Shown: positions 1 through 64,000, counted from the stretch's first letter. The stretch is DNA of 64,000 bases from Nitrospirota bacterium (GCA_963699545.1 CAVOUE010000011.1:11494-75493), one strand, 5' to 3'. Notes: a model not told the origin generated them from the sequence alone. Numbers and translations are program-made.

Positions 1-284
1 CCCTCAATGAATTCAAGTTTCTCACCCTTCTTAAGGGTGATTATTGCCTTTTTCCTGTCAGGCCTTCTGCCGATAGACTTGCCGTGTTTCTTCCATTTTC
101 CATTGGTCGTAATGGTCGCAACGGTTTCGACCTTAACGTTAAAGATCTCCTCAATCGCTTTCTTTATTTCAATCTTGTTGGCGTCCTTTGCGACCTCGAC
201 AAGAAGCTTGTTCTCAGCTTCCTTGAGCCGTGCGCCTTTCTCCGTGAACAGCGGTTTCTTAATGACGGTATGGACGTTCCTCAT
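1..284 (-). CDS. rplW: 50S ribosomal protein L23 (3' end cut by the window edge)
   Basis: Manual translation MRNVHTVIKKPLFTEKG...KKAIITLKKGEKLEFIEG; ATGA overlap with rplD. Confidence 0.93.
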   Translation of the reverse strand, partial: MRNVHTVIKKPLFTEKGARLKEAENKLLVEVAKDANKIEIKKAIEEIFNVKVETVATITTNGKWKKHGKSIGRRPDRKKAIITLKKGEKLEFIE

Positions 285-910
285 AGTTTGCATACCTCCG
301 GGACTTTGTCAAGGGCTCCCTTTGTGATAAGGATCGTTTCGTGCGTGAGCATTTCGTAGGGATTCAGATCCGCTACCCTCGAAACCTTCACCCCGGGGAT
401 ATTCCTTGCCGAAAGGAGGATATTGTCATCCTTTTCAGGAAGCACGATGAGGACACTCTTTCCCTCAAGGCCCAGATTCCTGAGGATTGTAACCATCTCC
501 TTTGTCCGCGGCTTTTCCACAGCAATGGACTCCACGATGGTCATGGCACCGTCCGAAACCTTTGCAGAGAATGCCTCTCCCACTGCCCTCCTTTTCAGGT
601 TCTTCGGAAGCCGGTAGGAATAATCTCTGGGCTGCGGACCAAAAATGGTCCCTCCGCCTCTCCAGAGGGGTGAGCGGATGCTCCCTGCCCTGGCCCTTCC
701 TGTATGCTTCTGCTTCCACGGCTTTTTCCCGCCACCGCTTACCAAGCCCTTTGTCTTGGTGGAGTGGGTGCCCTGTCTCTGGTTCGCCAGGTAGTTTACC
801 ACCGATGCATGGAGAATGTCCTTCCTCACCGGGAGTCCGAATATTCCCTCGGGGAGATTCACCGAACCCGTCACCTTATTGTGTATATCCCTGACTTCTC
901 TCTCTGGCAT
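281..910 (-). CDS. rplD: 50S ribosomal protein L4
   Basis: RQGTHSTKTK..GGGKKPWKQKHTGRARAGSIRSPLWRGGG motif; S10 operon order. Confidence 0.98.
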   Translation of the reverse strand: MPEREVRDIHNKVTGSVNLPEGIFGLPVRKDILHASVVNYLANQRQGTHSTKTKGLVSGGGKKPWKQKHTGRARAGSIRSPLWRGGGTIFGPQPRDYSYRLPKNLKRRAVGEAFSAKVSDGAMTIVESIAVEKPRTKEMVTILRNLGLEGKSVLIVLPEKDDNILLSARNIPGVKVSRVADLNPYEMLTHETILITKGALDKVPEVCKL

Positions 911-911
911 A

Positions 912-1527
912 TCAGTTTTCCTTCTTGATCTCGATATAGGTACCTGCTGCTCCCGGAACCGCGCCTTTCACGAGCAATAAATTCTGATCCGGCCGGACAT
1001 CCACTACGGTCAGGTTACTCACCGTCACCTCTTCTGATCCCATATGCCCGGGAAGTTTCTTGTTCTTCCATACTCTTGAGGGATAAGAACTTGCACCGAT
1101 GGAACCCGGCGCACGATTGAACATGGAACCGTGTGAGCCCGGACCACCCTTGAAGTTGTGCCTTTTCATGACTCCCTGAAACCCCTTGCCTTTGGAGACT
1201 CCCGAGACCTTTACGGTATCGCCCTTGGCAAATGCGCCGACGGTAACGAAATCTCCCGACTTTCAGGTCGCCCATCTTGAATTCTTTTGTCAAACGGTAA
1301 GGTTTTGCCCCTGCCTTCTTGAATACCCCCGACATCGGCTTGTTCACCTTCTTCTCTTTCCTGATCTCAGAGAAGCCGACCTTCACCGCCTCGTAACCGT
1401 CCTTCTCACGGGTCTTTACCTGGATGACGCTGCAGGGCCCCGCCTCGATGACCGTGACCGGCACCGCGACGCCACCCTCAATGAATATCTGGGTCATACC
1501 CAGTTTCTTGCCCAGTATGCCTATCAC
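912..1527 (-). CDS. rplC: 50S ribosomal protein L3 (apparent frameshift near 1255)
   Basis: [23 protein letters not shown] in one frame; [19 protein letters not shown] in another. Confidence 0.95.
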
Positions 1528-1832
1528 AGCTTTAATCTCCACATCAACGCCGGCAGCGAGCTCCAGTTTCATCAGCGCATCCACCGTTTGCGGGGTGGGA
1601 TCGTAAATATCGATCAGCCTTTTATGCGTTCGAATCTCAAACTGTTCCCTGGATTTCTTATCCACATGGGGAGACCTCAAGCACCGTATACTTGCTCATC
1701 CTTGTAGGGCAGGGGAACCGGTCCCGCTATCCTCGCCCCTGTCCTCTGAGCCGTATCCACGATCTCCTTCACCGACTGGTCAAGTATCCTGTGGTCATAC
1801 GCCCTTAACTTTATTCTTATCTTCTGATTCAT
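1524..1832 (-). CDS. rpsJ: 30S ribosomal protein S10 (apparent indels)
   Basis: [20 protein letters not shown] and [24 protein letters not shown] in different frames. Confidence 0.95.
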
Positions 1833-1858
1833 TTTCATTTCCAGTTCTTCATTGATTT

Positions 1859-3064
<1,206 letters not shown>

Positions 3065-3074
3065 CTCTCCTCCT

Positions 3075-5154
3075 TTATTCTCCTTTAACCTTAGCTACGA
3101 TCGCATCGGCAATGCCCTTAGGCACATCTTCATAGTGAGCGAACTGCATGGTATAGGTTGCCCGTCCCTGGGTCTTTGACCTAAGGTCAGTTGCATAGCC
3201 AAACATCTCTGAAAGAGGGACCTCAGCCCTGATCACCTGGGCATTACCCCTTTTTTCCATGGACTGGATCTTTCCTCTCCGTGAGTTCAGGTCTCCCATT
3301 ACTTCACCCATGTATTCCTCTGGAGTGACAACCTCCACGCTCATGATGGGCTCAAGGAGAACGGGCTTCGCCTTTCTTTGCGGCATCTTTAAACGCCATG
3401 GAGCCCGCTATCTTGAACGCCATTTCGGACGAATCAACCTCGTGATAGGAACCGTCATAGAGCGTTGCCTTCACATCCACCACCGGATATCCCGCAAGGA
3501 TGCCGGTATCCAGCGCCTCTTTTATGCCCTTTTCCACCGCAGGTATGTACTCCCGCGGAATAGTACCACCGACTATCTTATTAACGAATTCGAAGCCCTT
3601 ACCTGCCTCGACCGGTTCGATCTCTATATAAACATGCCCGTACTGACCGCGGCCGCCGCTCTGCCTCACAAATTTCCCCTCGGCCTTGGACGGAACCTTT
3701 ATCGTCTCCTTGTAAGCCACCTGGGGTTTCCCCACGTTGGCGCCCACCTTGAATTCTCTCAGCAGCCTGTCAACGATGATCTCGAGATGGAGTTCCCCCA
3801 TGCCGGATATGATGGTCTGACCGGTCTCCTCGTTAAAAGTCACCCTGAAGGAGGGGTCTTCCTGTGCAAGCTTGGCAAGGGACTGTGACAGTCTCTCCTG
3901 GTCAGCCTTTGTCTTGGGTTCTATGGCAACAGAGATGACAGGGTCAGGGAATTCGATGGACTCAAGGACTATCGGGGTCTTTTCATCGCACAGGGTATCA
4001 CCGGTAAGCGTGCTCTTCAGTCCCACCGCCGCCGCAATATCCCCTGCTACGACTTCCTTCACGTCCTCGCGCTTGTTCGCATGCATGCGCAGGAGCCTTC
4101 CGATCCTCTCCCTGGAATCCTTTGTCGAATTGTAAATATACGAGCCGGCGCCCAGGACACCAGAATATACCCTCATAAAGGTGAGCTGTCCCACAAAGGG
4201 ATCGGTCATAACCTTGAATGCAAGGGCAGCAAATGGTTCACTATCCGCAGCCTTTCTCGCAACCTCTGCGCCGTCAGCAGGGTTCACTCCCGTCACCGGC
4301 GGGATATCAAGAGGCGAGGGAAGATAGTCCACGATGGTATCAAGGAGGAGCTGAACTCCCTTGTTCTTGAACGCAGAACCACAGATGACCGGGGTAAGCT
4401 TCAAATCGATGGTACCTTTCCTGATGGCACTCTTGATCACGTCCTCACTTATCTCCTCGCCGCCGAGGAACTTCTCCATTATTCCTTCATCCACATCAGC
4501 CAGCGCTTCCAGCATTTTTTCCCTGTATTCCCGCGCCTGAGGCATCAGACCGTCAGGGATACTGTCTTCCACGTATTTTGCCCCGAGGGTCTCATCATCA
4601 AAATAGATCCCCTTCATGCGCACGAGATCAATGGAACCCCTGAACTTGTCCTCCGAGCCTATGGGAATCTGTATGGGAACAGGGTTGGCTCCAAGCCTGT
4701 CCACCATGGACTTCACGCTCATAAAGAAATCCGCGCCTACCCTGTCCATCTTATTCATGAACGCGATCCGGGGCACACCGTATTTATTGGCCTGTCGCCA
4801 TACCGTTTCTGACTGGGGTTCAACACCAGCCACGGAATCAAAGGCAGCAACGGCCCCGTCCAGGACCCTTAATGACCGTTCGACTTCAATGGTGAAATCC
4901 ACATGCCCCGGCGTATCGATGATGTTGATCCGGTGATCCTTCCAGAAACATGTGGTGGCAGCAGAGGTGATGGTGATACCCCTTTCCTGCTCCTGAACCA
5001 TCCAGTCCATGACAGCGGTGCCCTCATGGACCTCGCCTATCTTATAGGTAACCCCGGTGTAATAGAGGATACGCTCGGTCGTGGTGGTCTTTCCCGCATC
5101 GATGTGGGCCATGATACCAATATTGCGAGTGTTTTCTAAAGGGAATCTGGACAA
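3075..5154 (-). CDS. fusA: Elongation factor G (apparent frameshift near 3370)
   Basis: [26 protein letters not shown]-terminal [18 protein letters not shown] in second frame. Confidence 0.97.
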
Positions 5155-5175
5155 ATGCGGGCTCCTCTATCCTTC

Positions 5176-5658
<483 letters not shown>

Positions 5659-6030
5659 TTACTTCGGCCTCTTGGCGCCATACTTCGACCTGCCGCGTCT
5701 CCTGTCGGCAACACCGACAGAATCAAGGGTACCCCTGATGATGTGGTACCTGACGCCGGGAAGGTCCTTCACCCTTCCGCCTCTGATCATTACAATGGAG
5801 TGTTCCTGGAGGTTATGTCCGACGCCCGGGATATAGGAGGTCACTTCCATGCCATTGGTCAGTCTCACCCTGGCAACCTTCCTCAACGCCGAGTTCGGCT
5901 TCTTTGGGGTCGTTGTATACACTCTGACACAGACACCCCTTTTCTGGGGACAGTTTCTCAGCGCAGGACTCTTCGTCTTCGTCTCAAGCTTCTTGCGTCC
6001 TTGCCTTACCAATTGTGCAATCGTCGGCAC
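5659..6030 (-). CDS. rpsL: 30S ribosomal protein S12
   Basis: [28 protein letters not shown]. Confidence 0.99.
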
Positions 6031-6101
6031 TTTTCCTCCAATTTTTTCTTGCTTTCACTTTCGAAACTAAGGTTTCGCGGTTTCTACGGGAAAACTTTGA
6101 A

Positions 6102-6130
6102 AGCTTACCAGAACCATTTTGTTTTGTCAA
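6102..6130 (-). promoter_or_regulatory. sigma70 promoter of the str/S10 operon
   Basis: Minus strand TTGACA-17 nt-TAAGCT upstream of rpsL. Confidence 0.65.
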
Positions 6131-6436
6131 GTAATTTAATAAATACCGGCAATTCCCCTCCCGCGAACACTCAATTTACTCCACCAGTGGGGATTTATAG
6201 GATACCATCGTCAGAGGGAGAAAAGCAACGGGGTAACGTCAGCACTTTCTTATACCGAACTATCCCGGTCTTCCCTTACTGAACAATCCGATGCGTTGGG
6301 ATGTTACCTCTGATGTGAAGGGCTTTGTTCGTCATCACTTTGGCAATTTCGGACGGCGGATCAACGACTCGGCGGTTGTTGATCCGGAAGATATCTTCTG
6401 GTCTACCGAAGCGAACTCCTTATTTGGTAACAGGCT

Positions 6437-7381
6437 CTACGGGCCGGTGCTGCTGATTGATGCCGCAGTGAACATGCCCGTACTGAGATAGCGGTCGCCG
6501 CGGTCAGGGAATATCACCACAACTTTCTTGCCTTTCCCGAGTCTCTTGGCAACTTTCATCGCAGCCCACATGGCCGCGCCCGAAGAGACGCCTGCGAGGA
6601 TACCTTCCCTGAGGGCAAGCTGCCTCATCGTGTCGATCGCGTCATCATCGGTAACGGGGATCACTTCATCATAGATCCTCGTGTTCAGCACTCCCGGATA
6701 AAAACCGGCGCCTATGCCGGCGATCTTGTGGGATCCCGGTTCTCCGCCGGAGAGGATAGCAGAACCCTGGGGTTCCACCGCACCGATCCATACAGAGGTG
6801 CGCCTTTCTCTCAGGGTTTCTCCGACACCCGTTATTGTCCCCCCTGTACCCACACCGGCCACAAAGGCATCGGGCACATCCCCCAAAGAACTGATAATCT
6901 CCAGTGCGGTAGTATGTCGGTGAGCTGCGGGATTTGCAGGGTTCTCGAACTGCAGGGGCATGAAATAGTCTGGATTCCTCTTGTAAATCTCCTCCGCCCT
7001 CTCCACTGCACCCAGCATCCCTCTCTCACCCGCGGTGAGGACAAGTTCAGCCCCATACGCCTGAAGGATGTTCCTTCTCTCCAGGGACATCCCCTCGGAC
7101 ATGGTGAGTATCAACCGGTACCCCTTCACCGCCGAAACCATGGCAAGGCCTATTCCTGTATTGCCGCTGGTAGGCTCAACAATGGTGCCCCCGGGTCGAA
7201 GCTTTCCCTCTTTCTCGGCCGTTGTGATCATGGAAAGGGCTATTCTGTCCTTCACAGAACCACCGGGATTGTGTCCTTCAAGCTTTGTCCACACCTCAGC
7301 GTCATCCGCAGAGCAGAGCTTATTGATCCTTACCAGAGGTGTGTTGCCGATAAGGCTCAAAACATCCTTATGAATGTTCAA
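6437..7381 (-). CDS. cysK: Cysteine synthase A
   Basis: LIGNTPLV..KLEGHNPGGSVKDRIA (PLP Lys), EPTSGNTGIGLA, GVGTGGT, DRYLST. Confidence 0.93.
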   Translation of the reverse strand: MNIHKDVLSLIGNTPLVRINKLCSADDAEVWTKLEGHNPGGSVKDRIALSMITTAEKEGKLRPGGTIVEPTSGNTGIGLAMVSAVKGYRLILTMSEGMSLERRNILQAYGAELVLTAGERGMLGAVERAEEIYKRNPDYFMPLQFENPANPAAHRHTTALEIISSLGDVPDAFVAGVGTGGTITGVGETLRERRTSVWIGAVEPQGSAILSGGEPGSHKIAGIGAGFYPGVLNTRIYDEVIPVTDDDAIDTMRQLALREGILAGVSSGAAMWAAMKVAKRLGKGKKVVVIFPDRGDRYLSTGMFTAASISSTGP

Positions 7382-7661
7382 GAAACCTCCATTGAACCTC
7401 TCTCATCTCCAGATGAAATTATATCACAGAGTCATGGGAAGGAATGATGAGAGGGGGAATCATGTGGGTTGACAGACGGGGAGCAGAGAAAACAGAAACC
7501 GGTGCTCGCACGTTTCCGGGGCAGGACATTCCAGAAGAGGTCTCCGGGGTCCGGCGCCTCAACGCTCGCCACCACTGCAAGAAGAGCCATATCTGTTTCA
7601 GCCAGCCTCCGGGAAAAGACGCACTATTGAAAACGGCTCAGGATAATCATACAATATCCTC

Positions 7662-9268
7662 ATGGAGAAAGAACTCTTCACGGAGGATATAAAAGCGGTT
7701 CTCAAAGATACCTTCAGGGAGTTGAAGGATGAGGTTTCCCTTGAGGTCTTTACCCAGAAAGGAATGAATGACGACTTCAATGGGATCGCTGCAGACCTCG
7801 TAAGGGCGATATCAGAACTGACCGACAAGATCAAACCTCACTTTTACAGCATCGGTGATGAAACGTCGAGAAGCCGGGGGTCTCCAGGTCACCCACCATC
7901 CTTATCGCGCCGGACAAATACTCTGTCCGTTACACAGGCGCACCGGTGGGAGAGGAAGGCCGCTCCTTCATCATGGCCCTGCTCATGGTATCCACAGGGA
8001 AGACCTTTGTCTCTGATGATTCGCGGCAAAGGCTGAAGAGGCTGAAAGAGAAGCGGCATGTGAGGGTCTTTGTGAGTCCCACATGTCCTTACTGCCCCCA
8101 GCAGGTGCTGTATGCCATCTCAGCTGCCGTTGAAAGAAAGGATCTGGTATCGGCAGAGGTCGTGGAGATTTATGAGAACAGAGACCTTGCCGAAAGACTT
8201 GGGGCTATGTCTGTGCCCAAGACCTTTGTGGGCGAAACCCTTACCGCTTCCGGTCTTCAGCCTGAGGAGCATTTCATGGAGTCCCTCATCGAAGGCAGTC
8301 CGGTGGAGTATGTGAAGCCGGCAGGAAGGGAGGCACTGAAGGATTATGATGTGGTGATCATAGGCGGCGGCCCCGCGGGATTGACCGCTGCCCTCTATGC
8401 GGAACGGAGCGGTCTGAAGAGCATCATTTTCGAGAAGGCAAGCGTGGGAGGACAGATCGCCATCACCCCCATCGTTGAGAACTACCCGGGATTTACCAGC
8501 ATTGCGGGAAGAACCCTTGTGGACCTCATAGCGAGGCAGGCCATGGAATATACGCTCATTCTTCAGGGAGTAAATGTGACCGACATAAAGAAGAAGAACG
8601 GAGGCTTTGCGGTAACCACCGGACAGGGGGTTTACACCGCTAAGGTCATAATCATTGCCTCAGGGGCAGACAGCAAGAGCCTGAACTCTGCGGGCGAGAA
8701 GAGGCTTTCGGGAAGGGGTGTCAGTTCCTGCGCCACCTGTGACGGCTACTTGTTCAAAGATGGCAAAGATGTGATCGTCGTGGGAGGAGGAAACAGCGCG
8801 CTGACTGATGCCCTCTATCTCGACAGCCTCGGAGCCCACGTGACCCTCGTGCACAGGAGAGATGCCTTCAGGGCCGAAGAGCGGCTCCAGCAGAGCGTGT
8901 TCCAGAGGAATATCCCGGTCCTCTGGAACAGCCGCATCACGGAAATCCTCGGGACCAGGGTGGTGGAAAAGGTCAGGATAGAGGACCTCAAGACCGGGAA
9001 GTCCAGAGATATCAAGGCCGATGCAGTTTTTATCGCCATAGGATACGAACCGAACAACGAAATAGCAAAAAAACTCGGGCTGGAGATGGACAGTGAAGGG
9101 TATATAAAGGTGGATGACAAGATGAGGACTTCGATGCCCCTGGTATATGCGGCGGGCGACATAACGGGAGGGCTCAAGCAGATCGTCGTAGCCGTATCCC
9201 AGGGGTCAGTGGCTTCACTCTCTGCCTTTGAAGACATTGCAAATCCCTATTGGAAAGGACACCGTTAG
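7662..9268 (+). CDS. AhpF-like fusion: N-terminal thioredoxin-fold disulfide oxidoreductase plus thioredoxin reductase (frameshift near 7878)
   Basis: FVSPTCPYCP, GGGPAG, CATCDG, GGGNSA, HRRD, AAGD motifs; N-terminal part in an adjacent frame. Confidence 0.85.
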
Positions 9269-9319
9269 CACCGGGTTCAGGCGGGAAGACCCTTCGAAAC
9301 GAACGGGGAATTTTGTCGC

Positions 9320-10675
9320 TTAACCGTGCGTTCTGGGAAGGATAACGATGAAGTCGCTTCCTGACCCGATGGTGCTCTTCACAAGGATCTGTCCACTGTG
9401 GGCACTCACTATCCATTGTGTAATCGCAAGCCCAAGGCCCGTTCCGCCCATCTTCCTCGATCGCTCCTTGTCCACTCGGTAAAATCTTTCGAAAATATAA
9501 GGGATCTCATCCTCAGGGATGCCGATTCCTGAATCGCTGATCGTCACCCTTACGGAATCCCCTTCCTTCTCGGTCGCAATCGTCACCGTTCCGCCAAGGG
9601 GGGTATACTTGATCGCATTGTTGATGAGGTTCCTGAATGCCTGCTCCAGGGTACTGCTGTCGCCGTACACTTCCAGGTCCTCTCCGTATTCTTCGACGAC
9701 AGAACGACCGTCATACTTCAGACGTTCGATGATAGCTTTCAACAGGTGATTGATATCAAACCAGTGTTTTCTGAGATCGAGGATATTGTTGTCAGCCTTC
9801 GCAAGGAAGAGAAGGTCATCGGTGATCCTGGAAAGCCTGATGATGTCAGACAAATTATTCTTCAGGAGTCCTTCATACTCCTCAGTCGTCCGCTTCTTCC
9901 TCAGGGCGACCTCTATGCTGCCCCTCAAGGAAGTGAGGGGCGATCGTATCTCGTGGGAAACATCGGAGGTGAACCGTTTCTGAGCCTCCATGGAATGTTG
10001 GATACCATCCAGCATCTCATTGAATATCTTCACGAGGTCATCGACCTCTCTCCCTTTCACTTCGACAGCGATCCTCTGTTCCAACCGCCCGCGGCGGATC
10101 TGTTCTGCAAGCGATTTGATCTGCACCATAGGGGAAAGCGCGCGACCGGCAAGAAACCAGCTCATCACCGAGGTTACCGCCAGGATCAAGGGGAAGAAGA
10201 TAATCGAAAGTCTCGACAGGGCCGTCACTTCTTCCTCCACGTCCTTGAGCGAATCCCCGATACTGAGAACATGGTCCTTATCGAGCGCTCTATATAATAC
10301 CCGGTAATTCTCACTTCTATACCTGACAGTATCAAACTGCGGGCCGCCGTTAAATGTCCTTGCCAGCAGGTCCCTGTTCAGCGGCCACAGGACACCATCG
10401 TTCAGGGAGCTGATGCGCACTTCCCCCCCGCGGCTCACAATCTGATAGTATTCATCCCCGACCCTTCGTATGATCTCCCCATTATGCCTGATGCTCACGG
10501 GGTCAATGTCATGGGAGAATTCCGTGGTCGCCTCCCTGAGGAGTTCCTTGTCCATTGACTCATACCGCTTATTCTTGAATTGCCCATAGATGATGAGATC
10601 GGAGGCCAGGAAAACGAGCACAACAACAACGGTATAAATAAGGGTGAGCCGAAATCTGAAGGTCTTAATTGCCAT
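9320..10675 (-). CDS. Membrane sensor histidine kinase (HAMP, CusS/CzcS-like)
   Basis: Two TM segments, DVSHEIRSPL H-box, NAIKY, DSGIGI, GGTGLGL. Confidence 0.9.
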   Translation of the reverse strand: MAIKTFRFRLTLIYTVVVVLVFLASDLIIYGQFKNKRYESMDKELLREATTEFSHDIDPVSIRHNGEIIRRVGDEYYQIVSRGGEVRISSLNDGVLWPLNRDLLARTFNGGPQFDTVRYRSENYRVLYRALDKDHVLSIGDSLKDVEEEVTALSRLSIIFFPLILAVTSVMSWFLAGRALSPMVQIKSLAEQIRRGRLEQRIAVEVKGREVDDLVKIFNEMLDGIQHSMEAQKRFTSDVSHEIRSPLTSLRGSIEVALRKKRTTEEYEGLLKNNLSDIIRLSRITDDLLFLAKADNNILDLRKHWFDINHLLKAIIERLKYDGRSVVEEYGEDLEVYGDSSTLEQAFRNLINNAIKYTPLGGTVTIATEKEGDSVRVTISDSGIGIPEDEIPYIFERFYRVDKERSRKMGGTGLGLAITQWIVSAHSGQILVKSTIGSGSDFIVILPRTHG

Positions 10676-11342
10676 CGTCCGATTTTAACAGGTAGCCCGC
10701 TCCTCTTACGGTGTGTATCAGCTTTTTCTGAAAAGGGGAGTCGACCTTCTCCCTCAGGAACTTGATGTGGACATCAACGACATTACTGTTCGGATCGAAC
10801 GCATATCCCCAGACGTTTTCGATAATCTGGGTTCTCGACAAGACTCTGCCCTTGTTTCTCAGCAGGTATTCAAGGAGAGAGAATTCCTTCGGCGTGAGGA
10901 TGACCTCCCTTTCCTCCCGAAACACTCTCCTGGAGAGGAGGTCCACACGCAGCACATCCAGGGAAAGCTCGCTGACGGAATCAGATGTCCTCCGCAGGAG
11001 GGCCCTTATCCTCGCCAGCAGCTCTGAAAAGGCAAAGGGTTTTGTGAGATAGTCATCAGCGCCACTTTCGAGACATTCCACCTTGCTGTTAACGGAATCG
11101 ATGGCGGTAAGCATCAGGATGGGAGGCTTCAGTCCTTTCTCGCGCAGCCTCTTGCAGAGTTCCACCCCCTTCATTCCCGGAAGCATAATATCCAGTATCA
11201 TCAGATCATATTCATTTGAAGTCGCCATCAGGAACCCTTCCGCACCGTCCTCCGCAACATCCACCGCATAAAATTCCTCCTCCAGTCCCTTCCTGATAAA
11301 GTCCGCAACGTTTTTCTCATCTTCAACCAAGAGTATTCTCAT
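10665..11342 (-). CDS. OmpR-family response regulator (CusR-like)
   Basis: MRILLVEDE..LDIMLP..DDYLTKPF..SNVVDVHI..HTVRGAGY. Confidence 0.92.
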   Translation of the reverse strand: MRILLVEDEKNVADFIRKGLEEEFYAVDVAEDGAEGFLMATSNEYDLMILDIMLPGMKGVELCKRLREKGLKPPILMLTAIDSVNSKVECLESGADDYLTKPFAFSELLARIRALLRRTSDSVSELSLDVLRVDLLSRRVFREEREVILTPKEFSLLEYLLRNKGRVLSRTQIIENVWGYAFDPNSNVVDVHIKFLREKVDSPFQKKLIHTVRGAGYLLKSDDGN

Positions 11343-11380
11343 ATCGTTCCGGCCCACGGCGAAGGAATGAATATCCGTGC

Positions 11381-11926
11381 CTATTCGCAGGATTCCTCCG
11401 TGCACTTGATCGACTCAAATGCAAGGAGTATCCTCTTTTCCTTCTCCATCCTTTCTGCAGGATACGGGCTGAAATCCGTCGAACGCATCATTTCGACAGC
11501 CTGCCGTCTGTCAGGCAGAGACTCCAACCCTTCTGCGATGACCTTTCCTTTCACGGTATCCAGTATCCGCGCATGGACGCCATCCGTGACTACGGCAATG
11601 GGGATCTGGTATGCATCCACAACCCGCGCAAAAGAGACAAGATGCCTCTCCCTGGATTCCACCGCCCCGGGAGAACATTTTATGACCATGAATCTCCTGC
11701 CTCCGACCTTGAGAATGTAATCAACCGATACCGGTGTCTGCCTGTTGTCCACGATGATCCCGAATTCCGCATCAACCTCAATGTCCTCGTCACCGTACCC
11801 CTTCTCCTGAATCACATAGTCCTTCACCATCCGTCTGATAAGGCCAAGACTTGTACGAGCTTCAGCCTCAGCGTTCCTGATCTTCTCTTCGACGAGTTTC
11901 TTGCGGTCGACGTTTTCCTGCACCAT
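11381..11926 (-). CDS. Stand-alone type I restriction HsdR N-terminal-like (PD-(D/E)xK) protein
   Basis: EKGY..DIEV..VDYIL..MVIKC..AVVTDG pattern typical of HSDR_N_2-like proteins. Confidence 0.55.
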   Translation of the reverse strand: MVQENVDRKKLVEEKIRNAEAEARTSLGLIRRMVKDYVIQEKGYGDEDIEVDAEFGIIVDNRQTPVSVDYILKVGGRRFMVIKCSPGAVESRERHLVSFARVVDAYQIPIAVVTDGVHARILDTVKGKVIAEGLESLPDRRQAVEMMRSTDFSPYPAERMEKEKRILLAFESIKCTEESCE

Positions 11927-11932
11927 AGGACT

Positions 11933-12340
11933 CTAATGAAAGGATTTTTCCTTAACCAGGGTGACATGGAGCGGAACCGAGTTTACCAGTATACCATCCA
12001 GATAATTCTCGATCCAGTACACCCCCGGCTCCCTGAATTCCACATTGAGATGGATGGAGATATCCCTGTGCTTGTACCGTGCGTCACCGAGTTTCAGTCT
12101 TGTCATCGTCTCTCTTAGAATGTTCTTTCTATCAGGGGAAAGGATCCTGAGCGTCGTGTCGAACTCCCCTCTTCCGTCAGACCATTCGTTCACTGTCGCG
12201 AGCCTCGGGTGTACCGCAGGGAACTGAGTGGCATAGACATTCTCGAAGATGCCCATCAGACTTATTTTCCCCCCGGTTTCCTGCCTCACGTCATCGCAGA
12301 GAAGGGTGAAGTTCAGACTGGGTCGTCTCTTTTCAGCCAT
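11933..12340 (-). CDS. Conserved hypothetical protein (DUF6941-like)
   Basis: LLCDDVRQETGGKISLMGIF..F.EPGVYWIE pattern. Confidence 0.6.
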   Translation of the reverse strand: MAEKRRPSLNFTLLCDDVRQETGGKISLMGIFENVYATQFPAVHPRLATVNEWSDGRGEFDTTLRILSPDRKNILRETMTRLKLGDARYKHRDISIHLNVEFREPGVYWIENYLDGILVNSVPLHVTLVKEKSFH

Positions 12341-12484
12341 TGGGTATTATACCCGATTCCCGGGAATCTTCTGCAACAGCAGGATGCGGAAATATTACCG
12401 ATTTGGAACTAACCTCAACCAGTTATGACTGAAAATAACGAACAGGCCTCCACAACCGACTTGACTTTCTCGGCGCATTTTACT

Positions 12485-12507
12485 TAAATAGAAATGAGTT
12501 CTATTTA
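12485..12507. promoter_or_regulatory. Zur/Fur-type operator palindrome
   Basis: TAAATAGAA-atgag-TTCTATTTA perfect inverted repeat just upstream of the Fur-family gene, downstream of TTGACT at 12461. Confidence 0.65.
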
Positions 12508-12519
12508 AAGTCTGAGATT

Positions 12520-13011
12520 GTGGGAAGAGAGATGATAACCTCCGGGATACAAGACGCTGTCACAGATACTGATTTTTCGAACATCTTGAGAAGTCTCAAT
12601 CTCAAAATTACGCCGAAAAGACTTGCTATTCTCGATATCCTGATGAATGAAGCAGCGTACTTGAGTCCGGAAGAAATATGGACAAAAATGAAGAAACAAT
12701 TCAGAAGGATAGGCCTTCCAACAATATACCGTAATTTGGGAGAACTCTCGGAAAGGAATATCATCTCAAAGGTCACTCATCCTAACCGGCAACTGTATTA
12801 TTATTTCTGTGCGAACAGGTCCCACCACCACCACTTCGTTTGTCTGTCATGCCGCAGCGTTGAGGACATCAACTTCTGCGCACTCGATGAACTGCGGAAA
12901 GAAGTGAAAAGGAAACACAACGGAAAGGTAATTTCGCATATTTTCCAGGCAAACGGTTACTGCAGGAATTGCGTTACCCTGAACAAGAAAGAAGGTGAAA
13001 GTGAAACGTAA
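12520..13011 (+). CDS. zur: Fur-family regulator, probably Zur
   Basis: TPKRLAIL..TIYRNL..HHHHFVCLSC..GYCRNC; heads a zinc ABC operon. Confidence 0.75.
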   Translation: MGREMITSGIQDAVTDTDFSNILRSLNLKITPKRLAILDILMNEAAYLSPEEIWTKMKKQFRRIGLPTIYRNLGELSERNIISKVTHPNRQLYYYFCANRSHHHHFVCLSCRSVEDINFCALDELRKEVKRKHNGKVISHIFQANGYCRNCVTLNKKEGESET

Positions 13012-13933
13012 ACAGTTGATGGTATTCTTCATTCTTATCGTTCTGCTCGGTTCCTTTGCCTCGTGCACGAAGAGAGGTGAAGAACCTGTCCCGATTAAGA
13101 AACTCAAGGTCATAACAACGCTCTTTCCGCTGTATGATATGGCCAGGAGCATCGGCGCAGACAAGTCGGAGGTATCTTTGCTCTTGCCACCGGGAGTAGA
13201 AGCCCATTCTTTTGAGCCCAAACCAAGCGACGTGGTCAAAATCAACGAAGCCGATGTTTTTGTCTATACCGGAAAATTTATGGAACCCTGGGCTGAAGGC
13301 ATCATCAAGGGTGCTGTTAACAAGAACCTGATTGTTGTCGATGCAAGTCGTGGTACAAAAATGATTCCGGGGTTTTTCCATGATGCAGACGAGCCGGCAG
13401 GCTCGCTTGATCCGCACATCTGGCTGGACTTCGACAATGCCAAAATAATGGTTAGAAACGTCGTGCAAGCATTCCAATTGAAGGACGGTGCTCATAAGGA
13501 TTTTTATGAGCAGAAAGCAGAAGATTACAGCAATAGACTGACCGAGTTGGATAGCTTATATAAGACAACCCTTGCGGCCTGCAAGGACAGAGAAATCGTC
13601 TATGGCGGCCACTATGCTTTCGGTTATCTGGCCAAGCGTTACGGCTTGAAATATCTGGCAGCTCAGGGGATCTCGCCGGATGCTGAACCAACGGCGAACG
13701 ATTTGATCAGGCTGGTGGAGCAGATAAGAAAGGACAAGATCAGATATATTTTTTACGAAGAACTGACCAGTCCCAAGATCGCCGAGACTCTTGCCGGTGA
13801 AACCAAAGCTAAAATACTGCTTCTCAATGCCGCTCACAATTTGTCCAGGGACCAGTTTGAACAAGGTCTCTCTTTCTTCGACATACTCAAAAAAGATCTT
13901 GAAAACATGAGGATCGGCCTTGAATGCAAATAA
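12995..13933 (+). CDS. znuA: Zn/Mn ABC transporter substrate-binding lipoprotein
   Basis: Lipobox FASC, EAHSFEP, DPHIWL, HYAFGYLA. Confidence 0.85.
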   Translation: MKVKRKQLMVFFILIVLLGSFASCTKRGEEPVPIKKLKVITTLFPLYDMARSIGADKSEVSLLLPPGVEAHSFEPKPSDVVKINEADVFVYTGKFMEPWAEGIIKGAVNKNLIVVDASRGTKMIPGFFHDADEPAGSLDPHIWLDFDNAKIMVRNVVQAFQLKDGAHKDFYEQKAEDYSNRLTELDSLYKTTLAACKDREIVYGGHYAFGYLAKRYGLKYLAAQGISPDAEPTANDLIRLVEQIRKDKIRYIFYEELTSPKIAETLAGETKAKILLLNAAHNLSRDQFEQGLSFFDILKKDLENMRIGLECK

Positions 13934-14684
13934 TACGAGCCCAATTTCTGTGTCAAATTTATGTTTCAGCTACGGATCGGTAGAGGCGCTGTGCGAAGTG
14001 ACTTTTGCTGTAGAAAAAGGCGATTACGTTGGACTCGTTGGGCCGAACGGATCGGGCAAAACCACTATTATCAAGATCATCCTTGGTCTTATGCCGCCAG
14101 GGAATGGTACGGTAAGTCTGTTTGGCACAGATTCGTCTGCATTCGAAGACTGGCATAAGATTGGTTATCTGCCTCAGAAATTGGCAAATTTCAATCCCTA
14201 TTTCCCGGCAACCGTAAAAGAGATTGTTTCATTAGGATTATTTTCAAGGAAGAGGTTCCCAAAACGTATTCTGAAGGATGATGCGGAGCTGATAGATGAA
14301 GCCATGACTTTGACTGGTGTGATCGATATCAAGGATGCATTGATCGGTGAGCTTTCGGGCGGCCAGCAGCAAAGGGTCCTCGTTGCAAGGGCGATGGTGA
14401 ATAAGCCGGAACTGCTGATCCTTGATGAACCGACAACAGCTCTTGATCCTGAAGCGAGAGGAAGCTTCTTCCAGGTCCTTCGGGAGCTTAACCTCAGCAA
14501 AGATGTGACAATTATTTTTGTTACCCATGACGTCGCGAGCATAGGGAAATATGCGTCCAAGCTCCTTTACCTCGATAAGAAGATCATCTTTTATGGAAGC
14601 TTCGAAAATTTTTGCTTATCAGAGAATATGGCACACTATTTCGGCGAATTTGCTCAGCACCTGATATGCCACAGGCACGACTGA
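13920..14684 (+). CDS. znuC: Metal ABC transporter ATPase
   Basis: [26 protein letters not shown]-terminal CHRH. Confidence 0.88.
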   Translation: MNANNTSPISVSNLCFSYGSVEALCEVTFAVEKGDYVGLVGPNGSGKTTIIKIILGLMPPGNGTVSLFGTDSSAFEDWHKIGYLPQKLANFNPYFPATVKEIVSLGLFSRKRFPKRILKDDAELIDEAMTLTGVIDIKDALIGELSGGQQQRVLVARAMVNKPELLILDEPTTALDPEARGSFFQVLRELNLSKDVTIIFVTHDVASIGKYASKLLYLDKKIIFYGSFENFCLSENMAHYFGEFAQHLICHRHD

Positions 14685-14685
14685 T

Positions 14686-15507
14686 ATGGATATATTCGCT
14701 GCACTTCAATATTCATTCATCAGAAGGGCTTTTATCGCAGGTTCGTTAATCGCACTCGTGTGCTCAATTCTGGGTGTGCTCCTTGTCCTGCGGAGGCTTT
14801 CCTTGATCGGTGACGGTCTCGCGCACGTAACCTTCGGAAGCGTTGCGATTGCCCTGCTTCTGAGACAGCAACCTTCCTTTGTTGCTATTCCGGTCGTTAT
14901 GGCAAGTTCACTGGGTATCATGAGGCTGATGCAAAAGGCCCGGCTCTATGGAGATGCAGCAATCGGCATTGTATCTTCCTTAGGTATCGCGGGAGGGGTT
15001 ATCGTTGCCAGTCTGTCGGGCGGCTTTAACGTCGACCTCTTCAGCTTTCTGTTCGGCAATATTCTGTCGATCAGCAGTGCGGAAGTCGTTACATCAATAA
15101 TCCTTTCTGTCATTGTACTTTCCGTGGTGTTCCTTTTCTACAATGAATATTTCTCGACGACTTTTGACGAGGAATTTGCGAGGATATCCGGAATCAATGT
15201 AGGGAACATCAATTCGCTTCTTGTTGTTCTAACGGGCATAACAGTTGTGCTTACTATGAAGGTAGTCGGAATTATGCTGACCTCTGCTTTGCTGATACTG
15301 CCTGCTGTAACGGCCCTCCAGATCGCAAAGAGCTTTAGAAACACGATGATACTCTCTTCTATTGCCGGAGTATTGTCGGTAATTGCCGGAATTTACTCGT
15401 CCTTTCTGCTGAACCTTCCGACGGGTGCAACAATTGTTATGGTGAATCTCCTCTTCTTCATAACCGCGTTCTTGTCGCGACGTGCTCGATACATCAGCCG
15501 ACATTAA
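14686..15507 (+). CDS. znuB: Metal ABC transporter permease
   Basis: LRRLSLIGDGLAH..FLFGNIL..VVGIML. Confidence 0.88.
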   Translation: MDIFAALQYSFIRRAFIAGSLIALVCSILGVLLVLRRLSLIGDGLAHVTFGSVAIALLLRQQPSFVAIPVVMASSLGIMRLMQKARLYGDAAIGIVSSLGIAGGVIVASLSGGFNVDLFSFLFGNILSISSAEVVTSIILSVIVLSVVFLFYNEYFSTTFDEEFARISGINVGNINSLLVVLTGITVVLTMKVVGIMLTSALLILPAVTALQIAKSFRNTMILSSIAGVLSVIAGIYSSFLLNLPTGATIVMVNLLFFITAFLSRRARYISRH

Positions 15508-15687
15508 GACATGTTCCTCATGTGTGGCAATCTGTAACTTTTGTTATTGAGTTTAAGGATGCTGGGTCTCAACCATCTCCTCACATCAACGCACGAATAA
15601 CCAAAGATACCCTGCAATGAATGACCGATACACGCGATCGAGTTGCATTTTCTTGAATATGTGGACGGGAAAGAAATTCAACGAATC

Positions 15688-15718
15688 AAAAAAAAGGGCG
15701 GGTCATACGACCCGCCCT
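15688..15718 (-). terminator. Rho-independent terminator of the porin gene
   Basis: GGGCGGGTC-atac-GACCCGCCC stem with 8 T on the minus strand. Confidence 0.85.
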
Positions 15719-15743
15719 CAATCACACTGCGTGACTTAGATGC

Positions 15744-17123
15744 TTAGAACGTGAGCTGGATTCCGTGCCTGATCGAATAGGCGTCGTCCGGGTCCTTGCC
15801 AACTGGTGTTATAGTCCTCCAGAAGTTGCCGGCAAAGAGGTAACCACCCTCAACCCAGTAGTTGAGGTTCTTGTCGATCTTGTAGGTTATCTTGGCATCA
15901 AATTCATTACCGATACTCCTGCTTGCACCCTTGGCTTCTTCTACAGCCAGAAGCTGGTTGGCCCTGAGGTTGTAGTAATAGAGCTCGCCGCTCAGGTCCT
16001 TCATAAGGCCGCCGGATATTCCAAGCCTTACGTACTGGGTATTCGCAGCACCCTGGTCCGCGCTCGCTCCTCCAGCTGCTGTCAGGGACTTGCCTGCGCT
16101 GATCGTGAGGTAGTCATACACATACGTGTAGTGCTGCGCGTTCGAAAGGGCGGTAACGAACTGTTTGAAATCGTTGGGGTCATTACCCTTGTTACCGCTA
16201 CCATAGATATACTCAGCCAACAGGTTGATGCCGCTGATCGTGTAGCTCACTCCGGCGTCAACTGCCCAGCCCTTGAACTTCAGATCATGGTTATCGTTCA
16301 AAGGAATGAATACGGCGCCCTTCGCCTTACCGGTCTGGAGCTCTCCGTCAGCCCAGATCTTGAAACCGCTGAAACTAACATCGCCTCTCAGACCGAAGTT
16401 CCAGAGGTCGGTGCCATCGTTGCCGATAGCCTGATCATTGACATACGTCGCGTCACCGCTCAAGCCCCACTCTTTGGTCCTGTAGTTGAAAAGAGCAACG
16501 TAAGCATTCGAATCGTCGTTCTTCGTTACAGAACCTTCCTGGAACTTAACCGTAAGCAAACCGACATGGAGCTCTTTTGTCGGGTCTGCAAAAAAGACGA
16601 GCGCATCATCGCCGAACTGGGTGTGATCAAAGAAGATCTTATTGCCCAGGGCAAGCGGCATATGACCGACCTTAACGCCGGCAGGCATTCCCAGAAGTCC
16701 GGAACCAGTGTGCAGGATCCATGCCTCTAGGAGATTCACGGTGCCTCTCACGGTATCACCCTTTCCATAGGTACCCTTTGCGCCTGCGCTGCTGTCACCC
16801 CAGGTCCACGCCGTGGCTGCATCCTGTCCGTTCGCTCCCTGGATCATGATCATGGCCTTCGTATTAGGGGTTACCTGTGCCTCAACGGACAGCCTGACCC
16901 TCTCATCATAATTGGCCCGATGGTCGCCGATATCATCATTAAAATCAGAGGTGTTCTGGCGGAACTCACCTCTTATCCTGATGTCGCCGCCGACATAGAC
17001 CTGAACGCCCTTTGTCACCACCGCCTGAGACTCCGCAGGGATCTCAGCGTGGATAGCAAAGGCGCTGGCCGCAAAACAGAGAACGAAAACTGCGCCTAAA
17101 AGTATAGCTAAGTATTTTTTCAC
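15744..17123 (-). CDS. Outer-membrane beta-barrel porin (alginate-export/homotrimeric porin-like)
   Basis: Signal peptide, alternating beta strands, C-terminal HGIQLTF. Confidence 0.8.
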   Translation of the reverse strand: MKKYLAILLGAVFVLCFAASAFAIHAEIPAESQAVVTKGVQVYVGGDIRIRGEFRQNTSDFNDDIGDHRANYDERVRLSVEAQVTPNTKAMIMIQGANGQDAATAWTWGDSSAGAKGTYGKGDTVRGTVNLLEAWILHTGSGLLGMPAGVKVGHMPLALGNKIFFDHTQFGDDALVFFADPTKELHVGLLTVKFQEGSVTKNDDSNAYVALFNYRTKEWGLSGDATYVNDQAIGNDGTDLWNFGLRGDVSFSGFKIWADGELQTGKAKGAVFIPLNDNHDLKFKGWAVDAGVSYTISGINLLAEYIYGSGNKGNDPNDFKQFVTALSNAQHYTYVYDYLTISAGKSLTAAGGASADQGAANTQYVRLGISGGLMKDLSGELYYYNLRANQLLAVEEAKGASRSIGNEFDAKITYKIDKNLNYWVEGGYLFAGNFWRTITPVGKDPDDAYSIRHGIQLTF

Positions 17124-17309
17124 TTCCTAACCCTCCTTGGTTAGTTCAGTATTTTTCCGTCGAAGACGGACTGTGACATTCAAACTCACCGCGTCTCGTG
17201 TTCCTTATCCTTCTTGTCTCCTATCACCTCCCATTCTGTAACAGTCTCAGCTGTTTTTGATCACGTGCGGCTCTCCACATGAGAAAGCCGCGCCAATTGA
17301 GCTTATAAA

Positions 17310-17338
17310 TATATAGCATCTCATATGCCCTTTGTCAA
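17310..17338 (-). promoter_or_regulatory. sigma70 promoter of porin
   Basis: Minus strand TTGACA-17 nt-TATATA. Confidence 0.65.
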
Positions 17339-17384
17339 GGAAAAAGCACTTCACACATTACATTTCTTGCCCCGCTTTTGATCG

Positions 17385-17400
17385 AGCAATAAATGTGCCA
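17385..17400 (-). promoter_or_regulatory. sigma54 (-24/-12) promoter of porin
   Basis: Minus strand TGGCAC-ATTTA-TTGCT, exact consensus spacing. Confidence 0.65.
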
Positions 17401-17563
17401 TTCCTGGCACAATGAAAGAACAAAGAATTTTGAAGATAAGGATGTCCGTGACCTGTGTTCATTTTACAACAAGGTGTGGAATTGGAGGACAGTACACAGG
17501 GCTTCAGTGTCCTGCAATGTTGTAATATAAGACGGTAACAAGGTAAAATGGGCTCATTACCTT

Positions 17564-18124
17564 ATGGAAAAGACATGGAAATATGATTTTGACATTGCCA
17601 AGTACAGCAGGGCCATAGAAGAGCACCCTGATAATTACCGCGCTTATAACAACAGAGGCATCGCCTATCAAAAAAAAGGTCTCTATCTTCTCTCCGTTGA
17701 GGACTTCAGCAGGGCGATCGAGTTAAACCCCTCCTTTGTTCAGGCTTGCATTAACAGGGGAAACGCTTATCAGGAAATGGGCCAGTATGAACACTCCATC
17801 TCCGATCTTAACAAAGCGATAGAGCTGGACCAGGGGAACAGCATGGCACATAACAACCGCGGGTTCACCTTTATCCTCATGGGGAAGTACGAAGAGGCGG
17901 AAAGGGATATCCTCAAATCCCTCGAGCTCAGTCCGAACAATATTTACGCTTTGAACAGCATGGCCGAACTCCATGCAGCCAGGAACGACGCTCTTGAGGC
18001 GTGCAAGTGGCTCCATTTAGCCATGGAAAGAGGATACAATAACTGGTCGTATATTAAGACATCCAGGACCTATGACAATATCCGTCATTATCCGTGTTTC
18101 AAGAACCTGATGTTCAGAAAATGA
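17564..18124 (+). CDS. Tetratricopeptide repeat protein
   Basis: Repeated AYNNRG..AIELNP units. Confidence 0.88.
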   Translation: MEKTWKYDFDIAKYSRAIEEHPDNYRAYNNRGIAYQKKGLYLLSVEDFSRAIELNPSFVQACINRGNAYQEMGQYEHSISDLNKAIELDQGNSMAHNNRGFTFILMGKYEEAERDILKSLELSPNNIYALNSMAELHAARNDALEACKWLHLAMERGYNNWSYIKTSRTYDNIRHYPCFKNLMFRK

Positions 18125-18206
18125 TGTCTTCTCTAGGCAGGACCGGCCTTGAGAAAATCACCTTTGTTGAACAACCGGAGAGTCAGGGGGTAATACCAGT
18201 GCTTCG

Positions 18207-19334
18207 TTGGACGGAAGAGAGGACTCTGCTCGTATGAGGATGCCCCACGGCATGCGCCCCTTTCTTCCGAAAATCGTCCACAGGGCCATTCTGAAAGAGC
18301 TGGCCCTCACGTTCTTCTTGAGCCTCATATTCCTCAACTTCATCCTGATGATGGAAAAGGTATTGAGGCTGAGCCGGATACTCTCAGGGGTCGGTGCATC
18401 CGTGTCCGACATGGCAAGGATCATTTATTATCTGCAGCCGCAGATCATGATACTCACCATACCCATGTCACTCCTCCTGGCAACGCTGCTGACGTACGGC
18501 AGGTTGAACGCCGACAATGAACTGACCATCCTTAAGACTGCAGGGATGTCCTTCGGAAGAATTTCTCTGCCTGTGTTTGTGTTCGGGTCGCTCTGTTTTG
18601 TCATGGGACTCCTTGTGAGCTTCTCTCTCGGACCGTTCGGCGCGGGCAAGGTGAGGGATACGATAGCTCGTATCGTTACGCAGAAGGCGCCCATGGCTAT
18701 TGAGGCCGGCATGTTCAATACTGCATTCCGGGACGTCGTTATCCTCGTTCGCGATAAGCCGGCGCCCGCTGAGATGCGGGGAATCTTCATCTATGACAGC
18801 AGGAACCGGAAAGAGCCGAAGGTTCTTTCGGCAAAAGAGGGCAGGGTATACGCTGACAGGGAATACAATCTTTCCCTGTACATGAAGGACGGTTTTATCC
18901 ATATCGTCAGGCCCGGGGGCTCAACCGAGATATTCTTCAGCGGCTACAACCTTTCACTGAGTCTCTCCATGGAAGGACCCGCAAGGAAGAACAGCGAAAT
19001 GACGCCCCGGGAGCTCCTCAGGGAGGCTGCAGGGAGAGAGCCGAAGGAGAAGATGCCCTTGGTTCTGGAACTGCACAGGAGATTGTCGTTGCCGTCACTC
19101 TGTCTGCTCCTCATGTTCCTCGGGCCGCCCCTCTCACTGGTCTCCGGGAAGTCGGGAAGGCTCGGGGGGCTCACTATCGGCATCGGGGTTTTTACTGTTT
19201 TTTATATCTTGCTGGTGTACGGTGAGAATATGGCCAGAACCGGAAAGATCCCCCATTACGTAGGTGCATGGCTCCCCACGCTCATCATCGGCATCTCTTC
19301 CCTCCTGGCATTCAGGAAGGCAGGAGCGCGGTAG
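18207..19334 (+). CDS. lptF: LPS export permease LptF (true start probably slightly downstream)
   Basis: YGRLNADNELTILKTAG, ELHRRLSLP; paired with lptG. Confidence 0.82.
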   Translation: MDGREDSARMRMPHGMRPFLPKIVHRAILKELALTFFLSLIFLNFILMMEKVLRLSRILSGVGASVSDMARIIYYLQPQIMILTIPMSLLLATLLTYGRLNADNELTILKTAGMSFGRISLPVFVFGSLCFVMGLLVSFSLGPFGAGKVRDTIARIVTQKAPMAIEAGMFNTAFRDVVILVRDKPAPAEMRGIFIYDSRNRKEPKVLSAKEGRVYADREYNLSLYMKDGFIHIVRPGGSTEIFFSGYNLSLSLSMEGPARKNSEMTPRELLREAAGREPKEKMPLVLELHRRLSLPSLCLLLMFLGPPLSLVSGKSGRLGGLTIGIGVFTVFYILLVYGENMARTGKIPHYVGAWLPTLIIGISSLLAFRKAGAR

Positions 19335-20425
19335 TGAAGATAATCCAGCGGTACTATCTCAAGGAATTTACGAAACTGTTCGCCATTGTCGCATGCGGTC
19401 TCAGCCTTACCTTCAGTCTGATGGAGCTTATCAACAAGATCAATGACTTCATACCCAACAGGCCGTCCATGGGCGATCTCCTCCAGTATTCCGGTCTGAA
19501 TATACCGCAATACCTGCTTTACCTTATGCCCATGGCAGCGCTCATAAGCGGCCTGTTCGTCTTTGGCCAGGCGGCGAGGAGAAAGGAAACGACCGCGGTT
19601 AAGTCATCCGGCGGCAGCATCAAGGCCCTCCTCATGCCGTTTGTGTATTCGGGGGTATTACTGAGCATGGCCGGTTTTCTGATAAGTGAGTATGTTGTCC
19701 CTGATTGTTCAAGAAGGGTTCACCTGCTCAGGGATACCCTCTCCAACAGGGAGAATGTCCTTACCTTTAAGGAGGGAACCGTCTGGCTGAGGGCCAGAGG
19801 CGCCATTGTCAAGATCGATCTGTTCCTCCCGGACAAGGGTGTCGTCCAGGGAGTGAGCATCATGAAAATGGATGATTACATGCTTACTGAACGGATCGAG
19901 GCGGATTCCGCCCAGTGGAAGCCTGCGTGGGACGCAGCGGAAAATCCGAAAAGAGGAATCTGGTACCTCAGAGGGGTGACTGAATATAAGATCAAGGATG
20001 GTACTGTGGCAACATATAAAGAGCTTCAATCCGACATAATCGATTCCCCCGACATCTTCAAGGAAGATATGCAGAAACCTGAAGAGATGAATGTCAGAGA
20101 ACTCGCGGCATATACAGCTCGATTAAAGAAGGCGGGCTTCAGAAACACCAAGCTTGCGGTGGACATTCATTCGAGAATCTCGTATCCCCTTATTAACCTC
20201 ATTATGCTTGTCCTCGGCATTGCATTGGCGTCGAAAGGACACATGGGGGGCGGCCTCATCACTGCAGCCATGGGGATATTTATCAGTCTTCTCTATTGGG
20301 TGGGGTATACAGGAACCCTGTCCATGGGATATGCTGGCATCCTGCCGCCTTTCGTCGCAGCCTGGCTCATGCCGGTCCTGTTCGGAGGGGTAACGGTCTA
20401 TCTCTTCAGAACAATACCTGAATAG
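19334..20425 (+). CDS. lptG: LPS export permease LptG
   Basis: KIIQRYYLKEF..PEEMNVREL..GILPPFVAAW; GTG start at 19334. Confidence 0.82.
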   Translation: MKIIQRYYLKEFTKLFAIVACGLSLTFSLMELINKINDFIPNRPSMGDLLQYSGLNIPQYLLYLMPMAALISGLFVFGQAARRKETTAVKSSGGSIKALLMPFVYSGVLLSMAGFLISEYVVPDCSRRVHLLRDTLSNRENVLTFKEGTVWLRARGAIVKIDLFLPDKGVVQGVSIMKMDDYMLTERIEADSAQWKPAWDAAENPKRGIWYLRGVTEYKIKDGTVATYKELQSDIIDSPDIFKEDMQKPEEMNVRELAAYTARLKKAGFRNTKLAVDIHSRISYPLINLIMLVLGIALASKGHMGGGLITAAMGIFISLLYWVGYTGTLSMGYAGILPPFVAAWLMPVLFGGVTVYLFRTIPE

Positions 20426-20478
20426 GAATAGAGGTCCCGGGGAAATGCCCTCGCCATCAGTTTTTTGGGTTTCAGGCT

Positions 20479-21168
20479 TCAAGTGCTGATGCTCACCCCT
20501 TCGCTTGATCCTCGCGTAAACTCTTCCATAATCGCAACCCCTGATGATGTCCCTATCCTGGTTGCGCCGGCGGCCAGGAGTTCCCTGATCTGAGAGAGGG
20601 TCTTTATCCCGCCTGATGCCTTGACGCCGCAATCATCTCCCACCACAGACTTGATGAGCCGAATATCCTCCACTGTCGCCCCGCCGGGTCCGAACCCTGT
20701 CGATGTCTTTATGAATTCCGCCCCGGCATCGCGAGCAACCTCTGATGCCTTCACCTTTTCATCCCTGTCCAAATAACCTGTCTCGATGATTATCTTACGG
20801 ACGGATCCTCTGGTCGCAATGATAACATCAGAAATATCTTTTGCAACGGCATCCCATTGACCCGATTTTGCCAGCCCGACATTCATCGCGATGTCCAGTT
20901 CATCACACCCTTGCAAGACCGCCTCCATCGCCTCAAAGACCTTGACCTTCGTGAACGTCGAACCGAGCGGAAACCCTATCACGGTGACCATTTTCACATC
21001 ATCCCCGGAAAGAATATCTCTCGCCATGGGGATCCGGGAAGGATGTATGCAGACAGCATGGAATCCGAATCGCAGCGCCTCTTTGCACAGTCTCTCTATG
21101 TCGCCAGATGTTGCGTCGGGCCGCAAAAGCGTGTGATCGATGAACGGTGCGATGTCAGACCTGTTCAC
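20479..21168 (-). CDS. deoC: Deoxyribose-phosphate aldolase
   Basis: IDHTLL, VIGFPLG, FIKTSTGF, VKASGGI, RIGTSSG. Confidence 0.95.
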   Translation of the reverse strand: MNRSDIAPFIDHTLLRPDATSGDIERLCKEALRFGFHAVCIHPSRIPMARDILSGDDVKMVTVIGFPLGSTFTKVKVFEAMEAVLQGCDELDIAMNVGLAKSGQWDAVAKDISDVIIATRGSVRKIIIETGYLDRDEKVKASEVARDAGAEFIKTSTGFGPGGATVEDIRLIKSVVGDDCGVKASGGIKTLSQIRELLAAGATRIGTSSGVAIMEEFTRGSSEGVSIST

Positions 21169-22055
21169 TCGTATCCCCAGAGAGAAGGGCCGCTGCCTTT
21201 CACATTCGTTACATACGCCCTTACCTCCGCCCGGTACGCCTTATGCAGGAGTTTCGCCGTCTCTCCCGCGCTGTACCGGACCGCGTCGAGCTGACCCACC
21301 GGCATCACTTCCATGGTGGTATTGGTAATAAATATTTCCTTTGCCGCAGAGAGGTCTTCCCCGGTGAACTTACCTTCCCTCACCATGAGATCCTCTCTCA
21401 CTGCAAGGTCCAGAACAATATTCCTCGTGATACCGTCGAGGATCCCGCACTCGACAGATGGCGTGCAGAGAACGTCGTCCTTGCGGAAGAACACGTTGCT
21501 GATGGTACCTTCAGTGACATGACCGGTGACATTCATCATGATCGCCTCATAGGCGCCCGCCTTTTTTGCTTCGATCTTGGCCAGGATATTGTTCAGAAAG
21601 TTCAGCGATTTGATCTGCGGGTTTATGGCGTCTCTCAGGTTCCGCTTCGTCCGGGATATGATCGCTGATATCCCCTCTTCATAATACGCTCTTGGATAGT
21701 CCCTCATCTCCTCAACGATAATAACAAAGGTCGGAGCCTCGCAGAGATCGGGGTCGAGCCCGATCGGCCCGTAACCCCGGGAAACGGTGAGTCTCACATA
21801 GGCGTTTTTCAGTGAGTTTGCGCTCACGGTGTCATACACCGCGTTCTTGATCCTGTCCACGTCCAGCGGAACCGTCAGCCCGATCATGGATGCCGAGCGA
21901 TGGAGCCTCATCAGATGATCGTCCAGCATGAAGATCACGCCGTCGTATGCCCTCATGGTTTCATAAACGCCATCGCCGTACAAAAAACCGTGGTCGAAAA
22001 CGGAGACCAGCGCCTCAGCCTGGGGGACGAGTTTATTGTTCAGATATACATACAT
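21165..22055 (-). CDS. ilvE: Class IV aminotransferase (branched-chain amino acid aminotransferase-like)
   Basis: DHGFLYGDGVYET, IKSLNFLNNILAK, EGTISNVF, ILDGITR. Confidence 0.75.
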   Translation of the reverse strand: MYVYLNNKLVPQAEALVSVFDHGFLYGDGVYETMRAYDGVIFMLDDHLMRLHRSASMIGLTVPLDVDRIKNAVYDTVSANSLKNAYVRLTVSRGYGPIGLDPDLCEAPTFVIIVEEMRDYPRAYYEEGISAIISRTKRNLRDAINPQIKSLNFLNNILAKIEAKKAGAYEAIMMNVTGHVTEGTISNVFFRKDDVLCTPSVECGILDGITRNIVLDLAVREDLMVREGKFTGEDLSAAKEIFITNTTMEVMPVGQLDAVRYSAGETAKLLHKAYRAEVRAYVTNVKGSGPSLWGYE

Positions 22056-22125
22056 GGGAGAAATTATACCATGAAAAGAGTTCGATTGACTTTATCCCGA
22101 GTTTCGTATATCGTAGACATTCGGA

Positions 22126-22743
22126 ATGAGAATCTTTCCCAAAGAAATCGATTTTTTTGAAATATTCGACAAGGCGGCTTCAAACCTTACAAAGGCCACC
22201 TCCCTCCTCGTTTCCCTCATGGAGAACTTCGACAACCTTGAAGCGCGGGCAAAGGAGATCTACGAGGTTGAACAGGACGGCGACATGCTCACCCACGACA
22301 TCATGAAAAAGCTGAACAGGACCTTTATCACGCCCATTGACAGGGAAGATATCCACGCCCTTGCATCGCGGATGGACGATATCCTTGACCTTGTCTGGGG
22401 CGGAGTCGACCGCATGATCGTTTTCAAGATAACCGAGCCTACGCCGGAGGCAGTGGAACTGGCAAAGGACCTTAACCAAACAACGGAGGTTCTGCAGAAA
22501 ACCATTAAGGAACTGCGCGCAAAAAATTATTCCCATGTCCAGGAACACTGCATCGAGATAAACCGCCTCGAAAACAGGATTGACAGGACCTTCAGGGATG
22601 CCCTTGGAAAGCTCTTCGACGATATGAAAGACCCCCTGTTGATCATCAAATGGAAAGAAATCTACGAGCACCTTGAAGATGCTTCGGACAGATGCGAGGA
22701 TGTCGCAAATGTTCTGGAAGGCATTGTCCTCAAAAATGCATGA
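22126..22743 (+). CDS. DUF47 / Pit accessory phosphate transport regulator
   Basis: TFITPIDREDI..LE.ASDRCEDVANVLEGIVLKNA. Confidence 0.9.
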   Translation: MRIFPKEIDFFEIFDKAASNLTKATSLLVSLMENFDNLEARAKEIYEVEQDGDMLTHDIMKKLNRTFITPIDREDIHALASRMDDILDLVWGGVDRMIVFKITEPTPEAVELAKDLNQTTEVLQKTIKELRAKNYSHVQEHCIEINRLENRIDRTFRDALGKLFDDMKDPLLIIKWKEIYEHLEDASDRCEDVANVLEGIVLKNA

Positions 22744-23765
22744 TACCTTCTTCTTGCTCGTCTGTGTAATACATTCTTGCAACAATCTTTGATTTCATAA
22801 ACGGCTTCCACGATACCGCCAATGCTATTGCCACGTCCGTATCCACCGGGTACTGACTCCAAAGATGGCTGTGCTCTATGGCGAGCAATACTGAACATGG
22901 TGGGAGCCCTTTCTGGTACTGCGGTGGCCACGACGGTAGGGAAGGGCATTGTGGAAGCCTCATCGGTTACACAGATCACCGTTGTTTCAGCCCTTGCTTC
23001 CGCCATTGTCTGGGATATCATTACGTGGTATTTCGGGCTTCCCACCTCTTCAAGCCACGCAATCCTCTCGAGCATCGTTGGCGCTGCGATCGCCACTGCC
23101 GGGACAGGCGTCATTATTCAAAAAGGGGTCTACAAGGTGCTCATCGCTTTGATCGTTTCGCCTATTCTCGGGGTAATCCTGGGATTTCTCCTCATGCTTT
23201 TTCTCCTCTGGCTGTTCAGAAGGGCTGCGCCTTCCCTGGTGAGTAATTTATTTGGTCAGACTCCAGATCGTCTCTGCAGCCTACATGGCCTTCAGCCACG
23301 GCAACAACGACGCCCAGAAAACCATGGGTATCATCACCATGGCCCTGGTGAGTTACTACAAACTTCCCGACTTCCATGTTCCGATGTGGGACAATCGTCC
23401 TCTGCGCCACAGCCATGGCCTTCGGCACAGCAGCAGGAGGATGGAGGATCATAAAGACCCTTGGGATGCGTCTCGTCGCCCTCAGGCCTATTAACGGATT
23501 CGCCGCCGAGACCTCCGCAGCCACCATCATAGAGATTGCGTCGAGGATTGGCCTTCCCCTTTCTACCACCCATATAATTTCCTCCACCATCATGGGAGTG
23601 GGCGCATCAAAGAGGCTGTCTGCCGTACGGTGGGGGATAGGCGGAAATATTATCATGGCATGGATTCTCACCCTGCCTGCGTGCGCTGTCCTCGCATGGG
23701 TGATCTGTAAAGTGCTTATCCTGGTTATCCGGTCAAAGTCCGGGACCCTACCGTTACTGAGATGA
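22736..23765 (+). CDS. pit: PiT-family inorganic phosphate transporter (several apparent indels)
   Basis: FDFINGFHDTANAIAT, GLPTSSSHA, SHGNNDAQKTMG, GLPLSTTH across frames. Confidence 0.88.
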
Positions 23766-24669
23766 GTTTCTCGAAGGGGTAACTCTTCAGATAGGTAAGG
23801 AACTCATCCACCGCATGGGATGCGATGGCGTTCTTATGAAAGATCAGGGAGAAGTCCCTGAAGAATTTTTCTTCCTTGAGGCTCAAGAGCTTAAGACTTC
23901 CGTACTTGTTCTCTTTCCTTGCCGCCCATCGTGATACGATAGAGATACCGATGCCGCTCTCCACGGCCTCTTTGATCGCCTCCGTGCTTCCCAGCATCAT
24001 GGAGGCCTTCATGTCATGGGTGCTGATGCCGTGCTTGTTGAGATATTTCTCCAGGATCTGGCGGGTACCTGAACCCTCTTCCCTCAGGACGAACGGTTCC
24101 TTTGTCACGTCATAAATCGAGATATCCTTTTTCTTGGCCCAGGGGTGGAGCGCCGGAACGATTACCACAAGCTCATCCGAGATGAGTTTTTCCACTATGA
24201 GTTTCTGACGCGCCACATCCCCTTCCACAAGACCGATATCGATATTCCCGGAATTCAGGAACTCCACAATCCTTTTCGTATTCCCCACAGACAGATGGAT
24301 CTTTATCTTGGGATGGGTTCTCCGGAAGTCCGCAATAACCGTGGGCAAGAGATGATTGCCTATGGTGGTGCTGGCGCCCACACTGATACTTCCCTTCACA
24401 AGACCCGTCAGCTCTCCGATATTCTTCTCCGCTGCCGAATAGAGGGCGAGTATCTCTTTTGCATATTTGTAGAGGATTTCACCTGCGGGCGTAAGGGATA
24501 CTGTGCTTGACGACCTGTCGAAGAGTTTTGTCTCGTACAACTCCTCAAGGGCCTGTATCTGCAAACTGACCGCTGGCTGAGTGAGATGTATGATCTCCGA
24601 TGCTTTTGAGAAGCTCTTTGTGTCCGCGACCGTGCAGAAGACTTTAAGTTTGTGATCTTCCATAACCAT
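23725..24669 (-). CDS. LysR-family regulator (CysL-like)
   Basis: SFSKASEIIHLTQPAVSLQI, GASTTIG, REEGSGTR. Confidence 0.9.
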   Translation of the reverse strand: MVMEDHKLKVFCTVADTKSFSKASEIIHLTQPAVSLQIQALEELYETKLFDRSSSTVSLTPAGEILYKYAKEILALYSAAEKNIGELTGLVKGSISVGASTTIGNHLLPTVIADFRRTHPKIKIHLSVGNTKRIVEFLNSGNIDIGLVEGDVARQKLIVEKLISDELVVIVPALHPWAKKKDISIYDVTKEPFVLREEGSGTRQILEKYLNKHGISTHDMKASMMLGSTEAIKEAVESGIGISIVSRWAARKENKYGSLKLLSLKEEKFFRDFSLIFHKNAIASHAVDEFLTYLKSYPFEKLISVTVGSRTLTG

Positions 24670-24706
24670 TAAATTTTCTTATTTTAGTAATTATAATTCT
24701 AATAAG

Positions 24707-25513
24707 TCAAGCCTCCGAAGGGTCTTCTACAGGATGGAGGGGATTTTTCGCCCTTACTGATGGGCGTGCGGAAGTCTTGCACCCCTCAATCGTTTCCGCT
24801 CTCCAGTAGAGAATCCTGCTACATTGAGGGCACTGAATAATCTTTTCGTTCTTCTTTATCTCCACAAAGAGCTGAGGAGGGATATTCATGTTGCACCCCC
24901 TGACATATCTCCCCCTGGTTTCCACCACAGCGAGACCCCTCTTTGCTTCAAAGAGCTTTCTGTACATACGGTAAGCTTCATTGTCCAGGGCCTTCACATA
25001 TCCTTCTCTCCGAAGCCTGAGATCATCAATCTCCCCCTCTATGACCGCAACGTCTTCCTGGAGTTTCCTCCTGAAGGCATTGATCTTCTCCTCTTCAGCC
25101 TTTACCGTCACCTCAAGGGCTTTCGCTTCTCTTTGTGTGGTATCGAGCGCCTCCATCACCGCGAGAACCTCATCCTCCACGGTACGCTGGTCCTTTTCCG
25201 CCGACTCAATCTCTTTCAGATGCGCCTGGTATTCCTTGTTGGTCTTTATATCCGATATGCGCGCCTTGAGCTTCTTTAATTTTTCATTGACATCTTCAAG
25301 GTGCTGTTCCCTGTCCTTCTTCTTCTTCACGAGGCCGTCAAGCCTCTGCTTCGCCCTGTCATACGCTCCCAGGGCATCTTTCAACGGCTGCTCAACAGAG
25401 GCGACCTTACCCGGAATGGTTTCGATAATGTCGGATTTCTCGATGATGATCGTATCTATTCCTTGCAGTTCCATGAGAAGCTTAAGGTCTTCTATCACAT
25501 ACCCTCCCGACAA
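24707..25513 (-). CDS. Coiled-coil plus C4 zinc-ribbon protein (DUF164-like)
   Basis: Long coiled coil, KTNKEYQA, GCNMNIPPQ..CPQCSRILY. Confidence 0.85.
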   Translation of the reverse strand: MSGGYVIEDLKLLMELQGIDTIIIEKSDIIETIPGKVASVEQPLKDALGAYDRAKQRLDGLVKKKKDREQHLEDVNEKLKKLKARISDIKTNKEYQAHLKEIESAEKDQRTVEDEVLAVMEALDTTQREAKALEVTVKAEEEKINAFRRKLQEDVAVIEGEIDDLRLRREGYVKALDNEAYRMYRKLFEAKRGLAVVETRGRYVRGCNMNIPPQLFVEIKKNEKIIQCPQCSRILYWRAETIEGCKTSARPSVRAKNPLHPVEDPSEA

Positions 25514-25589
25514 AAAAGGAAATGAGAAATGAAAACGTGGGACTCATTCTATCCTCATTTCCCTGCCCTCAGTGCACAGTTGTCACAAG

Positions 25590-25662
25590 TGGGCCCACCA
25601 GGACTCGAACCTGGGACCAACCGGTTATGAGCCGGTAGCTCTACCAGCTGAGCTATGGGCCC
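25590..25662 (-). tRNA. tRNA with CAT anticodon (probably tRNA-Ile2); CCA not encoded
   Basis: GGGCCCATAGCTCAGCTGGTAGAGC..ACCGG-CTCATAA-CCGGT..GGTTCGAGTCC..TGGGCCCA cloverleaf downstream of rpoD. Confidence 0.93.
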
Positions 25663-25789
25663 GAAATAAGTCACACGTGACGAGTAGCGAGCAAAAAAAA
25701 TGTGAAACTAAACTTTCTCTCCTGTGCTTGCAGCCCGTTAGCACTGTCGACTTTGAACTCGTTACTATAAACTCGTTCCCGTCTTTTGG

Positions 25790-27399
25790 TCAAGGACTTT
25801 CAATGAACGTGCGTAACCACTTGCTCCGGGCGGGGTGTTTCAGCTTCCTGATCGCCTTCACCTCTATCTGTCTGATCCTCTCCCGGGTGACATCAAATTC
25901 CTGGCCAAGCTCTTCAAGGGTGTGGGGAAAATCTTCACCGATACCGAACCTCCTCTTGATGATCTTCGCCTCCTTGGGATTGAGGGTGCCGAGGACCTTC
26001 TCGATCTGCATCTTGAGGTCGTCGTTGATGGCGATATCAAGGGGGGACAGGGTGGCCTTGTCTTCGATGAAGTCCCGGAGATGACTGTCCTCCTCCTCCC
26101 CCATCGGGGTCTCGAGGGATATCGGCTCCTTGGTGATCTTCAGGATAGCCTTCACCTTATCAACGGGCATATTCACCCGGTCAGCAATCTCCTCTGGCGA
26201 GGGTTCATTCCCAGTTCCTGGACAAGTTCTCTTGTGGCCTTTGAGATGCGGCTGATCGATCTCCACCATGTGCACCGGGATCCGGATGGTCCGTGACTGA
26301 TCGGCAAGGGCCCTGGTAATGGACTGCCTGATCCACCACGTGGCATAGGTGCTGAACTTGTATCCTCTCCGGTACTCGAACTTGTCCACAGCCCTCATCA
26401 GCCCGATGTTCCCCTCCTGGATGAGGTCAGGGAAACTGAGCCCCTTCCCGATATACCGCTTCGCGATGCTGATCACAAGCCTGAGATTGGCCTCGATCAT
26501 CCCGCTTTTTGCAGCAGATATCTCCGCCCTGCCCCCAGTAAAAACCTTCAGGTGTTTCTTCATTTCCGCGTAGGTGCCGATGGAGCGTTCATAGTCCTTT
26601 ATCCTGTTGAGGGAATCACGGTCCTTCTTCCTCTTGATCTCTTCCACCTTTTGTATCGCTCTTCCCAATTGCTCAGAAAAGGCATACATCACGTCATCTC
26701 TCATCCTGAGGTCCCTGACCTTCTCCAGGATCTTCTCTCTGTAATGTTCAACCAATCTCATGTATCGCGCCTCCCCGAATTCCCCGGCGACGCTTTTCCC
26801 CGATTTCCCTGTGGCCTGATGTTTGCCTGCCCTCCCCTCTTTCTCCTTCCTTGCCCTTGTTCCGGCTCCCTTCGTCCGAACTCTCCTGCCGGGGCGAGTT
26901 CTTTCTGCTATCGCTGCTGACAATTTGTTCTTACTCCTGATCCACTTCTCGTAAAGCCCATGTATCTCACCGGCAATAGCACATATCCTCTCCCCTTCAT
27001 CCCTGAGGGATTCGTCGGAGTCCCCGTCCTCCTGTACGATCTCCGCAATGGGGGCCTCTCCTGTCTTCACCAGGTCACCGAGGTCTATGAGCTTCTTTAC
27101 CGCAAAGGGAAGGGAGAAAATCACCGGGTCATTTTCTCCCTTCCCTTTTCTATTCTTTTTGCAAGCTCTATTTCTCCTTCCTTTGTCAGGAGAGGAATAG
27201 TGCCCATTTCCTTGAGATACATTCTCACCGGTTCATATTCCCCCTCAACAAGGGAAACCTTCTGCTCCTCTTTCACCACCTCTTCATAGACGTCATCCCC
27301 ATCCAGGAACATCTTCTCATCTTCCGGCGGCTCTTCCCTCAAGAATTCCAGATCGTCCTTGTCGCTCCGCCCTTCAAAATAATCAAACCCTTCCCTCAC
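25790..27399 (-). CDS. rpoD: RNA polymerase primary sigma factor (apparent indels)
   Basis: [53 protein letters not shown]. Confidence 0.93.
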
Positions 27400-29108
27400 C
27401 GCGCCTCCTTTATCAACCTCTGTCTCTCCTTTAACAGTGAATAGAGCAGGTCATGATCTCCCTTCTTTTCAGCCTGTCTGATCCTCTCGTGGATCTCTTT
27501 GCGCTGTTCAGCAGATTTCCTCGCCGCCATACTTCGCACACAGTCTTCTATATTCCTTTCTACCGCTTCATGATCGAATCCCGGATGAAAGGTCAGCTTT
27601 GTCACCAGCGCCTTCTCTTCGTCACCGAGAGATGACAGTATGGATTCAAAGCTTTCCTTGTTCCTTCCCGCGCCGAGTTTTTCCAATATACGCCTGACCG
27701 TCGGATTACCGAATTCCTCCATCGGCACCTCCCGTAAAAGAGGGGCCAGTTTCTCAGGAAATGAGATGACTGCGCTCAACAGGAGAAGTTCCTCATCGTA
27801 ACAAAACCCTCGGGAAGAAGGATCGGGAGAAGAGGGAATCTGCGCCCTTCCCCTCAGCTTCTTCCCTTTGCCCTCCATCTCTTCCCTTAATACCGTTTCC
27901 CTCAGACCGGTCTTTTCCGACAATTCCCTGACCAACGCTTCCTTCATGATCGCATCTCCGGCAGCCGAGATTATCTGGAGGGCTTCATGTACCATCTCGG
28001 TTCTGTCTCCCCTTTGAAACACTCATCAAGAAATCTACGGGAGACACTGCTTCGGAGACCATGTCGGCAAATACTCTCGCTCCCTTCTTCCTGAGAAAAC
28101 TGTCCGGATCATCATCCGGGGGCAGCAGGAGTATCTCCGACGTAAATCCTTGTTCAAGCAGAATGGGAAGGGATCTCTTGGCCGCAGCCTTTCCCGCCTC
28201 ATCCCCGTCAAAGACCAGGACCGCCTTCTTGGTGAACCTCTTCAGCCGCTGAAGATGTCCGGGCGTCAGCGCCGTACCGAGAGGAGCTGTGGCATTCGTG
28301 AACCCATATTGATGGCAGACAATAACATCAAAATATCCCTCCACGATAACAGCATATCCTTTCTTCCTGACCCCGTCTTTTGCATGGGCAAGACCATAAA
28401 GAGTTTCTCCCTTCTTGAAGAGGGGGCTATCCGGTGAATTCAGATACTTGGGCTGGGATTCATCCATCACCCTTCCTCCGAATGCGATAATACCGCCCTG
28501 CAGGTCAACGATGGGGAACATTATCCTGTCCCTGAAGGTATCGTATATCCCTTTCTCGCCGGAGGAAACAATACCTGACTGGAGAATGACGGACCGGGAA
28601 AACCCCTTCTCCTTCAGATAGTTCGAAAGATGGTGCCAGTCCTTTAATGCGTACCCAAGGGAAAATGAATGAATCGTGTCTTCCGTCAATCCTCTTTTCT
28701 TGAGATAGGAAGATGCGGTCTCTGACTTCTTGAGGTTGTCCGTAAACACCTTTGCAGCCACAGTGTGCAGCTCCAGCAGCTTCTCTCTTGGCCCGTCATC
28801 TCCGGACTGAAGTCGGTACTCTTTCAGGTCGATACCGGCCTTCTTGGCAAGAAGCCGCAGGGATTCCGGGAACGACAGGTTCTCGTACTTCATCACAAAA
28901 TTAATAACGTTGCCGCCCGATACCGCAGCCGAAGCAATGGAAAATCTGCTTGTCCTGGTTTACCATAAAAGAAGGCGTTTTCTCTGAATGGAAAGGGCAA
29001 AGGCCCTTGTAGTTCTGGCCTGCTCGTTTCAGTTCGACATAGTCGGATATCACATCCACTATATCGAGCCTGTGCCTTTAACTCTTCAAGAAGCCTTTCA
29101 TCCTTCAT
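27396..29108 (-). CDS. dnaG: DNA primase (apparent indels)
   Basis: N-terminal zinc-finger region, [32 protein letters not shown] across three ORFs. Confidence 0.93.
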
Positions 29109-30109
29109 AAAAAGAAAACTCTCAGGGAGTATGTTCTAACTACGCATGTTCTGCTGATGCGTCTGAACCCGGAACACTCATGGACGGTAAGGGGTGATCC
29201 GGCCGACTTGCCGACCTCATCCAGGAGGAGGTTCATCCCAAGGTTGTCACTGGAGATATGTCCCGCGATCACGACGTTGAGATGGTTCTTTTCGGCTTCC
29301 TTGCGATGCTCTTCGCTCAGGTGCATCGCCACAATGGTGTTCACCCCGCCGGACGCCATGCTCTGAAGATATCTCTTTCGAACCCTCCGTACCGCCCGTC
29401 ATATCCACGAATATCTTGCCCGCCGTCCTTGTACCGGAACCGAGAAGGACCTTCGGTCCTGTGCCGATACGGGAGGCTTCCCTGTATTCCGGGAATCGAC
29501 CTCAGGATATTCATCACGTCAGCCACGGTGTAGGGGCCTTTCTTATCAAAGGTCTCCTGGAGGTAGGTAGCGACCATATTGTCGGAGGGAGTATGGAGAC
29601 AGATGAAAGGCATGCCGAGGAGTTTCGCGGCATCCACCGCCCTCGTATGGTTAACCGGCATGAGCTTTCTCTCCACTTCCCTTATCCTGCCGTCCATGAG
29701 GTCTTCGGCAACGCTGATGGGTACCCCGAACCTGTGAAGGATATCTGACTGTATCCTCATAACGTCGTACAGGTTTGCGTATGCCCTTCCCCCGGGATGA
29801 TGAGAGAGAAGCAGGTCGATCTTCAGTCCCCTTTCCCTGAGCTTCTCGCAGAGGAGGACCTCGCCCACCTCAATATCGATGCCCACAAGGATGCTTCCTG
29901 ATTTCCTCTTCACCGGTCCCGTGCAGGACCCTTGAGTCGGAGTAAGGGTTCTTCAGGGACTCCCGGTCAAAGAATTCCCTATCGTCCTCCTTGAGAGCGC
30001 TGAACTCCTTTTCCCTCGCCTCAAGGTCCCTGACAACAATCTCTTTTCCCCGTGGATCGTTTTCTGTGCCGATTGCGATGGCTGTGTCGAACAAATCTCT
30101 CAGCTTCAT
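29105..30109 (-). CDS. NIF3/NGG1p-interacting-factor-like protein (apparent indels)
   Basis: NPYSDSR, ILVGIDIE, SHHP, LHTPSDN, AGHISSDNLGMN across frames. Confidence 0.78.
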
Positions 30110-30585
30110 TATGACTGGGGGGTGCCCCCGGACTCCAGCAACTCCTTCACACGCTGATTGACATATTTCCCGTCCGCCACACCCTTTACCCTGGGCATCA
30201 GAATACGCATCACCTTCCCCATGTCCTGAGGAGTGCTTGCAGACGCCTCTTGTATCGCACCGGAAATGATCCTGTCAATCTCCTCATGGCTGAGCTGCTG
30301 AGGCATATAGGATTGAAGAATAGCGACTTCCCGCTCTTCGTTCCGGGCCAGGTCCATCCTGCCGGCCTTTGTGAATTGCTCTACGGATTCCCGCCCCTGT
30401 TTCACCATGGAGGAGAGGACTGCAACGATTTCATCGTCCGTCAGTTCCCTGCCTTTTTCGATCTGCTTGTTCTTGACCGCGGCTTTCGCCATTCTCAAGA
30501 TGGAGACCTTCGCGCTTTCCGCCGCCTTTAACGCTTCTTTGAGATCGTTGTCGAATCTCGTGAGCAGGGACATCCTATCTCGCAA
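30109..30585 (-). CDS. yqeY: GatB/YqeY domain protein
   Basis: [27 protein letters not shown]; follows rpsU. Confidence 0.9.
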
Positions 30586-30772
30586 TCGTTCGAACTTTTT
30601 TGAGAGCTTTCTTACGAGCAGCGATCGCTTTCTTTTTCTTCTTCACGCTCGGCTTTTCGTAATGCTCCCTCTTCTTTATCTCTGAGAGAATTCCTTCCCT
30701 TTCACACTGCTTCTTGAACTTCCTGAGCGCATTTTCGAAAGAATCACTCTCCCGTACCCTGATAGAGGGCAT
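30575..30772 (-). CDS. rpsU: 30S ribosomal protein S21
   Basis: [28 protein letters not shown]. Confidence 0.97.
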
Positions 30773-30979
30773 TCATATACCCCCTCCTCTCTATTTTTGA
30801 TTTTATCTTCTCTCTGCCTGCATACGCAGGAGGTAAAATACTTTAGCAATTACCAATGTGGCATGTCAAGGACAAATCCCGCCGGAAAATAAGGCATTTT
30901 TGGGCTGCCCCAGATCTGTGACTTCACAGGTCTTCCTTCGGATTTTCTCTCCTCGCAGCTGCCAGAAAGCTGGGGAACT

Positions 30980-31174
30980 CTACTCCTCTTCAACGGTAAT
31001 CGCCTCCACCGGGCAGTTCTCTTCAGCGGCCTCGCAGCAGCCCACATATTCGCACGCGTCCGCGTCGATCACCTCTGCCTTGCCGATCACTTCATTGAGG
31101 TGAAATACAGCAGGGCATATCTCCTCACAGGTGCCACAGCCGATACACTTGTCCACATCCACGATGACCTTCAT
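30980..31174 (-). CDS. Single-cluster ferredoxin
   Basis: CIGCGTCEEICP..NCPVEAI. Confidence 0.92.
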   Translation of the reverse strand: MKVIVDVDKCIGCGTCEEICPAVFHLNEVIGKAEVIDADACEYVGCCEAAEENCPVEAITVEEE

Positions 31175-32115
31175 CCTGCCTCCTCAATAACCGCTGCCGC
31201 AAGGAGAGGGAACATTATCTCGTGATGCCCTGTGAGGGCATATGACCTGCCGCCCATCATTGTGGGTCTGCAAAGCACGTTCTCTCTGGGCCGGTAATGC
31301 TGGATGAAGTCCATGTTCACCGTAGTAATATCTTCCACCTTATTGCCCAGATTCCTGGCTACGGTCAGCGCCTTGAGGAAGACCTCGGGCATAATGACCG
31401 CGGAACCAAGATTGATATAGACGCCTCCCTCAAGATCTGCTATGACCGCTGCCAGCAGCCTGAAATCCCTGAGGCTCCCCCGGCCGATCATCGCCCCATC
31501 TGCCTGGGGATGCATATGGGTTATGTCCGTACCTAATGCGACATGGGTGGTCACAGGGACCCCCAGCCTGAAACCTTCCGAGAATATGCTCCTGTCCTTG
31601 AACCGGTTCTTGCCCCTGAATATGTATTCGCCCAAAGACCTTCCCATACCGTGTCCCTTTCTCACCCCGGCATTGACTGCCTTGTTAACTTCCTCTCCCG
31701 TCTCCCTCGCCATGCCGAACTTGCCGGTGCAGAGCTCGGAGGCAACATCTTCTGAAGTCCTGCCGTAAAGGGAAAGCTCAAAGTCGTGGACCATGCAGGC
31801 CCCGTTGGTCGCAACGGCAGATATCATTCCCCTTTTCATCAGGTCTATGATCACGGGGGATATCCCCACCTTAATGGGGTGGGCACCCATGCCAAGGACA
31901 ACAGGTCTCTGGCGTTTCCGCGCTTCAACGATGGACCGCACGATCGCCTTCAGGTCTGAGGCGGCGAGAAGGGAGGGGAGACCCTGCACAAACGTTCTGA
32001 ATGAAGCACCGTGCTTGTGGGGCGTTGCAGCGAGCTCAATTTCCACCTTGCTTTTTCGTAAAGACAAGGGATAGGTCTTTATTTTCCTGAGAGAGACCGG
32101 TTTATATCTTTTCAT
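31171..32115 (-). CDS. Conserved protein, deoxyhypusine-synthase-like fold
   Basis: GMGAHPIKVG, ATNGA..HDFE, NLGSAVIMPEVFLKA, GHHEIM. Confidence 0.6.
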   Translation of the reverse strand: MKRYKPVSLRKIKTYPLSLRKSKVEIELAATPHKHGASFRTFVQGLPSLLAASDLKAIVRSIVEARKRQRPVVLGMGAHPIKVGISPVIIDLMKRGMISAVATNGACMVHDFELSLYGRTSEDVASELCTGKFGMARETGEEVNKAVNAGVRKGHGMGRSLGEYIFRGKNRFKDRSIFSEGFRLGVPVTTHVALGTDITHMHPQADGAMIGRGSLRDFRLLAAVIADLEGGVYINLGSAVIMPEVFLKALTVARNLGNKVEDITTVNMDFIQHYRPRENVLCRPTMMGGRSYALTGHHEIMFPLLAAAVIEEAG

Positions 32116-32127
32116 GATGAAGATCTC

Positions 32128-32832
32128 CTAGCGGAATAAATTATATTTGATAATACAAAAAATTGCACGGAGCCCATCTCTCCACCCTATTTTCTTCCCT
32201 TCCGCATATGTTCTCCCATAATAGGAGATACCTACCTCAAACACCCTGCACCCTGTTTTAGCGATTTTTGCGGTAATTTCAGGTTCAAACCCAAATCTGT
32301 TTTCTTCTATCGTGATCGACTGGATAATATCTCTCCTGAATACCTTGTAGCAGGTTTCCATATCGGTCAAATTGAGGTTTGTGAGCATATTTGACAAGAG
32401 AGTCAATGCCATATTCCCCACTCTGTGCCAGAAATACAGGACCCTGTGCGGTTCATTTCCCACGAACCGGGAACCGTACACCACATCCGCCTTTCCCTCC
32501 AGTATCGGGGCCACAAGTCTGGGATATTCAATGGGGTCGTATTCAAGGTCAGCATCCTGAATAATGACCATATCACCTGTTGCCTCTTTAATGCCCGTTC
32601 TCAGTGCCGCCCCTTTTCCCTGATTCGCATCATGATACACCACCTTATCCACGCTCGGTCCCACTTGACCCCTTAATTTTTCCCTTGTCCCGTCAGTGGA
32701 ATAGTCATCAACAATGATAACCTCCTTGTCTTTGTAAGGAGATCGCCTCACCGCCTCTACTATCTTATCGATTGTGTGCACTTCGTTATAGCATGGTATG
32801 ATCACGGAAAGCTTCATATGGTTCCTCAACAC
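32128..32832 (-). CDS. GT2 glycosyltransferase (polyprenol-phosphate sugar synthase-like)
   Basis: [34 protein letters not shown]. Confidence 0.9.
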
Positions 32833-33001
32833 CCCTCTTTCTCTTGCGGTGATTCGTTAATGGATTATTATACCTTACGCCAGGCCCTTCACGGTCATTC
32901 ATCTTACGGATTGACAGCGAGGGGGCCGCTGCTTAAGATAAGGGGGTACGTGCATCCCTTTTCCTCCTGAGGAAGGGGATTGCCTCTTCTTCATCGGATG
33001 A

Positions 33002-34367
33002 ATGAATAGAAAGAACAGAGCAGAGATTCTCACTCCCCTCGTGTATATACTGTTCATAGCCTTTATTGTGAGAGCAGCAGTCCCTCTTATTGTCATTTTC
33101 ACTATCGGCGACTACACCCTCTTCTACACTCCCGACACATTTTCGTATATGAAGTCGGCAAAGGAACTCTTGGCCCATGGGCAGTTCTCCAGCAATGGGG
33201 TCCCCGAGCTTTTTAGAACTCCGGGATATCCTGTCCTCCTGATCCCGGGGATTCTCCTCGGCAATGCCGAAATCGTGACCATTGCAATACAAATAGTGCT
33301 GAGTTGTTTGACCACGTATGTGGTGTTCAATATCTCCATGCTTCTTTTCAAAGACACCGGAATTGCATCATTCAGTGCGCTCATATATGCCATTGATCCG
33401 GTATCCATTCTCTATGCCTCGAAGCTTTTGTCAGAGACGCTCTGTGCGTTTCTCACCACTTTGTTTATGTATTGCCTTCTAAAGTATTTCAAGACGGAAT
33501 CGCCAAAGGTACTCGTCCTTGCCTCGATCATCCTTTCTGCCTCTGTCTATGTTCGGCCGGCGGGTTACTACCTGCCGATTGTTGTCGTCGTGGTCTTGCT
33601 CGTCTGGTCATTCAGGAGAAGAAAGGCAGCGCTCATCGCTCATGCGCTCGGTTTCCTGGTATGCTCACTCCTGATCATAGGCTCGTGGCAATTAAGAAAC
33701 CATAGAGAGGCTGGCTATTCAGGGTTTTCATCTGTTTCTGATCATAATCTCTACTGTTACCAGGCCGCATCCGTGCTCGCGGTTCAGCAGGGAATCCCGT
33801 ATTATGAGATGCAACACAGCATGGGTTGTCCTGATGAGGATATATACCTGCGGAAACATCCGGAGCAGAGTTCCTGGGGCAAGGGAGCGATATACCGCTC
33901 TATGGGAAGGGAAGGAATGAGAATAATCCTGAGATAATCCCGCTGCGTATTGTCTCATTCATGTCAAGGGTATGATCAGGACGATTATTGACCCCGGGAT
34001 ATCCGAATATCTCATCATGTTTAACCACTATTCCTGGTCTGGCGGCTTGCTCGGTCAGATACTGGATCAAGGCCTGTTTGTCACGATCAAGGGCTTCGCA
34101 AGGACAACGCCGGTCTTTTTCTTCAGCATGATAACAATATTGGGACTCTATCTGGTGGTGTCATTGAGCTCAGCCGCTATGGCGCTGCTTCATAAAGACT
34201 TTCCCTTCGGTGTTTCGGCAATAGCCATTCTCTGCATACTGGCATACTATCTCGTGGTTTCGGGAGGTCCCGTAGGATATCACAGATTCCGTCTCCCCAT
34301 TATGCCGATGATTTCGGTCTTTTCCGGCTATGGTTTATGCTTAGTGTACGAAAAGTTCAGGCGATAG
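33002..34367 (+). CDS. Polytopic GT-C (ArnT/PMT-like) glycosyltransferase (frameshift near 33932)
   Basis: PDTFSY, RTPGYP, LLSETL, YVRP, RFRLP; many TM segments; frame continues DNPAAY..MIRT. Confidence 0.7.
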
Positions 34368-34519
34368 GAGACGGGCGCTCTGCTGCGTGAACAGAGGCGG
34401 TACAGAAAGCAAACATCCCTGTTGTGCGTTACGTGGTTACCTGAGAACCATTGATTTCTTGGCAGTTATTGTGTTAGCATTTATTTTCAATTAACGAAAA
34501 ACAACTCGGGGAGGGAACA

Positions 34520-34816
34520 TTGGCAGGAAAGTCAGCACCGAAGAAGAATCCTTCGGCCATCAAAAGGGCACGGCAGGCAGAAAAACACAGGCTTCATAAC
34601 AGGGCAGTTAAAACAGCGATTAAGACGGTCACAAAGAAAGTTGAGACTGCGGTAAGCGAGAAGAACAAAGAGGAAGCCCGGGAGGCATTTGTGGAAGCCG
34701 CTGTGGTCATCAGCAAGGCTGCATCAAAGGGCGTGATACACAAAAACACTGCTTCGCGAAAGATATCCCGTCTCGCGAAACTGGCGAATACGGTCCTCAG
34801 ATCCGCAGCAGCCTGA
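34520..34816 (+). CDS. rpsT: 30S ribosomal protein S20
   Basis: SAIKRARQ..KGVIHKNTASRKISRL. Confidence 0.96.
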   Translation: MAGKSAPKKNPSAIKRARQAEKHRLHNRAVKTAIKTVTKKVETAVSEKNKEEAREAFVEAAVVISKAASKGVIHKNTASRKISRLAKLANTVLRSAAA

Positions 34817-35681
34817 TAAGCAAATATTCCAGAGGGAAAATTCCTCCGGAAGTCTTTATCCGGACATCTGCCTCATTGAGCAGCTCAAATACTCTGTCGT
34901 AGTAAGCCGTTTTCCCCTTGTCCCGGGAAGACATGCGGCTGTAATGCCAGTTGACGGCGCCCAGAAGTCCATATGACTCCTGAGTTTCCTGAAGTGTCTT
35001 TGCCACCTTGAAAACCTTCTGCGTATCCCTGTCCCTCAGGGCATTCACCAGATCAAAGACATCACAATCATCGCTCCCCCTGACAATATCCATAATGTCC
35101 GCGGTATCTATACGGCCCTTCCCCATAAGGGTGACCTTCTCCAGTTCGGATGAGAGAAGCCCCATATCCGGACCGACAACGCCCAGAAGATATTCAGCAG
35201 CTTCAGTCGTTATTTCGAAGCCCTTGCGCAAGGCCTTTTCCTTAATCCACGAGGGAAGTTCCTGGGGCCTGACGTCCAGGGGTGTGGCTTTGACTTTTTT
35301 CATCAGTTCCTTAAACTGGGCTTTCGGGCTGCCCTTGTGCAGAAGCATGAGAACGGAGTAGGGGGAAGGGTTCACGGTATACTGTTCAAGATGCTTCATA
35401 TCCTTTTTTGCAAGTTCCTGGATGTTCTCGATGATAACGACCTTCTGATTCCCCATAAAAGGGAGGGTGTTCACCACGTCCATGATCTGTTCAAAGGCCG
35501 GCACATCATCAATGCCGTCCAGGTCAAAGAGATGGACCGAGAAGTCTCTCTCCCCTTCAGGTACCGTCCCTTCGGCCAGTATGGAGGCTTCTCTGAGAAG
35601 ATAAGGGTCCTCGGCGTAAAGAAAATATATGGGTGCCTTTAAGCCCTTCTCAATTTCTTGCATAAAATGCTTGATGCTCAT
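34797..35681 (-). CDS. holA: DNA polymerase III subunit delta
   Basis: PIYFLYAEDPYL, TLPFMG, ELEK..; leuS-lptE-holA order. Confidence 0.85.
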   Translation of the reverse strand: MSIKHFMQEIEKGLKAPIYFLYAEDPYLLREASILAEGTVPEGERDFSVHLFDLDGIDDVPAFEQIMDVVNTLPFMGNQKVVIIENIQELAKKDMKHLEQYTVNPSPYSVLMLLHKGSPKAQFKELMKKVKATPLDVRPQELPSWIKEKALRKGFEITTEAAEYLLGVVGPDMGLLSSELEKVTLMGKGRIDTADIMDIVRGSDDCDVFDLVNALRDRDTQKVFKVAKTLQETQESYGLLGAVNWHYSRMSSRDKGKTAYYDRVFELLNEADVRIKTSGGIFPLEYLLIRLLRI

Positions 35682-36214
35682 TTCACCTCTTTGGCAGGAA
35701 CGGGCCGTACACCGGGTCTGTCGTAGATAATGGAGGCGACCACCTCCAAAGCAAAGTCATTCAACGCCCTGTCGGTGGCCAACTCCTTCTGGGCCATAAC
35801 ATTCTGAAGACTTTCCGTACTGGAGAAGGAAACGATAAAAACCCCGCGTTGCCTCAATGCCCTGGCTTTGCCGGACGTGTCAATGAGCCTGAATTCCCCC
35901 CTAATGACCACTTCATATTCCACGGCCACCCCACCTTTTTCCGAAAGGGTATTTAATACAAAGGTGGTGATGTTTCCTTCGATCCTGTTCCCTGAACTGC
36001 CGTCGATGACAAAGCCGCTCCTCATCAATTCATTGTTGAGAGCTATCTGCATCCTGTCTTCCAGCCTCGGTTCAAAGGTCTTGTTTATGATCTTGCTGAC
36101 GTGTATGGCCTGAAAAGGGAGATCGGTTTTCCCGTGAATGGTATATCCGCACCCCGGCAAAAGAAGGAACGAGACGAAAATGAGCAACCATTGTTTACGA
36201 TAATTCAGAAGCAT
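35678..36214 (-). CDS. lptE: LPS assembly lipoprotein LptE
   Basis: Lipobox LPGCGY; position between leuS and holA. Confidence 0.8.
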   Translation of the reverse strand: MLLNYRKQWLLIFVSFLLLPGCGYTIHGKTDLPFQAIHVSKIINKTFEPRLEDRMQIALNNELMRSGFVIDGSSGNRIEGNITTFVLNTLSEKGGVAVEYEVVIRGEFRLIDTSGKARALRQRGVFIVSFSSTESLQNVMAQKELATDRALNDFALEVVASIIYDRPGVRPVPAKEVK

Positions 36215-36247
36215 ATATGCCTTTCATCGCCACGTGTATTCCCTTGG

Positions 36248-38844
36248 CTACAGCACGATGTTTACGAGTTTCCCTTTGACAATAAACATCTTCCTGATGG
36301 TCCTGTCCCCGAGAAATTCCCTGACCCTCGGATCATCCATCGTCCTCTGCTTTATTTCCTCATCCGGAAGCCCCTGAGGGACCATCATCTTTGCCCTCAC
36401 TTTTCCGTTCACCTGGACCACCAGTTCTATCTCCTCTTCCCTGGCGGTCTCCTCATCCCATTGAGGCCACTGCTGACTGAATATGCTCGGTTCGTTGCCC
36501 AGTGCCTCCCACAACTCTTCAGCAATGTGAGGGGAAAAAGGAGAAAGGAGCACAAGCGCCGTCTCCAGAGAATGCTTCAGGACATCCCGGTCCTCATCAC
36601 TTCGGGGTTGAAAGACCGAGAGTTCATTTACCAGCTCCATGAGGGCAGCAATAGCGGTATTGAAATGATACTCCCTTTCGATATCCGTGCTCACCCGCTT
36701 TATGGTCTGATGGGTCTTCCGCAAAAGACTCAAGGCATCAGGCGACAGGCTATGGGCTGCACGCGGATCAATTGCGTGTCCGTTCCCCGTAAGCCCTCGC
36801 CTCTTGCCGCTCGTCCTTTCGCGGTTCTTCTGTGCAATTCCCCATATCCTGTTCAGGAACCTGTAGGCTCCCTCAACTCCCTTATCCGCCCATTCCAGGT
36901 CCTTTTCAGGGGGTGCGGCGAAAAGCGAAAACAGCCGGGATGTATCAGCCCCGTACCGGCTGATAAGATGGTCGGGGTCCACCACATTCTTTTTTGATTT
37001 CGACATCTTCTCGACCCTTCCCCTCGCTACCTCCCTGCCGCAGCGCAGACACTTGTCATCCTTCGCCTCCTCCGGAAAAAGCCATCCGTGCTCGGGGCAT
37101 TTAAGGGTCTCCATGCATACCATCCCCTGGGTGAGCAGGTTCGTGAAAGGCTCATCGAAATCAAGGATGCCGACATCCCTTATGACCCGCGTGAAGAACC
37201 GGGAATAAAGGAGGTGCAGGACCGCGTGCTCAACGCCCCCTATGTACTGGTCCACCGGCATCCAGTAAGCGACATTATTCTTTGTCCAAGGCATCTTCGT
37301 CTTTTCTCGAACAGTACCGACAAAATACCAGGAGGAATCCACAAAGGTGTCCATGGTATCCGTCTCACGTCTCGCTTCTCCGCCGCACCGGGGACATGCG
37401 GTCTTCAGAAAATCCTCCGAATCAAGCAGGGGAGAACCGCCCTTGCCGGTGAACTTCACGTCTTCGGGAAGTATGACGGGAAGGTCTTTTTCAGCCACCG
37501 GGACGATGCCGCATGTGTCGCAATAGACCACCGGAATCGGGGTTCCCCAGTATCTCTGGCTCGATATGCCCCAGTCCCGGAGCTTGTAATTGATCACCCT
37601 CTTGCCGAGTCCTTTTTCTTCACAAACTTCCCTATCTCTGCCTTAGCGACTTCACTCTTCATGCCGCTGAATTTCCCGGAATTCACCAGAATACCCGTCA
37701 TCTTCATACGCCTCTTGTAGGGGCAACCCTTGTGGTTGCCCACTCTCCTGGGCAGGGACAAGCCCTGCCCCTACAATCTTTTCTTCCGGCACTATTACGA
37801 CCCGTATCGGAAGCCCGTATTTCTTCGCAAACTCAAAGTCCCGCTGGTCATGCGCAGGGACAGACATGATGGCGCCGGTACCGTATTCCATCAGGACGAA
37901 GTTCGCAACATAGATCGGTATCTTTTCGTTATTCATCGGGTTGATGCATAATGTCCGGTAAACAAACCCTCTTTCTCTTCCATCTTCCCGTACTTGGCCT
38001 TCATTGCGTTCAGTTTTTCCTTGTCGGTCACGAGTTTCTCTGAAAGGAGATGCCTCGGTGCAAGGCAGACAAAGGTCGCGCCCAAGAGGGTGTCGGGCCG
38101 GGTGGTAAATATCCTTATCTTCTCCTCCAGTCCGTCAATGGAGAAATCGACCTCAGCACCTTCACTCTTGCCGATCCAGTTCTTCTGCATCACCACGACC
38201 TTCTCAGGCCATCCGGTCAGCTTCTCACATCCTGCAAGGAGTTCTTCGGCATAATGGGTTATCCTGAGGAACCACTGTTCCAGCTCCTTCTGGATCACCA
38301 CACTGTCGCACCTCCAGCATTTCCCGTCAATCACCTGTTCGTTGGCAAGGACAGTCGCGCACGACCGGCACCAGTTGACATAGGAGGATTTCTTGTAGGC
38401 CAGGTTCCTCTCGAGCATCTTGATGAAAAACCACTGGTTCCACCGGTAATATTCAGGACTGCAGGTGGTTACCTCCCTGTCCCAGTCATAGCTGAGCCCC
38501 ATGCGCTGTCAACTGTTTCTTCATGTAGCCGATATTCTCGTATGTCCATTCGGAGGATGAACGCCCTGCTTTATGGCGGCGTTTTCGGCGGGAAGGCCAA
38601 AGGCGTCCCAGCCCATGGGATGAAGCACATTATATCCCCGCATGCTTTTATACCTGGCGATGACATCGCCGATGGCATAATTACGCACATGCCCCATATG
38701 GATCTTTCCGGAGGGATAGGGAAACATCTCAAGGCAATAGAATTTTTTCCTGGCAGCCTCCGTATCGGTCCGGTAAAGCCCCTTCTCAGCCCAGTATTTC
38801 TGCCATTTCAGCTCTACGCTCTGCGGGTTGTATCTCTCTTCCAA
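36248..38844 (-). CDS. leuS: Leucine--tRNA ligase (several apparent indels)
   Basis: [42 protein letters not shown]. Confidence 0.96.
37715..37776. repeat. GTAG-type REP doublet (REPIN-like) inside leuS
   Basis: TTGTAGGGGCA...TGCCCCTACAA terminal inverted repeat enclosing two GC hairpins. Confidence 0.8.
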
Positions 38845-38946
38845 TGTCCACCTTCCTCCTGTACGGCTCGCCGACAGAAAACATGTGAAAAAATACCATA
38901 AACCCCAGGCCCTTTACAAGAAAAGCGGCGGATATTCAAAAATAGG

Positions 38947-39113
38947 CATTTGTCATTTCGGCGAAAGTGGGTCACCTCAGCGACTCGTTCTCCTCGGCAA
39001 ATCCGCTCTCCCCGGCGAGTCGACCGAGGCGACCTGGGTGCGGACCGAGGCGGAATCCAGAAAGGCCTGGATCCCTGGTGATTCGCCTGAGACGGCCCGG
39101 AATGACGGAAATG
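38947..39113. repeat. Palindromic REP/MITE-like element (GTCATT.CGG...GGAATCCAG/CTGGAT...CCGGAATGAC) with a nested insert
   Basis: Paired ends catttgtcatttcgg / ccggaatgacggaaatg and several internal stems. Confidence 0.6.
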
Positions 39114-39159
39114 TTTTGTATGACTCCATATCAATGACCTTACGCATAACGCAAGGCTT

Positions 39160-40062
39160 TCATCGGATGTGCGCGCCGTAAATCGAATAAACAAAGTGTC
39201 CCGTGACGGTCAGATCGTCCTTGCCCCACTCGTCAGGCAATGGCCAGTAAGGCTCACCCTCTTTCAGTGCTTGCATCGCCGCCTGATCAAGACTTCTGTG
39301 TCCCGATGTCCTCACCAGCTCCACATCGCTCAGCCTGCCATTTTTTGTTATAGTGAACCGTATTACGAGATCGCCGTATATCCCCCTCATTGCAGCATCA
39401 GCAGGGTAATGCCAGATCCGTTCGATCCGGTTCTTTAATCGCAGCATGTAGGTTTCGTACTTGAATTCCCTTGTATCAAAGGTGATGCTGTTGTCGTGCC
39501 TGCTCTCTTCTCTCTTTGCATATTTCTCCACGATCTCCCTGTCGAATAACTTCTCCTTAAGCGATGGGGAAGGCGCTCCTGCGGAACCCCTCTGTGCACT
39601 GGGTGCACCGCCCCCCCTCGGCACGCTCGCTCCGGGTGCGGCAGGAGAAGCCTCCTGCCCCGCAACTTCCTTATCCCCCAGCCCTCTGGCAACGCTCTCC
39701 GGAGCCAGCCCCTCTTCGGCTTCTCTCTGCCCGGGTTTCAGAGAAGGGGAAGGAGCAGGAGGGATCTCTCTGCGTGGTGTGGCGGGCTGAGCTGTGCGCG
39801 GGACCGAAGGCGCAGGCCGAGATGGCCGCAACCGTAACCCTTCTCCTCGAGGCCTCCCTCCAGAAGGCTCAGGCGGGAACGCCCTGCTCAGTTCCTCCGG
39901 ACTGACAAGTCTGGTCACAAAAGGAGCCGTTGATTCCTTTTTTGCCTGGGGGACATAGAAGATCACTACCACCGCCAGAACGTGTATGATCAGGGAAAAT
40001 GTCAGCGACAGTTTCCATTGGGGGGCTTTGTAGCTTTGTCTCTCTAAGAAGAAGAATTTCAT
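39160..40062 (-). CDS. TonB-family protein (TM anchor, Pro-rich linker, TonB-C domain)
   Basis: SLIIH anchor, Pro-rich stretch, IERIWHYP..RTSG..LDQAA. Confidence 0.85.
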   Translation of the reverse strand: MKFFFLERQSYKAPQWKLSLTFSLIIHVLAVVVIFYVPQAKKESTAPFVTRLVSPEELSRAFPPEPSGGRPRGEGLRLRPSRPAPSVPRTAQPATPRREIPPAPSPSLKPGQREAEEGLAPESVARGLGDKEVAGQEASPAAPGASVPRGGGAPSAQRGSAGAPSPSLKEKLFDREIVEKYAKREESRHDNSITFDTREFKYETYMLRLKNRIERIWHYPADAAMRGIYGDLVIRFTITKNGRLSDVELVRTSGHRSLDQAAMQALKEGEPYWPLPDEWGKDDLTVTGHFVYSIYGAHIR

Positions 40063-40091
40063 TTCCGGCCCCGAATCATCGGTGAGAGCTC

Positions 40092-41192
40092 TTAGCTCAG
40101 GAATCTCCTGAAGACGTTGACATAGGAAAGAAGGCTTTCCTTGCTCAGATCCTTTCTTAACCAGAGGGCCAGGGATATGTCACGGACTTCCGGCCTTTTA
40201 TGCACCTGGACGATCTTTTCTGCCCGGCGGTCGCTCTTCAGAAAATACGCCCAGAGTTTTTTCATAAGGGAGAACCGCTTCTGAAACCGCTGTTCCCACA
40301 GCCTTTTATAGTCTCCTGTCTTGCCCGCGAGCACAGCCTTTGCCGCATACTCTCCCGACTTCATGGCATAATAGATGCCTTCACAGGTAAAGGGCATTAC
40401 CTGGCCTGCGGCATCCCCCACAAAAAGAATCCTCCCTGAATGATAGAAATCTCCCTGCCATAACGGTATCCTGTATCCCCTTAAGGGACCCTCTGATTTC
40501 AGCCCTCTCCTCACCAGAAACCGCTGCCACAGGCCCTTTATTTCGGCATGCCCAAAGGCCCCGGTACCTGCCGAAACTCCCTCCTTTTGCGGAAATACCC
40601 ACGAATAACACCGGGGGGCATGGGATGAGCCAAACCAGAATTCACATGCATCGCTTTCCTCGTCCTTCATCTTTTCGGAAACGGTAAGGACCGATGGAGA
40701 CGGCTTGATGTTCAGCGCGGATCTCACCCTTGAGTTGACGCCGTCCGCAGCGATCACATAATCTGCCTGTACCGTCATGAGATGAGGAGGCTGACCCAGC
40801 GTCAATTGCGCGGTCACCGTCCTTCCCACATCCTCAAAATGTCTAAATTCCGCTTCAAGGAGACGCGCTCCTGATCTTTCCGCCTCAGTCCTCATGACAC
40901 GGTCAAAATCACCTCTCTCTACAATGGCGATGGAGCCTCCATCGAGTTGCACATCTAGGGTATCTCCCCCGGGAGAGACGACCCTCAAAGCGTGGATATG
41001 CTTCCTCACCGTCGTCTCAGGTATTCCCACCTCGGGGAAGACAGTTGACGGGATACCCCCTCCACACGGTTTTACAAAGCAGACGTCTCTCTCCGCAAGG
41101 AGGGTATCCATACCGTGCGCGGCCAGGAACCGCGCTGCGGCCGAACCCGCCGGGCCTCCTCCAACGACCAAGACCTGCGTCCTGAGCATCAT
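40092..41192 (-). CDS. Geranylgeranyl reductase family flavoprotein
   Basis: VVGGGPAG, KPCGGG, AADGVNS, YSWVFP, VGDAAG..EGIYYA. Confidence 0.85.
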   Translation of the reverse strand: MMLRTQVLVVGGGPAGSAAARFLAAHGMDTLLAERDVCFVKPCGGGIPSTVFPEVGIPETTVRKHIHALRVVSPGGDTLDVQLDGGSIAIVERGDFDRVMRTEAERSGARLLEAEFRHFEDVGRTVTAQLTLGQPPHLMTVQADYVIAADGVNSRVRSALNIKPSPSVLTVSEKMKDEESDACEFWFGSSHAPRCYSWVFPQKEGVSAGTGAFGHAEIKGLWQRFLVRRGLKSEGPLRGYRIPLWQGDFYHSGRILFVGDAAGQVMPFTCEGIYYAMKSGEYAAKAVLAGKTGDYKRLWEQRFQKRFSLMKKLWAYFLKSDRRAEKIVQVHKRPEVRDISLALWLRKDLSKESLLSYVNVFRRFLS

Positions 41193-41326
41193 GTGACCAC
41201 ACCAGGTGCGGTTGCCATTTAATATCTCTTGCAGAACATAGAGGAAAATCCTCCGATCCCTTTTCCCGGCAATGGTTTTTCTCCAGAGTGATTCACTCCC
41301 CCGGCTTCCACACTAATACGACAGCA

Positions 41327-41836
41327 TCAGTTCAGGAAACCCGGGGGGAAGGGGCAGTAGATCCTTGCTCGTTTTGAGGTATTCTTATTGATAAAATGGG
41401 CTGAGACCTTAAAGAAGAAATCTCCCGCTGAACCGGAAATGGTGCCATCCCTGTTCTCGCCCCACCCTACGGTCTTTTCGTTATTATTAATGGCGATAAT
41501 GAGATAAATGAGACCCTGTTTCATCCCTTCGATGTCCTCTTCACTGGGGAACGGGAGCCCCTTGGTGGGGCCGAACTGGGTGTGGGAATGAAAGTCGCCG
41601 ATGATCTGCAGCTTTTCGAACTTGTCAAGGATAGGTTCTATCTTCTTATGGTTCTTTTCGTGGACCACAACACCCTTGTGCCGCCTGGTTGCCGTCTGAA
41701 AGCTGAAGGCGTGCTCCACGATGAACCTGTCCTCAAGCCGGTACCCGAGCAGATATCCGAGGCATTCTCTCCTGTAGACCTCAGCGGAACTGAGGAGGAT
41801 ATCGATAAATGCATTTTCAGAGAGATAGACCCTCAT
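41327..41836 (-). CDS. JAB/MPN (JAMM) metalloprotease domain protein
   Basis: E..G.LLG then GDFHSH..PS.ED. Confidence 0.75.
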   Translation of the reverse strand: MRVYLSENAFIDILLSSAEVYRRECLGYLLGYRLEDRFIVEHAFSFQTATRRHKGVVVHEKNHKKIEPILDKFEKLQIIGDFHSHTQFGPTKGLPFPSEEDIEGMKQGLIYLIIAINNNEKTVGWGENRDGTISGSAGDFFFKVSAHFINKNTSKRARIYCPFPPGFLN

Positions 41837-41865
41837 GACACTCTTTGAAAAACGTCCATTATTTT

Positions 41866-42330
41866 CTATTGCCCCTTTTCTTCCTTCTGCGGGGGAACCC
41901 CCACAGTGAGAACGGCGCAGGGTGCGTGCCTTACTACCCTCTCCGCTGTGCTGCCGAAGATCACACGGTCCAGTCCCTTCCTGCTGTGGGTCCCCATAAT
42001 GATCATGTCGATCTTGTTCTCCTCGGCAAACTTCAATATCTCCTCGTGAGGCACTCCTTTTAATACCATATACTCAATATCCTTGTATCCTCTGAGGTCT
42101 TCGACGCAGCATTTCTCTATTTCCTTCAAGGCATTGGAGGCAATATCCCTGTAAAGTTCGTCCATGCTTATGTGGGGAACATACCATCCCGTAGCCCGCG
42201 CCACATCATACATGACATGGACAACGTACAGCTTTGCTCCGTAGTGCTTTGTCAGGTCAGCCACAAAGGGCACTGCATGTGCAGAACCTTCAGAAATGTC
42301 GGTGGGAAAAAGAATCCTTTTGATCTCCAT
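41866..42330 (-). CDS. Universal stress protein
   Basis: ILFPTD, MIIMGTHSRKG..FGSTAERVVRHAPCAVL. Confidence 0.93.
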   Translation of the reverse strand: MEIKRILFPTDISEGSAHAVPFVADLTKHYGAKLYVVHVMYDVARATGWYVPHISMDELYRDIASNALKEIEKCCVEDLRGYKDIEYMVLKGVPHEEILKFAEENKIDMIIMGTHSRKGLDRVIFGSTAERVVRHAPCAVLTVGVPPQKEEKGQ

Positions 42331-42331
42331 A

Positions 42332-43324
42332 TCAAGCCTCCCTCAAATATTTTGCTGCATCCTCAGGGGATGTTGTCAAGACATAAAAATCCGAACCCCA
42401 CTCGAAACCGCTCATCATGACAAGGCGGGGCATTATCTCTATGTGCCAGTGGAAATCGTCGCCCAGGGTATGCCAGTGATTGCGCCTCGGGATCCTGTTC
42501 GGCGCCGTGTGGATAACGTAATTGTACGGAGAATCTCCGAGGGTGCGGCGCATCTTCTTCAGAACCGTGAAAAGCATGAGACTGAGGTCCTCCATTTCGT
42601 TGTCCGTGATGTCCTGGAAAGCGCACCCATGTCTCTTCGGCAATATCCAGGACTCAAAGGGAAACTTCGGGGCAAAGGGGCTGAAAGTGAAAAAATCCCT
42701 GGTTTCGAACACAACCCTCTCACCCACTCTCAGTTCCTCCCTCATGATATCACAGAAGATACAGCGTTCCTTGTACTCGTAGTATTGTTTTGCGCCGTCA
42801 AGCTCTTCCTTAATGAGTTTGGGGATTATGGGCGTCGCCATCAGCTCCGAATGGGGATGGTTATAAGCGGCACCTGCGCCCTTCCCCGAATTCTTGAATA
42901 TCAGGATATAGCGCAACCGCTGATCCTTTTCCAGGTCCGCAACCCTGTCCCGGTACAACCGTATGATCCGCAGCATCTGATCGACCCCTATATCTTCCGG
43001 CTGCCTGCTGTGCTCAGGGCTGTCGACGATGATCTCATTGGCACCAACGCTGTTCATCTTGTCATAGATCCCGAGACCTTTCCTGCCGAGATCGCCCTCC
43101 ACATGCAATATGGGCTTGAAGTTGGGAATTACCCTTGTCCACCACCTGCCCCCCTCCCTTACGGCAACGATCTCCGGAGGCGTCTCCCCCTCTCTTCCGG
43201 GACACAGGACGCACGAAGTCTCTTTTGAATCTTCGGCATGCGACCGGTAATCGTCAGGCGGCTTTGAATCGCTCATCACCGCAACCCATCTGCCTGATAA
43301 AGGGTCTTTTCTCAATTCATGCAT
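42332..43324 (-). CDS. galT: Galactose-1-phosphate uridylyltransferase family (HIT-like)
   Basis: ELRKDP, CVLCPG, FKNSG..HPHS, HWHIEI.PRL..GFEWG. Confidence 0.85.
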   Translation of the reverse strand: MHELRKDPLSGRWVAVMSDSKPPDDYRSHAEDSKETSCVLCPGREGETPPEIVAVREGGRWWTRVIPNFKPILHVEGDLGRKGLGIYDKMNSVGANEIIVDSPEHSRQPEDIGVDQMLRIIRLYRDRVADLEKDQRLRYILIFKNSGKGAGAAYNHPHSELMATPIIPKLIKEELDGAKQYYEYKERCIFCDIMREELRVGERVVFETRDFFTFSPFAPKFPFESWILPKRHGCAFQDITDNEMEDLSLMLFTVLKKMRRTLGDSPYNYVIHTAPNRIPRRNHWHTLGDDFHWHIEIMPRLVMMSGFEWGSDFYVLTTSPEDAAKYLREA

Positions 43325-44109
43325 CAGGCATTCCTCTCGTGAATCAATCGCAATCCCCTGAGGGTCAGGTCAGGATCCAGGAAACACTCCCTTTCCATGT
43401 GACGCACTGTCATGGATGAATATCCCCCGGTGGCGACGACCTTGAACCCGCACCCTTCCTCTGTTTCAATACCGCGGATAATCCTCTCCACCGCCCCTGC
43501 GGTCCCATATATCATACCAGAAATCATGCATGCAGTCGTGTTTTTCCCCAAGGCAGTCACAGAAGAGATCAAACCCCCTGTTTTCGCAGTAAAATCAACG
43601 GCAGGAAGCTTCGCGGTGCCCTTGTGCATGGCTTCTCCCATGAGCCGTATCCCTGGCAATATAGCTCCCCCGAGGAAACGGCCGTCTCTGACAGCACTAA
43701 TGGTTGTTGCGGTGCCAAAGTCAACCACCGCCACCGGAGATCCCACAGCGTCCAGAGCAGCCACAGCATTGGCGATCCTGTCGGAACCGACCTCGTCCGG
43801 CCTTTCAAGGTCAAAGGTGAGCCCTGACTTCAAGGAATGAGCCACGATCAAGGGTTCCGGGGTACTCATGTCCCTCACGGAACGGGCAATGCCATCCGTA
43901 AGTTCCGGCACAACCGAAGATAGTACAACTCCGTCAAGGGGTTTCTCCACTCTTTCCTTCGCCAGGAACGCCTCAATTTCGCCCCTGTAGTGGGCGGGAT
44001 CACGCAGGGTGCGGGTTGGGATATCGATCCGGCAAAAGAGACGCTTACCGGCAAAAATACCTGTAACTATTGAAGAATTCCCGATATCTATGACGAGAAG
44101 CATCCCCAT
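43324..44109 (-). CDS. coaX: Type III pantothenate kinase
   Basis: IDIGNS, SSVVP, GSDR, VDFGTATT, GGAILPG, ATGG. Confidence 0.92.
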   Translation of the reverse strand: MGMLLVIDIGNSSIVTGIFAGKRLFCRIDIPTRTLRDPAHYRGEIEAFLAKERVEKPLDGVVLSSVVPELTDGIARSVRDMSTPEPLIVAHSLKSGLTFDLERPDEVGSDRIANAVAALDAVGSPVAVVDFGTATTISAVRDGRFLGGAILPGIRLMGEAMHKGTAKLPAVDFTAKTGGLISSVTALGKNTTACMISGMIYGTAGAVERIIRGIETEEGCGFKVVATGGYSSMTVRHMERECFLDPDLTLRGLRLIHERNA

Positions 44110-44114
44110 GTGCT

Positions 44115-44922
44115 CTACCGGAGCATCGTGACGTCCCCGGCGCTTAACACCTTCCGGATCCCCGAGGGCAATCGTACAATCAATCTTCCTTCTTCATCAA
44201 CGGTCTCAGCAATACCTTCAAACGATCCGCCGGCCTCGGTAACCCTCACATTTCTCCTCAAAGTGTGAGAGAGACGTTCTCCATTCTGTAAGAATCCGCC
44301 CCCTGTCCCCCTGCGACAGTTCGTCATACCAGAGCCTTAACTCACAAAGGATGCCGGAGATGAGTCCATTTCTTAAGATTTTTCTTCCGGTCTCGATCCG
44401 CAGAGAAGTTGCAGTAGTGCTCAGTTCCGGGGAAAGGTCAGAACCCCGTGCATTCAGGTTGATCCCGATTCCCACCACCGCAAAGAGGATTCTCGGTCCC
44501 CTGGACTTCATTTCTGTAAGGATGCCACCAAGCTTCTTGCCGGACACCATAAGGTCATTGGGCCACTTGATCTCGACCTGAAGACCGGTGGCCTCCCTCA
44601 GTGCCCGTACACATGCAACACCCGCCGTCATGGTCAGCAGGGCTGCCTCTGCCGGCGTGACGGTCGGTTTGAGCAGAACGCTCATGAAAATATTTCCGGA
44701 TGGAGATACCCATTCCCGTCCGAGCCTTCCCCTTCCCTTTGTCTGGCGATCAGCCACCACAACTGTCCCGTGGGGTGCGTCTTTTTCTCCCATCTCCATG
44801 GCAACGGTATTTGTGGAATCCACCGTGTCCATGGAGATTACATTCCAGCCTGGAGGGACGTCCAGCGGCGTTTTTATCCGACCCACGCAGCCTCCCTGTG
44901 CCCCGAGGAAATACCGTTTCAC
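44115..44922 (-). CDS. birA: Biotin--protein ligase (frameshift near 44330; start uncertain)
   Basis: DSTN, QTKGRGRLGREW, KWPND, KLGGIL, GIGIN, SAGDV. Confidence 0.9.
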
Positions 44923-44934
44923 CGGGATGCGGAC

Positions 44935-45681
44935 CTATTCCTCAGGGAGAATCGCCACTTCGATCTTCCCCTTCAGACCATCAGCAAATTTCTCGGCATC
45001 ACTCTTCGAGCCAACGATCGAGCCATAATGCATCGGGATCGCCACCTTCGGTTTGATGTCCAACGCTGCCCGGATCGCCTCTTCTGCGGTCATGACATAG
45101 GTGCCGGAGACAGGCAGGAGTGCGATATCCGCCCTGAAGGTCTTCATTTCAGGGATATAATCCGTATCCCCCGCGATGTATATCCGCTGACCCTTCACCG
45201 TAAAGATATACCCTACCCATCCCTTGTCTTTTGTGTGGAATTGTTTGTTGGTATTGTAAGAGGGCACCGCCTCGATATCGATTCCGGCGACATTGATGGT
45301 GTCTCCCGCTTTGACAACCTTGATATTCCCTGACAATTTCTTAGCACAGTCTGCCGGACAGATAATGATCGTATCCTGTCCCTGTATCTTCTTCACGTCA
45401 TCGGGGGAGCAGTGATCATAGTGCTCGTGGGTGACGAGGATGATGTCAGCCTTATCTTTTTTCTTGATCTTGAAGGGATCGGTATAGATCACTTTATCCC
45501 CCGCAACTTTGAACGTATCATGTCCGAGCCAGTGGATGTTCTTAACCATCTCTTTTGCCTCCTTTTCACCTGCCGGCAGCCCCGCAGGTGTCAATGTCAG
45601 TGTCAGGAAGAGGATAAAACACGCTGGAAATCCTTTAGATATGATTTTGTCCCTCCTTGCAGACCGTACTATGTTTCTCAT
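44935..45681 (-). CDS. Metallo-beta-lactamase fold hydrolase (start uncertain)
   Basis: WLGH, THEHYDH, AGDT, IPMHYG. Confidence 0.85.
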   Translation of the reverse strand: MRNIVRSARRDKIISKGFPACFILFLTLTLTPAGLPAGEKEAKEMVKNIHWLGHDTFKVAGDKVIYTDPFKIKKKDKADIILVTHEHYDHCSPDDVKKIQGQDTIIICPADCAKKLSGNIKVVKAGDTINVAGIDIEAVPSYNTNKQFHTKDKGWVGYIFTVKGQRIYIAGDTDYIPEMKTFRADIALLPVSGTYVMTAEEAIRAALDIKPKVAIPMHYGSIVGSKSDAEKFADGLKGKIEVAILPEE

Positions 45682-45921
45682 CCTGCTATTCACAAAGTAT
45701 AGCACAAGATGGCCTGGCTGCCATTGCAGAACGTTCCTGGGAATGTGCCCGATTTTCCGGACCGGAAAAGGGGTTAACAGGCGCTCGAAATCAGCTCTGG
45801 TTCGCGCTGGGAATTTACCCATTCGACGCGTGCACAGTGAGCTGAAACAAACAGTTGCAACCTTTCTCAGAATGCTATACACTTCAATCAGAAATCATGA
45901 AAGACGAGAGGGGGGATCTTA

Positions 45922-46089
45922 ATGCCTGCCTACGAATATGCCTGCAAAGATTGCGGGAAAGAGTTCACAGTTTTTCTCTCCATAAAGGAATATGAAGCTC
46001 ACCCAAAGATCAAGTGTCCACACTGCACAAGTGATAATGTGGAAAGGACAATTACAGGTTTCTTTGCAAAGACAAGCAAAAAGTCATAG
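45922..46089 (+). CDS. FmdB-family zinc ribbon protein, 55 aa (not in ORF track)
   Basis: MPAYEYACKDCG..KCPHC..KTSKKS; purine-rich SD. Confidence 0.85.
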   Translation: MPAYEYACKDCGKEFTVFLSIKEYEAHPKIKCPHCTSDNVERTITGFFAKTSKKS

Positions 46090-46249
46090 ATTTCAATTAT
46101 CTCATCTTTTCTAATAAGGTATCAATAACTTCCTCCTACCGATAAATATGCTATAAAGAGAGAAAGATCGGTAAGGCAGGAGAACGTAATTCTTCCTGGG
46201 TCACAGAGCCCTGATTACAGTCTGTTCCCTGCATGAGAGGCCATTTGGA

Positions 46250-46447
46250 TCATTTTTTGATCCGGGCTCGCCTGAGCTTTGCGGCTTCAAGTATCTTTCG
46301 TCTCATAAGGTTGTCGGCATCGGGCCATGAAACGATCTCATCAATGCTACGATAGCACTCTGGACAGATTTTGTTCTGATCGAGAGAACACCTCTTAATG
46401 CAAGGTGATTTCACCTCACCTTTTTTTTCATTTTGTGATTTCTTCAC
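46250..46447 (-). CDS. DUF1289 small Cys-rich protein
   Basis: SPCIKRCSLD..CPECYRSIDEIVSW. Confidence 0.8.
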   Translation of the reverse strand: MKKSQNEKKGEVKSPCIKRCSLDQNKICPECYRSIDEIVSWPDADNLMRRKILEAAKLRRARIKK

Positions 46448-46985
46448 TTCTTTCTATTTTACTCCTCGAGGCCTATGTGCGGGTGAAATATTTGGCGCCG
46501 AACCGAAGTGAGAGGCGAATGTTTTTCGCACCGTCTCTCGCTTTCGCTCGTTTGGTTCTTGCAGTTCGGGACGTTCGCTTGATATTTCTAGGCCCGCTCC
46601 CATCCTTTTTGTCAGCTCGCCGGGTTCCGTAAAAGCTCTCAAAGGAAACACTTTCTTTCGCAACTGAGCACGGAGATGTACTTCCTGAAATCTTGCTTTT
46701 CTGGAACTTGTCATCGGCCAGAGCTTACGACCGGAAATCGACGGGATCTCCGCTCTTGACTCGGACACTTCTGGTAGGGTATAACAAACTTGCCACCGGG
46801 GGGTTGCGTGTTAGACAGAAAACTCGATAACATCACAAAAGTAATCTTAGCCAATCATGATAGCACGATAAATCAAACAGTTACGCTGAGCGTGATGTCT
46901 ATGGCAGATTGCGGAGCCTGGAAGATTCCGGAGTTATCGAGAAACTATCTAATAACTGGTTCGGTAGAAAATAGAGGCAAATAAA

Positions 46986-47477
46986 ATGGATATTTTCTGG
47001 CAAAGCTTCTTTGGTTTTCTTGAAAAACTCGGACTATTAGTTGTTCCTCTGATCGCAGCCTATATTGGTTGGAGGCTCAGTCAGAAAACCTATGTCAGGC
47101 AACTTCTGGTAGACACACTCAAAAACAAATTTGACGCGCTTCGCGAAATAAAGTCCGTAATCGGAAACATCCCGCCGGACCTAAATAAAAATGATCTTAT
47201 TAAACGGCTAAGTCATGATAAGGATTTTCGTGATTCACTGACGACCAGAATGGTAAGGCTTCTCGGTCTACGAAATGAGCTTATTCCTTTTATTGCTCCA
47301 GAATTTGTTGATTTGATAGATACGCAGCTTGAACCGCTGTTTACGATAGAAAACGGCAGCTATACTTTCAGATCGGAAAAAATCCAGGCATTTGCCACAT
47401 TCGCATCTGAAGCCAGACTCCTGGTATCTACCATAGAAACCAAATTGACAGAAGAGTACAAAAAACAATTGAAATGA
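46986..47477 (+). CDS. Cassette-borne hypothetical protein with N-terminal TM helix
   Basis: 163-aa AT-rich ORF bounded by cassette core sites. Confidence 0.75.
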   Translation: MDIFWQSFFGFLEKLGLLVVPLIAAYIGWRLSQKTYVRQLLVDTLKNKFDALREIKSVIGNIPPDLNKNDLIKRLSHDKDFRDSLTTRMVRLLGLRNELIPFIAPEFVDLIDTQLEPLFTIENGSYTFRSEKIQAFATFASEARLLVSTIETKLTEEYKKQLK

Positions 47478-47481
47478 ATTT

Positions 47482-47572
47482 ACCGAACACGTAAATCAAC
47501 CCGACTGGCGATAACGCTGGTTTGATTTTCATCCTTGGTGATTGCGCCAGCGGGTTATTTGCTTCGTTGCTT
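47482..47572 (+). other. attC recombination site
   Basis: R'' ACCGAAC; arms gtaaat(C)aacccg(A)ctggcg / cgccagcgggttatttgc with two unpaired bases; R' GTT at 47566. Confidence 0.82.
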
Positions 47573-47686
47573 TCGGAAAGCCACATTAGTTTCAATTTGC
47601 GATAACTATCATTAAGTCGGTGGAGTCCGCATCCCGCAGAACAGGAAGAGATAAGACGTGGACGATGGGACGCGTCTTAACGCGAA

Positions 47687-47717
47687 ACAAAAAATGCCGG
47701 GAAGAATTCCCGGCATT
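47687..47717 (-). terminator. Rho-independent terminator downstream of uvrB
   Basis: AATGCCGGGAA/TTCCCGGCATT stem plus T tract on the minus strand. Confidence 0.75.
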
Positions 47718-47802
47718 GTGGGCCTTACGCGGCTTTTACGCGTTTCTGATATTCATGTTCAGGCCAGAAACCTCTTGAGCTGGGATATACGGATACACTT
47801 GA

Positions 47803-49843
47803 TTACGGTTTTCTGCTCCTTCCCTTGCTCCTCTTTGCAGGTGGTACAGAAGGCTTCCCGATGCCCACCTCGATCAGCCTTTTCCTCACCTCTTTGATCT
47901 TTTCCCTGAGCTCGATGGCGTGCTCAAAGTCCAGTTTTTGTGCCGCTTCCTTCATCTCCGCTTCAAGCCTCTTCAGGGTTTCCTCGTCATATCCGTAGGC
48001 AGGTATTTCTTCTGCAACAGCGACGGTCCAGTAGTCCGATTCGTAGATCGAACTGAGGATGTCCTTAATGCTGGATTTCACGGTTTCCGGCGTTATTCCC
48101 ATCTCTTCATTATATTTTTTCTGGATTTTCCTTCTTCTTGTGGTTTCGTCCAGGGCCCTCTGCATGGACCCTGTTATAGTATCCGCATAGAGGATCACCT
48201 CTCCGTTGACGTTCCGTGCCGCCCGTCCCGCGGTCTGGATCAGGGAACGCTCCGACCGGAGAAACCCTTCCTTATCGGCGTCGAGGATCGCGACCAGTGA
48301 AACTTCAGGGAGGTCAAGCCCTTCCCTCAGCAGGTTCACCCCTATCAGTACGTCGAACTTGCCCAGCCTCAGGTCCCGCAGTATCTCGATCCTCTGGAGG
48401 GTGTCTATGTCTGAATGGAGATACCTCGCCCTCACCCCAAGTTCGGTATAATGGTCCGTGAGGTCCTCCGCCATCTTCTTTGTGAGTGTGGTGACAAGTA
48501 CCCGTTCACCCTTTTCCGTCCGCTTTCTTATCTCACCGAGAAGATCATCGACCTGTCCGAGGCAGGCTTCACCTCATTTCAGGGTCAATAAGTCCCGTCG
48601 GCCTGATGATCTGTTCAACGACTGGCCCCTCGAAATTTTCAATCTCATAGGGCGCCGGGGTTGCGGACACATAGATCGCCTGAGTGACCCGGTGCTCGAA
48701 TTCGGCAAATCTCAGCGGCCTGTTGTCCAGGGCGGAGGGCAGCCTGAATCCGAAGTCAATAAGGGTCTGCTTTCTTGACCTGTCACCCTCGTACATGCCG
48801 CCGATCTGAGGTACTGGTAGCGTGAGACTCATCGATAACGATCAGAAAATCTTCGGGAAAATAATCGATCAGGGTGTAAGGGGGCTCTCCCGGCGGCCCT
48901 TCCGCTGAGATGGCGGGAATAGTTTTCGATGCCGTGGCAGTAGCCGAATTCCTTCGAGCATTTCCAGATCGAACCTCGTTCTCTGCTCGATCCTCTGCGC
49001 CTCCACCAATTTACCCTCTTTCAGGAAATATTCGACCCTCTCCTTCATCTCCTCTTCGTATCCTTTTCAGAGCGGGCTCCATGCTCTCCCTCGGCGTTAT
49101 CCAGTGGCTGTTCGGGAAAAGGGCGAACCTTTTCGAGTCTCCTGAGTCTTTGCGCCGGTAAAGGGATCGAATTCATAGATTGCGTCGATATCATCGCCAA
49201 ACAACTCCATGCGGATTGCTTTGTTGAGCGAGAAGGACGGAAAGACCTCGACGATATCTCCCCTCACCCTGAATGTTCCCCTCTTGAACTCGATATCCGA
49301 ACGGGCATACTGCATATCTACAAGCCTTCTCAGTATCTCGTCCCGTTCGGTGCGCATCCCCTCTTCGAGAAAGAGGTGCATATCCATATAATCCCGGGGA
49401 GAGCCGATGCCGTAAATGCAGGAGACCGATGCGACGACAATGGTGTCCCTTCGTTCAAGGACGGCCCTTGTCGCCGAATGCCTCAGCCTGTCGATGTCGT
49501 CGTTGATCATGGCGTCTTTCTCGATATACGTATCGGTGGTCGGGATATATGCCTCGGGCTGGTAGTAGTCATAATAGCTCACAAAGAACTCGACGGCGTT
49601 TTCCGGAAACAGTTCCTTGAATTCGCCGTAGAGCTGCGCTGCAAGGGTCTTGTTATGAGCAATGACAAGGGCGGGCTTCTTGATATGTGCGATCACATTA
49701 GCGACGGTAAAGGTCTTGCCGGAACCGGTGACGCCGAGAAGGACCTGATGCCTCAAGCCTCTCCCGATTCCTGCGGTCAGTTCTTCAATAGCCTTGGGTT
49801 GGTCCCCTCGTGAAATGAAATTCGTCGAGAGCTTGAAATCCAT
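47803..49843 (-). CDS. uvrB: Excinuclease ABC subunit B (several apparent indels)
   Basis: [57 protein letters not shown]. Confidence 0.95.
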
Positions 49844-49982
49844 CTTTCTATAATACCAGACGTCTGCCCCGTGGGGCAGCGGATGTCATAAAAGGTAGCT
49901 CTTTCGTTTATGGAGAGCGCTTCCCTTGATAGCCGGAATCTGATAAAATTCCAGAAGAGATTACATCTCCCTTGTTTGAACC

Positions 49983-50162
49983 ATGACCGAAGAACATGAA
50001 AAGCTGGTAAAGACCTCTGTGCATCTCGAAGAAGAGGTGCTGGAGGCGCTGGAAGAACTTGCCCGGGAATACTCAAAAGAGACCGGGCAGAGGTGGTCGA
50101 GGGGAGCGGTGATACGGGTTGCGCTGAGCGAGTTTTTCTCGCGCAGAGGAAAGATACTTTAA
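49983..50162 (+). CDS. Ribbon-helix-helix (CopG-like) protein, 59 aa (not in ORF track)
   Basis: MTEEHEKLVKTSVHLEEEVLEALEELAREYSKETGQRWSRGAVIRVALSEFF. Confidence 0.7.
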   Translation: MTEEHEKLVKTSVHLEEEVLEALEELAREYSKETGQRWSRGAVIRVALSEFFSRRGKIL

Positions 50163-50261
50163 CGGCCTTGTCTTTCTTGCACCTCCGGGGCTCCCTTCTT
50201 TTTCTGAAGAGAACCAGCAGTTGTGGGTCTGCCCGAAGACAGCTATAATAGGATCGATTCT

Positions 50262-50726
50262 ATGAATTCACCTGAAGAGAGATTGAAAGAACTGGGAATC
50301 CTTCTGCCGGCCGCACCCGCCGCACTGGGCGCCTATATTCCCTGTGTACAAGCAGGGAACCTCCTCTTCCTGAGCGGACAGCTCCCGCTCCGCGATGGAA
50401 AACTCGTTCATACGGGAAGGCTCGGTGAATCCGTCTCCGTCAGCGAAGCCCAGGAAGACGCCAGACAAACAGTGATGAATGCCCTGAGCAATGTCAAAGC
50501 ATTTCTCGGAGACCTGGCCAGAGTGGCACAGTGTGTGAAGCTCAGCGGCTATGTGGCCTCGGCATCCGACTTTACCGACCAGCCAAAGGTTCTGAATGCC
50601 GCCTCCGAACTCCTGCGCGATATCTTCGGTGATCGCGGGAAACATGCGAGGGTTGCCGTAGGGGTGCCTGTTCTTCCCTTGAACTCTCCCCTGGAGATCG
50701 ATTTTATCTTCGAGATAAAGGAATAA
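50262..50726 (+). CDS. RidA/YjgF family protein
   Basis: LFLSGQLP, NAASELL..FG..GKHARVAVGV..LP. Confidence 0.9.
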   Translation: MNSPEERLKELGILLPAAPAALGAYIPCVQAGNLLFLSGQLPLRDGKLVHTGRLGESVSVSEAQEDARQTVMNALSNVKAFLGDLARVAQCVKLSGYVASASDFTDQPKVLNAASELLRDIFGDRGKHARVAVGVPVLPLNSPLEIDFIFEIKE

Positions 50727-50758
50727 AAACTATCATCGGTCGATCCCCGGCACCGTTA

Positions 50759-51427
50759 TCATTTATTTTCAGAAGGCGGGGCCATGTGCCTGATTATCTT
50801 CCCTTCAACAAAGTAGATCACCATTTCAGCGATATTGGTGGCGTGGTCTGCGATGCGTTCCAGGTACTTTGAAATATAAGTGATCCTTGTTGCACGTGAC
50901 ACCGTATGCGGGTCCTGGATCATAAAGAAGAGCAGTTCATTGAAGACCTGAAGGTTGAGCTGATCGACCTCGTCATCCCTCTTTATCACATCCATCGCAA
51001 GCTTTGCATCTCCCCGGACAAGGGCATCAAGGGAGTCTTTCACCATTCCCCTTGCTATTTCAGCCATCCTTGGTATATCTATATACGGCTTCAGCATTGG
51101 CTCGTCGTTAAGCTCTATGGCCCTTTCCGCAATATCAACCGCAAGGTCTCCCATCCTTTCGATGTCCGTAGTGATCTTCATGGCGGTCGTGATGAACCGG
51201 AGGTCTCCCGCCTTTGGTTGTCTCAAAGCAATGAGCCGGATAGACTCCTCGTCTATCTCAACATCGAGTGTATTTATGAGATGGTCATTTTCAATGATCC
51301 TCTGCGCAAGGCCATTGTCCCTGTCCAAGAGGGCCTGTATGGAAGCCTTGATCGCATCTTCCACGAGGGACCCCATTTTGAGAAGTTTTCCCTTTAAATG
51401 CTGCAGTTCATCATCAAAGATTGACAT
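50759..51427 (-). CDS. phoU: Phosphate signalling protein PhoU
   Basis: ALRQPKAGDLR, DIERMGD, YLERIADHATNIAE. Confidence 0.96.
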   Translation of the reverse strand: MSIFDDELQHLKGKLLKMGSLVEDAIKASIQALLDRDNGLAQRIIENDHLINTLDVEIDEESIRLIALRQPKAGDLRFITTAMKITTDIERMGDLAVDIAERAIELNDEPMLKPYIDIPRMAEIARGMVKDSLDALVRGDAKLAMDVIKRDDEVDQLNLQVFNELLFFMIQDPHTVSRATRITYISKYLERIADHATNIAEMVIYFVEGKIIRHMAPPSENK

Positions 51428-52191
51428 TATCCAAACCTCCCCGTGATATATTCTTCAGTGAGCTTTTCAGAGGGGGTAGTAAAGATCTTGTCGGTCCTCC
51501 CAAATTCTACCAGCTCACCGAGCATCATGAAGCCTGTCCAATCAGATATCCTTGCCGCCTGCTGCATATTATGTGTGACGATGATAATACTCACACTGTT
51601 TTTTAGATCGACAATAAGCTCCTCAATCTTTGCCGTGGATATTGGGTCAAGGGCCGAAGTAGGCTCATCAAAGAGCAGGACTTCGGGTTCCACCGCCAGC
51701 GCCCTCGCAATGACAAGCCTCTGCTGCTGGCCACCGGAAAGTTCGTAGGCACTCATATTCAGCTTGTCCTTCACTTCATCCCAGAGCGCAGCATTCCTGA
51801 TCGCCTTTTCCACCTTCTCTGACAAATCTGCCCTCTTCTTGATCCCTTTCAATCTCAGGCCATATGCAATATTGTCGAATATGGTCATGGGAAAAGGGGT
51901 CGGCTTTTGGAACACCATGCCTATATTGCTCCGAAGACTTATCAGATCTGTGCCATTGGAAAGAATGTTCCTGTCCTGAAAAATGATTTCTCCCTCATAC
52001 CGGTTTCTGGGATACAGGTCATGCATCCTGTTAAAGCACCTGAGAAGTGTGGTCTTTCCGCAGCCTGAAGGACCAATCAGGGCCGTGACCGCACTTTTGT
52101 ATGCGTGCATGTTTATCTGTTTAAGCGCGTGAACATTCCCCGCATAGTAAAAGTTCAGATCCTTTATCTCGATTTCCTTCTTTTCTGTCAC
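51427..52191 (-). CDS. pstB: Phosphate ABC transporter ATPase
   Basis: [41 protein letters not shown]. Confidence 0.96.
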
Positions 52192-53030
52192 TATTTGTAC
52201 CTCCACTTTATTATAAGCCTCCCAAGGATAGTGATGGCAAGAACGACCAGGGTAATAATAAGAGATGCGGCCCATGCCTGTGCGTGCCAGTCATCATAGG
52301 GCCCCATGGCGTACTGGAATATGCTCGCCGTCAGAGAGGCCATGGACCTGTTCATATCTAGAGAGAAATACGCGTTATTGAATGATGTGAAGAGGAGCGG
52401 CGCGGTCTCCCCCGCAACCCTCGCAATGGAGAGCAGGATGCCTGTGAGAATACCGGTAGCAGCCCCCCGGTAGACTACCTGAATGATCACTTTGTAATAG
52501 GGAGCGCCCAATGCAAAAGCCGCCTCCCTCAAGGTCCAGGGGACAAGGGTGAGCATATCCTCCGTCGTTCTTAAGACCACAGGGATCATGATGATTGCGA
52601 GGGCAACTGAGCCGGCCCATCCGTTAAAGTGTCCTACCGGTCGCACCAATATCGCGTACACGAATGTTCCTATCACTATAGAGGGAACGCTCACCATGAT
52701 ATCCGCAAGAATGCTTATCACCCGCGATATCCTCGTTCCCCTTGCATATTCGGCAAGGAAGGTCCCCCCCAGAACTCCAATGGGTACCCCGATAAAAGTG
52801 GCAAAGAATGTTATCAGCAGCTGTCCCATGAAGGCGTTCCTTAATCCGCCGCCCGTAACGCCGGCAGGCGTGGGGTCATTCAGAAAAAGACTGATGTTCA
52901 ATGCGCCAATGCCGTGAATAAGGACGTCGCTCAGGATAAAGATGAGCCAGAACAATCCAAAACCTGCTGCAAGGGTGCTCAGGACAAGGGCCGTCAGGCT
53001 TTCGAGTTTCCTTTTCCTTTCCAGATTCAT
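52191..53030 (-). CDS. pstA: Phosphate ABC transporter permease PstA
   Basis: [31 protein letters not shown]. Confidence 0.95.
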
Positions 53031-53968
53031 CGAGAATATCTCCTCTCGGCCTTGAGGAGGAAAAACTTCGCGATGGCCAGAACAATAAAACTCAACACAA
53101 AGAGCACAAGGGCGAGATAAAAGAGGGAAGAGAGATACATATCAGTGTCTGCCTCGGTAAATTCATTGGCAAGGCTAACGGTGATTGTGGCAGCGGCCTG
53201 AAAAAGAGAGGTGGTTATCTGATGGTTATTCCCGAGGACAAAGGCCACAGCCATGGTCTCACCGAGCGCCCTTCCAAGGGAGAGGGCAATCCCCCCAAAA
53301 ACCCCCAGCTTCGAATAGGGGAGAATCACGTCCTTCACCACTTCCCATTGCGTGGTGCCGATGGCATAGGCAGATTCTTTTACCACTGCGGGAGTGAGAT
53401 TAAAGGCATCCCTGGAAATGCTCGCGGTAAAGGGGATAATCATGATGCTCAAAATAACGCTTGCAGTAAAGATATCTATCCCCATAGGTGTGCCCTGAAA
53501 TAAGATCCCGAGCAGGGGGAGTTTCCCCAGACTCTTCTGGAGCGCAGGCTCAATGTAGCGGGACATGAGCGGCGCAAGCGTAAAGAGGCCCCACATGCCA
53601 TAGATAATACTGGGTATAGCAGCAAGAAGTTCTATAGCAATCCCGATAGGGCCTTTCAGGAAATTGGGGGCTATCTCGGTGACGAATATGGCGATCCCGA
53701 TGGCGGTCGGCACCGCGATAATGAGGGCGAGAAGGGTCGTGATCACTGTTCCGTAAATTGTGGTTGCTGCGCCAAAGGATTCCTTCACCGGATTCCAGTC
53801 AGTAGAGGTGAGAAAATTAACAACTCCAAATTTGCTTACGGCAAGGGAAGACTCGCGCAGCAAGACCGCAAAAATCCCCATAACAAGAAGAATGACAGTC
53901 AATGATGCGAGAGCCGTAATCAGGGAAAAAGAGAAATCAACCGCATTTTTTTTATAGATTATGGGCAA
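53027..53968 (-). CDS. pstC: Phosphate ABC transporter permease PstC
   Basis: ELLAAIPSIIYGMWG, LGRALGETMAV. Confidence 0.95.
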   Translation of the reverse strand: MPIIYKKNAVDFSFSLITALASLTVILLVMGIFAVLLRESSLAVSKFGVVNFLTSTDWNPVKESFGAATTIYGTVITTLLALIIAVPTAIGIAIFVTEIAPNFLKGPIGIAIELLAAIPSIIYGMWGLFTLAPLMSRYIEPALQKSLGKLPLLGILFQGTPMGIDIFTASVILSIMIIPFTASISRDAFNLTPAVVKESAYAIGTTQWEVVKDVILPYSKLGVFGGIALSLGRALGETMAVAFVLGNNHQITTSLFQAAATITVSLANEFTEADTDMYLSSLFYLALVLFVLSFIVLAIAKFFLLKAERRYSR

Positions 53969-54049
53969 TTATATTGCTCCTTCCGTTGCCTTGTCAGTCA
54001 TTGCGCCGTTCTCCGCACACTCTTGCCTTAAGGTTGTATTGAAAGAGTG

Positions 54050-54088
54050 TTAAAGGGCCAGGTATATGATACAGACCTGGCCCTTTAA
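54050..54088. terminator. pstS-pstC intergenic stem-loop (partial terminator or mRNA stabiliser)
   Basis: TTAAAGGGCCAGGT / ACCTGGCCCTTTAA 14-bp perfect stem. Confidence 0.65.
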
Positions 54089-54112
54089 TTTCAAATTACC
54101 GTGAAGATAGAG

Positions 54113-55123
54113 CTAGTAAAGACCGTTCGCTTTCCAGTATGCCATGACCTTTTCTTTCAGCGACTTCGGCAGAGGCACGTAGATGAGTTCCTTGGCCTTA
54201 TTATCGCCGTTCTTGAACGCCCAGTCATAAAATTTTACGACCTTCATATTTGAATCCTTCTTCTCTTTTGCAAGGAGAATAAAGGTCGCTCCCGCAATGG
54301 GCCAGGCGTTCTTTCCGGGGGTGTTGTTCAGCCAGACATAAAAATCCTTCTTTGCATCGAAATCACCCGAGTCGGCTGCATCTTCGAAGGCCTCAAAACT
54401 GGGCGTCACAAAATTCCCAGCCTTATTCTTAAGCTGTGTATGTACCAGCTTATTCTGCTTTGCATAGGCAAATTCCACATACCCGACGGAGTTCGCGGTC
54501 TGCTTCACATAATTGGCAACCCCTTCGTTCCCCTTACCGCCAATCCCCGCAGGCCACTGAACAGACTTGCCTTCACCAACCTTGCTCTTGAAATCTGCAC
54601 ATGTTTCGCTCAGGTAATTGGTAAAGATTGCGGTCGTCCCTGACCCGTCCGACCTGTGGACCACGGTCATTTCATTGTGGGGCAACTTTACTTTTGGGTT
54701 GTTCTTCTTGAGCATCGCGTCATCCCAGAACTTGATCTCTCCGAGGTATATCTTGCAAAGCGTCTGCGGATCAAGCTTGAGTTCGCCCTCCTTCACCCCC
54801 TGGATGTTTACCACAGGAACGACTCCGCCAATCACCGCAGGGAACTGGATAAGTTTGTCGCCTGCGAGCTTATCGGGCTTCAAAGGGTCATCAGATGCGC
54901 CGAAGTCAACCGTCCTCTCGGTGATCTGCCTCTGCCCGCCGCCGGAACCTATGGACTGATAATTGAGTTTTACCCCTGTTGTCTTGTTATAATCGTATGC
55001 CCAGGCAGAATATACAGGATAGGGGAATGTTGCGCCCGCACCATTTATCGTTTCCTCAGCACCTGCCAAGGAAAATGACAAGGCTATCGCCAATACCACC
55101 ATTACGCCGAAAATATTCTTCAT
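54113..55123 (-). CDS. pstS: Phosphate ABC transporter substrate-binding protein
   Basis: GAGATFPYP, YQSIGSGGG, DFGASD, HRSDGSGTT, GKGNEGV. Confidence 0.97.
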   Translation of the reverse strand: MKNIFGVMVVLAIALSFSLAGAEETINGAGATFPYPVYSAWAYDYNKTTGVKLNYQSIGSGGGQRQITERTVDFGASDDPLKPDKLAGDKLIQFPAVIGGVVPVVNIQGVKEGELKLDPQTLCKIYLGEIKFWDDAMLKKNNPKVKLPHNEMTVVHRSDGSGTTAIFTNYLSETCADFKSKVGEGKSVQWPAGIGGKGNEGVANYVKQTANSVGYVEFAYAKQNKLVHTQLKNKAGNFVTPSFEAFEDAADSGDFDAKKDFYVWLNNTPGKNAWPIAGATFILLAKEKKDSNMKVVKFYDWAFKNGDNKAKELIYVPLPKSLKEKVMAYWKANGLY

Positions 55124-55176
55124 CCATCTCTCCTTTCTCGTATGCAATTGTTTCGTTATAATATAAAGCTCTGATT

Positions 55177-55215
55177 GTTACAATTGTGTTACAGTTCTAT
55201 TAAATTTCAGTTACA
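55177..55215 (-). promoter_or_regulatory. Pho box array of the pstS promoter
   Basis: GTTACA/ATTAAA units at 55177, 55188, 55199, 55210 (11-bp period); minus strand CTGTAAC-acaa-TTGTAAC then AT-rich -10. Confidence 0.8.
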
Positions 55216-55244
55216 GGGCTTAAATTAATCTTTCATTCTTTTCT

Positions 55245-55379
55245 TCACCTCCCTTTTTCTTTCTCACCAAAGACCCTTTGGATGAGGTGAAAAACAAAGA
55301 GATTCGGCCTGCCTCGGAGAAGGCTGATCACTGCAACTACAGAAAGAATCAGGCTTAGAACCAGTAAAACTACACTCAC
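55245..55379 (-). CDS. Putative 44-aa membrane micro-protein (GTG start, possibly leaderless)
   Basis: VSVVLLVLSLILSVVAVISLLRGRPNLFVFHLIQRVFGEKEKGR; starts just after a Pho-box promoter. Confidence 0.4.
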   Translation of the reverse strand: MSVVLLVLSLILSVVAVISLLRGRPNLFVFHLIQRVFGEKEKGR

Positions 55380-55401
55380 AAACTGAGAATATCAGAAGAT
55401 T

Positions 55402-55429
55402 GTTACAGCGATATTACGGAGGTGTTACA
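55402..55429 (-). promoter_or_regulatory. Pho-box-like promoter
   Basis: GTTACA 55402, ATTACG 55413, GTTACA 55424; -10 TATTCT on the minus strand. Confidence 0.65.
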
Positions 55430-55658
55430 TTTCAAGGTCATGCATATCTCTGCCTGAAAGACCGTGCATATTCGGGCAGAACGTCCGGCCCGAGGTGACG
55501 ATGATGAGCATGTTTTGAATCCTTTCTTTATCATGGGATATCACAACCGAACAGTCCATTGCCAGCCAGGAGAAACGTGCGCATACATCTTCAAGAACCG
55601 AGACGGACCCTGGCCGGATATTGGAAAGCATTGCGATATTCATCAGAACGGGATACAT
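55425..55658 (-). CDS. Hypothetical protein
   Basis: 77-aa ORF starting 1 nt after the stop of the upstream micro-protein; no recognisable motif. Confidence 0.3.
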   Translation of the reverse strand: MYPVLMNIAMLSNIRPGSVSVLEDVCARFSWLAMDCSVVISHDKERIQNMLIIVTSGRTFCPNMHGLSGRDMHDLEM

Positions 55659-55659
55659 T

Positions 55660-55851
55660 TCATGCGTACCCTTGCACCTGAACCTCGTCAGTTGTTTCTC
55701 TTTTTGCTCTGACGTCCTTCACCCGAAAGGGGCATTTCTTGTGGTCTTTCGTCAGGCAGTACTCCTCGAATTGGAAAACGCTCGGCACGTATACTCTCTC
55801 CCCGATCGTGCATGTTGCCACCACCCACCGATCCAAATGCGGGCATTTCAT
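55660..55851 (-). CDS. 4-Cys micro-protein, copy 1
   Basis: C-x10-C-x17-C-x7-CPF; ATGA coupling to the upstream gene. Confidence 0.75.
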   Translation of the reverse strand: MKCPHLDRWVVATCTIGERVYVPSVFQFEEYCLTKDHKKCPFRVKDVRAKRETTDEVQVQGYA

Positions 55852-56039
55852 GGCTTCCCCCATAGATTAACGAATGATTTCGGCCGCACGATATTCCGGA
55901 CCTCTGCCTGAGAGTTCCCCCATACGATGAGAGGACATTTCTCCTGTTTTCCCCTGCAAAAGAGGCTGCCGAACCGGGGAGTAACAGGGATACCCCTCAG
56001 ACACCTCAAGTCTTCAGATACATAATCACGACATGTCAT
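55848..56039 (-). CDS. 4-Cys micro-protein, copy 2 (shorter spacing)
   Basis: C-x9-C-x14-C-x6-CPL; SD AAGGAGG; ATGA coupling. Confidence 0.65.
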   Translation of the reverse strand: MTCRDYVSEDLRCLRGIPVTPRFGSLFCRGKQEKCPLIVWGNSQAEVRNIVRPKSFVNLWGKP

Positions 56040-56242
56040 TTCCGCCTCCTTCTTAAGGCTTTTGCCAGGAATATCGGGCAATAGTCATAGTCATCGGTGT
56101 TACAAAACTTCGTTCTCACCGTCGGCGTTGGTAATAATGAAGAAAGTGAGGCATTGCAGACATCGGATATATCCGAGTAGGGACAACGCAATTCAAGTTC
56201 ATGGGGCAGCTGTGCCGTCAGCGCCTTATCCATGCTGTTCAT
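56036..56242 (-). CDS. 4-Cys micro-protein, copy 3
   Basis: C-x8-C-x17-C-x7-CPIF; SD AAGGAGG. Confidence 0.75.
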   Translation of the reverse strand: MNSMDKALTAQLPHELELRCPYSDISDVCNASLSSLLPTPTVRTKFCNTDDYDYCPIFLAKALRRRRK

Positions 56243-56510
56243 TACAGCCTCCTTTATTGAATATGCTTTCTATCGTGACGCTGGATGCCATGTCCCTCAG
56301 ATAGGCGTCAATGTCTATCTGGCCGGGGTCGTACTTTATCAAGAGGCTTCCCGTTAAGGGGTTGGGGCGAATGTCCTCTATGCCGCACGGAACGGGAATG
56401 CCTGATAATCCTTTGAGAACACTTAAGGAAAGTCCCTTGATGGAGGGTACCTCAAGCCTGATGCGTCCTGGAACATGGTGTACTATCCTGTACTGAATCA
56501 TGGTGGTCAT
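56226..56510 (-). CDS. HMA2-like domain protein
   Basis: IVHHVPGRIRL..GIEDIRPNPLTGSLLIKYDP. Confidence 0.75.
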   Translation of the reverse strand: MTTMIQYRIVHHVPGRIRLEVPSIKGLSLSVLKGLSGIPVPCGIEDIRPNPLTGSLLIKYDPGQIDIDAYLRDMASSVTIESIFNKGGCNEQHG

Positions 56511-56559
56511 CCTCTGTCTGATTTCTTTGTCTGATCTTGCCATAGTAAACCACAGCACT

Positions 56560-56587
56560 GTTACGCACTTATGAAGACATCGTTACA
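56560..56587 (-). promoter_or_regulatory. Pho-box-like promoter
   Basis: GTTACG 56560, ATGAAG 56571, GTTACA 56582; -10 TACTAT. Confidence 0.6.
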
Positions 56588-56603
56588 TTTCAATGTAATC
56601 TGT

Positions 56604-57146
56604 TCAGACGATAACCACTGAGTCGTCGCATCCATACGGATTCTGTTCATACTTATCGGCACACCAATCATTCTCCCAGCGATCGCCATCAATGAGATAC
56701 CGGAACCTGTATTCTTTCCCTGCCGGCAGTTCAAGGGTTGCTTCGAAGTCGCCGCTTCTAAGCTTCTTCATCGGCGATGCTTCGCTATCCCATTTGTTGA
56801 AATCTCCTACAACCGTAACCTTTCTGGCCTGACCCACCGCATCTTTCGGCAGTCTGAACGTTATCCTGCAAGAGAGACTGGATGCCGGGTACTCCTCTTG
56901 AACGCCTCCGATTTCCTCCGTTGAATTTTTCCGGACCGTGAGCGGCCTCGCCGTCTCTTCTGCAGCCTGTCCCTTTCCTGCTCCCTCTTGCGTACCGTGC
57001 CTCTCCGTCACTTCAGCGCGAGAACTCAGTTTAGATGTCTTGGCCTTCATGGGCGCTTTCGATCCTTTCTTCGCCGTCTTCTCACCAGGGACCACAGACT
57101 CCGGTGCTTTCTTCCTTACTGCTCCTTTGGATTCTCTCATCGTCAT
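56604..57146 (-). CDS. CBM48 (isoamylase early set / glycogen-binding) protein with Lys-rich N-terminus
   Basis: VTVVGDFNKWD..M..F.ATLEL..EYRFRYLIDGDRWENDWCAD. Confidence 0.82.
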   Translation of the reverse strand: MTMRESKGAVRKKAPESVVPGEKTAKKGSKAPMKAKTSKLSSRAEVTERHGTQEGAGKGQAAEETARPLTVRKNSTEEIGGVQEEYPASSLSCRITFRLPKDAVGQARKVTVVGDFNKWDSEASPMKKLRSGDFEATLELPAGKEYRFRYLIDGDRWENDWCADKYEQNPYGCDDSVVIV

Positions 57147-57183
57147 ATCACTCCCTCCTCAAGCATTCTTTCTCCTTCCCCTA

Positions 57184-57438
57184 TCATTTTGGACCGGGAA
57201 ACGAGTTAACAAACCTGATCGTGAAATCACTGAACGCGTCGACCATCTGGATTCTGTAGTCCGGAAACTCATCCACAACCTGCCAAAGACCCTGGCCATT
57301 CGGCAAGGACGCTACTTCCTGCACGTCCAAATCCGCCATCGAATCGACTACTTCCACACGGTAATGAGGGAACCTGTCCACATACTGAATCCTGCCATAC
57401 ACTTTGCTTAGATCAGGTTTCCCCACTGTGCTGGTCAT
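57184..57438 (-). CDS. Small 11-residue repeat protein
   Basis: Six V(D/N/A)xxxD-type repeats (IQYVDRFPH, VEVVDSMAD, WQVVDEFPD, IQMVDAFSD, IRFVNSFPG); SD AAGGAG. Confidence 0.75.
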   Translation of the reverse strand: MTSTVGKPDLSKVYGRIQYVDRFPHYRVEVVDSMADLDVQEVASLPNGQGLWQVVDEFPDYRIQMVDAFSDFTIRFVNSFPGPK

Positions 57439-57513
57439 CTCCTTAATCTCATCACACCTTTTGGTCCGATGATAACGCCCGCCTTGACCGCTCCTACCAC
57501 CTTTCCAGCCCCT

Positions 57514-58020
57514 TTATCTGCCGCAATGCATATAGTCGCTGTCCTTCCTTGAATTGTGACAGGCTATGCATGCATCAGCCTTGCCTGATTCCAGCACATA
57601 CCCGGAATTGGCAGCATACTTGGCCCAAAACCAGTCGCCGGCCTCAGGGTTATACCCCTTTATCTTGTACATCACGGTGCAGGAGTCAAGTTTTTTGTCT
57701 GCCGTATAATTCTCACTGACGATTATTGAACCATCCGCCATTCCCTCCGGTTTCTTGATTGATTTTAAGGCTGCATCGTTCAGATAGATGGTCATGAACG
57801 AGCCGTGAGGTCTTTCACTCGCCAGGAACTCGCCTGTTCCCGGGCAACGGTTCCACTTCTCATAATAGGGCGCCGGCTTGGTTATATATACGTAGAGTTT
57901 TCCAGCGTCATCACCTGAGACAACGGGTGCAGTTCCCCCCAATTCATGAATAGCATATGCGACATATCCACAACCAAGCACGACACCCACAACAAGAACC
58001 GCCATTACTAATTTCCTCAT
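57514..58020 (-). CDS. Cytochrome P460-family c-type cytochrome
   Basis: Signal peptide, PHG..IYLN, DGSIIVSENY, VMYK..GYNPEAGDWFWAKY, C-terminal CIACH. Confidence 0.82.
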   Translation of the reverse strand: MRKLVMAVLVVGVVLGCGYVAYAIHELGGTAPVVSGDDAGKLYVYITKPAPYYEKWNRCPGTGEFLASERPHGSFMTIYLNDAALKSIKKPEGMADGSIIVSENYTADKKLDSCTVMYKIKGYNPEAGDWFWAKYAANSGYVLESGKADACIACHNSRKDSDYMHCGR

Positions 58021-58103
58021 GGTTATCTCCCTTCCTGCTGAGTATTTCAGCCGCTCATGCCGGTAAAAGGCTGGTGACTGTAGTTTCATTTTAGCGTTCA
58101 ATT

Positions 58104-58153
58104 GTTACAGGAATATGTTCGAACTATTAAAGGAGCGTTAAATTGTGGTCAAA
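58104..58153 (-). promoter_or_regulatory. Pho-box-like promoter
   Basis: GTTACA 58104, ATTAAA 58126, GTTAAA 58137, GTCAAA 58148 in 11-bp phase; -10 TAAAAT 10 nt after the last box. Confidence 0.65.
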
Positions 58154-58249
58154 ATCATCGATCCCGAGATGGTCAACACTTCCGGAAGCCTTTGGGACTC
58201 AAGTGTTGCGGATCCCACCGGGCCTGAGTAACTGAAGGGTGAAACCCCG

Positions 58250-58996
58250 TCAGACGAGATGTGCTGAAAGCCACGATGCGACCTGCCGGTAGTCTTCCGC
58301 GCCATTCGACCTTGGAGCAAAAAGTATCACCGGCTTTCCACGTCCGGGAGCTTCTGTCAGCGCCACATTCTCACGCACTGCAGGAGAAACTTTATGAGGG
58401 AAGAGCTTTTCCAGTTGTTCCATCATTGCCTGATGGACATTGCGTCTGGGATGAGCCCGGCACGGTATTACTGCGCCCAGCTTGAGGCCAGGATGATGCC
58501 TCCCCACTGATGATATTGTCTCCAGCATTTGAGTAAGACCGCTCATCGCCAGGAAGCTCGCTTCAACCGGAATGATCACATGATTGCTCGCCCACAGGGC
58601 AGTCATGGTGAGGATCCCCAGGCTGGGAGGACAATCGATGATCACTCTACTCCAGTCAAAACCATGCATCTGTTTCAGGCAACGGAGCAGCAGTTCATTT
58701 CCTATTGTTCCCGTAAATCTCTGTCTCGCAGCCACAAAGTGAGGCCCGGACGGAACCAGATCCACACCATTGGCCTCAGTGTGCAGCACAGGCAATGCAA
58801 CTGTCTTTTGCAACGCCTGTAAGAGGTCATTCCCATCACTCTGGATACCAAAAGACATGCTCGCACTGCCCTGAGGATCGAGATCGACAAGAAGGACCTT
58901 TTCCCCTGCCTCTCCCCAGCATGCAGCAATATTCACCGCCGATGTTGTCTTCCCGACACCGCCCTTGAGGTTTGCAACCGAGATTATCTGGACCAA
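58250..58996 (-). CDS. Orphan ParA/Soj-family ATPase
   Basis: NLKGGVGKTT, VDLDPQG, IDCPPSLG, RENVALTEAP; no parB nearby. Confidence 0.88.
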   Translation of the reverse strand: MVQIISVANLKGGVGKTTSAVNIAACWGEAGEKVLLVDLDPQGSASMSFGIQSDGNDLLQALQKTVALPVLHTEANGVDLVPSGPHFVAARQRFTGTIGNELLLRCLKQMHGFDWSRVIIDCPPSLGILTMTALWASNHVIIPVEASFLAMSGLTQMLETISSVGRHHPGLKLGAVIPCRAHPRRNVHQAMMEQLEKLFPHKVSPAVRENVALTEAPGRGKPVILFAPRSNGAEDYRQVASWLSAHLV

Positions 58997-59211
58997 TACG
59001 CGCCCTTCCTTATCGAATCCCTTACATTGCGGCTGACGAGGACGACCAGGTAATCTTTGATCCTGGCTCCTTCCCTGATGGCGCAATAGAAGGTCTCATA
59101 AACGCTTCTTATCTCCTCCTCCGGCATGCCAAGGTCCTTCGCAAGCATCCGGATAGCTTGAGAATGTTGCCTCAGTTCCGTATCATTTTCGTATGGACAC
59201 GCAGTTGCCAT
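58984..59211 (-). CDS. Small helical protein, DUF3562-like
   Basis: AI..LA..G....V.......L..GARIKDYL.VL..R pattern; SD GAGG. Confidence 0.6.
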   Translation of the reverse strand: MATACPYENDTELRQHSQAIRMLAKDLGMPEEEIRSVYETFYCAIREGARIKDYLVVLVSRNVRDSIRKGAYWSR

Positions 59212-59536
59212 GATTTCCTCGTGCCTTTTTTACCGTTCTCCTCTTTGGGCATAAGAGTTCTCTTTTCCCATGCTTCTCACCAGGCCCTGTCGGTTGCCTC
59301 GATTCAAGTGTATCATCAAAAGCAGGAGCACGCGCCTTTTTTTTCATTACTTGCCTATAGTTTTATGCGATGTGCCGCCACTCCGAACAGACGGGGAACA
59401 TAGCAGCGGAATATGCCAGGAATGGTATATGATCAGAATATATCTATGGACAGATCGTGGTGGATATGGATCCTTCTCCCACAAAGGTCACTTATGCTGC
59501 GGACATTCGACAGGGAGCATTCATACGGATATCTCT

Positions 59537-59704
59537 CTATCCCAAAAGTCGCCTGTCCCTCACAATGCACGATCTTCTGCACAATGCCGCCTCTTTCTTG
59601 GCCTGCTTTTTCAGCTCCGTGGCAACTGCATTAATCCCTATGACCGTGAAAAGTATACGGGCAACAATGAGTATTGCTTTCTTCTTAAGGTTCATCTTGA
59701 ACAT
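59537..59704 (-). CDS. Putative 55-aa micro-protein with hydrophobic segment (not in ORF track)
   Basis: MFKMNLKKKAILIVARILFTVIGINAVATELKKQAKKEAALCRRSCIVRDRRLLG. Confidence 0.4.
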   Translation of the reverse strand: MFKMNLKKKAILIVARILFTVIGINAVATELKKQAKKEAALCRRSCIVRDRRLLG

Positions 59705-59730
59705 GCCACGTTACCTTAATGAGGGTCCTG

Positions 59731-59898
59731 TCAAGTCTTTGGGAACTCTTTCTGGTAACAGCTCATGCAACTCTCATCATTCGAGGGAATGCACTTGTGC
59801 CCTCTGTAACAATGACAGAATGCCTTCTTGTTATTGATGCGTTTGAAAACCCACATTTCATATCGCTTTTGCTGTTCTGTTAAGGCTTTGAGTGCCAT
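59731..59898 (-). CDS. 55-aa Cys-rich micro-protein (not in ORF track)
   Basis: MALKALTEQQKRYEMWVFKRINNKKAFCHCYRGHKCIPSNDESCMSCYQKEFPKT; SD GGAGG; Pho-like promoter upstream. Confidence 0.65.
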   Translation of the reverse strand: MALKALTEQQKRYEMWVFKRINNKKAFCHCYRGHKCIPSNDESCMSCYQKEFPKT

Positions 59899-59948
59899 TT
59901 CTTTCGCCTCCGTTTACGATGTACTGGTTTCCAGTGTATATCAGGGAC

Positions 59949-59988
59949 GTTGCAACGTAATGAAGATACCTGTTAAGAGTCTGTGAAA
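59949..59988 (-). promoter_or_regulatory. Pho-box-like promoter (degenerate)
   Basis: GTTGCA 59949, ATGAAG 59960, GTTAAG 59972, GTGAAA 59983; -10 TACACT 10 nt after the last box. Confidence 0.5.
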
Positions 59989-60065
59989 TATAGAGCCAAA
60001 AAAAAGGATAAGACATAAAAGATTATAACGGGAGAGATAGGAGGAGGAAGCCGCCAGACTCCCCG

Positions 60066-60437
60066 CTATATCAGGAGTGTGATCAATGACAGCGCCGACC
60101 CTTCGAGTGCGCTCTCCACAAAGGTCCCGAAGATTGCCTTTCCGATGAGGCTGCCTGCCCGCGAAGCGGCCGTCTGGATATACTGGTCATTTGTCAGCGC
60201 TTTTGAAGTGTCAAAGTACCCTTTTCTCTGGAGAGTATTGACAATATCCTTGTCGTCCGCAGTCTTGGGGTTGTAGTTGATAAGTATACTCCCGGTCGTG
60301 AGATTTATGTCCACCGTTGCGATGCCATGTATTGTGCTCAAGATCTTTCTGATCTCATCCGCAACTTCTTTATTCCTCTTGACAACAGGGGTTTTCACCC
60401 TTAGCCTTCCCGGCACATTGTGGACGTAATAACTCAT
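60066..60437 (-). CDS. HMA2-like domain protein
   Basis: YVHNVPGRLRVK..GIATVDINLTTGSILINYNP. Confidence 0.8.
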   Translation of the reverse strand: MSYYVHNVPGRLRVKTPVVKRNKEVADEIRKILSTIHGIATVDINLTTGSILINYNPKTADDKDIVNTLQRKGYFDTSKALTNDQYIQTAASRAGSLIGKAIFGTFVESALEGSALSLITLLI

Positions 60438-60438
60438 G

Positions 60439-60765
60439 TTATTCCTCCTTCATTACGTATTTCTTAAATGTCCTGCATGCCGGATAGCCCGAGCATCGGA
60501 AACGGATGATGTAACCTTCTATCTTATAGAGGTTCATGGGCTTCCCGCATTGCGGACAGACCGGCTTGTCTTTCACGGTAGCCCTCTTGGGACTTCCCGT
60601 AAATTGCATGCCGCACATCATGCAGAGAAACCTTTGCTTTCCTGCCCCTGTCCTTCCATACTTATAGGCAGCATCAGAACCGCAGGAAGGACATTTGATC
60701 TCCGCATCTGTAATTACCGTTTGCGTCATCAATCCGTTCTCGTGACCCAAAGAGTGTTCAGTCAC
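60439..60765 (-). CDS. Double zinc-ribbon protein (IS1 InsA-like ribbon plus topoisomerase-type C4 finger)
   Basis: CPSCGS..YKYGRT..GKQRFLCMMCG then CPQCGKPM..RCSGYPACR. Confidence 0.75.
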   Translation of the reverse strand: MTEHSLGHENGLMTQTVITDAEIKCPSCGSDAAYKYGRTGAGKQRFLCMMCGMQFTGSPKRATVKDKPVCPQCGKPMNLYKIEGYIIRFRCSGYPACRTFKKYVMKEE

Positions 60766-60789
60766 GCCTCATAAGAGAGACTGAGCATT

Positions 60790-61005
60790 CTAAAGTGTCC
60801 CTAAGACAGAATCAGGGCCTGATATCGAGAGGGCCACGGTTCGCAGTAAGCGCACATAATATGAACATGCCTCATGGTGCCTGCCCATACAGAGCCGTAT
60901 GTCCGCATCTTCCATGAACCGGACGAACGTGCTGGCCACGCTGCACTGAGCCCCCTCAGGACTTCCCTTGAGAAATTGACAGACCGCTCCACTCTTCAGG
61001 TGCAT
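60790..61005 (-). CDS. 4-Cys micro-protein, copy 4
   Basis: C-x11-C-x17-C-x7-CSYY; SD AGGAG. Confidence 0.72.
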   Translation of the reverse strand: MHLKSGAVCQFLKGSPEGAQCSVASTFVRFMEDADIRLCMGRHHEACSYYVRLLRTVALSISGPDSVLGTL

Positions 61006-61037
61006 GTTTATTCTCCTGAATGAAGCATACACCTGTT

Positions 61038-61090
61038 CCGTTACAGTTTTGTTACAACCATGTTAAATGTTTGTAACAAAACTGTAACGG
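61038..61090. promoter_or_regulatory. Pho boxes arranged as a perfect 20-bp inverted repeat
   Basis: CCGTTACAGTTTTGTTACAA / TTGTAACAAAACTGTAACGG; -10 TATGCT 10 nt downstream on the minus strand. Confidence 0.75.
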
Positions 61091-61154
61091 CGGCCCACGA
61101 TGCTTTTGGGCCGCCTCAGGATGTTTCTAACGGAGCCGGTAATGCGCGGCTAAC

Positions 61155-61322
61155 CTATACAACTCCTTCAAAGGCAATGCCGGCCGAGACGAAGAATTGG
61201 GCGATAAAGACCGGACATTTCTCCCATTCTCCCCGTTGGCAGGTCCTCTTGTCCGCACAGTGTATTCTGTCCGGCTCGATCCCAGCGAAGTCACAGATCT
61301 GATCCTTCAAACTTGGACACAT
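61155..61322 (-). CDS. 4-Cys micro-protein, copy 5
   Basis: C-x7-C-x17-C-x7-CPVF (one extra Cys within x17); SD AAGGAGGT. Confidence 0.75.
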   Translation of the reverse strand: MCPSLKDQICDFAGIEPDRIHCADKRTCQRGEWEKCPVFIAQFFVSAGIAFEGVV

Positions 61323-61395
61323 TTCGTTACCTCCTTTCAAAAGAGGAATTTATCCTTCCGCCTTCCTCATGTTCAATCAGTGCCCAGCAGCCAAT

Positions 61396-61776
61396 TCAAA
61401 CCTCCAGGTACCGTGCAACCTTTTTTCTCAAATCAAAAATATCTCCCTTGGCGATGTACCCCTTGACACCGTGTTCAGCCACGGCCCGCCGCAGACTGTC
61501 CTCATCGTTGGATGAATAGAAGACGATGGGGATGTCCCTGGTTTTTCCGTTCGAAAGGAGCACTTTCGAAAGCCTTCCCCCCGAGAGGCCGGGCATGTTC
61601 ATATCAAGCAAAATAAGGTCCGGCTGCACCTCTCTCACCACATTGGTGACCCCGAAGCCGAAATGATGCATGCGCACTTCATATCCCATCTCCTCCAGGA
61701 GATCCTTCGCGGTGAGAAGATGTTTCATGTCGTCATCCACAACGAGTATCATTTTCTTCTCTCTCTTGCGTTCCAT
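61396..61776 (-). CDS. Single-domain response regulator (receiver only)
   Basis: ILVVDDD, PDLILLDMNMPG, YSS, YIAK. Confidence 0.9.
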   Translation of the reverse strand: MERKREKKMILVVDDDMKHLLTAKDLLEEMGYEVRMHHFGFGVTNVVREVQPDLILLDMNMPGLSGGRLSKVLLSNGKTRDIPIVFYSSNDEDSLRRAVAEHGVKGYIAKGDIFDLRKKVARYLEV

Positions 61777-61781
61777 GCTGT

Positions 61782-62963
61782 TTATCTTCCTTTTGTCGTA
61801 TGCTCCACCGGTAAAAAGACCGAGAACTTCGTTCCCTCGCCGAACGTGCTCGAGACAGTAATCTCACCTCCCAAGATGCGCAGCAGGTTCTGGGTGATGG
61901 TCAATCCGAGCCCCGTCCCTTCATGCCTTTTGGTCATTGTGTCCTCCAGCTGGCTGAAGGCGAGGAACAATTTGTCCATCTCGTTTTCCCTTATTCCCGC
62001 ACCCGTGTCGGTCACCTCAATCTTGACCCTTTTCCCTTCGCTGCCGAGAGATATGACAATCTTGCCCCTTTCGGTAAATTTCGCTGCGTTGCTCATGAGG
62101 TTGGTCAATATCTGTCGCACCTTAACGGGATCGGACACCATGAATACAGGCTCAATATGCGAGACCACCTCTACATTCACAGGCTTGTTTCCAACGAGGA
62201 CACGGGTCGTCTCACCCACTTCATTGAGGATCGTCAATACATTGAACCGCTCGACGATGACCTCCATCTTGCCCGCTTCGATCTTTGAAAGATCGAGAAT
62301 GTTCGTGACGATGGCCCTGAGGTTGGTCGCGCTGGACATGAGGAGCGCGAGGCGGTCTTTCAGCTGCTCCATGTATCCCTTTTCTGATGACAGTTGTATA
62401 AGCTCTGCCAATCCTATAATGGCGTTCACAGGGGATCTGAGTTCATGGGTGACATGCGCAATAAACTGGGACTTCATCTGGCTCATCCTCTCGAGCTCTT
62501 TCGCTTTCGCATGGACCACTTCCTTCTGAATAATACTGTTCGCGAGCACGCTGCTTTGCTGTATGACCATCTGCTTCACCGAAAGAAGGCCGGTATATGC
62601 GCCGGAGTCTTTCACCACGATGATGTCATCATAAATATCCTGCGGAGCTCGCTCCAGTGCCTTGTCTATGGCCACGTCGAGTCTTTCATCCTCGTGCATC
62701 ACCAGCGGGGCGGTATCAGCTATGCTGATGATCGGCTTCCTCCCGTAAAGCTCAAATCCGTACCTCCTTAATACGGTGAAGAAGAACTTCGGTCTGGTCA
62801 CGATTCCCACGGGGCTTTGACCTTCGAGGAGCGCAATGGCATCGAGTTCCGTAGACCTGAAGAACCTGTCTACCACCTCTTTGACGAGGATATCCGGCTG
62901 CAGGCTCTCGCGTGATGTAATGAGTTCCCCCACTCGGGGCGATTCGACGCAAAGGGAATCCAT
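61782..62963 (-). CDS. Cytoplasmic histidine kinase with N-terminal tandem CBS domains
   Basis: CBS-like PVGIVTR / YDDIIVV..YTGLLSV; THELRSP, NAAKFT, DTGAGI, GTGLGL; no TM segment. Confidence 0.85.
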   Translation of the reverse strand: MDSLCVESPRVGELITSRESLQPDILVKEVVDRFFRSTELDAIALLEGQSPVGIVTRPKFFFTVLRRYGFELYGRKPIISIADTAPLVMHEDERLDVAIDKALERAPQDIYDDIIVVKDSGAYTGLLSVKQMVIQQSSVLANSIIQKEVVHAKAKELERMSQMKSQFIAHVTHELRSPVNAIIGLAELIQLSSEKGYMEQLKDRLALLMSSATNLRAIVTNILDLSKIEAGKMEVIVERFNVLTILNEVGETTRVLVGNKPVNVEVVSHIEPVFMVSDPVKVRQILTNLMSNAAKFTERGKIVISLGSEGKRVKIEVTDTGAGIRENEMDKLFLAFSQLEDTMTKRHEGTGLGLTITQNLLRILGGEITVSSTFGEGTKFSVFLPVEHTTKGR

Positions 62964-62977
62964 TGCTAGTCTTCCTT

Positions 62978-63154
62978 TCAGACAATCCGGCATGCGGCGG
63001 TCTCAGGTGCATTGCCGTTGAATTCAGTAATCTTGTTCAAATACTCGCTACTCATTTTGATCTCTTCCACAATGTGGATATCACTCAGATCGCCTTCTTT
63101 CCCGTAGATGCGGATGACGTACGCATCATCAGATACATCAATAATCGCTTTCAT
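62978..63154 (-). CDS. 58-aa hypothetical protein (not in ORF track)
   Basis: MKAIIDVSDDAYVIRIYGKEGDLSDIHIVEEIK...; SD AAGGAGGT; first gene after a Pho-like promoter. Confidence 0.65.
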   Translation of the reverse strand: MKAIIDVSDDAYVIRIYGKEGDLSDIHIVEEIKMSSEYLNKITEFNGNAPETAACRIV

Positions 63155-63216
63155 CGCGGTTACCTCCTTGTCTTGCCTTTGAAATATCTTTCTGTCTGGT
63201 ACTGTAGCCGGAAAAT

Positions 63217-63244
63217 GTTACATGGTTATGAAAGCGAGGTTACG
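63217..63244 (-). promoter_or_regulatory. Pho-box-like promoter
   Basis: GTTACA 63217, ATGAAA 63228, GTTACG 63239; -10 TACAGT 10 nt after the last box. Confidence 0.65.
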
Positions 63245-63369
63245 TTTTGACCGTACCTTGTCCTTTCAAGCTCGTTACTCTCTTTTCCCGGAGCACCTGA
63301 CGGTCTTCGTTTCCTAGCAGTTGCCATATGCATCTTTTCACTGAGGGAAGAAATTGAAATTAACGGACA

Positions 63370-63413
63370 AATAATCTCACTGTAATATCAGTGTAATAAT
63401 TCTGTGGTACAAC
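63370..63413 (+). promoter_or_regulatory. Pho-box-like promoter of dedA
   Basis: TGTAAT at 63381 and 63392 (11-bp period), TACAAC 10 nt later. Confidence 0.6.
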
Positions 63414-63419
63414 CTTTTC

Positions 63420-64000
63420 ATGACGGAGTTGTTGCACATGGGCGGACAGTTCCCCTATCTTGGGCTTTTCATGGCCCTCATCTTAGGGAGTGTAGGATTC
63501 CCTTTTCCAGAGGATGCGATCCTCATGTGGTGCGGGTTTCTTATCTCCAGAAATACGGTCGAGCCCTTGCCGGCGCTGCTGGTGGTCTATGCCGGGGTTG
63601 TGACAAGCGATTTCATAATCTTTTCAATCGGCAGGAGATATGGCCGATCGATTTTAAGTCACAGAAGACTGCACCGTGTACTCTCGCCCGAAACTCTCGC
63701 CGTCGTTGAGATCAAATTCAAAAAGCACGGGATGCTTCTTGTTTTGCTGGGCAGACAGATCTTCTGGGTCAGGGCCAAGATATTCCTTGTTGCAGGAATA
63801 ATGAGGATGCCTGCCCGTACGTTCCTGATAGTTGATGCTATTTCCGCCATATTTTCCGTTGCAATAATGGTTGCAGTAGGAAACATCGGAACAGGATGGC
63901 TCTCCTCTCTTAAGAGTTTCGGCGTGCAGCGATGGTATGTCATCGCATCGGCCGTGGCCGTCCCTGCGCTTGTCTTCGTTCTTTTCCGGCATCTGAACGC
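63420..64000 (+). CDS. DedA-family membrane protein (runs off the window)
   Basis: Manual translation GFPFPEDAIL..G..SDFIIFSIGRRYG..LLGRQI..R..FLVAGIMRM..F...D. Confidence 0.85.
   Translation, partial: MTELLHMGGQFPYLGLFMALILGSVGFPFPEDAILMWCGFLISRNTVEPLPALLVVYAGVVTSDFIIFSIGRRYGRSILSHRRLHRVLSPETLAVVEIKFKKHGMLLVLLGRQIFWVRAKIFLVAGIMRMPARTFLIVDAISAIFSVAIMVAVGNIGTGWLSSLKSFGVQRWYVIASAVAVPALVFVLFRHLN

Follow-up and report, generated by a model that had tools for sequence, protein, structure and literature searches.

Probable lineage-specific Pho boxes in a small-gene island beside the phosphate transporter operon of a Nitrospirota bacterium

Next to the pstS-pstC-pstA-pstB-phoU operon of a Nitrospirota bacterium (50759..55123, minus strand; named from synteny and from a reading of the translations) lies a cluster of small genes whose intergenic spacers carry direct repeats with an 11-nt period. 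Do these repeats bind the phosphate regulator PhoB, and do the small genes belong to the Pho regulon? The window analysed here is a 64,000-nt stretch of that genome. The initial annotation had described eight Pho-box-like promoters in it, at positions that we could confirm in the sequence, and had assigned most of the small genes beside pstS to the Pho regulon.

Repeat arrays of the window

Seven of the eight arrays (A, B, C, D, F, G and H) hold up as probable Pho-box promoters. Aligned on the gene-proximal unit, they share a common plan. On the gene strand each has three or four units of 11 nt, the period of the tandem repeats of PhoB-type promoters, in which about 7 positions per unit are conserved and 4 vary. 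From distal to proximal the units read roughly AAT(T/G)TAAC, TT(A/C)ATA and CTGTAACA; the last unit is cTGTAAC(A) in all seven. Site coordinates below denote a 33-nt block, the offset is counted from the end of that block up to where the -10 hexamer begins, and the three scores come, in order, from a matrix trained on the window sites, from the same matrix with the site left out, and from a matrix built on relatives only.

Site A, before pstS, occupies 55174-55206 on the minus strand (four units, 55174..55217), with a TATATT -10 at 55160-55165 (offset 8; 36.2, 26.1 and 37.8 bits). On the same strand follow three-unit site B at 55399-55431, with TATTCT at 55386-55391 (offset 7; 38.6, 30.8 and 39.4 bits), three-unit site C at 56557-56589, with TACTAT at 56542-56547 (offset 9; 30.9, 16.5 and 28.0 bits), and site D, before a cytochrome P460-like gene, at 58101-58133 (units 58101..58144), with TAAAAT at 58088-58093 (offset 7; 30.8, 16.2 and 20.6 bits). 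Sites F (61037-61069, minus; TATGCT at 61024-61029; 32.7, 21.4 and 30.3 bits) and G (63214-63246, minus; TACAGT at 63201-63206; 35.3, 25.0 and 36.1 bits) each have three units and an offset of 7. A near-perfect palindrome at 61038-61090, with 24-nt arms that are 96% complementary and a 5-nt loop, has site F as one of its arms. Site H, before a DedA/VTT gene, is on the plus strand at 63368-63400, with an atypical TACAAC at 63408-63413 (offset 7; 33.3 and 21.0 bits, and 21.1 bits with the relatives-only matrix, without a TAnnnT).

A TAnnnT-like -10 had been claimed after every array. This is true of six of the seven good sites, at offsets of 7-9, the hexamer of site H ending in C, and it fails at site E, where a TATACA lies at the wrong distance. 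The seven arrays are directed at their genes and phased with the -10, as had been described. The reported lack of a -35 was likewise borne out, in that a scan of 54900-63600 for sigma-70 -35/-10 pairs returned 6 sites, compared with 9.6 +/- 3.6 in shuffled sequence; the only one of the six on the minus strand, which carries the island genes, overlaps site D.

Site E (59946-59978, minus) has degenerate units and is unsupported as a Pho box. Its 18.7 bits were obtained only as a member of the training set and fell to -3.9 bits once it was left out; the relatives-only matrix gave it less than 12 bits, and its orthologues reached 9.7 and 5.5. Two 55-aa ORFs (59731-59898 and 59537-59704), a DUF3562 protein (58984-59211) and a ParA-like ATPase (58250-58996), all on the minus strand and the last two assigned by Pfam, each lack a convincing box. 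Scanned with the matrix, the 325-nt gap upstream of the DUF3562-ParA pair (59212-59536) gave a top score of -1.8 and no box, and boxes were also absent from the orthologues of both genes. The proposed inclusion of most small genes in the Pho regulon stands as a prediction for seven boxed units, leaving out the ParA-DUF3562 pair and the two small ORFs.

The motif across the genome and in relatives

In the 3.04-Mb genome the motif is distributed far from randomly. Same-strand GTTAC pairs occur 8 times at a spacing of 11 nt and 4 times each at 22 and 33, compared with 0-5 pairs at each remaining spacing from 4 to 60; eight of the 16 exact pairs at 11, 22 or 33 nt fall within 55174-63214 of the window, in about 9 kb, and two fall on contig C3, within a second island that is paralogous to that of the window. 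The 33-nt matrix found 17 genome positions at 20 bits or more (2, 0, 1, 1 and 0 in five shuffles) and 11 at 25 bits or more (0, 0, 1, 0 and 0). Chance is excluded as the origin of the motif. As the first matrix was trained on window sites, some of the matrix analyses are partly circular; the GTTAC pair counts are free of this circularity, as is the k-mer test on relatives described next.

Within the 150 nt upstream of pstS at 28 loci of relatives, the top 6-mer was TGTAAC, with 44 copies against 0.3 expected, and it was present in 21 of the 28 regions. Core pairs there were spaced by 11 (52 pairs), 22 (33) or 33 nt (15), with at most 2 at any other spacing. The best matrix match within 400 nt upstream of pstS, on the gene strand, reached at least 20 bits at 21 of the 28 loci and at least 19 bits at 23. 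Among 91 distinct sites in relatives, which were picked with the window-trained matrix and are in that respect partly circular, 49 have the start of the TAnnnT at offset 7, 20 at offset 8 and 9 at offset 9, with 0-8 at every other offset.

Orthologues in different genera keep the sites upstream, even as the spacer DNA around them diverges. Site A keeps its position in relatives, 33-52 nt before pstS, and a box like site B lies 265-291 nt before pstS in six of them. The operon orthologous to that behind site C has a box in G001, G003 and G035, as does the orthologue of the 58-aa gene behind site G in G001 and G004; in G007 a 20.0-bit box lies 125 nt ahead of the P460 orthologue. Gene modules retain their boxes across genera even in records with 46% protein identity.

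Scanned with the relatives-only matrix, this genome has 21 local maxima of at least 12 bits and 15 of at least 20 bits. Seven of the 15 are the window sites, five lie in the C3 island, two on contig C10 and one at C3:590 kb. One of the five in the C3 island precedes a Metallophos phosphoesterase gene. The two on C10 precede a PhoB-like gene and an operon with a PHP phosphoesterase, a glycosyltransferase and an OlsF-like gene, the names in this ornithine-lipid/phosphoesterase operon being best matches below threshold. In the available text of PMC5193443, OlsF matters in phosphate-limited growth. Paralogues of island genes, together with a single group of unknown small ORFs, also lie downstream of the eight sites outside the window. 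The list of regulon members is incomplete, since the genome itself is 87% complete.

Gene content of the boxed units

The pst-phoU orthologues of relatives share 71-81% identity (tblastn). Downstream of site B lies a gene for a 44-aa hydrophobic protein (55245..55379, minus), whose mRNA is probably leaderless because its GTG start falls 6 nt after the -10. It is kept at the protein level in four of seven aligned genomes (the window, G001, G009 and G017), with 61% identity in G001 (tblastn). Site C is upstream of operon C, five genes at 55425..56501 (minus) whose order is the same in G001 and G003: a CoBaHMA/HMA_2 protein (56226-56501; Pfam HMA_2, 33 bits, cut-off 30), three Cys4 proteins recognised by alignment (56036-56242, 55848-56039 and 55660-55863) and a 77-aa ORF (55425-55658). 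Pfam searches of the three-gene operon D (56604..58020, minus) point to a cytochrome P460-like protein (57514-58020), an internally repetitive 84-aa protein (57184-57438) and a 180-aa protein with a CBM48/AMPK1_CBM domain (56604-57146); a scan of its intergenic gaps of 37 and 75 nt found no box.

Operon F (60066..61032, minus; Pfam) comprises genes for a Cys4 protein (60790-61005/61032), a double zinc-ribbon protein (60439-60765) and a CoBaHMA/HMA_2 protein with a hydrophobic, Gly-rich tail (60066-60437; HMA_2, 53.9 bits, cut-off 30). Module and box are kept together in G001, G003, G004, G007, G009, G011 and G035, and the pairing recurs in four named MAG records and, within G000, in the second island. 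Operon G (61155..63154, minus; Pfam) has four genes in an order shared with G001, namely a 58-aa ORF (62978-63154), a histidine kinase (61782-62993), a receiver-only response regulator (61396-61776) and a Cys4 protein (61155-61322/61340); kinase and regulator are each 81% identical in G001. On the plus strand, the DedA/VTT gene (Pfam VTT_dom) starts with an ATG at 63420 and is cut by the contig end; with TACAAC at 63408-63413, its mRNA may be leaderless.

Both island HMA_2 proteins (56226-56501 and 60066-60437) pass the cut-off of PF19991; across the genome this family has six matches, and five exceed the cut-off. Near the N-terminus their translations have further Lys/Arg and a PGRxR basic motif, which resembles the R-rich motif of Fez proteins (available text of bioRxiv 10.1101/2020.01.10.902569) and the basic signature of CoBaHMA (available text of bioRxiv 10.1101/2024.07.07.602159). 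Unlike mineral-inclusion systems (calcyanin; ferrosome FezB/FezC), the island has neither a FezB-type P1B-6 ATPase nor calcyanin, and the lack of that ATPase argues against identity as a ferrosome (fez) cluster. A search of ORFs in window positions 50000-64000 with Pfam found no P-type ATPase. The sole HMA_2-domain ATPase of the genome is in the C3 island, where it is split into three ORFs; it matches Cation_ATPase_N and Cation_ATPase_C and by Pfam looks P2-type.

Candidate regulator and rival readings

A PhoB/PhoP orthologue had been expected outside the window, and PhoB-like and PhoR-like genes do lie on contig C10, with family scores below the cut-offs. They are ordered regulator, kinase, second regulator in a row, the two regulators being 76% identical to each other. 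The best NCBIfam match of the regulator is PhoB (TIGR02154), at 279.3 bits and below the curated cut-off of 296.2, and its best solved relative is RegX3. The kinase is also sub-cut-off, at 285.4 bits for PhoR (cut-off 334.2) and 379 for PnpS (400). We found only four Trans_reg_C genes in the assembly. Two are PhoB-like and a third is of CopR type; the fourth lies at C3:276811-277035. In nine of 40 relatives, pstS has the PhoB-like gene on its own contig, no more than 25 kb away. Autoregulation of phoB is not conserved, a box of at least 20 bits being upstream of the PhoB-like match in only three of 27 relatives.

Boxes of Bacillus subtilis PhoP are TTAACA-like hexamers repeated roughly every 11 bp, and the sites here are similar to them. 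As in the E. coli PhoB box, the direct repeats lie on the gene strand with an 11-nt period (PMC1906773 and PMC4415409, in their available text), one box is at pstS, and a TAnnnT -10 follows the final unit after about 10 nt, without a -35, the distance from an E. coli box to its downstream TAN3T/A -10 being 10 bp (PMC1906773). They differ in that E. coli has CTGTCAT and paired like units, whereas here the core is cTGTAAC(A) and the three or four units are unequal, with a weak middle. The (C/T)GTAAC core fits the (c/t)GT(n)AC box determined by DAP-chip for D. vulgaris PhoB (DVU1083), which belongs to an anaerobic sulfate-reducer lineage and has pstS among its targets; that species is of another phylum, however, its box is described as a 6-bp repeat with a 4-bp spacer, and the targets given in the available part of the report include no counterpart of the island genes (PMC3333781). 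Synechocystis SphR boxes, described in the available text of PMC1906773 as three or more tandem 8-bp repeats (CTTAACCT), share with our sites the three or more tandem units, the 8+3 period and a TTAAC-like core, found here in the distal unit; the proximal unit, in contrast, is GTAAC-type, and the organism is unrelated.

From sequence comparison, it is very likely that seven of the eight sites are PhoB binding sites. The PhoB-type reading put forward earlier agrees with every computational test that we ran, and the motif was defined independently of the island, at the pstS genes of relatives. The arrays could instead be real operators of another winged-helix (OmpR-family) regulator, pstS and the island then following a non-phosphate signal such as metal. 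The island does encode many putative metal-binding proteins (HMA_2, Cys4 and zinc-ribbon), an 11-nt period in direct repeats is a feature of the OmpR family in general, and the PhoB-like genes lie below the NCBIfam equivalog cut-off; candidates would be the Trans_reg_C protein on C3 and the CopR-like regulator in the window (10665-11405). The latter, however, scores best as CopR/CusR type, and the motif dominates upstream of pstS across the order, precedes genes of typical phosphate-starvation functions (the PhoB-like gene, the OlsF-like lipid operon and two phosphoesterase genes) and resembles in its core the box measured for D. vulgaris PhoB (available text of PMC3333781), all of which makes a different regulator improbable.

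Somewhat less probable still is that PhoB binds but acts mainly as a repressor, or in a dual role, at some island promoters, whose genes would then be off under phosphate starvation. At site F the palindrome covers the start region of operon F with units facing both ways, inverted partners also match in G004 and G035, and the -10 of site H is poor, but an array replacing the -35 at a fixed offset from the -10, as in most of the 91 sites, is the layout known for PhoB activation, and pstS, with this layout, is activated wherever studied (PMC1906773 and PMC4415409, in their available text). That the repeats are non-regulatory, having arisen by chance in AT-rich spacers or being left over from a repeated or mobile element, is scarcely credible. 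Site E and a few matches of 12-19 bits do look like chance or decayed copies; the 17 strong genome positions (0-2 in shuffles), the k-mer test at pstS of relatives and the fixed -10 offset contradict such an origin for the rest, which are gene-oriented, -10 phased and kept before orthologues across genera despite spacer divergence. Lineage-specific Pho boxes of the Thermodesulfovibrionales (Nitrospirota), with the island in the Pho regulon, are the best explanation, and one in which we have good confidence.

Under phosphate limitation, the PhoR-like kinase on C10 would phosphorylate one or both of the flanking PhoB-like regulators, and phosphorylated PhoB would bind the three or four direct repeats head-to-tail. 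The array stands in for the -35, about 10 nt from the -10, so PhoB bound there could bring in the sigma-70 polymerase, as it does at the pho promoters of E. coli, a step suggested by the family. Predicted targets are pstSCAB-phoU, the leaderless 44-aa membrane protein, the DedA gene, two operons of small Cys4 and CoBaHMA/HMA_2 proteins with a zinc-ribbon protein, the P460/repeat-protein/CBM48 operon and a nested histidine kinase and receiver pair. Given seven very likely PhoB sites, the conserved cluster of small, uncharacterised genes by the phosphate transporter probably takes part in the phosphate-starvation response, and with such promoters and targets the island would be a lineage-specific extension of the Pho regulon, made up mostly of small Cys4, CoBaHMA (HMA_2) and zinc-ribbon proteins and a nested two-component system.

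Architecture of the repeat sites and comparison with chance

In the 3.04-Mb assembly (13 contigs, 52% G+C, 87% complete), the minus strand carries almost every gene from 50.7 kb of the window to the contig end, in the order phoU, pstB, pstA, pstC and pstS, then about 20 mostly small genes. Eight Pho-box-like repeat arrays, termed sites A to H, lie at 55174-63400, with H on the plus strand. When the sites were aligned on the gene-proximal unit, seven of them (A, B, C, D, F, G and H) showed one common layout: three or four 11-nt units that read cTGTAAC(A) at their core on the gene strand, the middle one being weaker and of TT(A/C)ATA type. The TAnnnT-like -10 element that the initial annotation had placed after the last unit starts 7-9 nt past the 33-nt block, roughly 10 nt past the last heptamer, although at site H the hexamer reads TACAAC. 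The proposed lack of a -35 element is borne out: a scan of 54900-63600 for canonical -35/-10 promoters returned 6, compared with 9.6 ± 3.6 in shuffled sequences, and only one of the six is on the minus strand, that of the island genes, where it overlaps site D.

The genome-wide distribution of the motif sets these sites apart. Same-strand pairs of GTTAC number 8 at a spacing of 11 nt, 4 at 22 and 4 at 33, and between 0 and 5 at each of the other spacings from 4 to 60. Eight of these 16 pairs fall within window positions 55174-63214, and two more are at C3:814201 and C3:814451 on another contig. A 33-nt matrix trained on all eight window sites gave leave-one-out scores of 26.1, 30.8, 16.5, 16.2, -3.9, 21.4, 25.0 and 21.0 bits for A to H, against a genome background of -33.5 ± 10.0. 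Seventeen genomic positions reached at least 20 bits (2, 0, 1, 1 and 0 in five block shuffles) and eight reached at least 30 bits (none in any shuffle). The Pho-box pattern thus exceeds chance. Site E, which scored -3.9 bits, was rejected as a promoter; its units are degenerate only, its TATACA is misplaced, and it is absent from the 21 maxima of at least 12 bits obtained with a matrix built from 91 sites of relatives. A hit at C13:6689-6721, overlapping a peptidase C39 gene at its start, was also discarded, since it reached 19.4 bits with the window-trained matrix but was not recovered with the relatives-only one.

The region of site F, 61038-61090, is a near-perfect palindrome of Pho-box units, with 24-nt arms that are 96% complementary and a 5-nt loop; the inverted partner also matches in two relatives (G004 and G035). 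A plus-strand promoter arising from the inverted units at 61070-61090 was considered and dropped, no -10 element following them. Adjoining the palindrome, just past the inverted units on the plus strand, a GC-rich hairpin of 9 bp at 61089-61115 looks like the terminator of the minus-strand operon behind site G.

Conservation of the box in relatives and a second island

To define the motif outside this genome, we collected pstS loci from 40 relatives in 13 families of the order. Without a matrix, we counted 6-mers across the 150-nt stretch preceding pstS, with the expectation drawn from coding sequences. TGTAAC ranked first, its 44 copies (0.3 expected) being spread over 21 of the 28 loci, and GTAACA ranked second. 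Pairs of the core [GT]TAA[CT] in these regions occur at spacings of 11 (52 pairs), 22 (33) and 33 (15), with at most two at any other spacing up to 40. Within 400 nt upstream of pstS on the gene strand, the best matrix match attained 20 bits in 21 of the 28 loci and 19 bits in 23; three of the five failing loci are extra pstS-like copies in genomes whose other copy is boxed (G003 and G015). Among the 91 distinct sites of at least 20 bits in relatives, TAnnnT begins at an offset of 7 nt from the end of the 33-nt block in 49, of 8 in 20 and of 9 in 9, with counts of 0-8 at other offsets.

The matrix built from these 91 sites gave 21 local maxima of at least 12 bits in the assembly. Fifteen of them reached 20 bits: window sites A, B, C, D, F, G and H, five sites in C3:803-815 kb, two on contig C10 and one at C3:590 kb. 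This test is partly circular, the 91 sites having been picked with the window-trained matrix; the GTTAC pair counts and the 6-mer count are independent of that matrix. Twelve of the 15 strong sites lie within two islands, that of the window and a second at C3:800000-818000 that holds paralogues of window genes. Several genes of the second island are irregular, with an HMA_2 paralogue in two frames (13520-13865 of that locus) and a single ORF fusing an HMA_2 N-terminus to a Cys4 protein (3237-3587); these, and a split ATPase described below, may be pseudogenes or assembly errors. The isolated site on C3 (positions 4194-4226, minus strand, of C3:586000-593000) scores 26.4 bits with the relatives-only matrix and has a -10 at offset 7. 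Five ORFs follow it, three of 72-78 aa and two larger, and none has a Pfam family.

Two arrangements of boxes and genes recur. The first (box-HMA_2-Cys4-Cys4-Cys4; box-small membrane protein; box-pstS) is present in relatives G001 and G003 and partly in G011 and G035. The second (box-58-aa ORF-kinase-receiver-Cys4; box-Cys4-zinc ribbon-HMA_2) is found whole or in part in G001, G003, G004, G007, G009, G011 and G035, and in the second island at C3:812-815 kb. The association extends to two records, one labelled Deltaproteobacteria, in which identity of the HMA_2 protein falls to 46%; their HMA_2 gene and a receiver/kinase pair are again preceded by boxes of 20-26 bits.

The layout agrees with published Pho boxes: in E. 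coli, heptamers of type CTGTCAT lie 10 bp upstream of a TAN3T/A -10 element (PMC1906773, PMC4415409), Synechocystis boxes have at least three tandem units (PMC1906773), and DAP-chip gave (c/t)GT(n)AC as the D. vulgaris PhoB core (PMC3333781). We found no description of a Pho box for Thermodesulfovibrionales in open-access papers and preprints, and a literature search for a TTAACA-type Pho box was without result. The boxes themselves are an ordinary kind of element, in a lineage for which we found no description.

Predicted targets and their proteins

Site A is predicted to drive pstSCAB-phoU. Site B, 225 nt further upstream and kept 265-291 nt before pstS in six relatives, would serve a 44-aa hydrophobic protein (55245-55379, minus strand) whose gene lies between the two Pho boxes upstream of pstS and which is conserved in four of seven genomes aligned. 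Its GTG start is 6 nt after the site B -10, so its mRNA is probably leaderless. A small RNA between sites B and A was dropped as a candidate, the alignment there being that of this ORF; Rfam gave no match at gathering thresholds across 54900-64000. Site C is predicted to control an HMA_2 protein, three Cys4 proteins and a 77-aa ORF, and site D a cytochrome P460-like protein, an 84-aa repeat protein and a CBM48 protein. A short aromatic/acidic motif is repeated three times within the 84-aa protein (57184-57438, minus strand), which matched no family. Behind site F are a Cys4 protein, a double zinc-ribbon protein and a 123-aa HMA_2 protein; behind site G, a 58-aa ORF, a histidine kinase, a receiver-only regulator and a Cys4 protein; and on the plus strand behind site H, a DedA/VTT gene, all as predicted targets. 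The co-regulation first suggested for most of some 20 small genes can be predicted for those behind the seven boxes. Matrix scoring found no box in the short intra-operon gaps, nor in the 325-nt gap before DUF3562-ParA (best score -1.8), where the orthologues are boxless too. ParA, DUF3562 and two 55-aa ORFs, which have no convincing box, are accordingly unsupported as members of the regulon. A literature search on DUF3562 gave no paper, and a look-up of sequencing runs over 54100-63500 returned none.

The five small cysteine proteins of the window (55660-56242 and 60790-61340, minus strand) are paralogous and align as one superfamily with four invariant cysteines, roughly CP.L-x7-C ... YC-x7-CP. 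The gene at 55848-56081 overlaps both its neighbours. A profile search of 1.84 billion representatives returned 510 proteins at E<=1e-3 and 25 at E<=1e-10, and nearly all of the best 150 of the 510 are 52-124 aa long. Pfam and NCBIfam gave no match for the small proteins or for ten Cys4-family representatives, and the ten Cys4 clusters looked up were all 'hypothetical protein' or nameless. In a protein atlas, a Cys4 protein led to unnamed Nitrospirota clusters only and the 123-aa protein to HMA_2 clusters. Structure prediction for the Cys4 protein at 55663-55863 gave a mean pLDDT of 57.9 with a 31-row alignment and 60.0 with 130 rows, and because these values are too low we set the predicted fold aside.

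HMA_2 of Pfam corresponds to the CoBaHMA domain (bioRxiv 10.1101/2024.07.07.602159), which is known from calcyanin, and is related by an R-rich motif to FezB and FezC of ferrosomes (bioRxiv 10.1101/2020.01.10.902569), which are an iron phosphate store (10.64898/2026.06.16.732667). So far, CoBaHMA or R-rich HMA proteins are known from ferrosomes and calcyanin systems. It is conceivable, though we regard it as improbable, that the two islands encode an apparatus that is induced by phosphate starvation and acts on an inclusion inside the cell, mineral or membrane-bound; it might, for example, mobilise a metal-phosphate store. Such an apparatus would comprise the CoBaHMA and Cys4 proteins, the zinc-ribbon protein, a CoBaHMA-domain P-type ATPase and the nested kinase/receiver pair. 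We rejected the island as a fez cluster, since it has no P1B ATPase. The sole ATPase with an HMA_2 domain in the assembly, N-terminal in this protein, is P2-type by Pfam and split into three broken ORFs beside the second island (5429-8514 of that locus); for these reasons, a role in handling inclusions is offered here only as a lead. Should it hold, a direct link to PhoB would connect inclusions of this kind with the phosphorus economy of Nitrospirota and of other lineages.

The probable regulator and the predicted wider regulon

Comparative evidence supports PhoB well as the predicted binder of the boxes. On contig C10, the motif occurs between a PhoR/PnpS-like kinase and a PhoB-like regulator, and again before a four-gene operon of a PHP-type phosphoesterase, an HpnI-like glycosyltransferase and two OlsF-like acyltransferase halves, with a PhoH2-like gene downstream; these C10 family names are best matches only, all below NCBI cut-offs. 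Phosphate limitation is known to elicit OlsF-dependent synthesis of phosphorus-free lipid (PMC5193443). A further site precedes a Metallophos phosphoesterase gene. Only four genes of the assembly encode a Trans_reg_C domain: two PhoB-like paralogues on C10, 76% identical with near-identical C-terminal domains, a CopR/CusR-type gene in the window beside its kinase (10665-11405, minus strand), and one at C3:276811. The initial annotation had placed a PhoB/PhoP orthologue outside the window, and the C10 pair fits that expectation, the window's own regulator being CopR/CusR-type; the C10 regulator nevertheless scores 279.3 bits against the PhoB model, below the cut-off of 296.2. Its best solved relative is RegX3, the phosphate-responsive regulator of mycobacteria. 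Of 40 relatives, 9 have the PhoB-like gene no more than 25 kb away from pstS on one contig, and in one it is directly upstream. Counting against PhoB, a box precedes the PhoB-like gene in just 3 of 27 relatives.

The PhoB-like pair on C10 flanks the PhoR-like kinase (7419-10686), a layout shared with G001, G011 and G013, and only the downstream copy has a Pho box before it. The CopR/CusR-type regulator and its CusS-type kinase (9320-11405, minus strand) include the sole OmpR-family regulator within the window.

Most predicted PhoB targets in this genome lie outside the textbook set. Together, the sites provide a testable Pho-box consensus for Thermodesulfovibrionales, and the predicted regulon of the islands takes in the Cys4 family (about 500 sequence clusters), CoBaHMA proteins, a zinc-ribbon protein and a second two-component system. 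The value of the islands would lie in this unusual, conserved and uncharacterised gene content, which the boxes appear to tie to phosphate starvation. The link between box and gene is kept down to 46% protein identity and gives several uncharacterised families an initial pointer to function, namely phosphate starvation.

Follow-up and report, generated by a model that had tools for sequence, protein, structure and literature searches.

The stretch of DNA analysed here, a 64,000-nucleotide sequence from a Nitrospirota bacterium referred to below as the window, carries five short ORFs of 55-71 aa that share a four-cysteine skeleton and lie ahead of the phosphate uptake operon pstSCAB-phoU, raising the question of whether these ORFs are genes, whether they form one family, and what such proteins might do beside a phosphate transporter. 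The first-pass annotation of the window had described them by their cysteine spacings and by SD sites or ATGA coupling, and all five are present on the minus strand where it had placed them, with translations and pattern matches reproducing the spacing of each (Table 1). The ORFs begin at inner ATG codons of longer ORFs (55660-55863, 55848-56081, 56036-56242, 60790-61032, and 61155-61340 for W1 to W5 respectively), with a purine-rich, SD-like stretch 5-12 nt 5' of every chosen ATG. This stretch is strong and AAGGAGG-like in W2, W3, and W5, and reads AGGAG in W4 and GGGGGAA in W1, with ATGA overlaps found at the W3/W2 and W2/W1 junctions.

Table 1. Features of the window discussed in the text (W1-W5, four-cysteine mini-proteins; SD, Shine-Dalgarno-like site).
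Feature	Position	Strand	Cysteine skeleton	Evidence and context
W1, subtype A, 63 aa	55660-55851	minus	C-x10-C-x17-C-x7-CPF	ORF and SD; profile match; final gene ahead of pstS
W2, subtype E, 63 aa	55848-56039	minus	C-x9-C-x14-C-x6-CPL	C-x9-C-x14-C-x6-CP; orthologues; dN/dS 0.24
W3, subtype B, 68 aa	56036-56242	minus	C-x8-C-x17-C-x7-CPIF	ORF and SD; profile match; dN/dS 0.32
W4, subtype C, 71 aa	60790-61005	minus	C-x11-C-x17-C-x7-CSYY	ORF and SD; profile match; dN/dS 0.17
W5, subtype D, 55 aa	61155-61322	minus	C-x7-C-x17-C-x7-CPVF; one additional Cys	ORF and SD; directly 3' of the receiver gene
pstS-pstC-pstA-pstB-phoU operon	50759-55147	minus		All five products exceed NCBIfam cut-offs
Pho-box-like repeats before pstS	55177-55216	minus		Three heptamers at 11-nt phase; motif search
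Second Pho-box-like heptamer set, between W1 and pstS	55402-55430	minus		2 and 3 mismatches
Second HMA_2 (CoBaHMA) protein	56226-56558	minus		PF19991, 32.7 bits (cut-off 30); directly 5' of W3
HMA_2 (CoBaHMA) protein	60066-60437	minus		PF19991, 53.9 bits (cut-off 30)
Double zinc-ribbon protein, 108 aa	60439-60765	minus		Pfam and NCBIfam matches; 3' of W4
Pho-box-like heptamer repeat between W5 and W4	61040-61068	minus		1 mismatch to CTGTAAC-N4-CTGTAAC
Inverted Pho-box-like copy between W5 and W4	61071-61088	plus		1 mismatch to CTGTAAC-N4-CTGTAAC
Receiver-only response regulator, 126 aa	61396-61776	minus		Response_reg alone; no NCBIfam model matched above cut-off
Histidine kinase, CBS-like N-terminal part	61782-62993	minus		HisKA and HATPase_c matches
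Conserved 58-aa ORF heading the cluster	62978-63154	minus		tblastn; just 5' of the kinase

The five ORFs are real genes and not chance ORFs. Across the genome, 47,838 stop-to-stop frames reach 35 aa or more, and the pattern C-x6-12-C-x17-C-x7-C occurs 33 times among them, with nine of these matches being family members and four of the nine lying inside the 5.7-kb stretch of W1-W5; once family members are removed, the genome background is 24 in 47,838 frames. Five further paralogues lie elsewhere in the genome. Furthermore, the mini-protein genes are under purifying selection, with dN/dS values of 0.12-0.32 for W2-W5 in comparison with a genome of the same genus, and the related genome G001 carries an orthologue of each of W1-W5 (57-73% identity) in the same gene order, with the W5 orthologue at 72% identity and a dN/dS of 0.12.

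The mini-proteins fall into five orthologous subtypes, built on a module with the consensus CP-x7-11-C-x17-C-x7-CP, an aromatic residue or His at the third position ahead of the final Cys, and many further conserved residues specific to each subtype. W1, W3, W4, and W5 align with four invariant Cys columns in an alignment of 36 sequences and match the family profile with E-values of 1e-17 to 1e-23 (1.2e-20 for W5). The earlier proposal of a single diversified family holds, with W2 constituting a conserved fifth subtype that has the same order of Cys but shorter spacers, and whose link to the profile is weak (hhalign probability 24%, E = 8e-4, four Cys all aligned). Orthologues of this subtype, E, lie between subtypes B and A in seven other loci, with Cys 1-3 invariant and the last Cys retained in seven of eight sequences. 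A search of relatives with the family profile, which had been suggested as a check, recovered the family from 26 of the 41 related genomes and from 75 of 201 Nitrospirota, as well as from 18 of the 201 genomes sampled in a second phylum, with up to 15 matches in one genome, and 898 protein clusters at 50% identity match the family at E <= 1e-3. C-x17-C-x7-C is present in 147 of the 164 proteins retrieved, and of the 164 classed in the metagenomic search 106 belong to subtype A, more than to any other.

The view that these proteins belong to no named family is upheld, with no NCBIfam or PDB match for the family, no Pfam family at E <= 1 for W1, W2, W3, and W5, and sub-threshold TPR and FPL matches as the sole Pfam result for W4. 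The only name attached to 20 looked-up clusters is 'hypothetical protein', and the nearest ESM Atlas clusters are likewise without a Pfam family. The family is a new, widespread, and previously unnamed superfamily of cytoplasmic proteins of roughly 55-75 aa. Its modules had been described as small, which is true of the five ORFs, but the family is not confined to small proteins: in another phylum two copies are fused N-terminally to a GcvH-like domain, in proteins for which only GCV_H is annotated. The fused copies are homologous to the family (hhalign probability 95.5%, E = 1.5e-8) and keep the order CP...C...C-x7-CP, but differ in belonging to proteins of ~300 aa and in having a middle spacer of 19-20 residues compared with 17; these fusions were not seen beside pst. 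The module therefore behaves as a portable domain.

Several known families were considered and rejected. A zinc ribbon or rubredoxin-like identity was rejected on the basis that none of W1-W5 contains a CxxC pair, with the neighbouring 108-aa protein matching zinc-ribbon models and so demonstrating that the searches were able to detect zinc ribbons. A 4Fe-4S ferredoxin or HiPIP identity was rejected as there is no Pfam or NCBIfam match and the CxxCxxCxxxCP motif is absent, any likeness being limited to the 'CP' after the last Cys. The WhiB-like (Wbl) proteins of Actinobacteria are small and cytoplasmic, with four invariant Cys in a C-xn-C-x2-C-x5-C motif that binds a [4Fe-4S] cluster. A single genome carries several of them, diverged in sequence and in some cases ending in a basic tail, and they act as accessory subunits of transcription and signalling machinery. 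By analogy, the mini-proteins resemble Wbl in their four invariant Cys, small size, diverged paralogues, and, in some, a basic tail (the C-terminal tail of W3 is basic), however the spacing here is x7-11, x17, and x7 with no two Cys closer than 6 residues, the phyla differ, and cluster binding in the mini-proteins is putative. Identity with Wbl (PF02467) was rejected given the lack of a Pfam match and of the C-xn-C-x2-C-x5-C motif. AlphaFold models of subtypes A and B are moderate (pLDDT 68) and poor (pLDDT 56) respectively, and therefore cannot show a metal site; the subtype A model gave no match in the PDB at E <= 0.001 with Foldseek, and a best Z of 3.2 against 48,161 chains with VIA-align.

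Of the 26 positive relatives, 14 have family genes directly 5' of pstSCAB-phoU, a count comprising 12 in which phoU and a family gene share a contig at a distance of ~4-6 kb, together with G012 and G023, in which a family gene is directly ahead of pstS. Four positive relatives have family copies away from phoU. Among the matches listed for the phylum sample, a family gene falls within 10 kb of phoU in 20 of the 75 positive genomes, as counted by eye from two listings with G023 entered from locus inspection. The order B-E-A ahead of pstS recurs in three relatives, and the conserved cluster, as found in the taxonomic order that contains this bacterium, runs from a small ORF through an optional CBS-like kinase and receiver-only regulator to D, a Pho box, C, B, E, A, a second Pho box, and pstSCAB-phoU. 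Most members in a more distant Nitrospirota family (f19) lie away from pst, standing alone or by DUF3562, CBM48, or HMA_2 genes, and the phosphate tie is therefore not a property of the whole family.

The positions of these genes are accompanied by Pho-box-like repeats. The motif CTGTAAC-N4-CTGTAAC is putative, being derived from the window's own pstS promoter and not from PhoB binding in the phylum, and its format agrees with that of the E. coli PHO box, described in PMC4415409 as a pair of 7-nt direct repeats separated by 4 nt, the core being CTGTCAT. The window contains 10 sites against 2.2 expected, with none of 100 shuffles reaching 10. In a promoter survey allowing at most 2 mismatches at most 250 nt upstream in the orientation of the gene (chance rate 1.9%), a site was found before pstS in 9 of 15 loci and before 7 of 12 subtype C genes, the other 5 being without one; the same survey found none before 32 subtype A, 8 subtype E, 33 kinase, and 27 receiver genes. 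W4 itself has a site with 1 mismatch to the pstS motif of its lineage, with the repeat ending 35 nt 5' of its ATG. The first-pass annotation had placed the mini-protein genes in three operons, each under a Pho-box-like promoter, and this stands for pstS and W4 but fails for W3-W2-W1 and W5, ahead of which there is no site at the threshold used, so that Pho control of these genes in the window is not directly supported. The proposed link to phosphate uptake is supported by context, through the conserved place directly 5' of pstSCAB-phoU and the repeats before subtype C, both of which are shared with the Pho regulon. To our knowledge, no described member of the Pho regulon is a four-Cys mini-protein.

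The kinase and receiver are a constant neighbour: in all 7 genomes with an orthologous kinase (64-81% identity), the kinase and receiver are followed by a four-Cys gene. The suggestion of a CBS kinase as partner is borne out in this respect, but the CBS match of the kinase, at 23.1 bits, is just below the Pfam cut-off of 24. The 58-aa ORF, which was absent from the earlier annotation, also heads the cluster in four other genomes, and the metagenomic protein P0039 combines it with a subtype A module. Unrelated kinases adjoin family genes in 5 of 8 loci of the second phylum, and one family gene abuts an EAL-CBS-GGDEF protein. The kinase/receiver pair has no DNA-binding output domain, and its identification as PhoR-PhoB was rejected, as the receiver lacks a DNA-binding domain and reaches 51 bits with the PhoB model, for which the cut-off is 296; two PhoB-like regulators elsewhere in the genome score 280 and 279 bits against the same cut-off. 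The link of the family to pst, the kinase pair, and Pho-box-like repeats is conserved.

Because they are placed between a sensor kinase pair and the uptake operon in many Nitrospirota, the mini-proteins probably assist in adjusting how the cell responds when phosphate runs short. We tentatively suggest that this unnamed superfamily, linked to pst, the kinase pair, and Pho-box-like repeats, provides cofactor-binding accessory subunits of signalling proteins, a reading that is quite possible. Four invariant, widely spaced Cys, two with Pro directly after them and none in a CxxC pair, may bind one cofactor, with an Fe-S cluster being a somewhat likelier candidate than zinc. Under phosphate scarcity, a PhoB-type regulator would switch on subtype C and the genes behind it, and the mini-proteins would serve as small accessory or output subunits, the first candidate partner being the kinase with its receiver-only regulator, neither of which carries an output domain. 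A redox, iron, or metal signal could in this way be fed into the control of phosphate uptake.

The genes inserted into the window's cluster would also fit a different role. The cluster is split by genes for the zinc-ribbon protein, CoBaHMA proteins, ParA, and a CBM48 protein, with ParA, DUF3562, and CBM48 genes between the two mini-protein groups. HMA2-like proteins had been named as partners, and by location they recur beside subtypes C and D: subtype C, usually with D before it, is followed by a zinc ribbon and HMA_2 in seven loci, orthologues of the second HMA_2 precede subtype B or A genes in four loci, and HMA_2 recurs beside subtypes C, D, A, and B in two phyla, lying 3' of a family gene in 2 of 8 loci of the second. 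A paralogous gene cluster, on contig C3, further includes a second HMA_2 protein, a coiled-coil protein rich in lysine, and a P-type ATPase whose N terminus bears an HMA_2 domain. HMA_2 corresponds to CoBaHMA, a domain of calcyanin, which marks intracellular biomineralisation of carbonate according to bioRxiv 10.1101/2024.07.07.602159. The mini-proteins themselves do not resemble HMA and match no Pfam family. With the CoBaHMA, zinc-ribbon, ParA, and coiled-coil proteins and the CoBaHMA-bearing ATPase as partners, they could be parts of an intracellular inclusion or cation-handling apparatus and not of phosphate signalling, for example in forming or positioning a Ca/Mg-phosphate, polyphosphate, or carbonate granule, with Pho control reflecting the use of stored phosphate. 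We consider this rather unlikely, as four relatives have compact clusters in which the mini-protein genes and pst lack any HMA_2, ParA, or ATPase gene between or beside them, subtypes A, B, and E are rarely beside the zinc-ribbon/HMA_2 pair, and the literature consulted reports no inclusion for these uncultured genomes.

The absence of a DNA-binding output from the kinase/receiver pair, together with a basic C-terminal tail conserved across the subtype B consensus, would also fit mini-proteins that are small DNA- or RNA-binding factors with structural zinc, forming the transcriptional output of the receiver-only regulator. This is unlikely, as CxxC knuckles of the kind usual in zinc fingers and ribbons are lacking and the sequence and fold searches found no match to a nucleic-acid-binding family, with the GcvH-like fusion pointing to redox or carrier chemistry and away from nucleic-acid binding. 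It is very unlikely that the mini-proteins are thiol buffers or chaperones, without a signalling role, for a metal or metalloid rising in phosphate scarcity (arsenic species entering via Pst, or cations freed as polyphosphate is used, would be candidates), since whilst four invariant Cys, multiple paralogues, and a location in or beside a Pho-controlled transport operon would suit such a role, just four Cys per protein at fixed spacing and with many subtype-specific conserved residues are more in keeping with a folded site for a cofactor, and with specific partners, than with buffering in bulk, and no arsenic resistance genes were noticed, without a dedicated search, in the stretches examined.

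Accessory subunits of signalling proteins thus remain our preferred, tentative reading of the family. In a more specific and doubtful form, the module would be a new cofactor-binding, likely Fe-S, sensor domain, with the mini-proteins acting as output or input subunits of the kinase and receiver-only pair in a branch that gates Pst uptake by redox state or iron. If true, this would represent an undescribed phosphate-starvation signalling branch specific to Nitrospirota and some of their neighbours, and a functional counterpart, of independent origin, to the actinobacterial Wbl proteins.

Translation confirms five ORFs, W1–W5, all on the minus strand and each encoding a mini-protein with a four-cysteine skeleton, as the first-pass annotation had described (see table), with a Shine-Dalgarno-like stretch before every chosen ATG and ATGA overlaps at the W3/W2 and W2/W1 junctions. 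The recurrence of this skeleton is far beyond chance: in the 3.04-Mb genome, 47,838 frames reach 35 aa or more, and the loose pattern C-x6-12-C-x17-C-x7-C occurs 33 times among them, with family members accounting for nine and the window for four of those nine. Comparison with a same-genus genome yields dN/dS values of 0.24, 0.32, 0.17, and 0.12 for W2, W3, W4, and W5 respectively, the W1 pair being left out (upstream codons in its orthologue in genome G001; synonymous sites saturated). RiPP precursor peptides are ruled out because each subtype is conserved over its whole length and because the 50–64 kb region of the window and the compact clusters of relatives showed no maturase-like gene; chance ORFs or non-coding DNA are ruled out by conservation, Shine-Dalgarno sites, dN/dS, and paralogues. 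Judged from sequence, W1–W5 are real genes under selection.

Coordinates of the mini-protein genes, their neighbours, regulatory repeats, and related features (window positions unless a locus, L, is named)
Feature	Position	Strand	Remarks
W1	55660-55851	-	C-x10-C-x17-C-x7-CPF
W2	55848-56039	-	C-x9-C-x14-C-x6-CPL
W3	56036-56242	-	C-x8-C-x17-C-x7-CPIF
W4	60790-61005	-	C-x11-C-x17-C-x7-CSYY
W5	61155-61322	-	C-x7-C-x17-C-x7-CPVF, one extra Cys
Receiver-only protein	61396-61776		126 aa, receiver domain alone
Histidine kinase	61782-62993		HisKA and HATPase_c domains
Conserved 58-aa ORF	62978-63154	-	Directly upstream of kinase, heads cluster
44-aa hydrophobic ORF	55245-55379	-	Between both Pho-box-like sets upstream of pstS
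84-aa ORF	57184-57438	-	Between cytochrome P460-like and CBM48 genes
55-aa five-Cys ORF	59731-59898	-	In gap between HMA_2 and DUF3562 genes
Counterpart of 55-aa ORF	L045 18017-18220		Genome G003, 69% identical
Pho-box-like site	55177-55216		Before pstS
Pho-box-like site	55402-55430		Between W1 and pstS
Pho-box-like sites	61040-61068 and 61071-61088	both	Between W5 and W4
Pho-box-like site	63380-63397
Pho-box-like site	16539
GcvH-like fusion	L095 1438-2406	+	Second phylum
Family member	L049 685-897	+	Genome G040, 19 nt upstream of next feature
EAL-CBS-GGDEF protein	L049 916-2772	+	Genome G040
MerR-family regulator	L004 4708-5100	+	G000 (the window's own genome) contig C3:145001-155000
P-type cation ATPase, two ORFs	L001 5428-7074 and 7344-8513	+	G000 contig C3:800001-818000
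Lysine-rich coiled-coil protein	L001 12392-12742	-	50–67% identity
Lysine-rich coiled-coil protein	L051 11115-11504
Lysine-rich coiled-coil protein	L059 8132-8515
Lysine-rich coiled-coil protein	L067 8152-8535

The proposal that the five ORFs form a common family is borne out by profile and alignment for W1, W3, W4, and W5, with W2 attached as a further subtype through a weak profile link. Five further copies occur in the same genome: a second cluster on contig C3 carries a W1-like copy and, 11 kb off, copies resembling W5 and W4 with zinc-ribbon and HMA_2 (Pfam PF19991, CoBaHMA) genes behind them in the same arrangement as in the window, an extra W3-like copy lies behind a 59-aa zinc-ribbon ORF, and contig C5 holds one W1-like copy. 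A profile of the nine paralogues matches 26 of 41 related genomes, with up to 15 matches per genome, nearly all in open frames of 55–120 aa, and almost every extracted match has an ATG start behind a GGAGG-like site. These matches separate into four well-defined orthologous subtypes with signatures of their own: CPHL ... YVPS ... CPFF in A (W1), ASLSS ... EDYDNCPIF plus a basic tail in B (W3), DADIRLC in C (W4), and AGIEPE in D (W5). Exactly four columns are invariant in the 36-sequence alignment, and all are Cys. W2 represents a fifth subtype, E, whose orthologues sit between B and A in seven other loci; its first three Cys are invariant and the last is retained in 7 of 8 sequences. Alignment of E with the other subtypes pairs all four Cys, at an hhalign probability of 24% (E 8e-4). 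Two other proteins fitting the loose pattern, a 71-aa ORF in locus L005 and the MerR-family regulator of L004 with its Cys-rich C-terminal tail, are absent from the nine profile matches of G000 and were rejected as members; the latter may be an unrelated cluster-binding sensor.

Searches of Pfam, NCBIfam, PDB sequences, cluster names, and the literature gave no named family, in keeping with the first-pass annotation. Pfam and NCBIfam returned nothing at E ≤ 1 for W1, W2, W3, and W5 and sub-threshold noise for W4, the best match of the family profile to PDB sequences had an E value of 0.79, and the names of twenty looked-up clusters were 'hypothetical protein' or none. The nearest ESM Atlas clusters, commonest in Nitrospirota, are likewise 'hypothetical protein' without a Pfam family, and no such proteins were found described in the literature on Thermodesulfovibrionales pstS, Cys-rich proteins of the Pho regulon, DUF3562, or Nitrospirota phosphate starvation. 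AlphaFold2 (94 sequences) models subtype A as a small β-hairpin followed by three helices (mean pLDDT 68), and Foldseek found no PDB match to this small model at E ≤ 0.001, with VIA-align of the same uncertain model against 48,161 chains giving a top Z of 3.2. Subtype B was modelled too poorly for a fold search (mean pLDDT 56), and a predicted complex of subtypes B and A scored 0.00 without controls, which weighs for neither side. The mini-proteins would be a new family of a familiar general kind, namely small Cys4 accessory proteins, putatively cofactor-binding.

A HMMER search of 1.84 billion representatives with the 36-sequence profile matched 898 proteins at E ≤ 1e-3, of which 55 reached ≤ 1e-10 and none ≤ 1e-30; the 150 matches listed are 52–124 aa long, bar one 1106-aa repeat protein regarded as spurious. 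The motif C-x17-C-x7-C is present in 147 of 164 retrieved proteins under 200 aa. In an even sample of Nitrospirota, a profile search of the kind the first-pass annotation called for matches 75 of 201 genomes (E ≤ 1e-4), with members frequent in families f6 (11/13), f17 (10/12), and f19 (34/44), and absent or almost absent from f10 (0/10), f24 (0/28), f26 (0/12), and f23 (1/28). The closed, one-contig genomes with family members in the samples of relatives and of the phylum are G023, G033, and G102. In a second phylum, to which a 'Deltaproteobacteria bacterium' MAG belongs, the profile matches 18 of 201 genomes. The closest HMA_2 loci bear titles of Nitrospirae, Nitrospirota, or Thermodesulfovibrionales MAGs. 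With W1 alone, a word-based protein search returned W1 itself and one JGI hypothetical protein at 81% identity, and a related-locus search confirmed no relative.

Several profile matches in the second phylum lie in frames of 263–326 aa, and the one examined comprises two tandem four-Cys modules followed by a glycine-cleavage H-protein-like domain (Pfam GCV_H, 78 bits), with its first 150 residues unannotated. Eight fusion clusters of ~300 aa were retrieved (P0167–P0174), all fused forms deriving from the genome search, with the word-based protein search using the family-defining alignment A4 yielding nothing at longer lengths. The N-terminal module of the fusion aligns to the family profile with an hhalign probability of 95.5% (E 1.5e-8). 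By reading of the alignment, the lipoyl-lysine is absent from the GcvH-like domain. Fusion to this domain therefore marks the four-Cys module, on sequence grounds, as a portable domain, in these proteins joined to a putative redox domain of the carrier type.

Immediately downstream of W1 lie pstS, pstC, pstA, pstB, and phoU, all above their NCBIfam cut-offs. BLAST of the window proteins against the ORFs of 18 stretches from 16 relatives places mini-protein genes directly upstream of pstSCAB-phoU in G001, G003, G005, G011, G012, G014, G019, G023, G026, and G040, and adjoining a pstS-like gene in G035. When profile matches were compared with phoU positions across the 26 positive relatives, 12 had a copy ~4–6 kb from phoU on the same contig (G000, G001, G003, G004, G005, G010, G011, G014, G019, G026, G038, G040) and two were added through pstS adjacency (G012, G023); one had a copy adjoining the pstS-like gene only (G035), four had copies elsewhere (G022, G029, G031, G033), two had weak matches only (G016, G025), and five were too fragmented to tell (G007, G008, G009, G015, G017). 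Across the phylum sample, at least 20 of the 75 positive genomes have a family match within 10 kb of phoU, with the two lists compared by eye and G023 counted via its subtype D gene, against an expectation of roughly 2% if a 3-Mb genome carries three copies. Most of the genes in family f19 stand alone or have DUF3562, CBM48, zinc-ribbon, or HMA_2 genes as neighbours. The most compact cluster, in G005, reads small ORF, D, D, Pho box, C, B, E, A, pstSCAB-phoU; in the window the cluster is broken after C, and B follows only beyond genes for DUF3562, ParA, two HMA_2 proteins, an 84-aa protein, and proteins of the zinc-ribbon, cytochrome P460-like, and CBM48 types. The 84-aa ORF contains an internal repeat of a short 'D.FPDYR..VVD'-like unit and has no family match, and the 55-aa five-Cys ORF in the same interval falls outside the four-Cys family and matches nothing in Pfam.

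Upstream of pstS, on the minus strand, are three heptamers near CTGTAAC at an 11-nt phase, and CTGTAAC-N4-CTGTAAC with up to three mismatches occurs 10 times in the window compared with 2.2 expected, a count reached in 0 of 100 shuffles. The format is the same as that of the classical PHO box, given in PMC4415409 as two 7-nt direct repeats 4 nt apart, with an E. coli core of CTGTCAT. Sites with up to two mismatches, in the gene's orientation and within 250 nt upstream, were counted in the window and 49 loci (chance rate 1.9% per upstream window), and precede 9/15 pstS and 7/12 subtype C genes, 3/13 pstC (where pstS is divergent), 3/27 subtype B, 2/12 zinc-ribbon, and 1/17 subtype D genes, and none of those for subtype A (0/32), subtype E (0/8), the kinase (0/33), the receiver (0/27), HMA_2 (0/27), or pstA, pstB, and phoU (0/46). 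The proposed Pho-box-like promoter for each operon therefore holds for pstS and W4, and fails for W5 and W3-W2-W1, which have no box of their own in the window. Because of these sites, W4 and the genes behind it, together with the whole C-B-E-A run of compact clusters, are credible members of the Pho regulon; two OmpR-family regulators encoded in the genome resemble PhoB, scoring slightly below the NCBIfam cut-off. Before W4 the repeat occurs twice, as almost perfect inverted copies of one 18-mer, read on opposite strands at a distance of 13 nt; such an arrangement is unusual for a PHO box and might permit looping or control in both directions. The 44-aa ORF upstream of pstS may encode a small membrane peptide, or be no gene.

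The neighbouring 'CBS kinase' of the first-pass annotation is sound in its kinase domains, with the N-terminal CBS match (23.1 bits) falling just below the cut-off of 24. Orthologues of this kinase (64–81% identity) are accompanied by the receiver and then a family gene in all seven genomes where they were found (G000, G001, G014, G040, G122, G145, G224). In the second phylum, an unrelated kinase lies right beside the family gene in 5 of 8 loci, and an HMA_2 gene follows it in 2 of 8, and the EAL-CBS-GGDEF protein of L049 extends the pairing of module and signalling enzyme to a second enzyme type. The 58-aa ORF also stands at the cluster head in four other genomes (G001, G122, G026, G005), and the metagenomic protein P0039 combines its counterpart with a subtype A module; the ORF has no family name and lacks conserved Cys in the N-terminal half.

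The linkage of the family to pst, the kinase/receiver pair, and Pho-box-like sites is conserved, and this comparative context supports the core idea of an undescribed family tied to phosphate limitation. We infer that the four widely spaced invariant Cys hold one cofactor. Two of them precede Pro and none lies in a CxxC knuckle, and since zinc is usually bound through CxxC pairs and cluster ligands typically carry 'CP', we favour on balance a putative Fe-S cluster over zinc, a plausible second choice. The mini-proteins may work with signalling proteins as small subunits in an accessory or output role. The foremost candidate partners are the kinase and its receiver-only regulator, a pair without an output of its own, and a redox or metal signal would thereby be coupled to phosphate uptake. 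The main rival holds that they serve a CoBaHMA-linked cation or inclusion system, as the zinc-ribbon/HMA_2 module adjoining the mini-protein genes and the HMA_2-bearing P-type ATPase of the paralogous C3 cluster would suggest; however, the compact clusters are devoid of zinc-ribbon, HMA_2, and ATPase genes. The ATPase of L001, with an N-terminal HMA_2 domain, adjoins another HMA_2 protein, MetK, and a metallophosphoesterase, and its split over two ORFs suggests a frameshift, sequencing error, or pseudogene. Also found beside the zinc-ribbon/HMA_2 module is a lysine-rich coiled-coil protein of 116–130 aa with a very basic tail and no Pfam family; polyphosphate, DNA, or another polyanion is a possible ligand.

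Annotation often overlooks small proteins or labels them 'hypothetical', and the present family, with at least 898 clusters and members in about one third of sampled Nitrospirota genomes, has no name, domain model, or structure that we could find. The alignments allow construction of a domain model, and with it annotation of the mini-protein genes and of the N-terminal part of the GcvH-like fusions. Should the module prove to hold an Fe-S cluster, it would count as a new motif for cluster binding and would connect phosphate uptake to iron or redox state. The place of the family between a two-component pair and a high-affinity phosphate transporter, strengthened by the regulatory repeat common to the family and pstS, offers a testable entry point to phosphate sensing in Nitrospirota, a poorly studied and environmentally important phylum.
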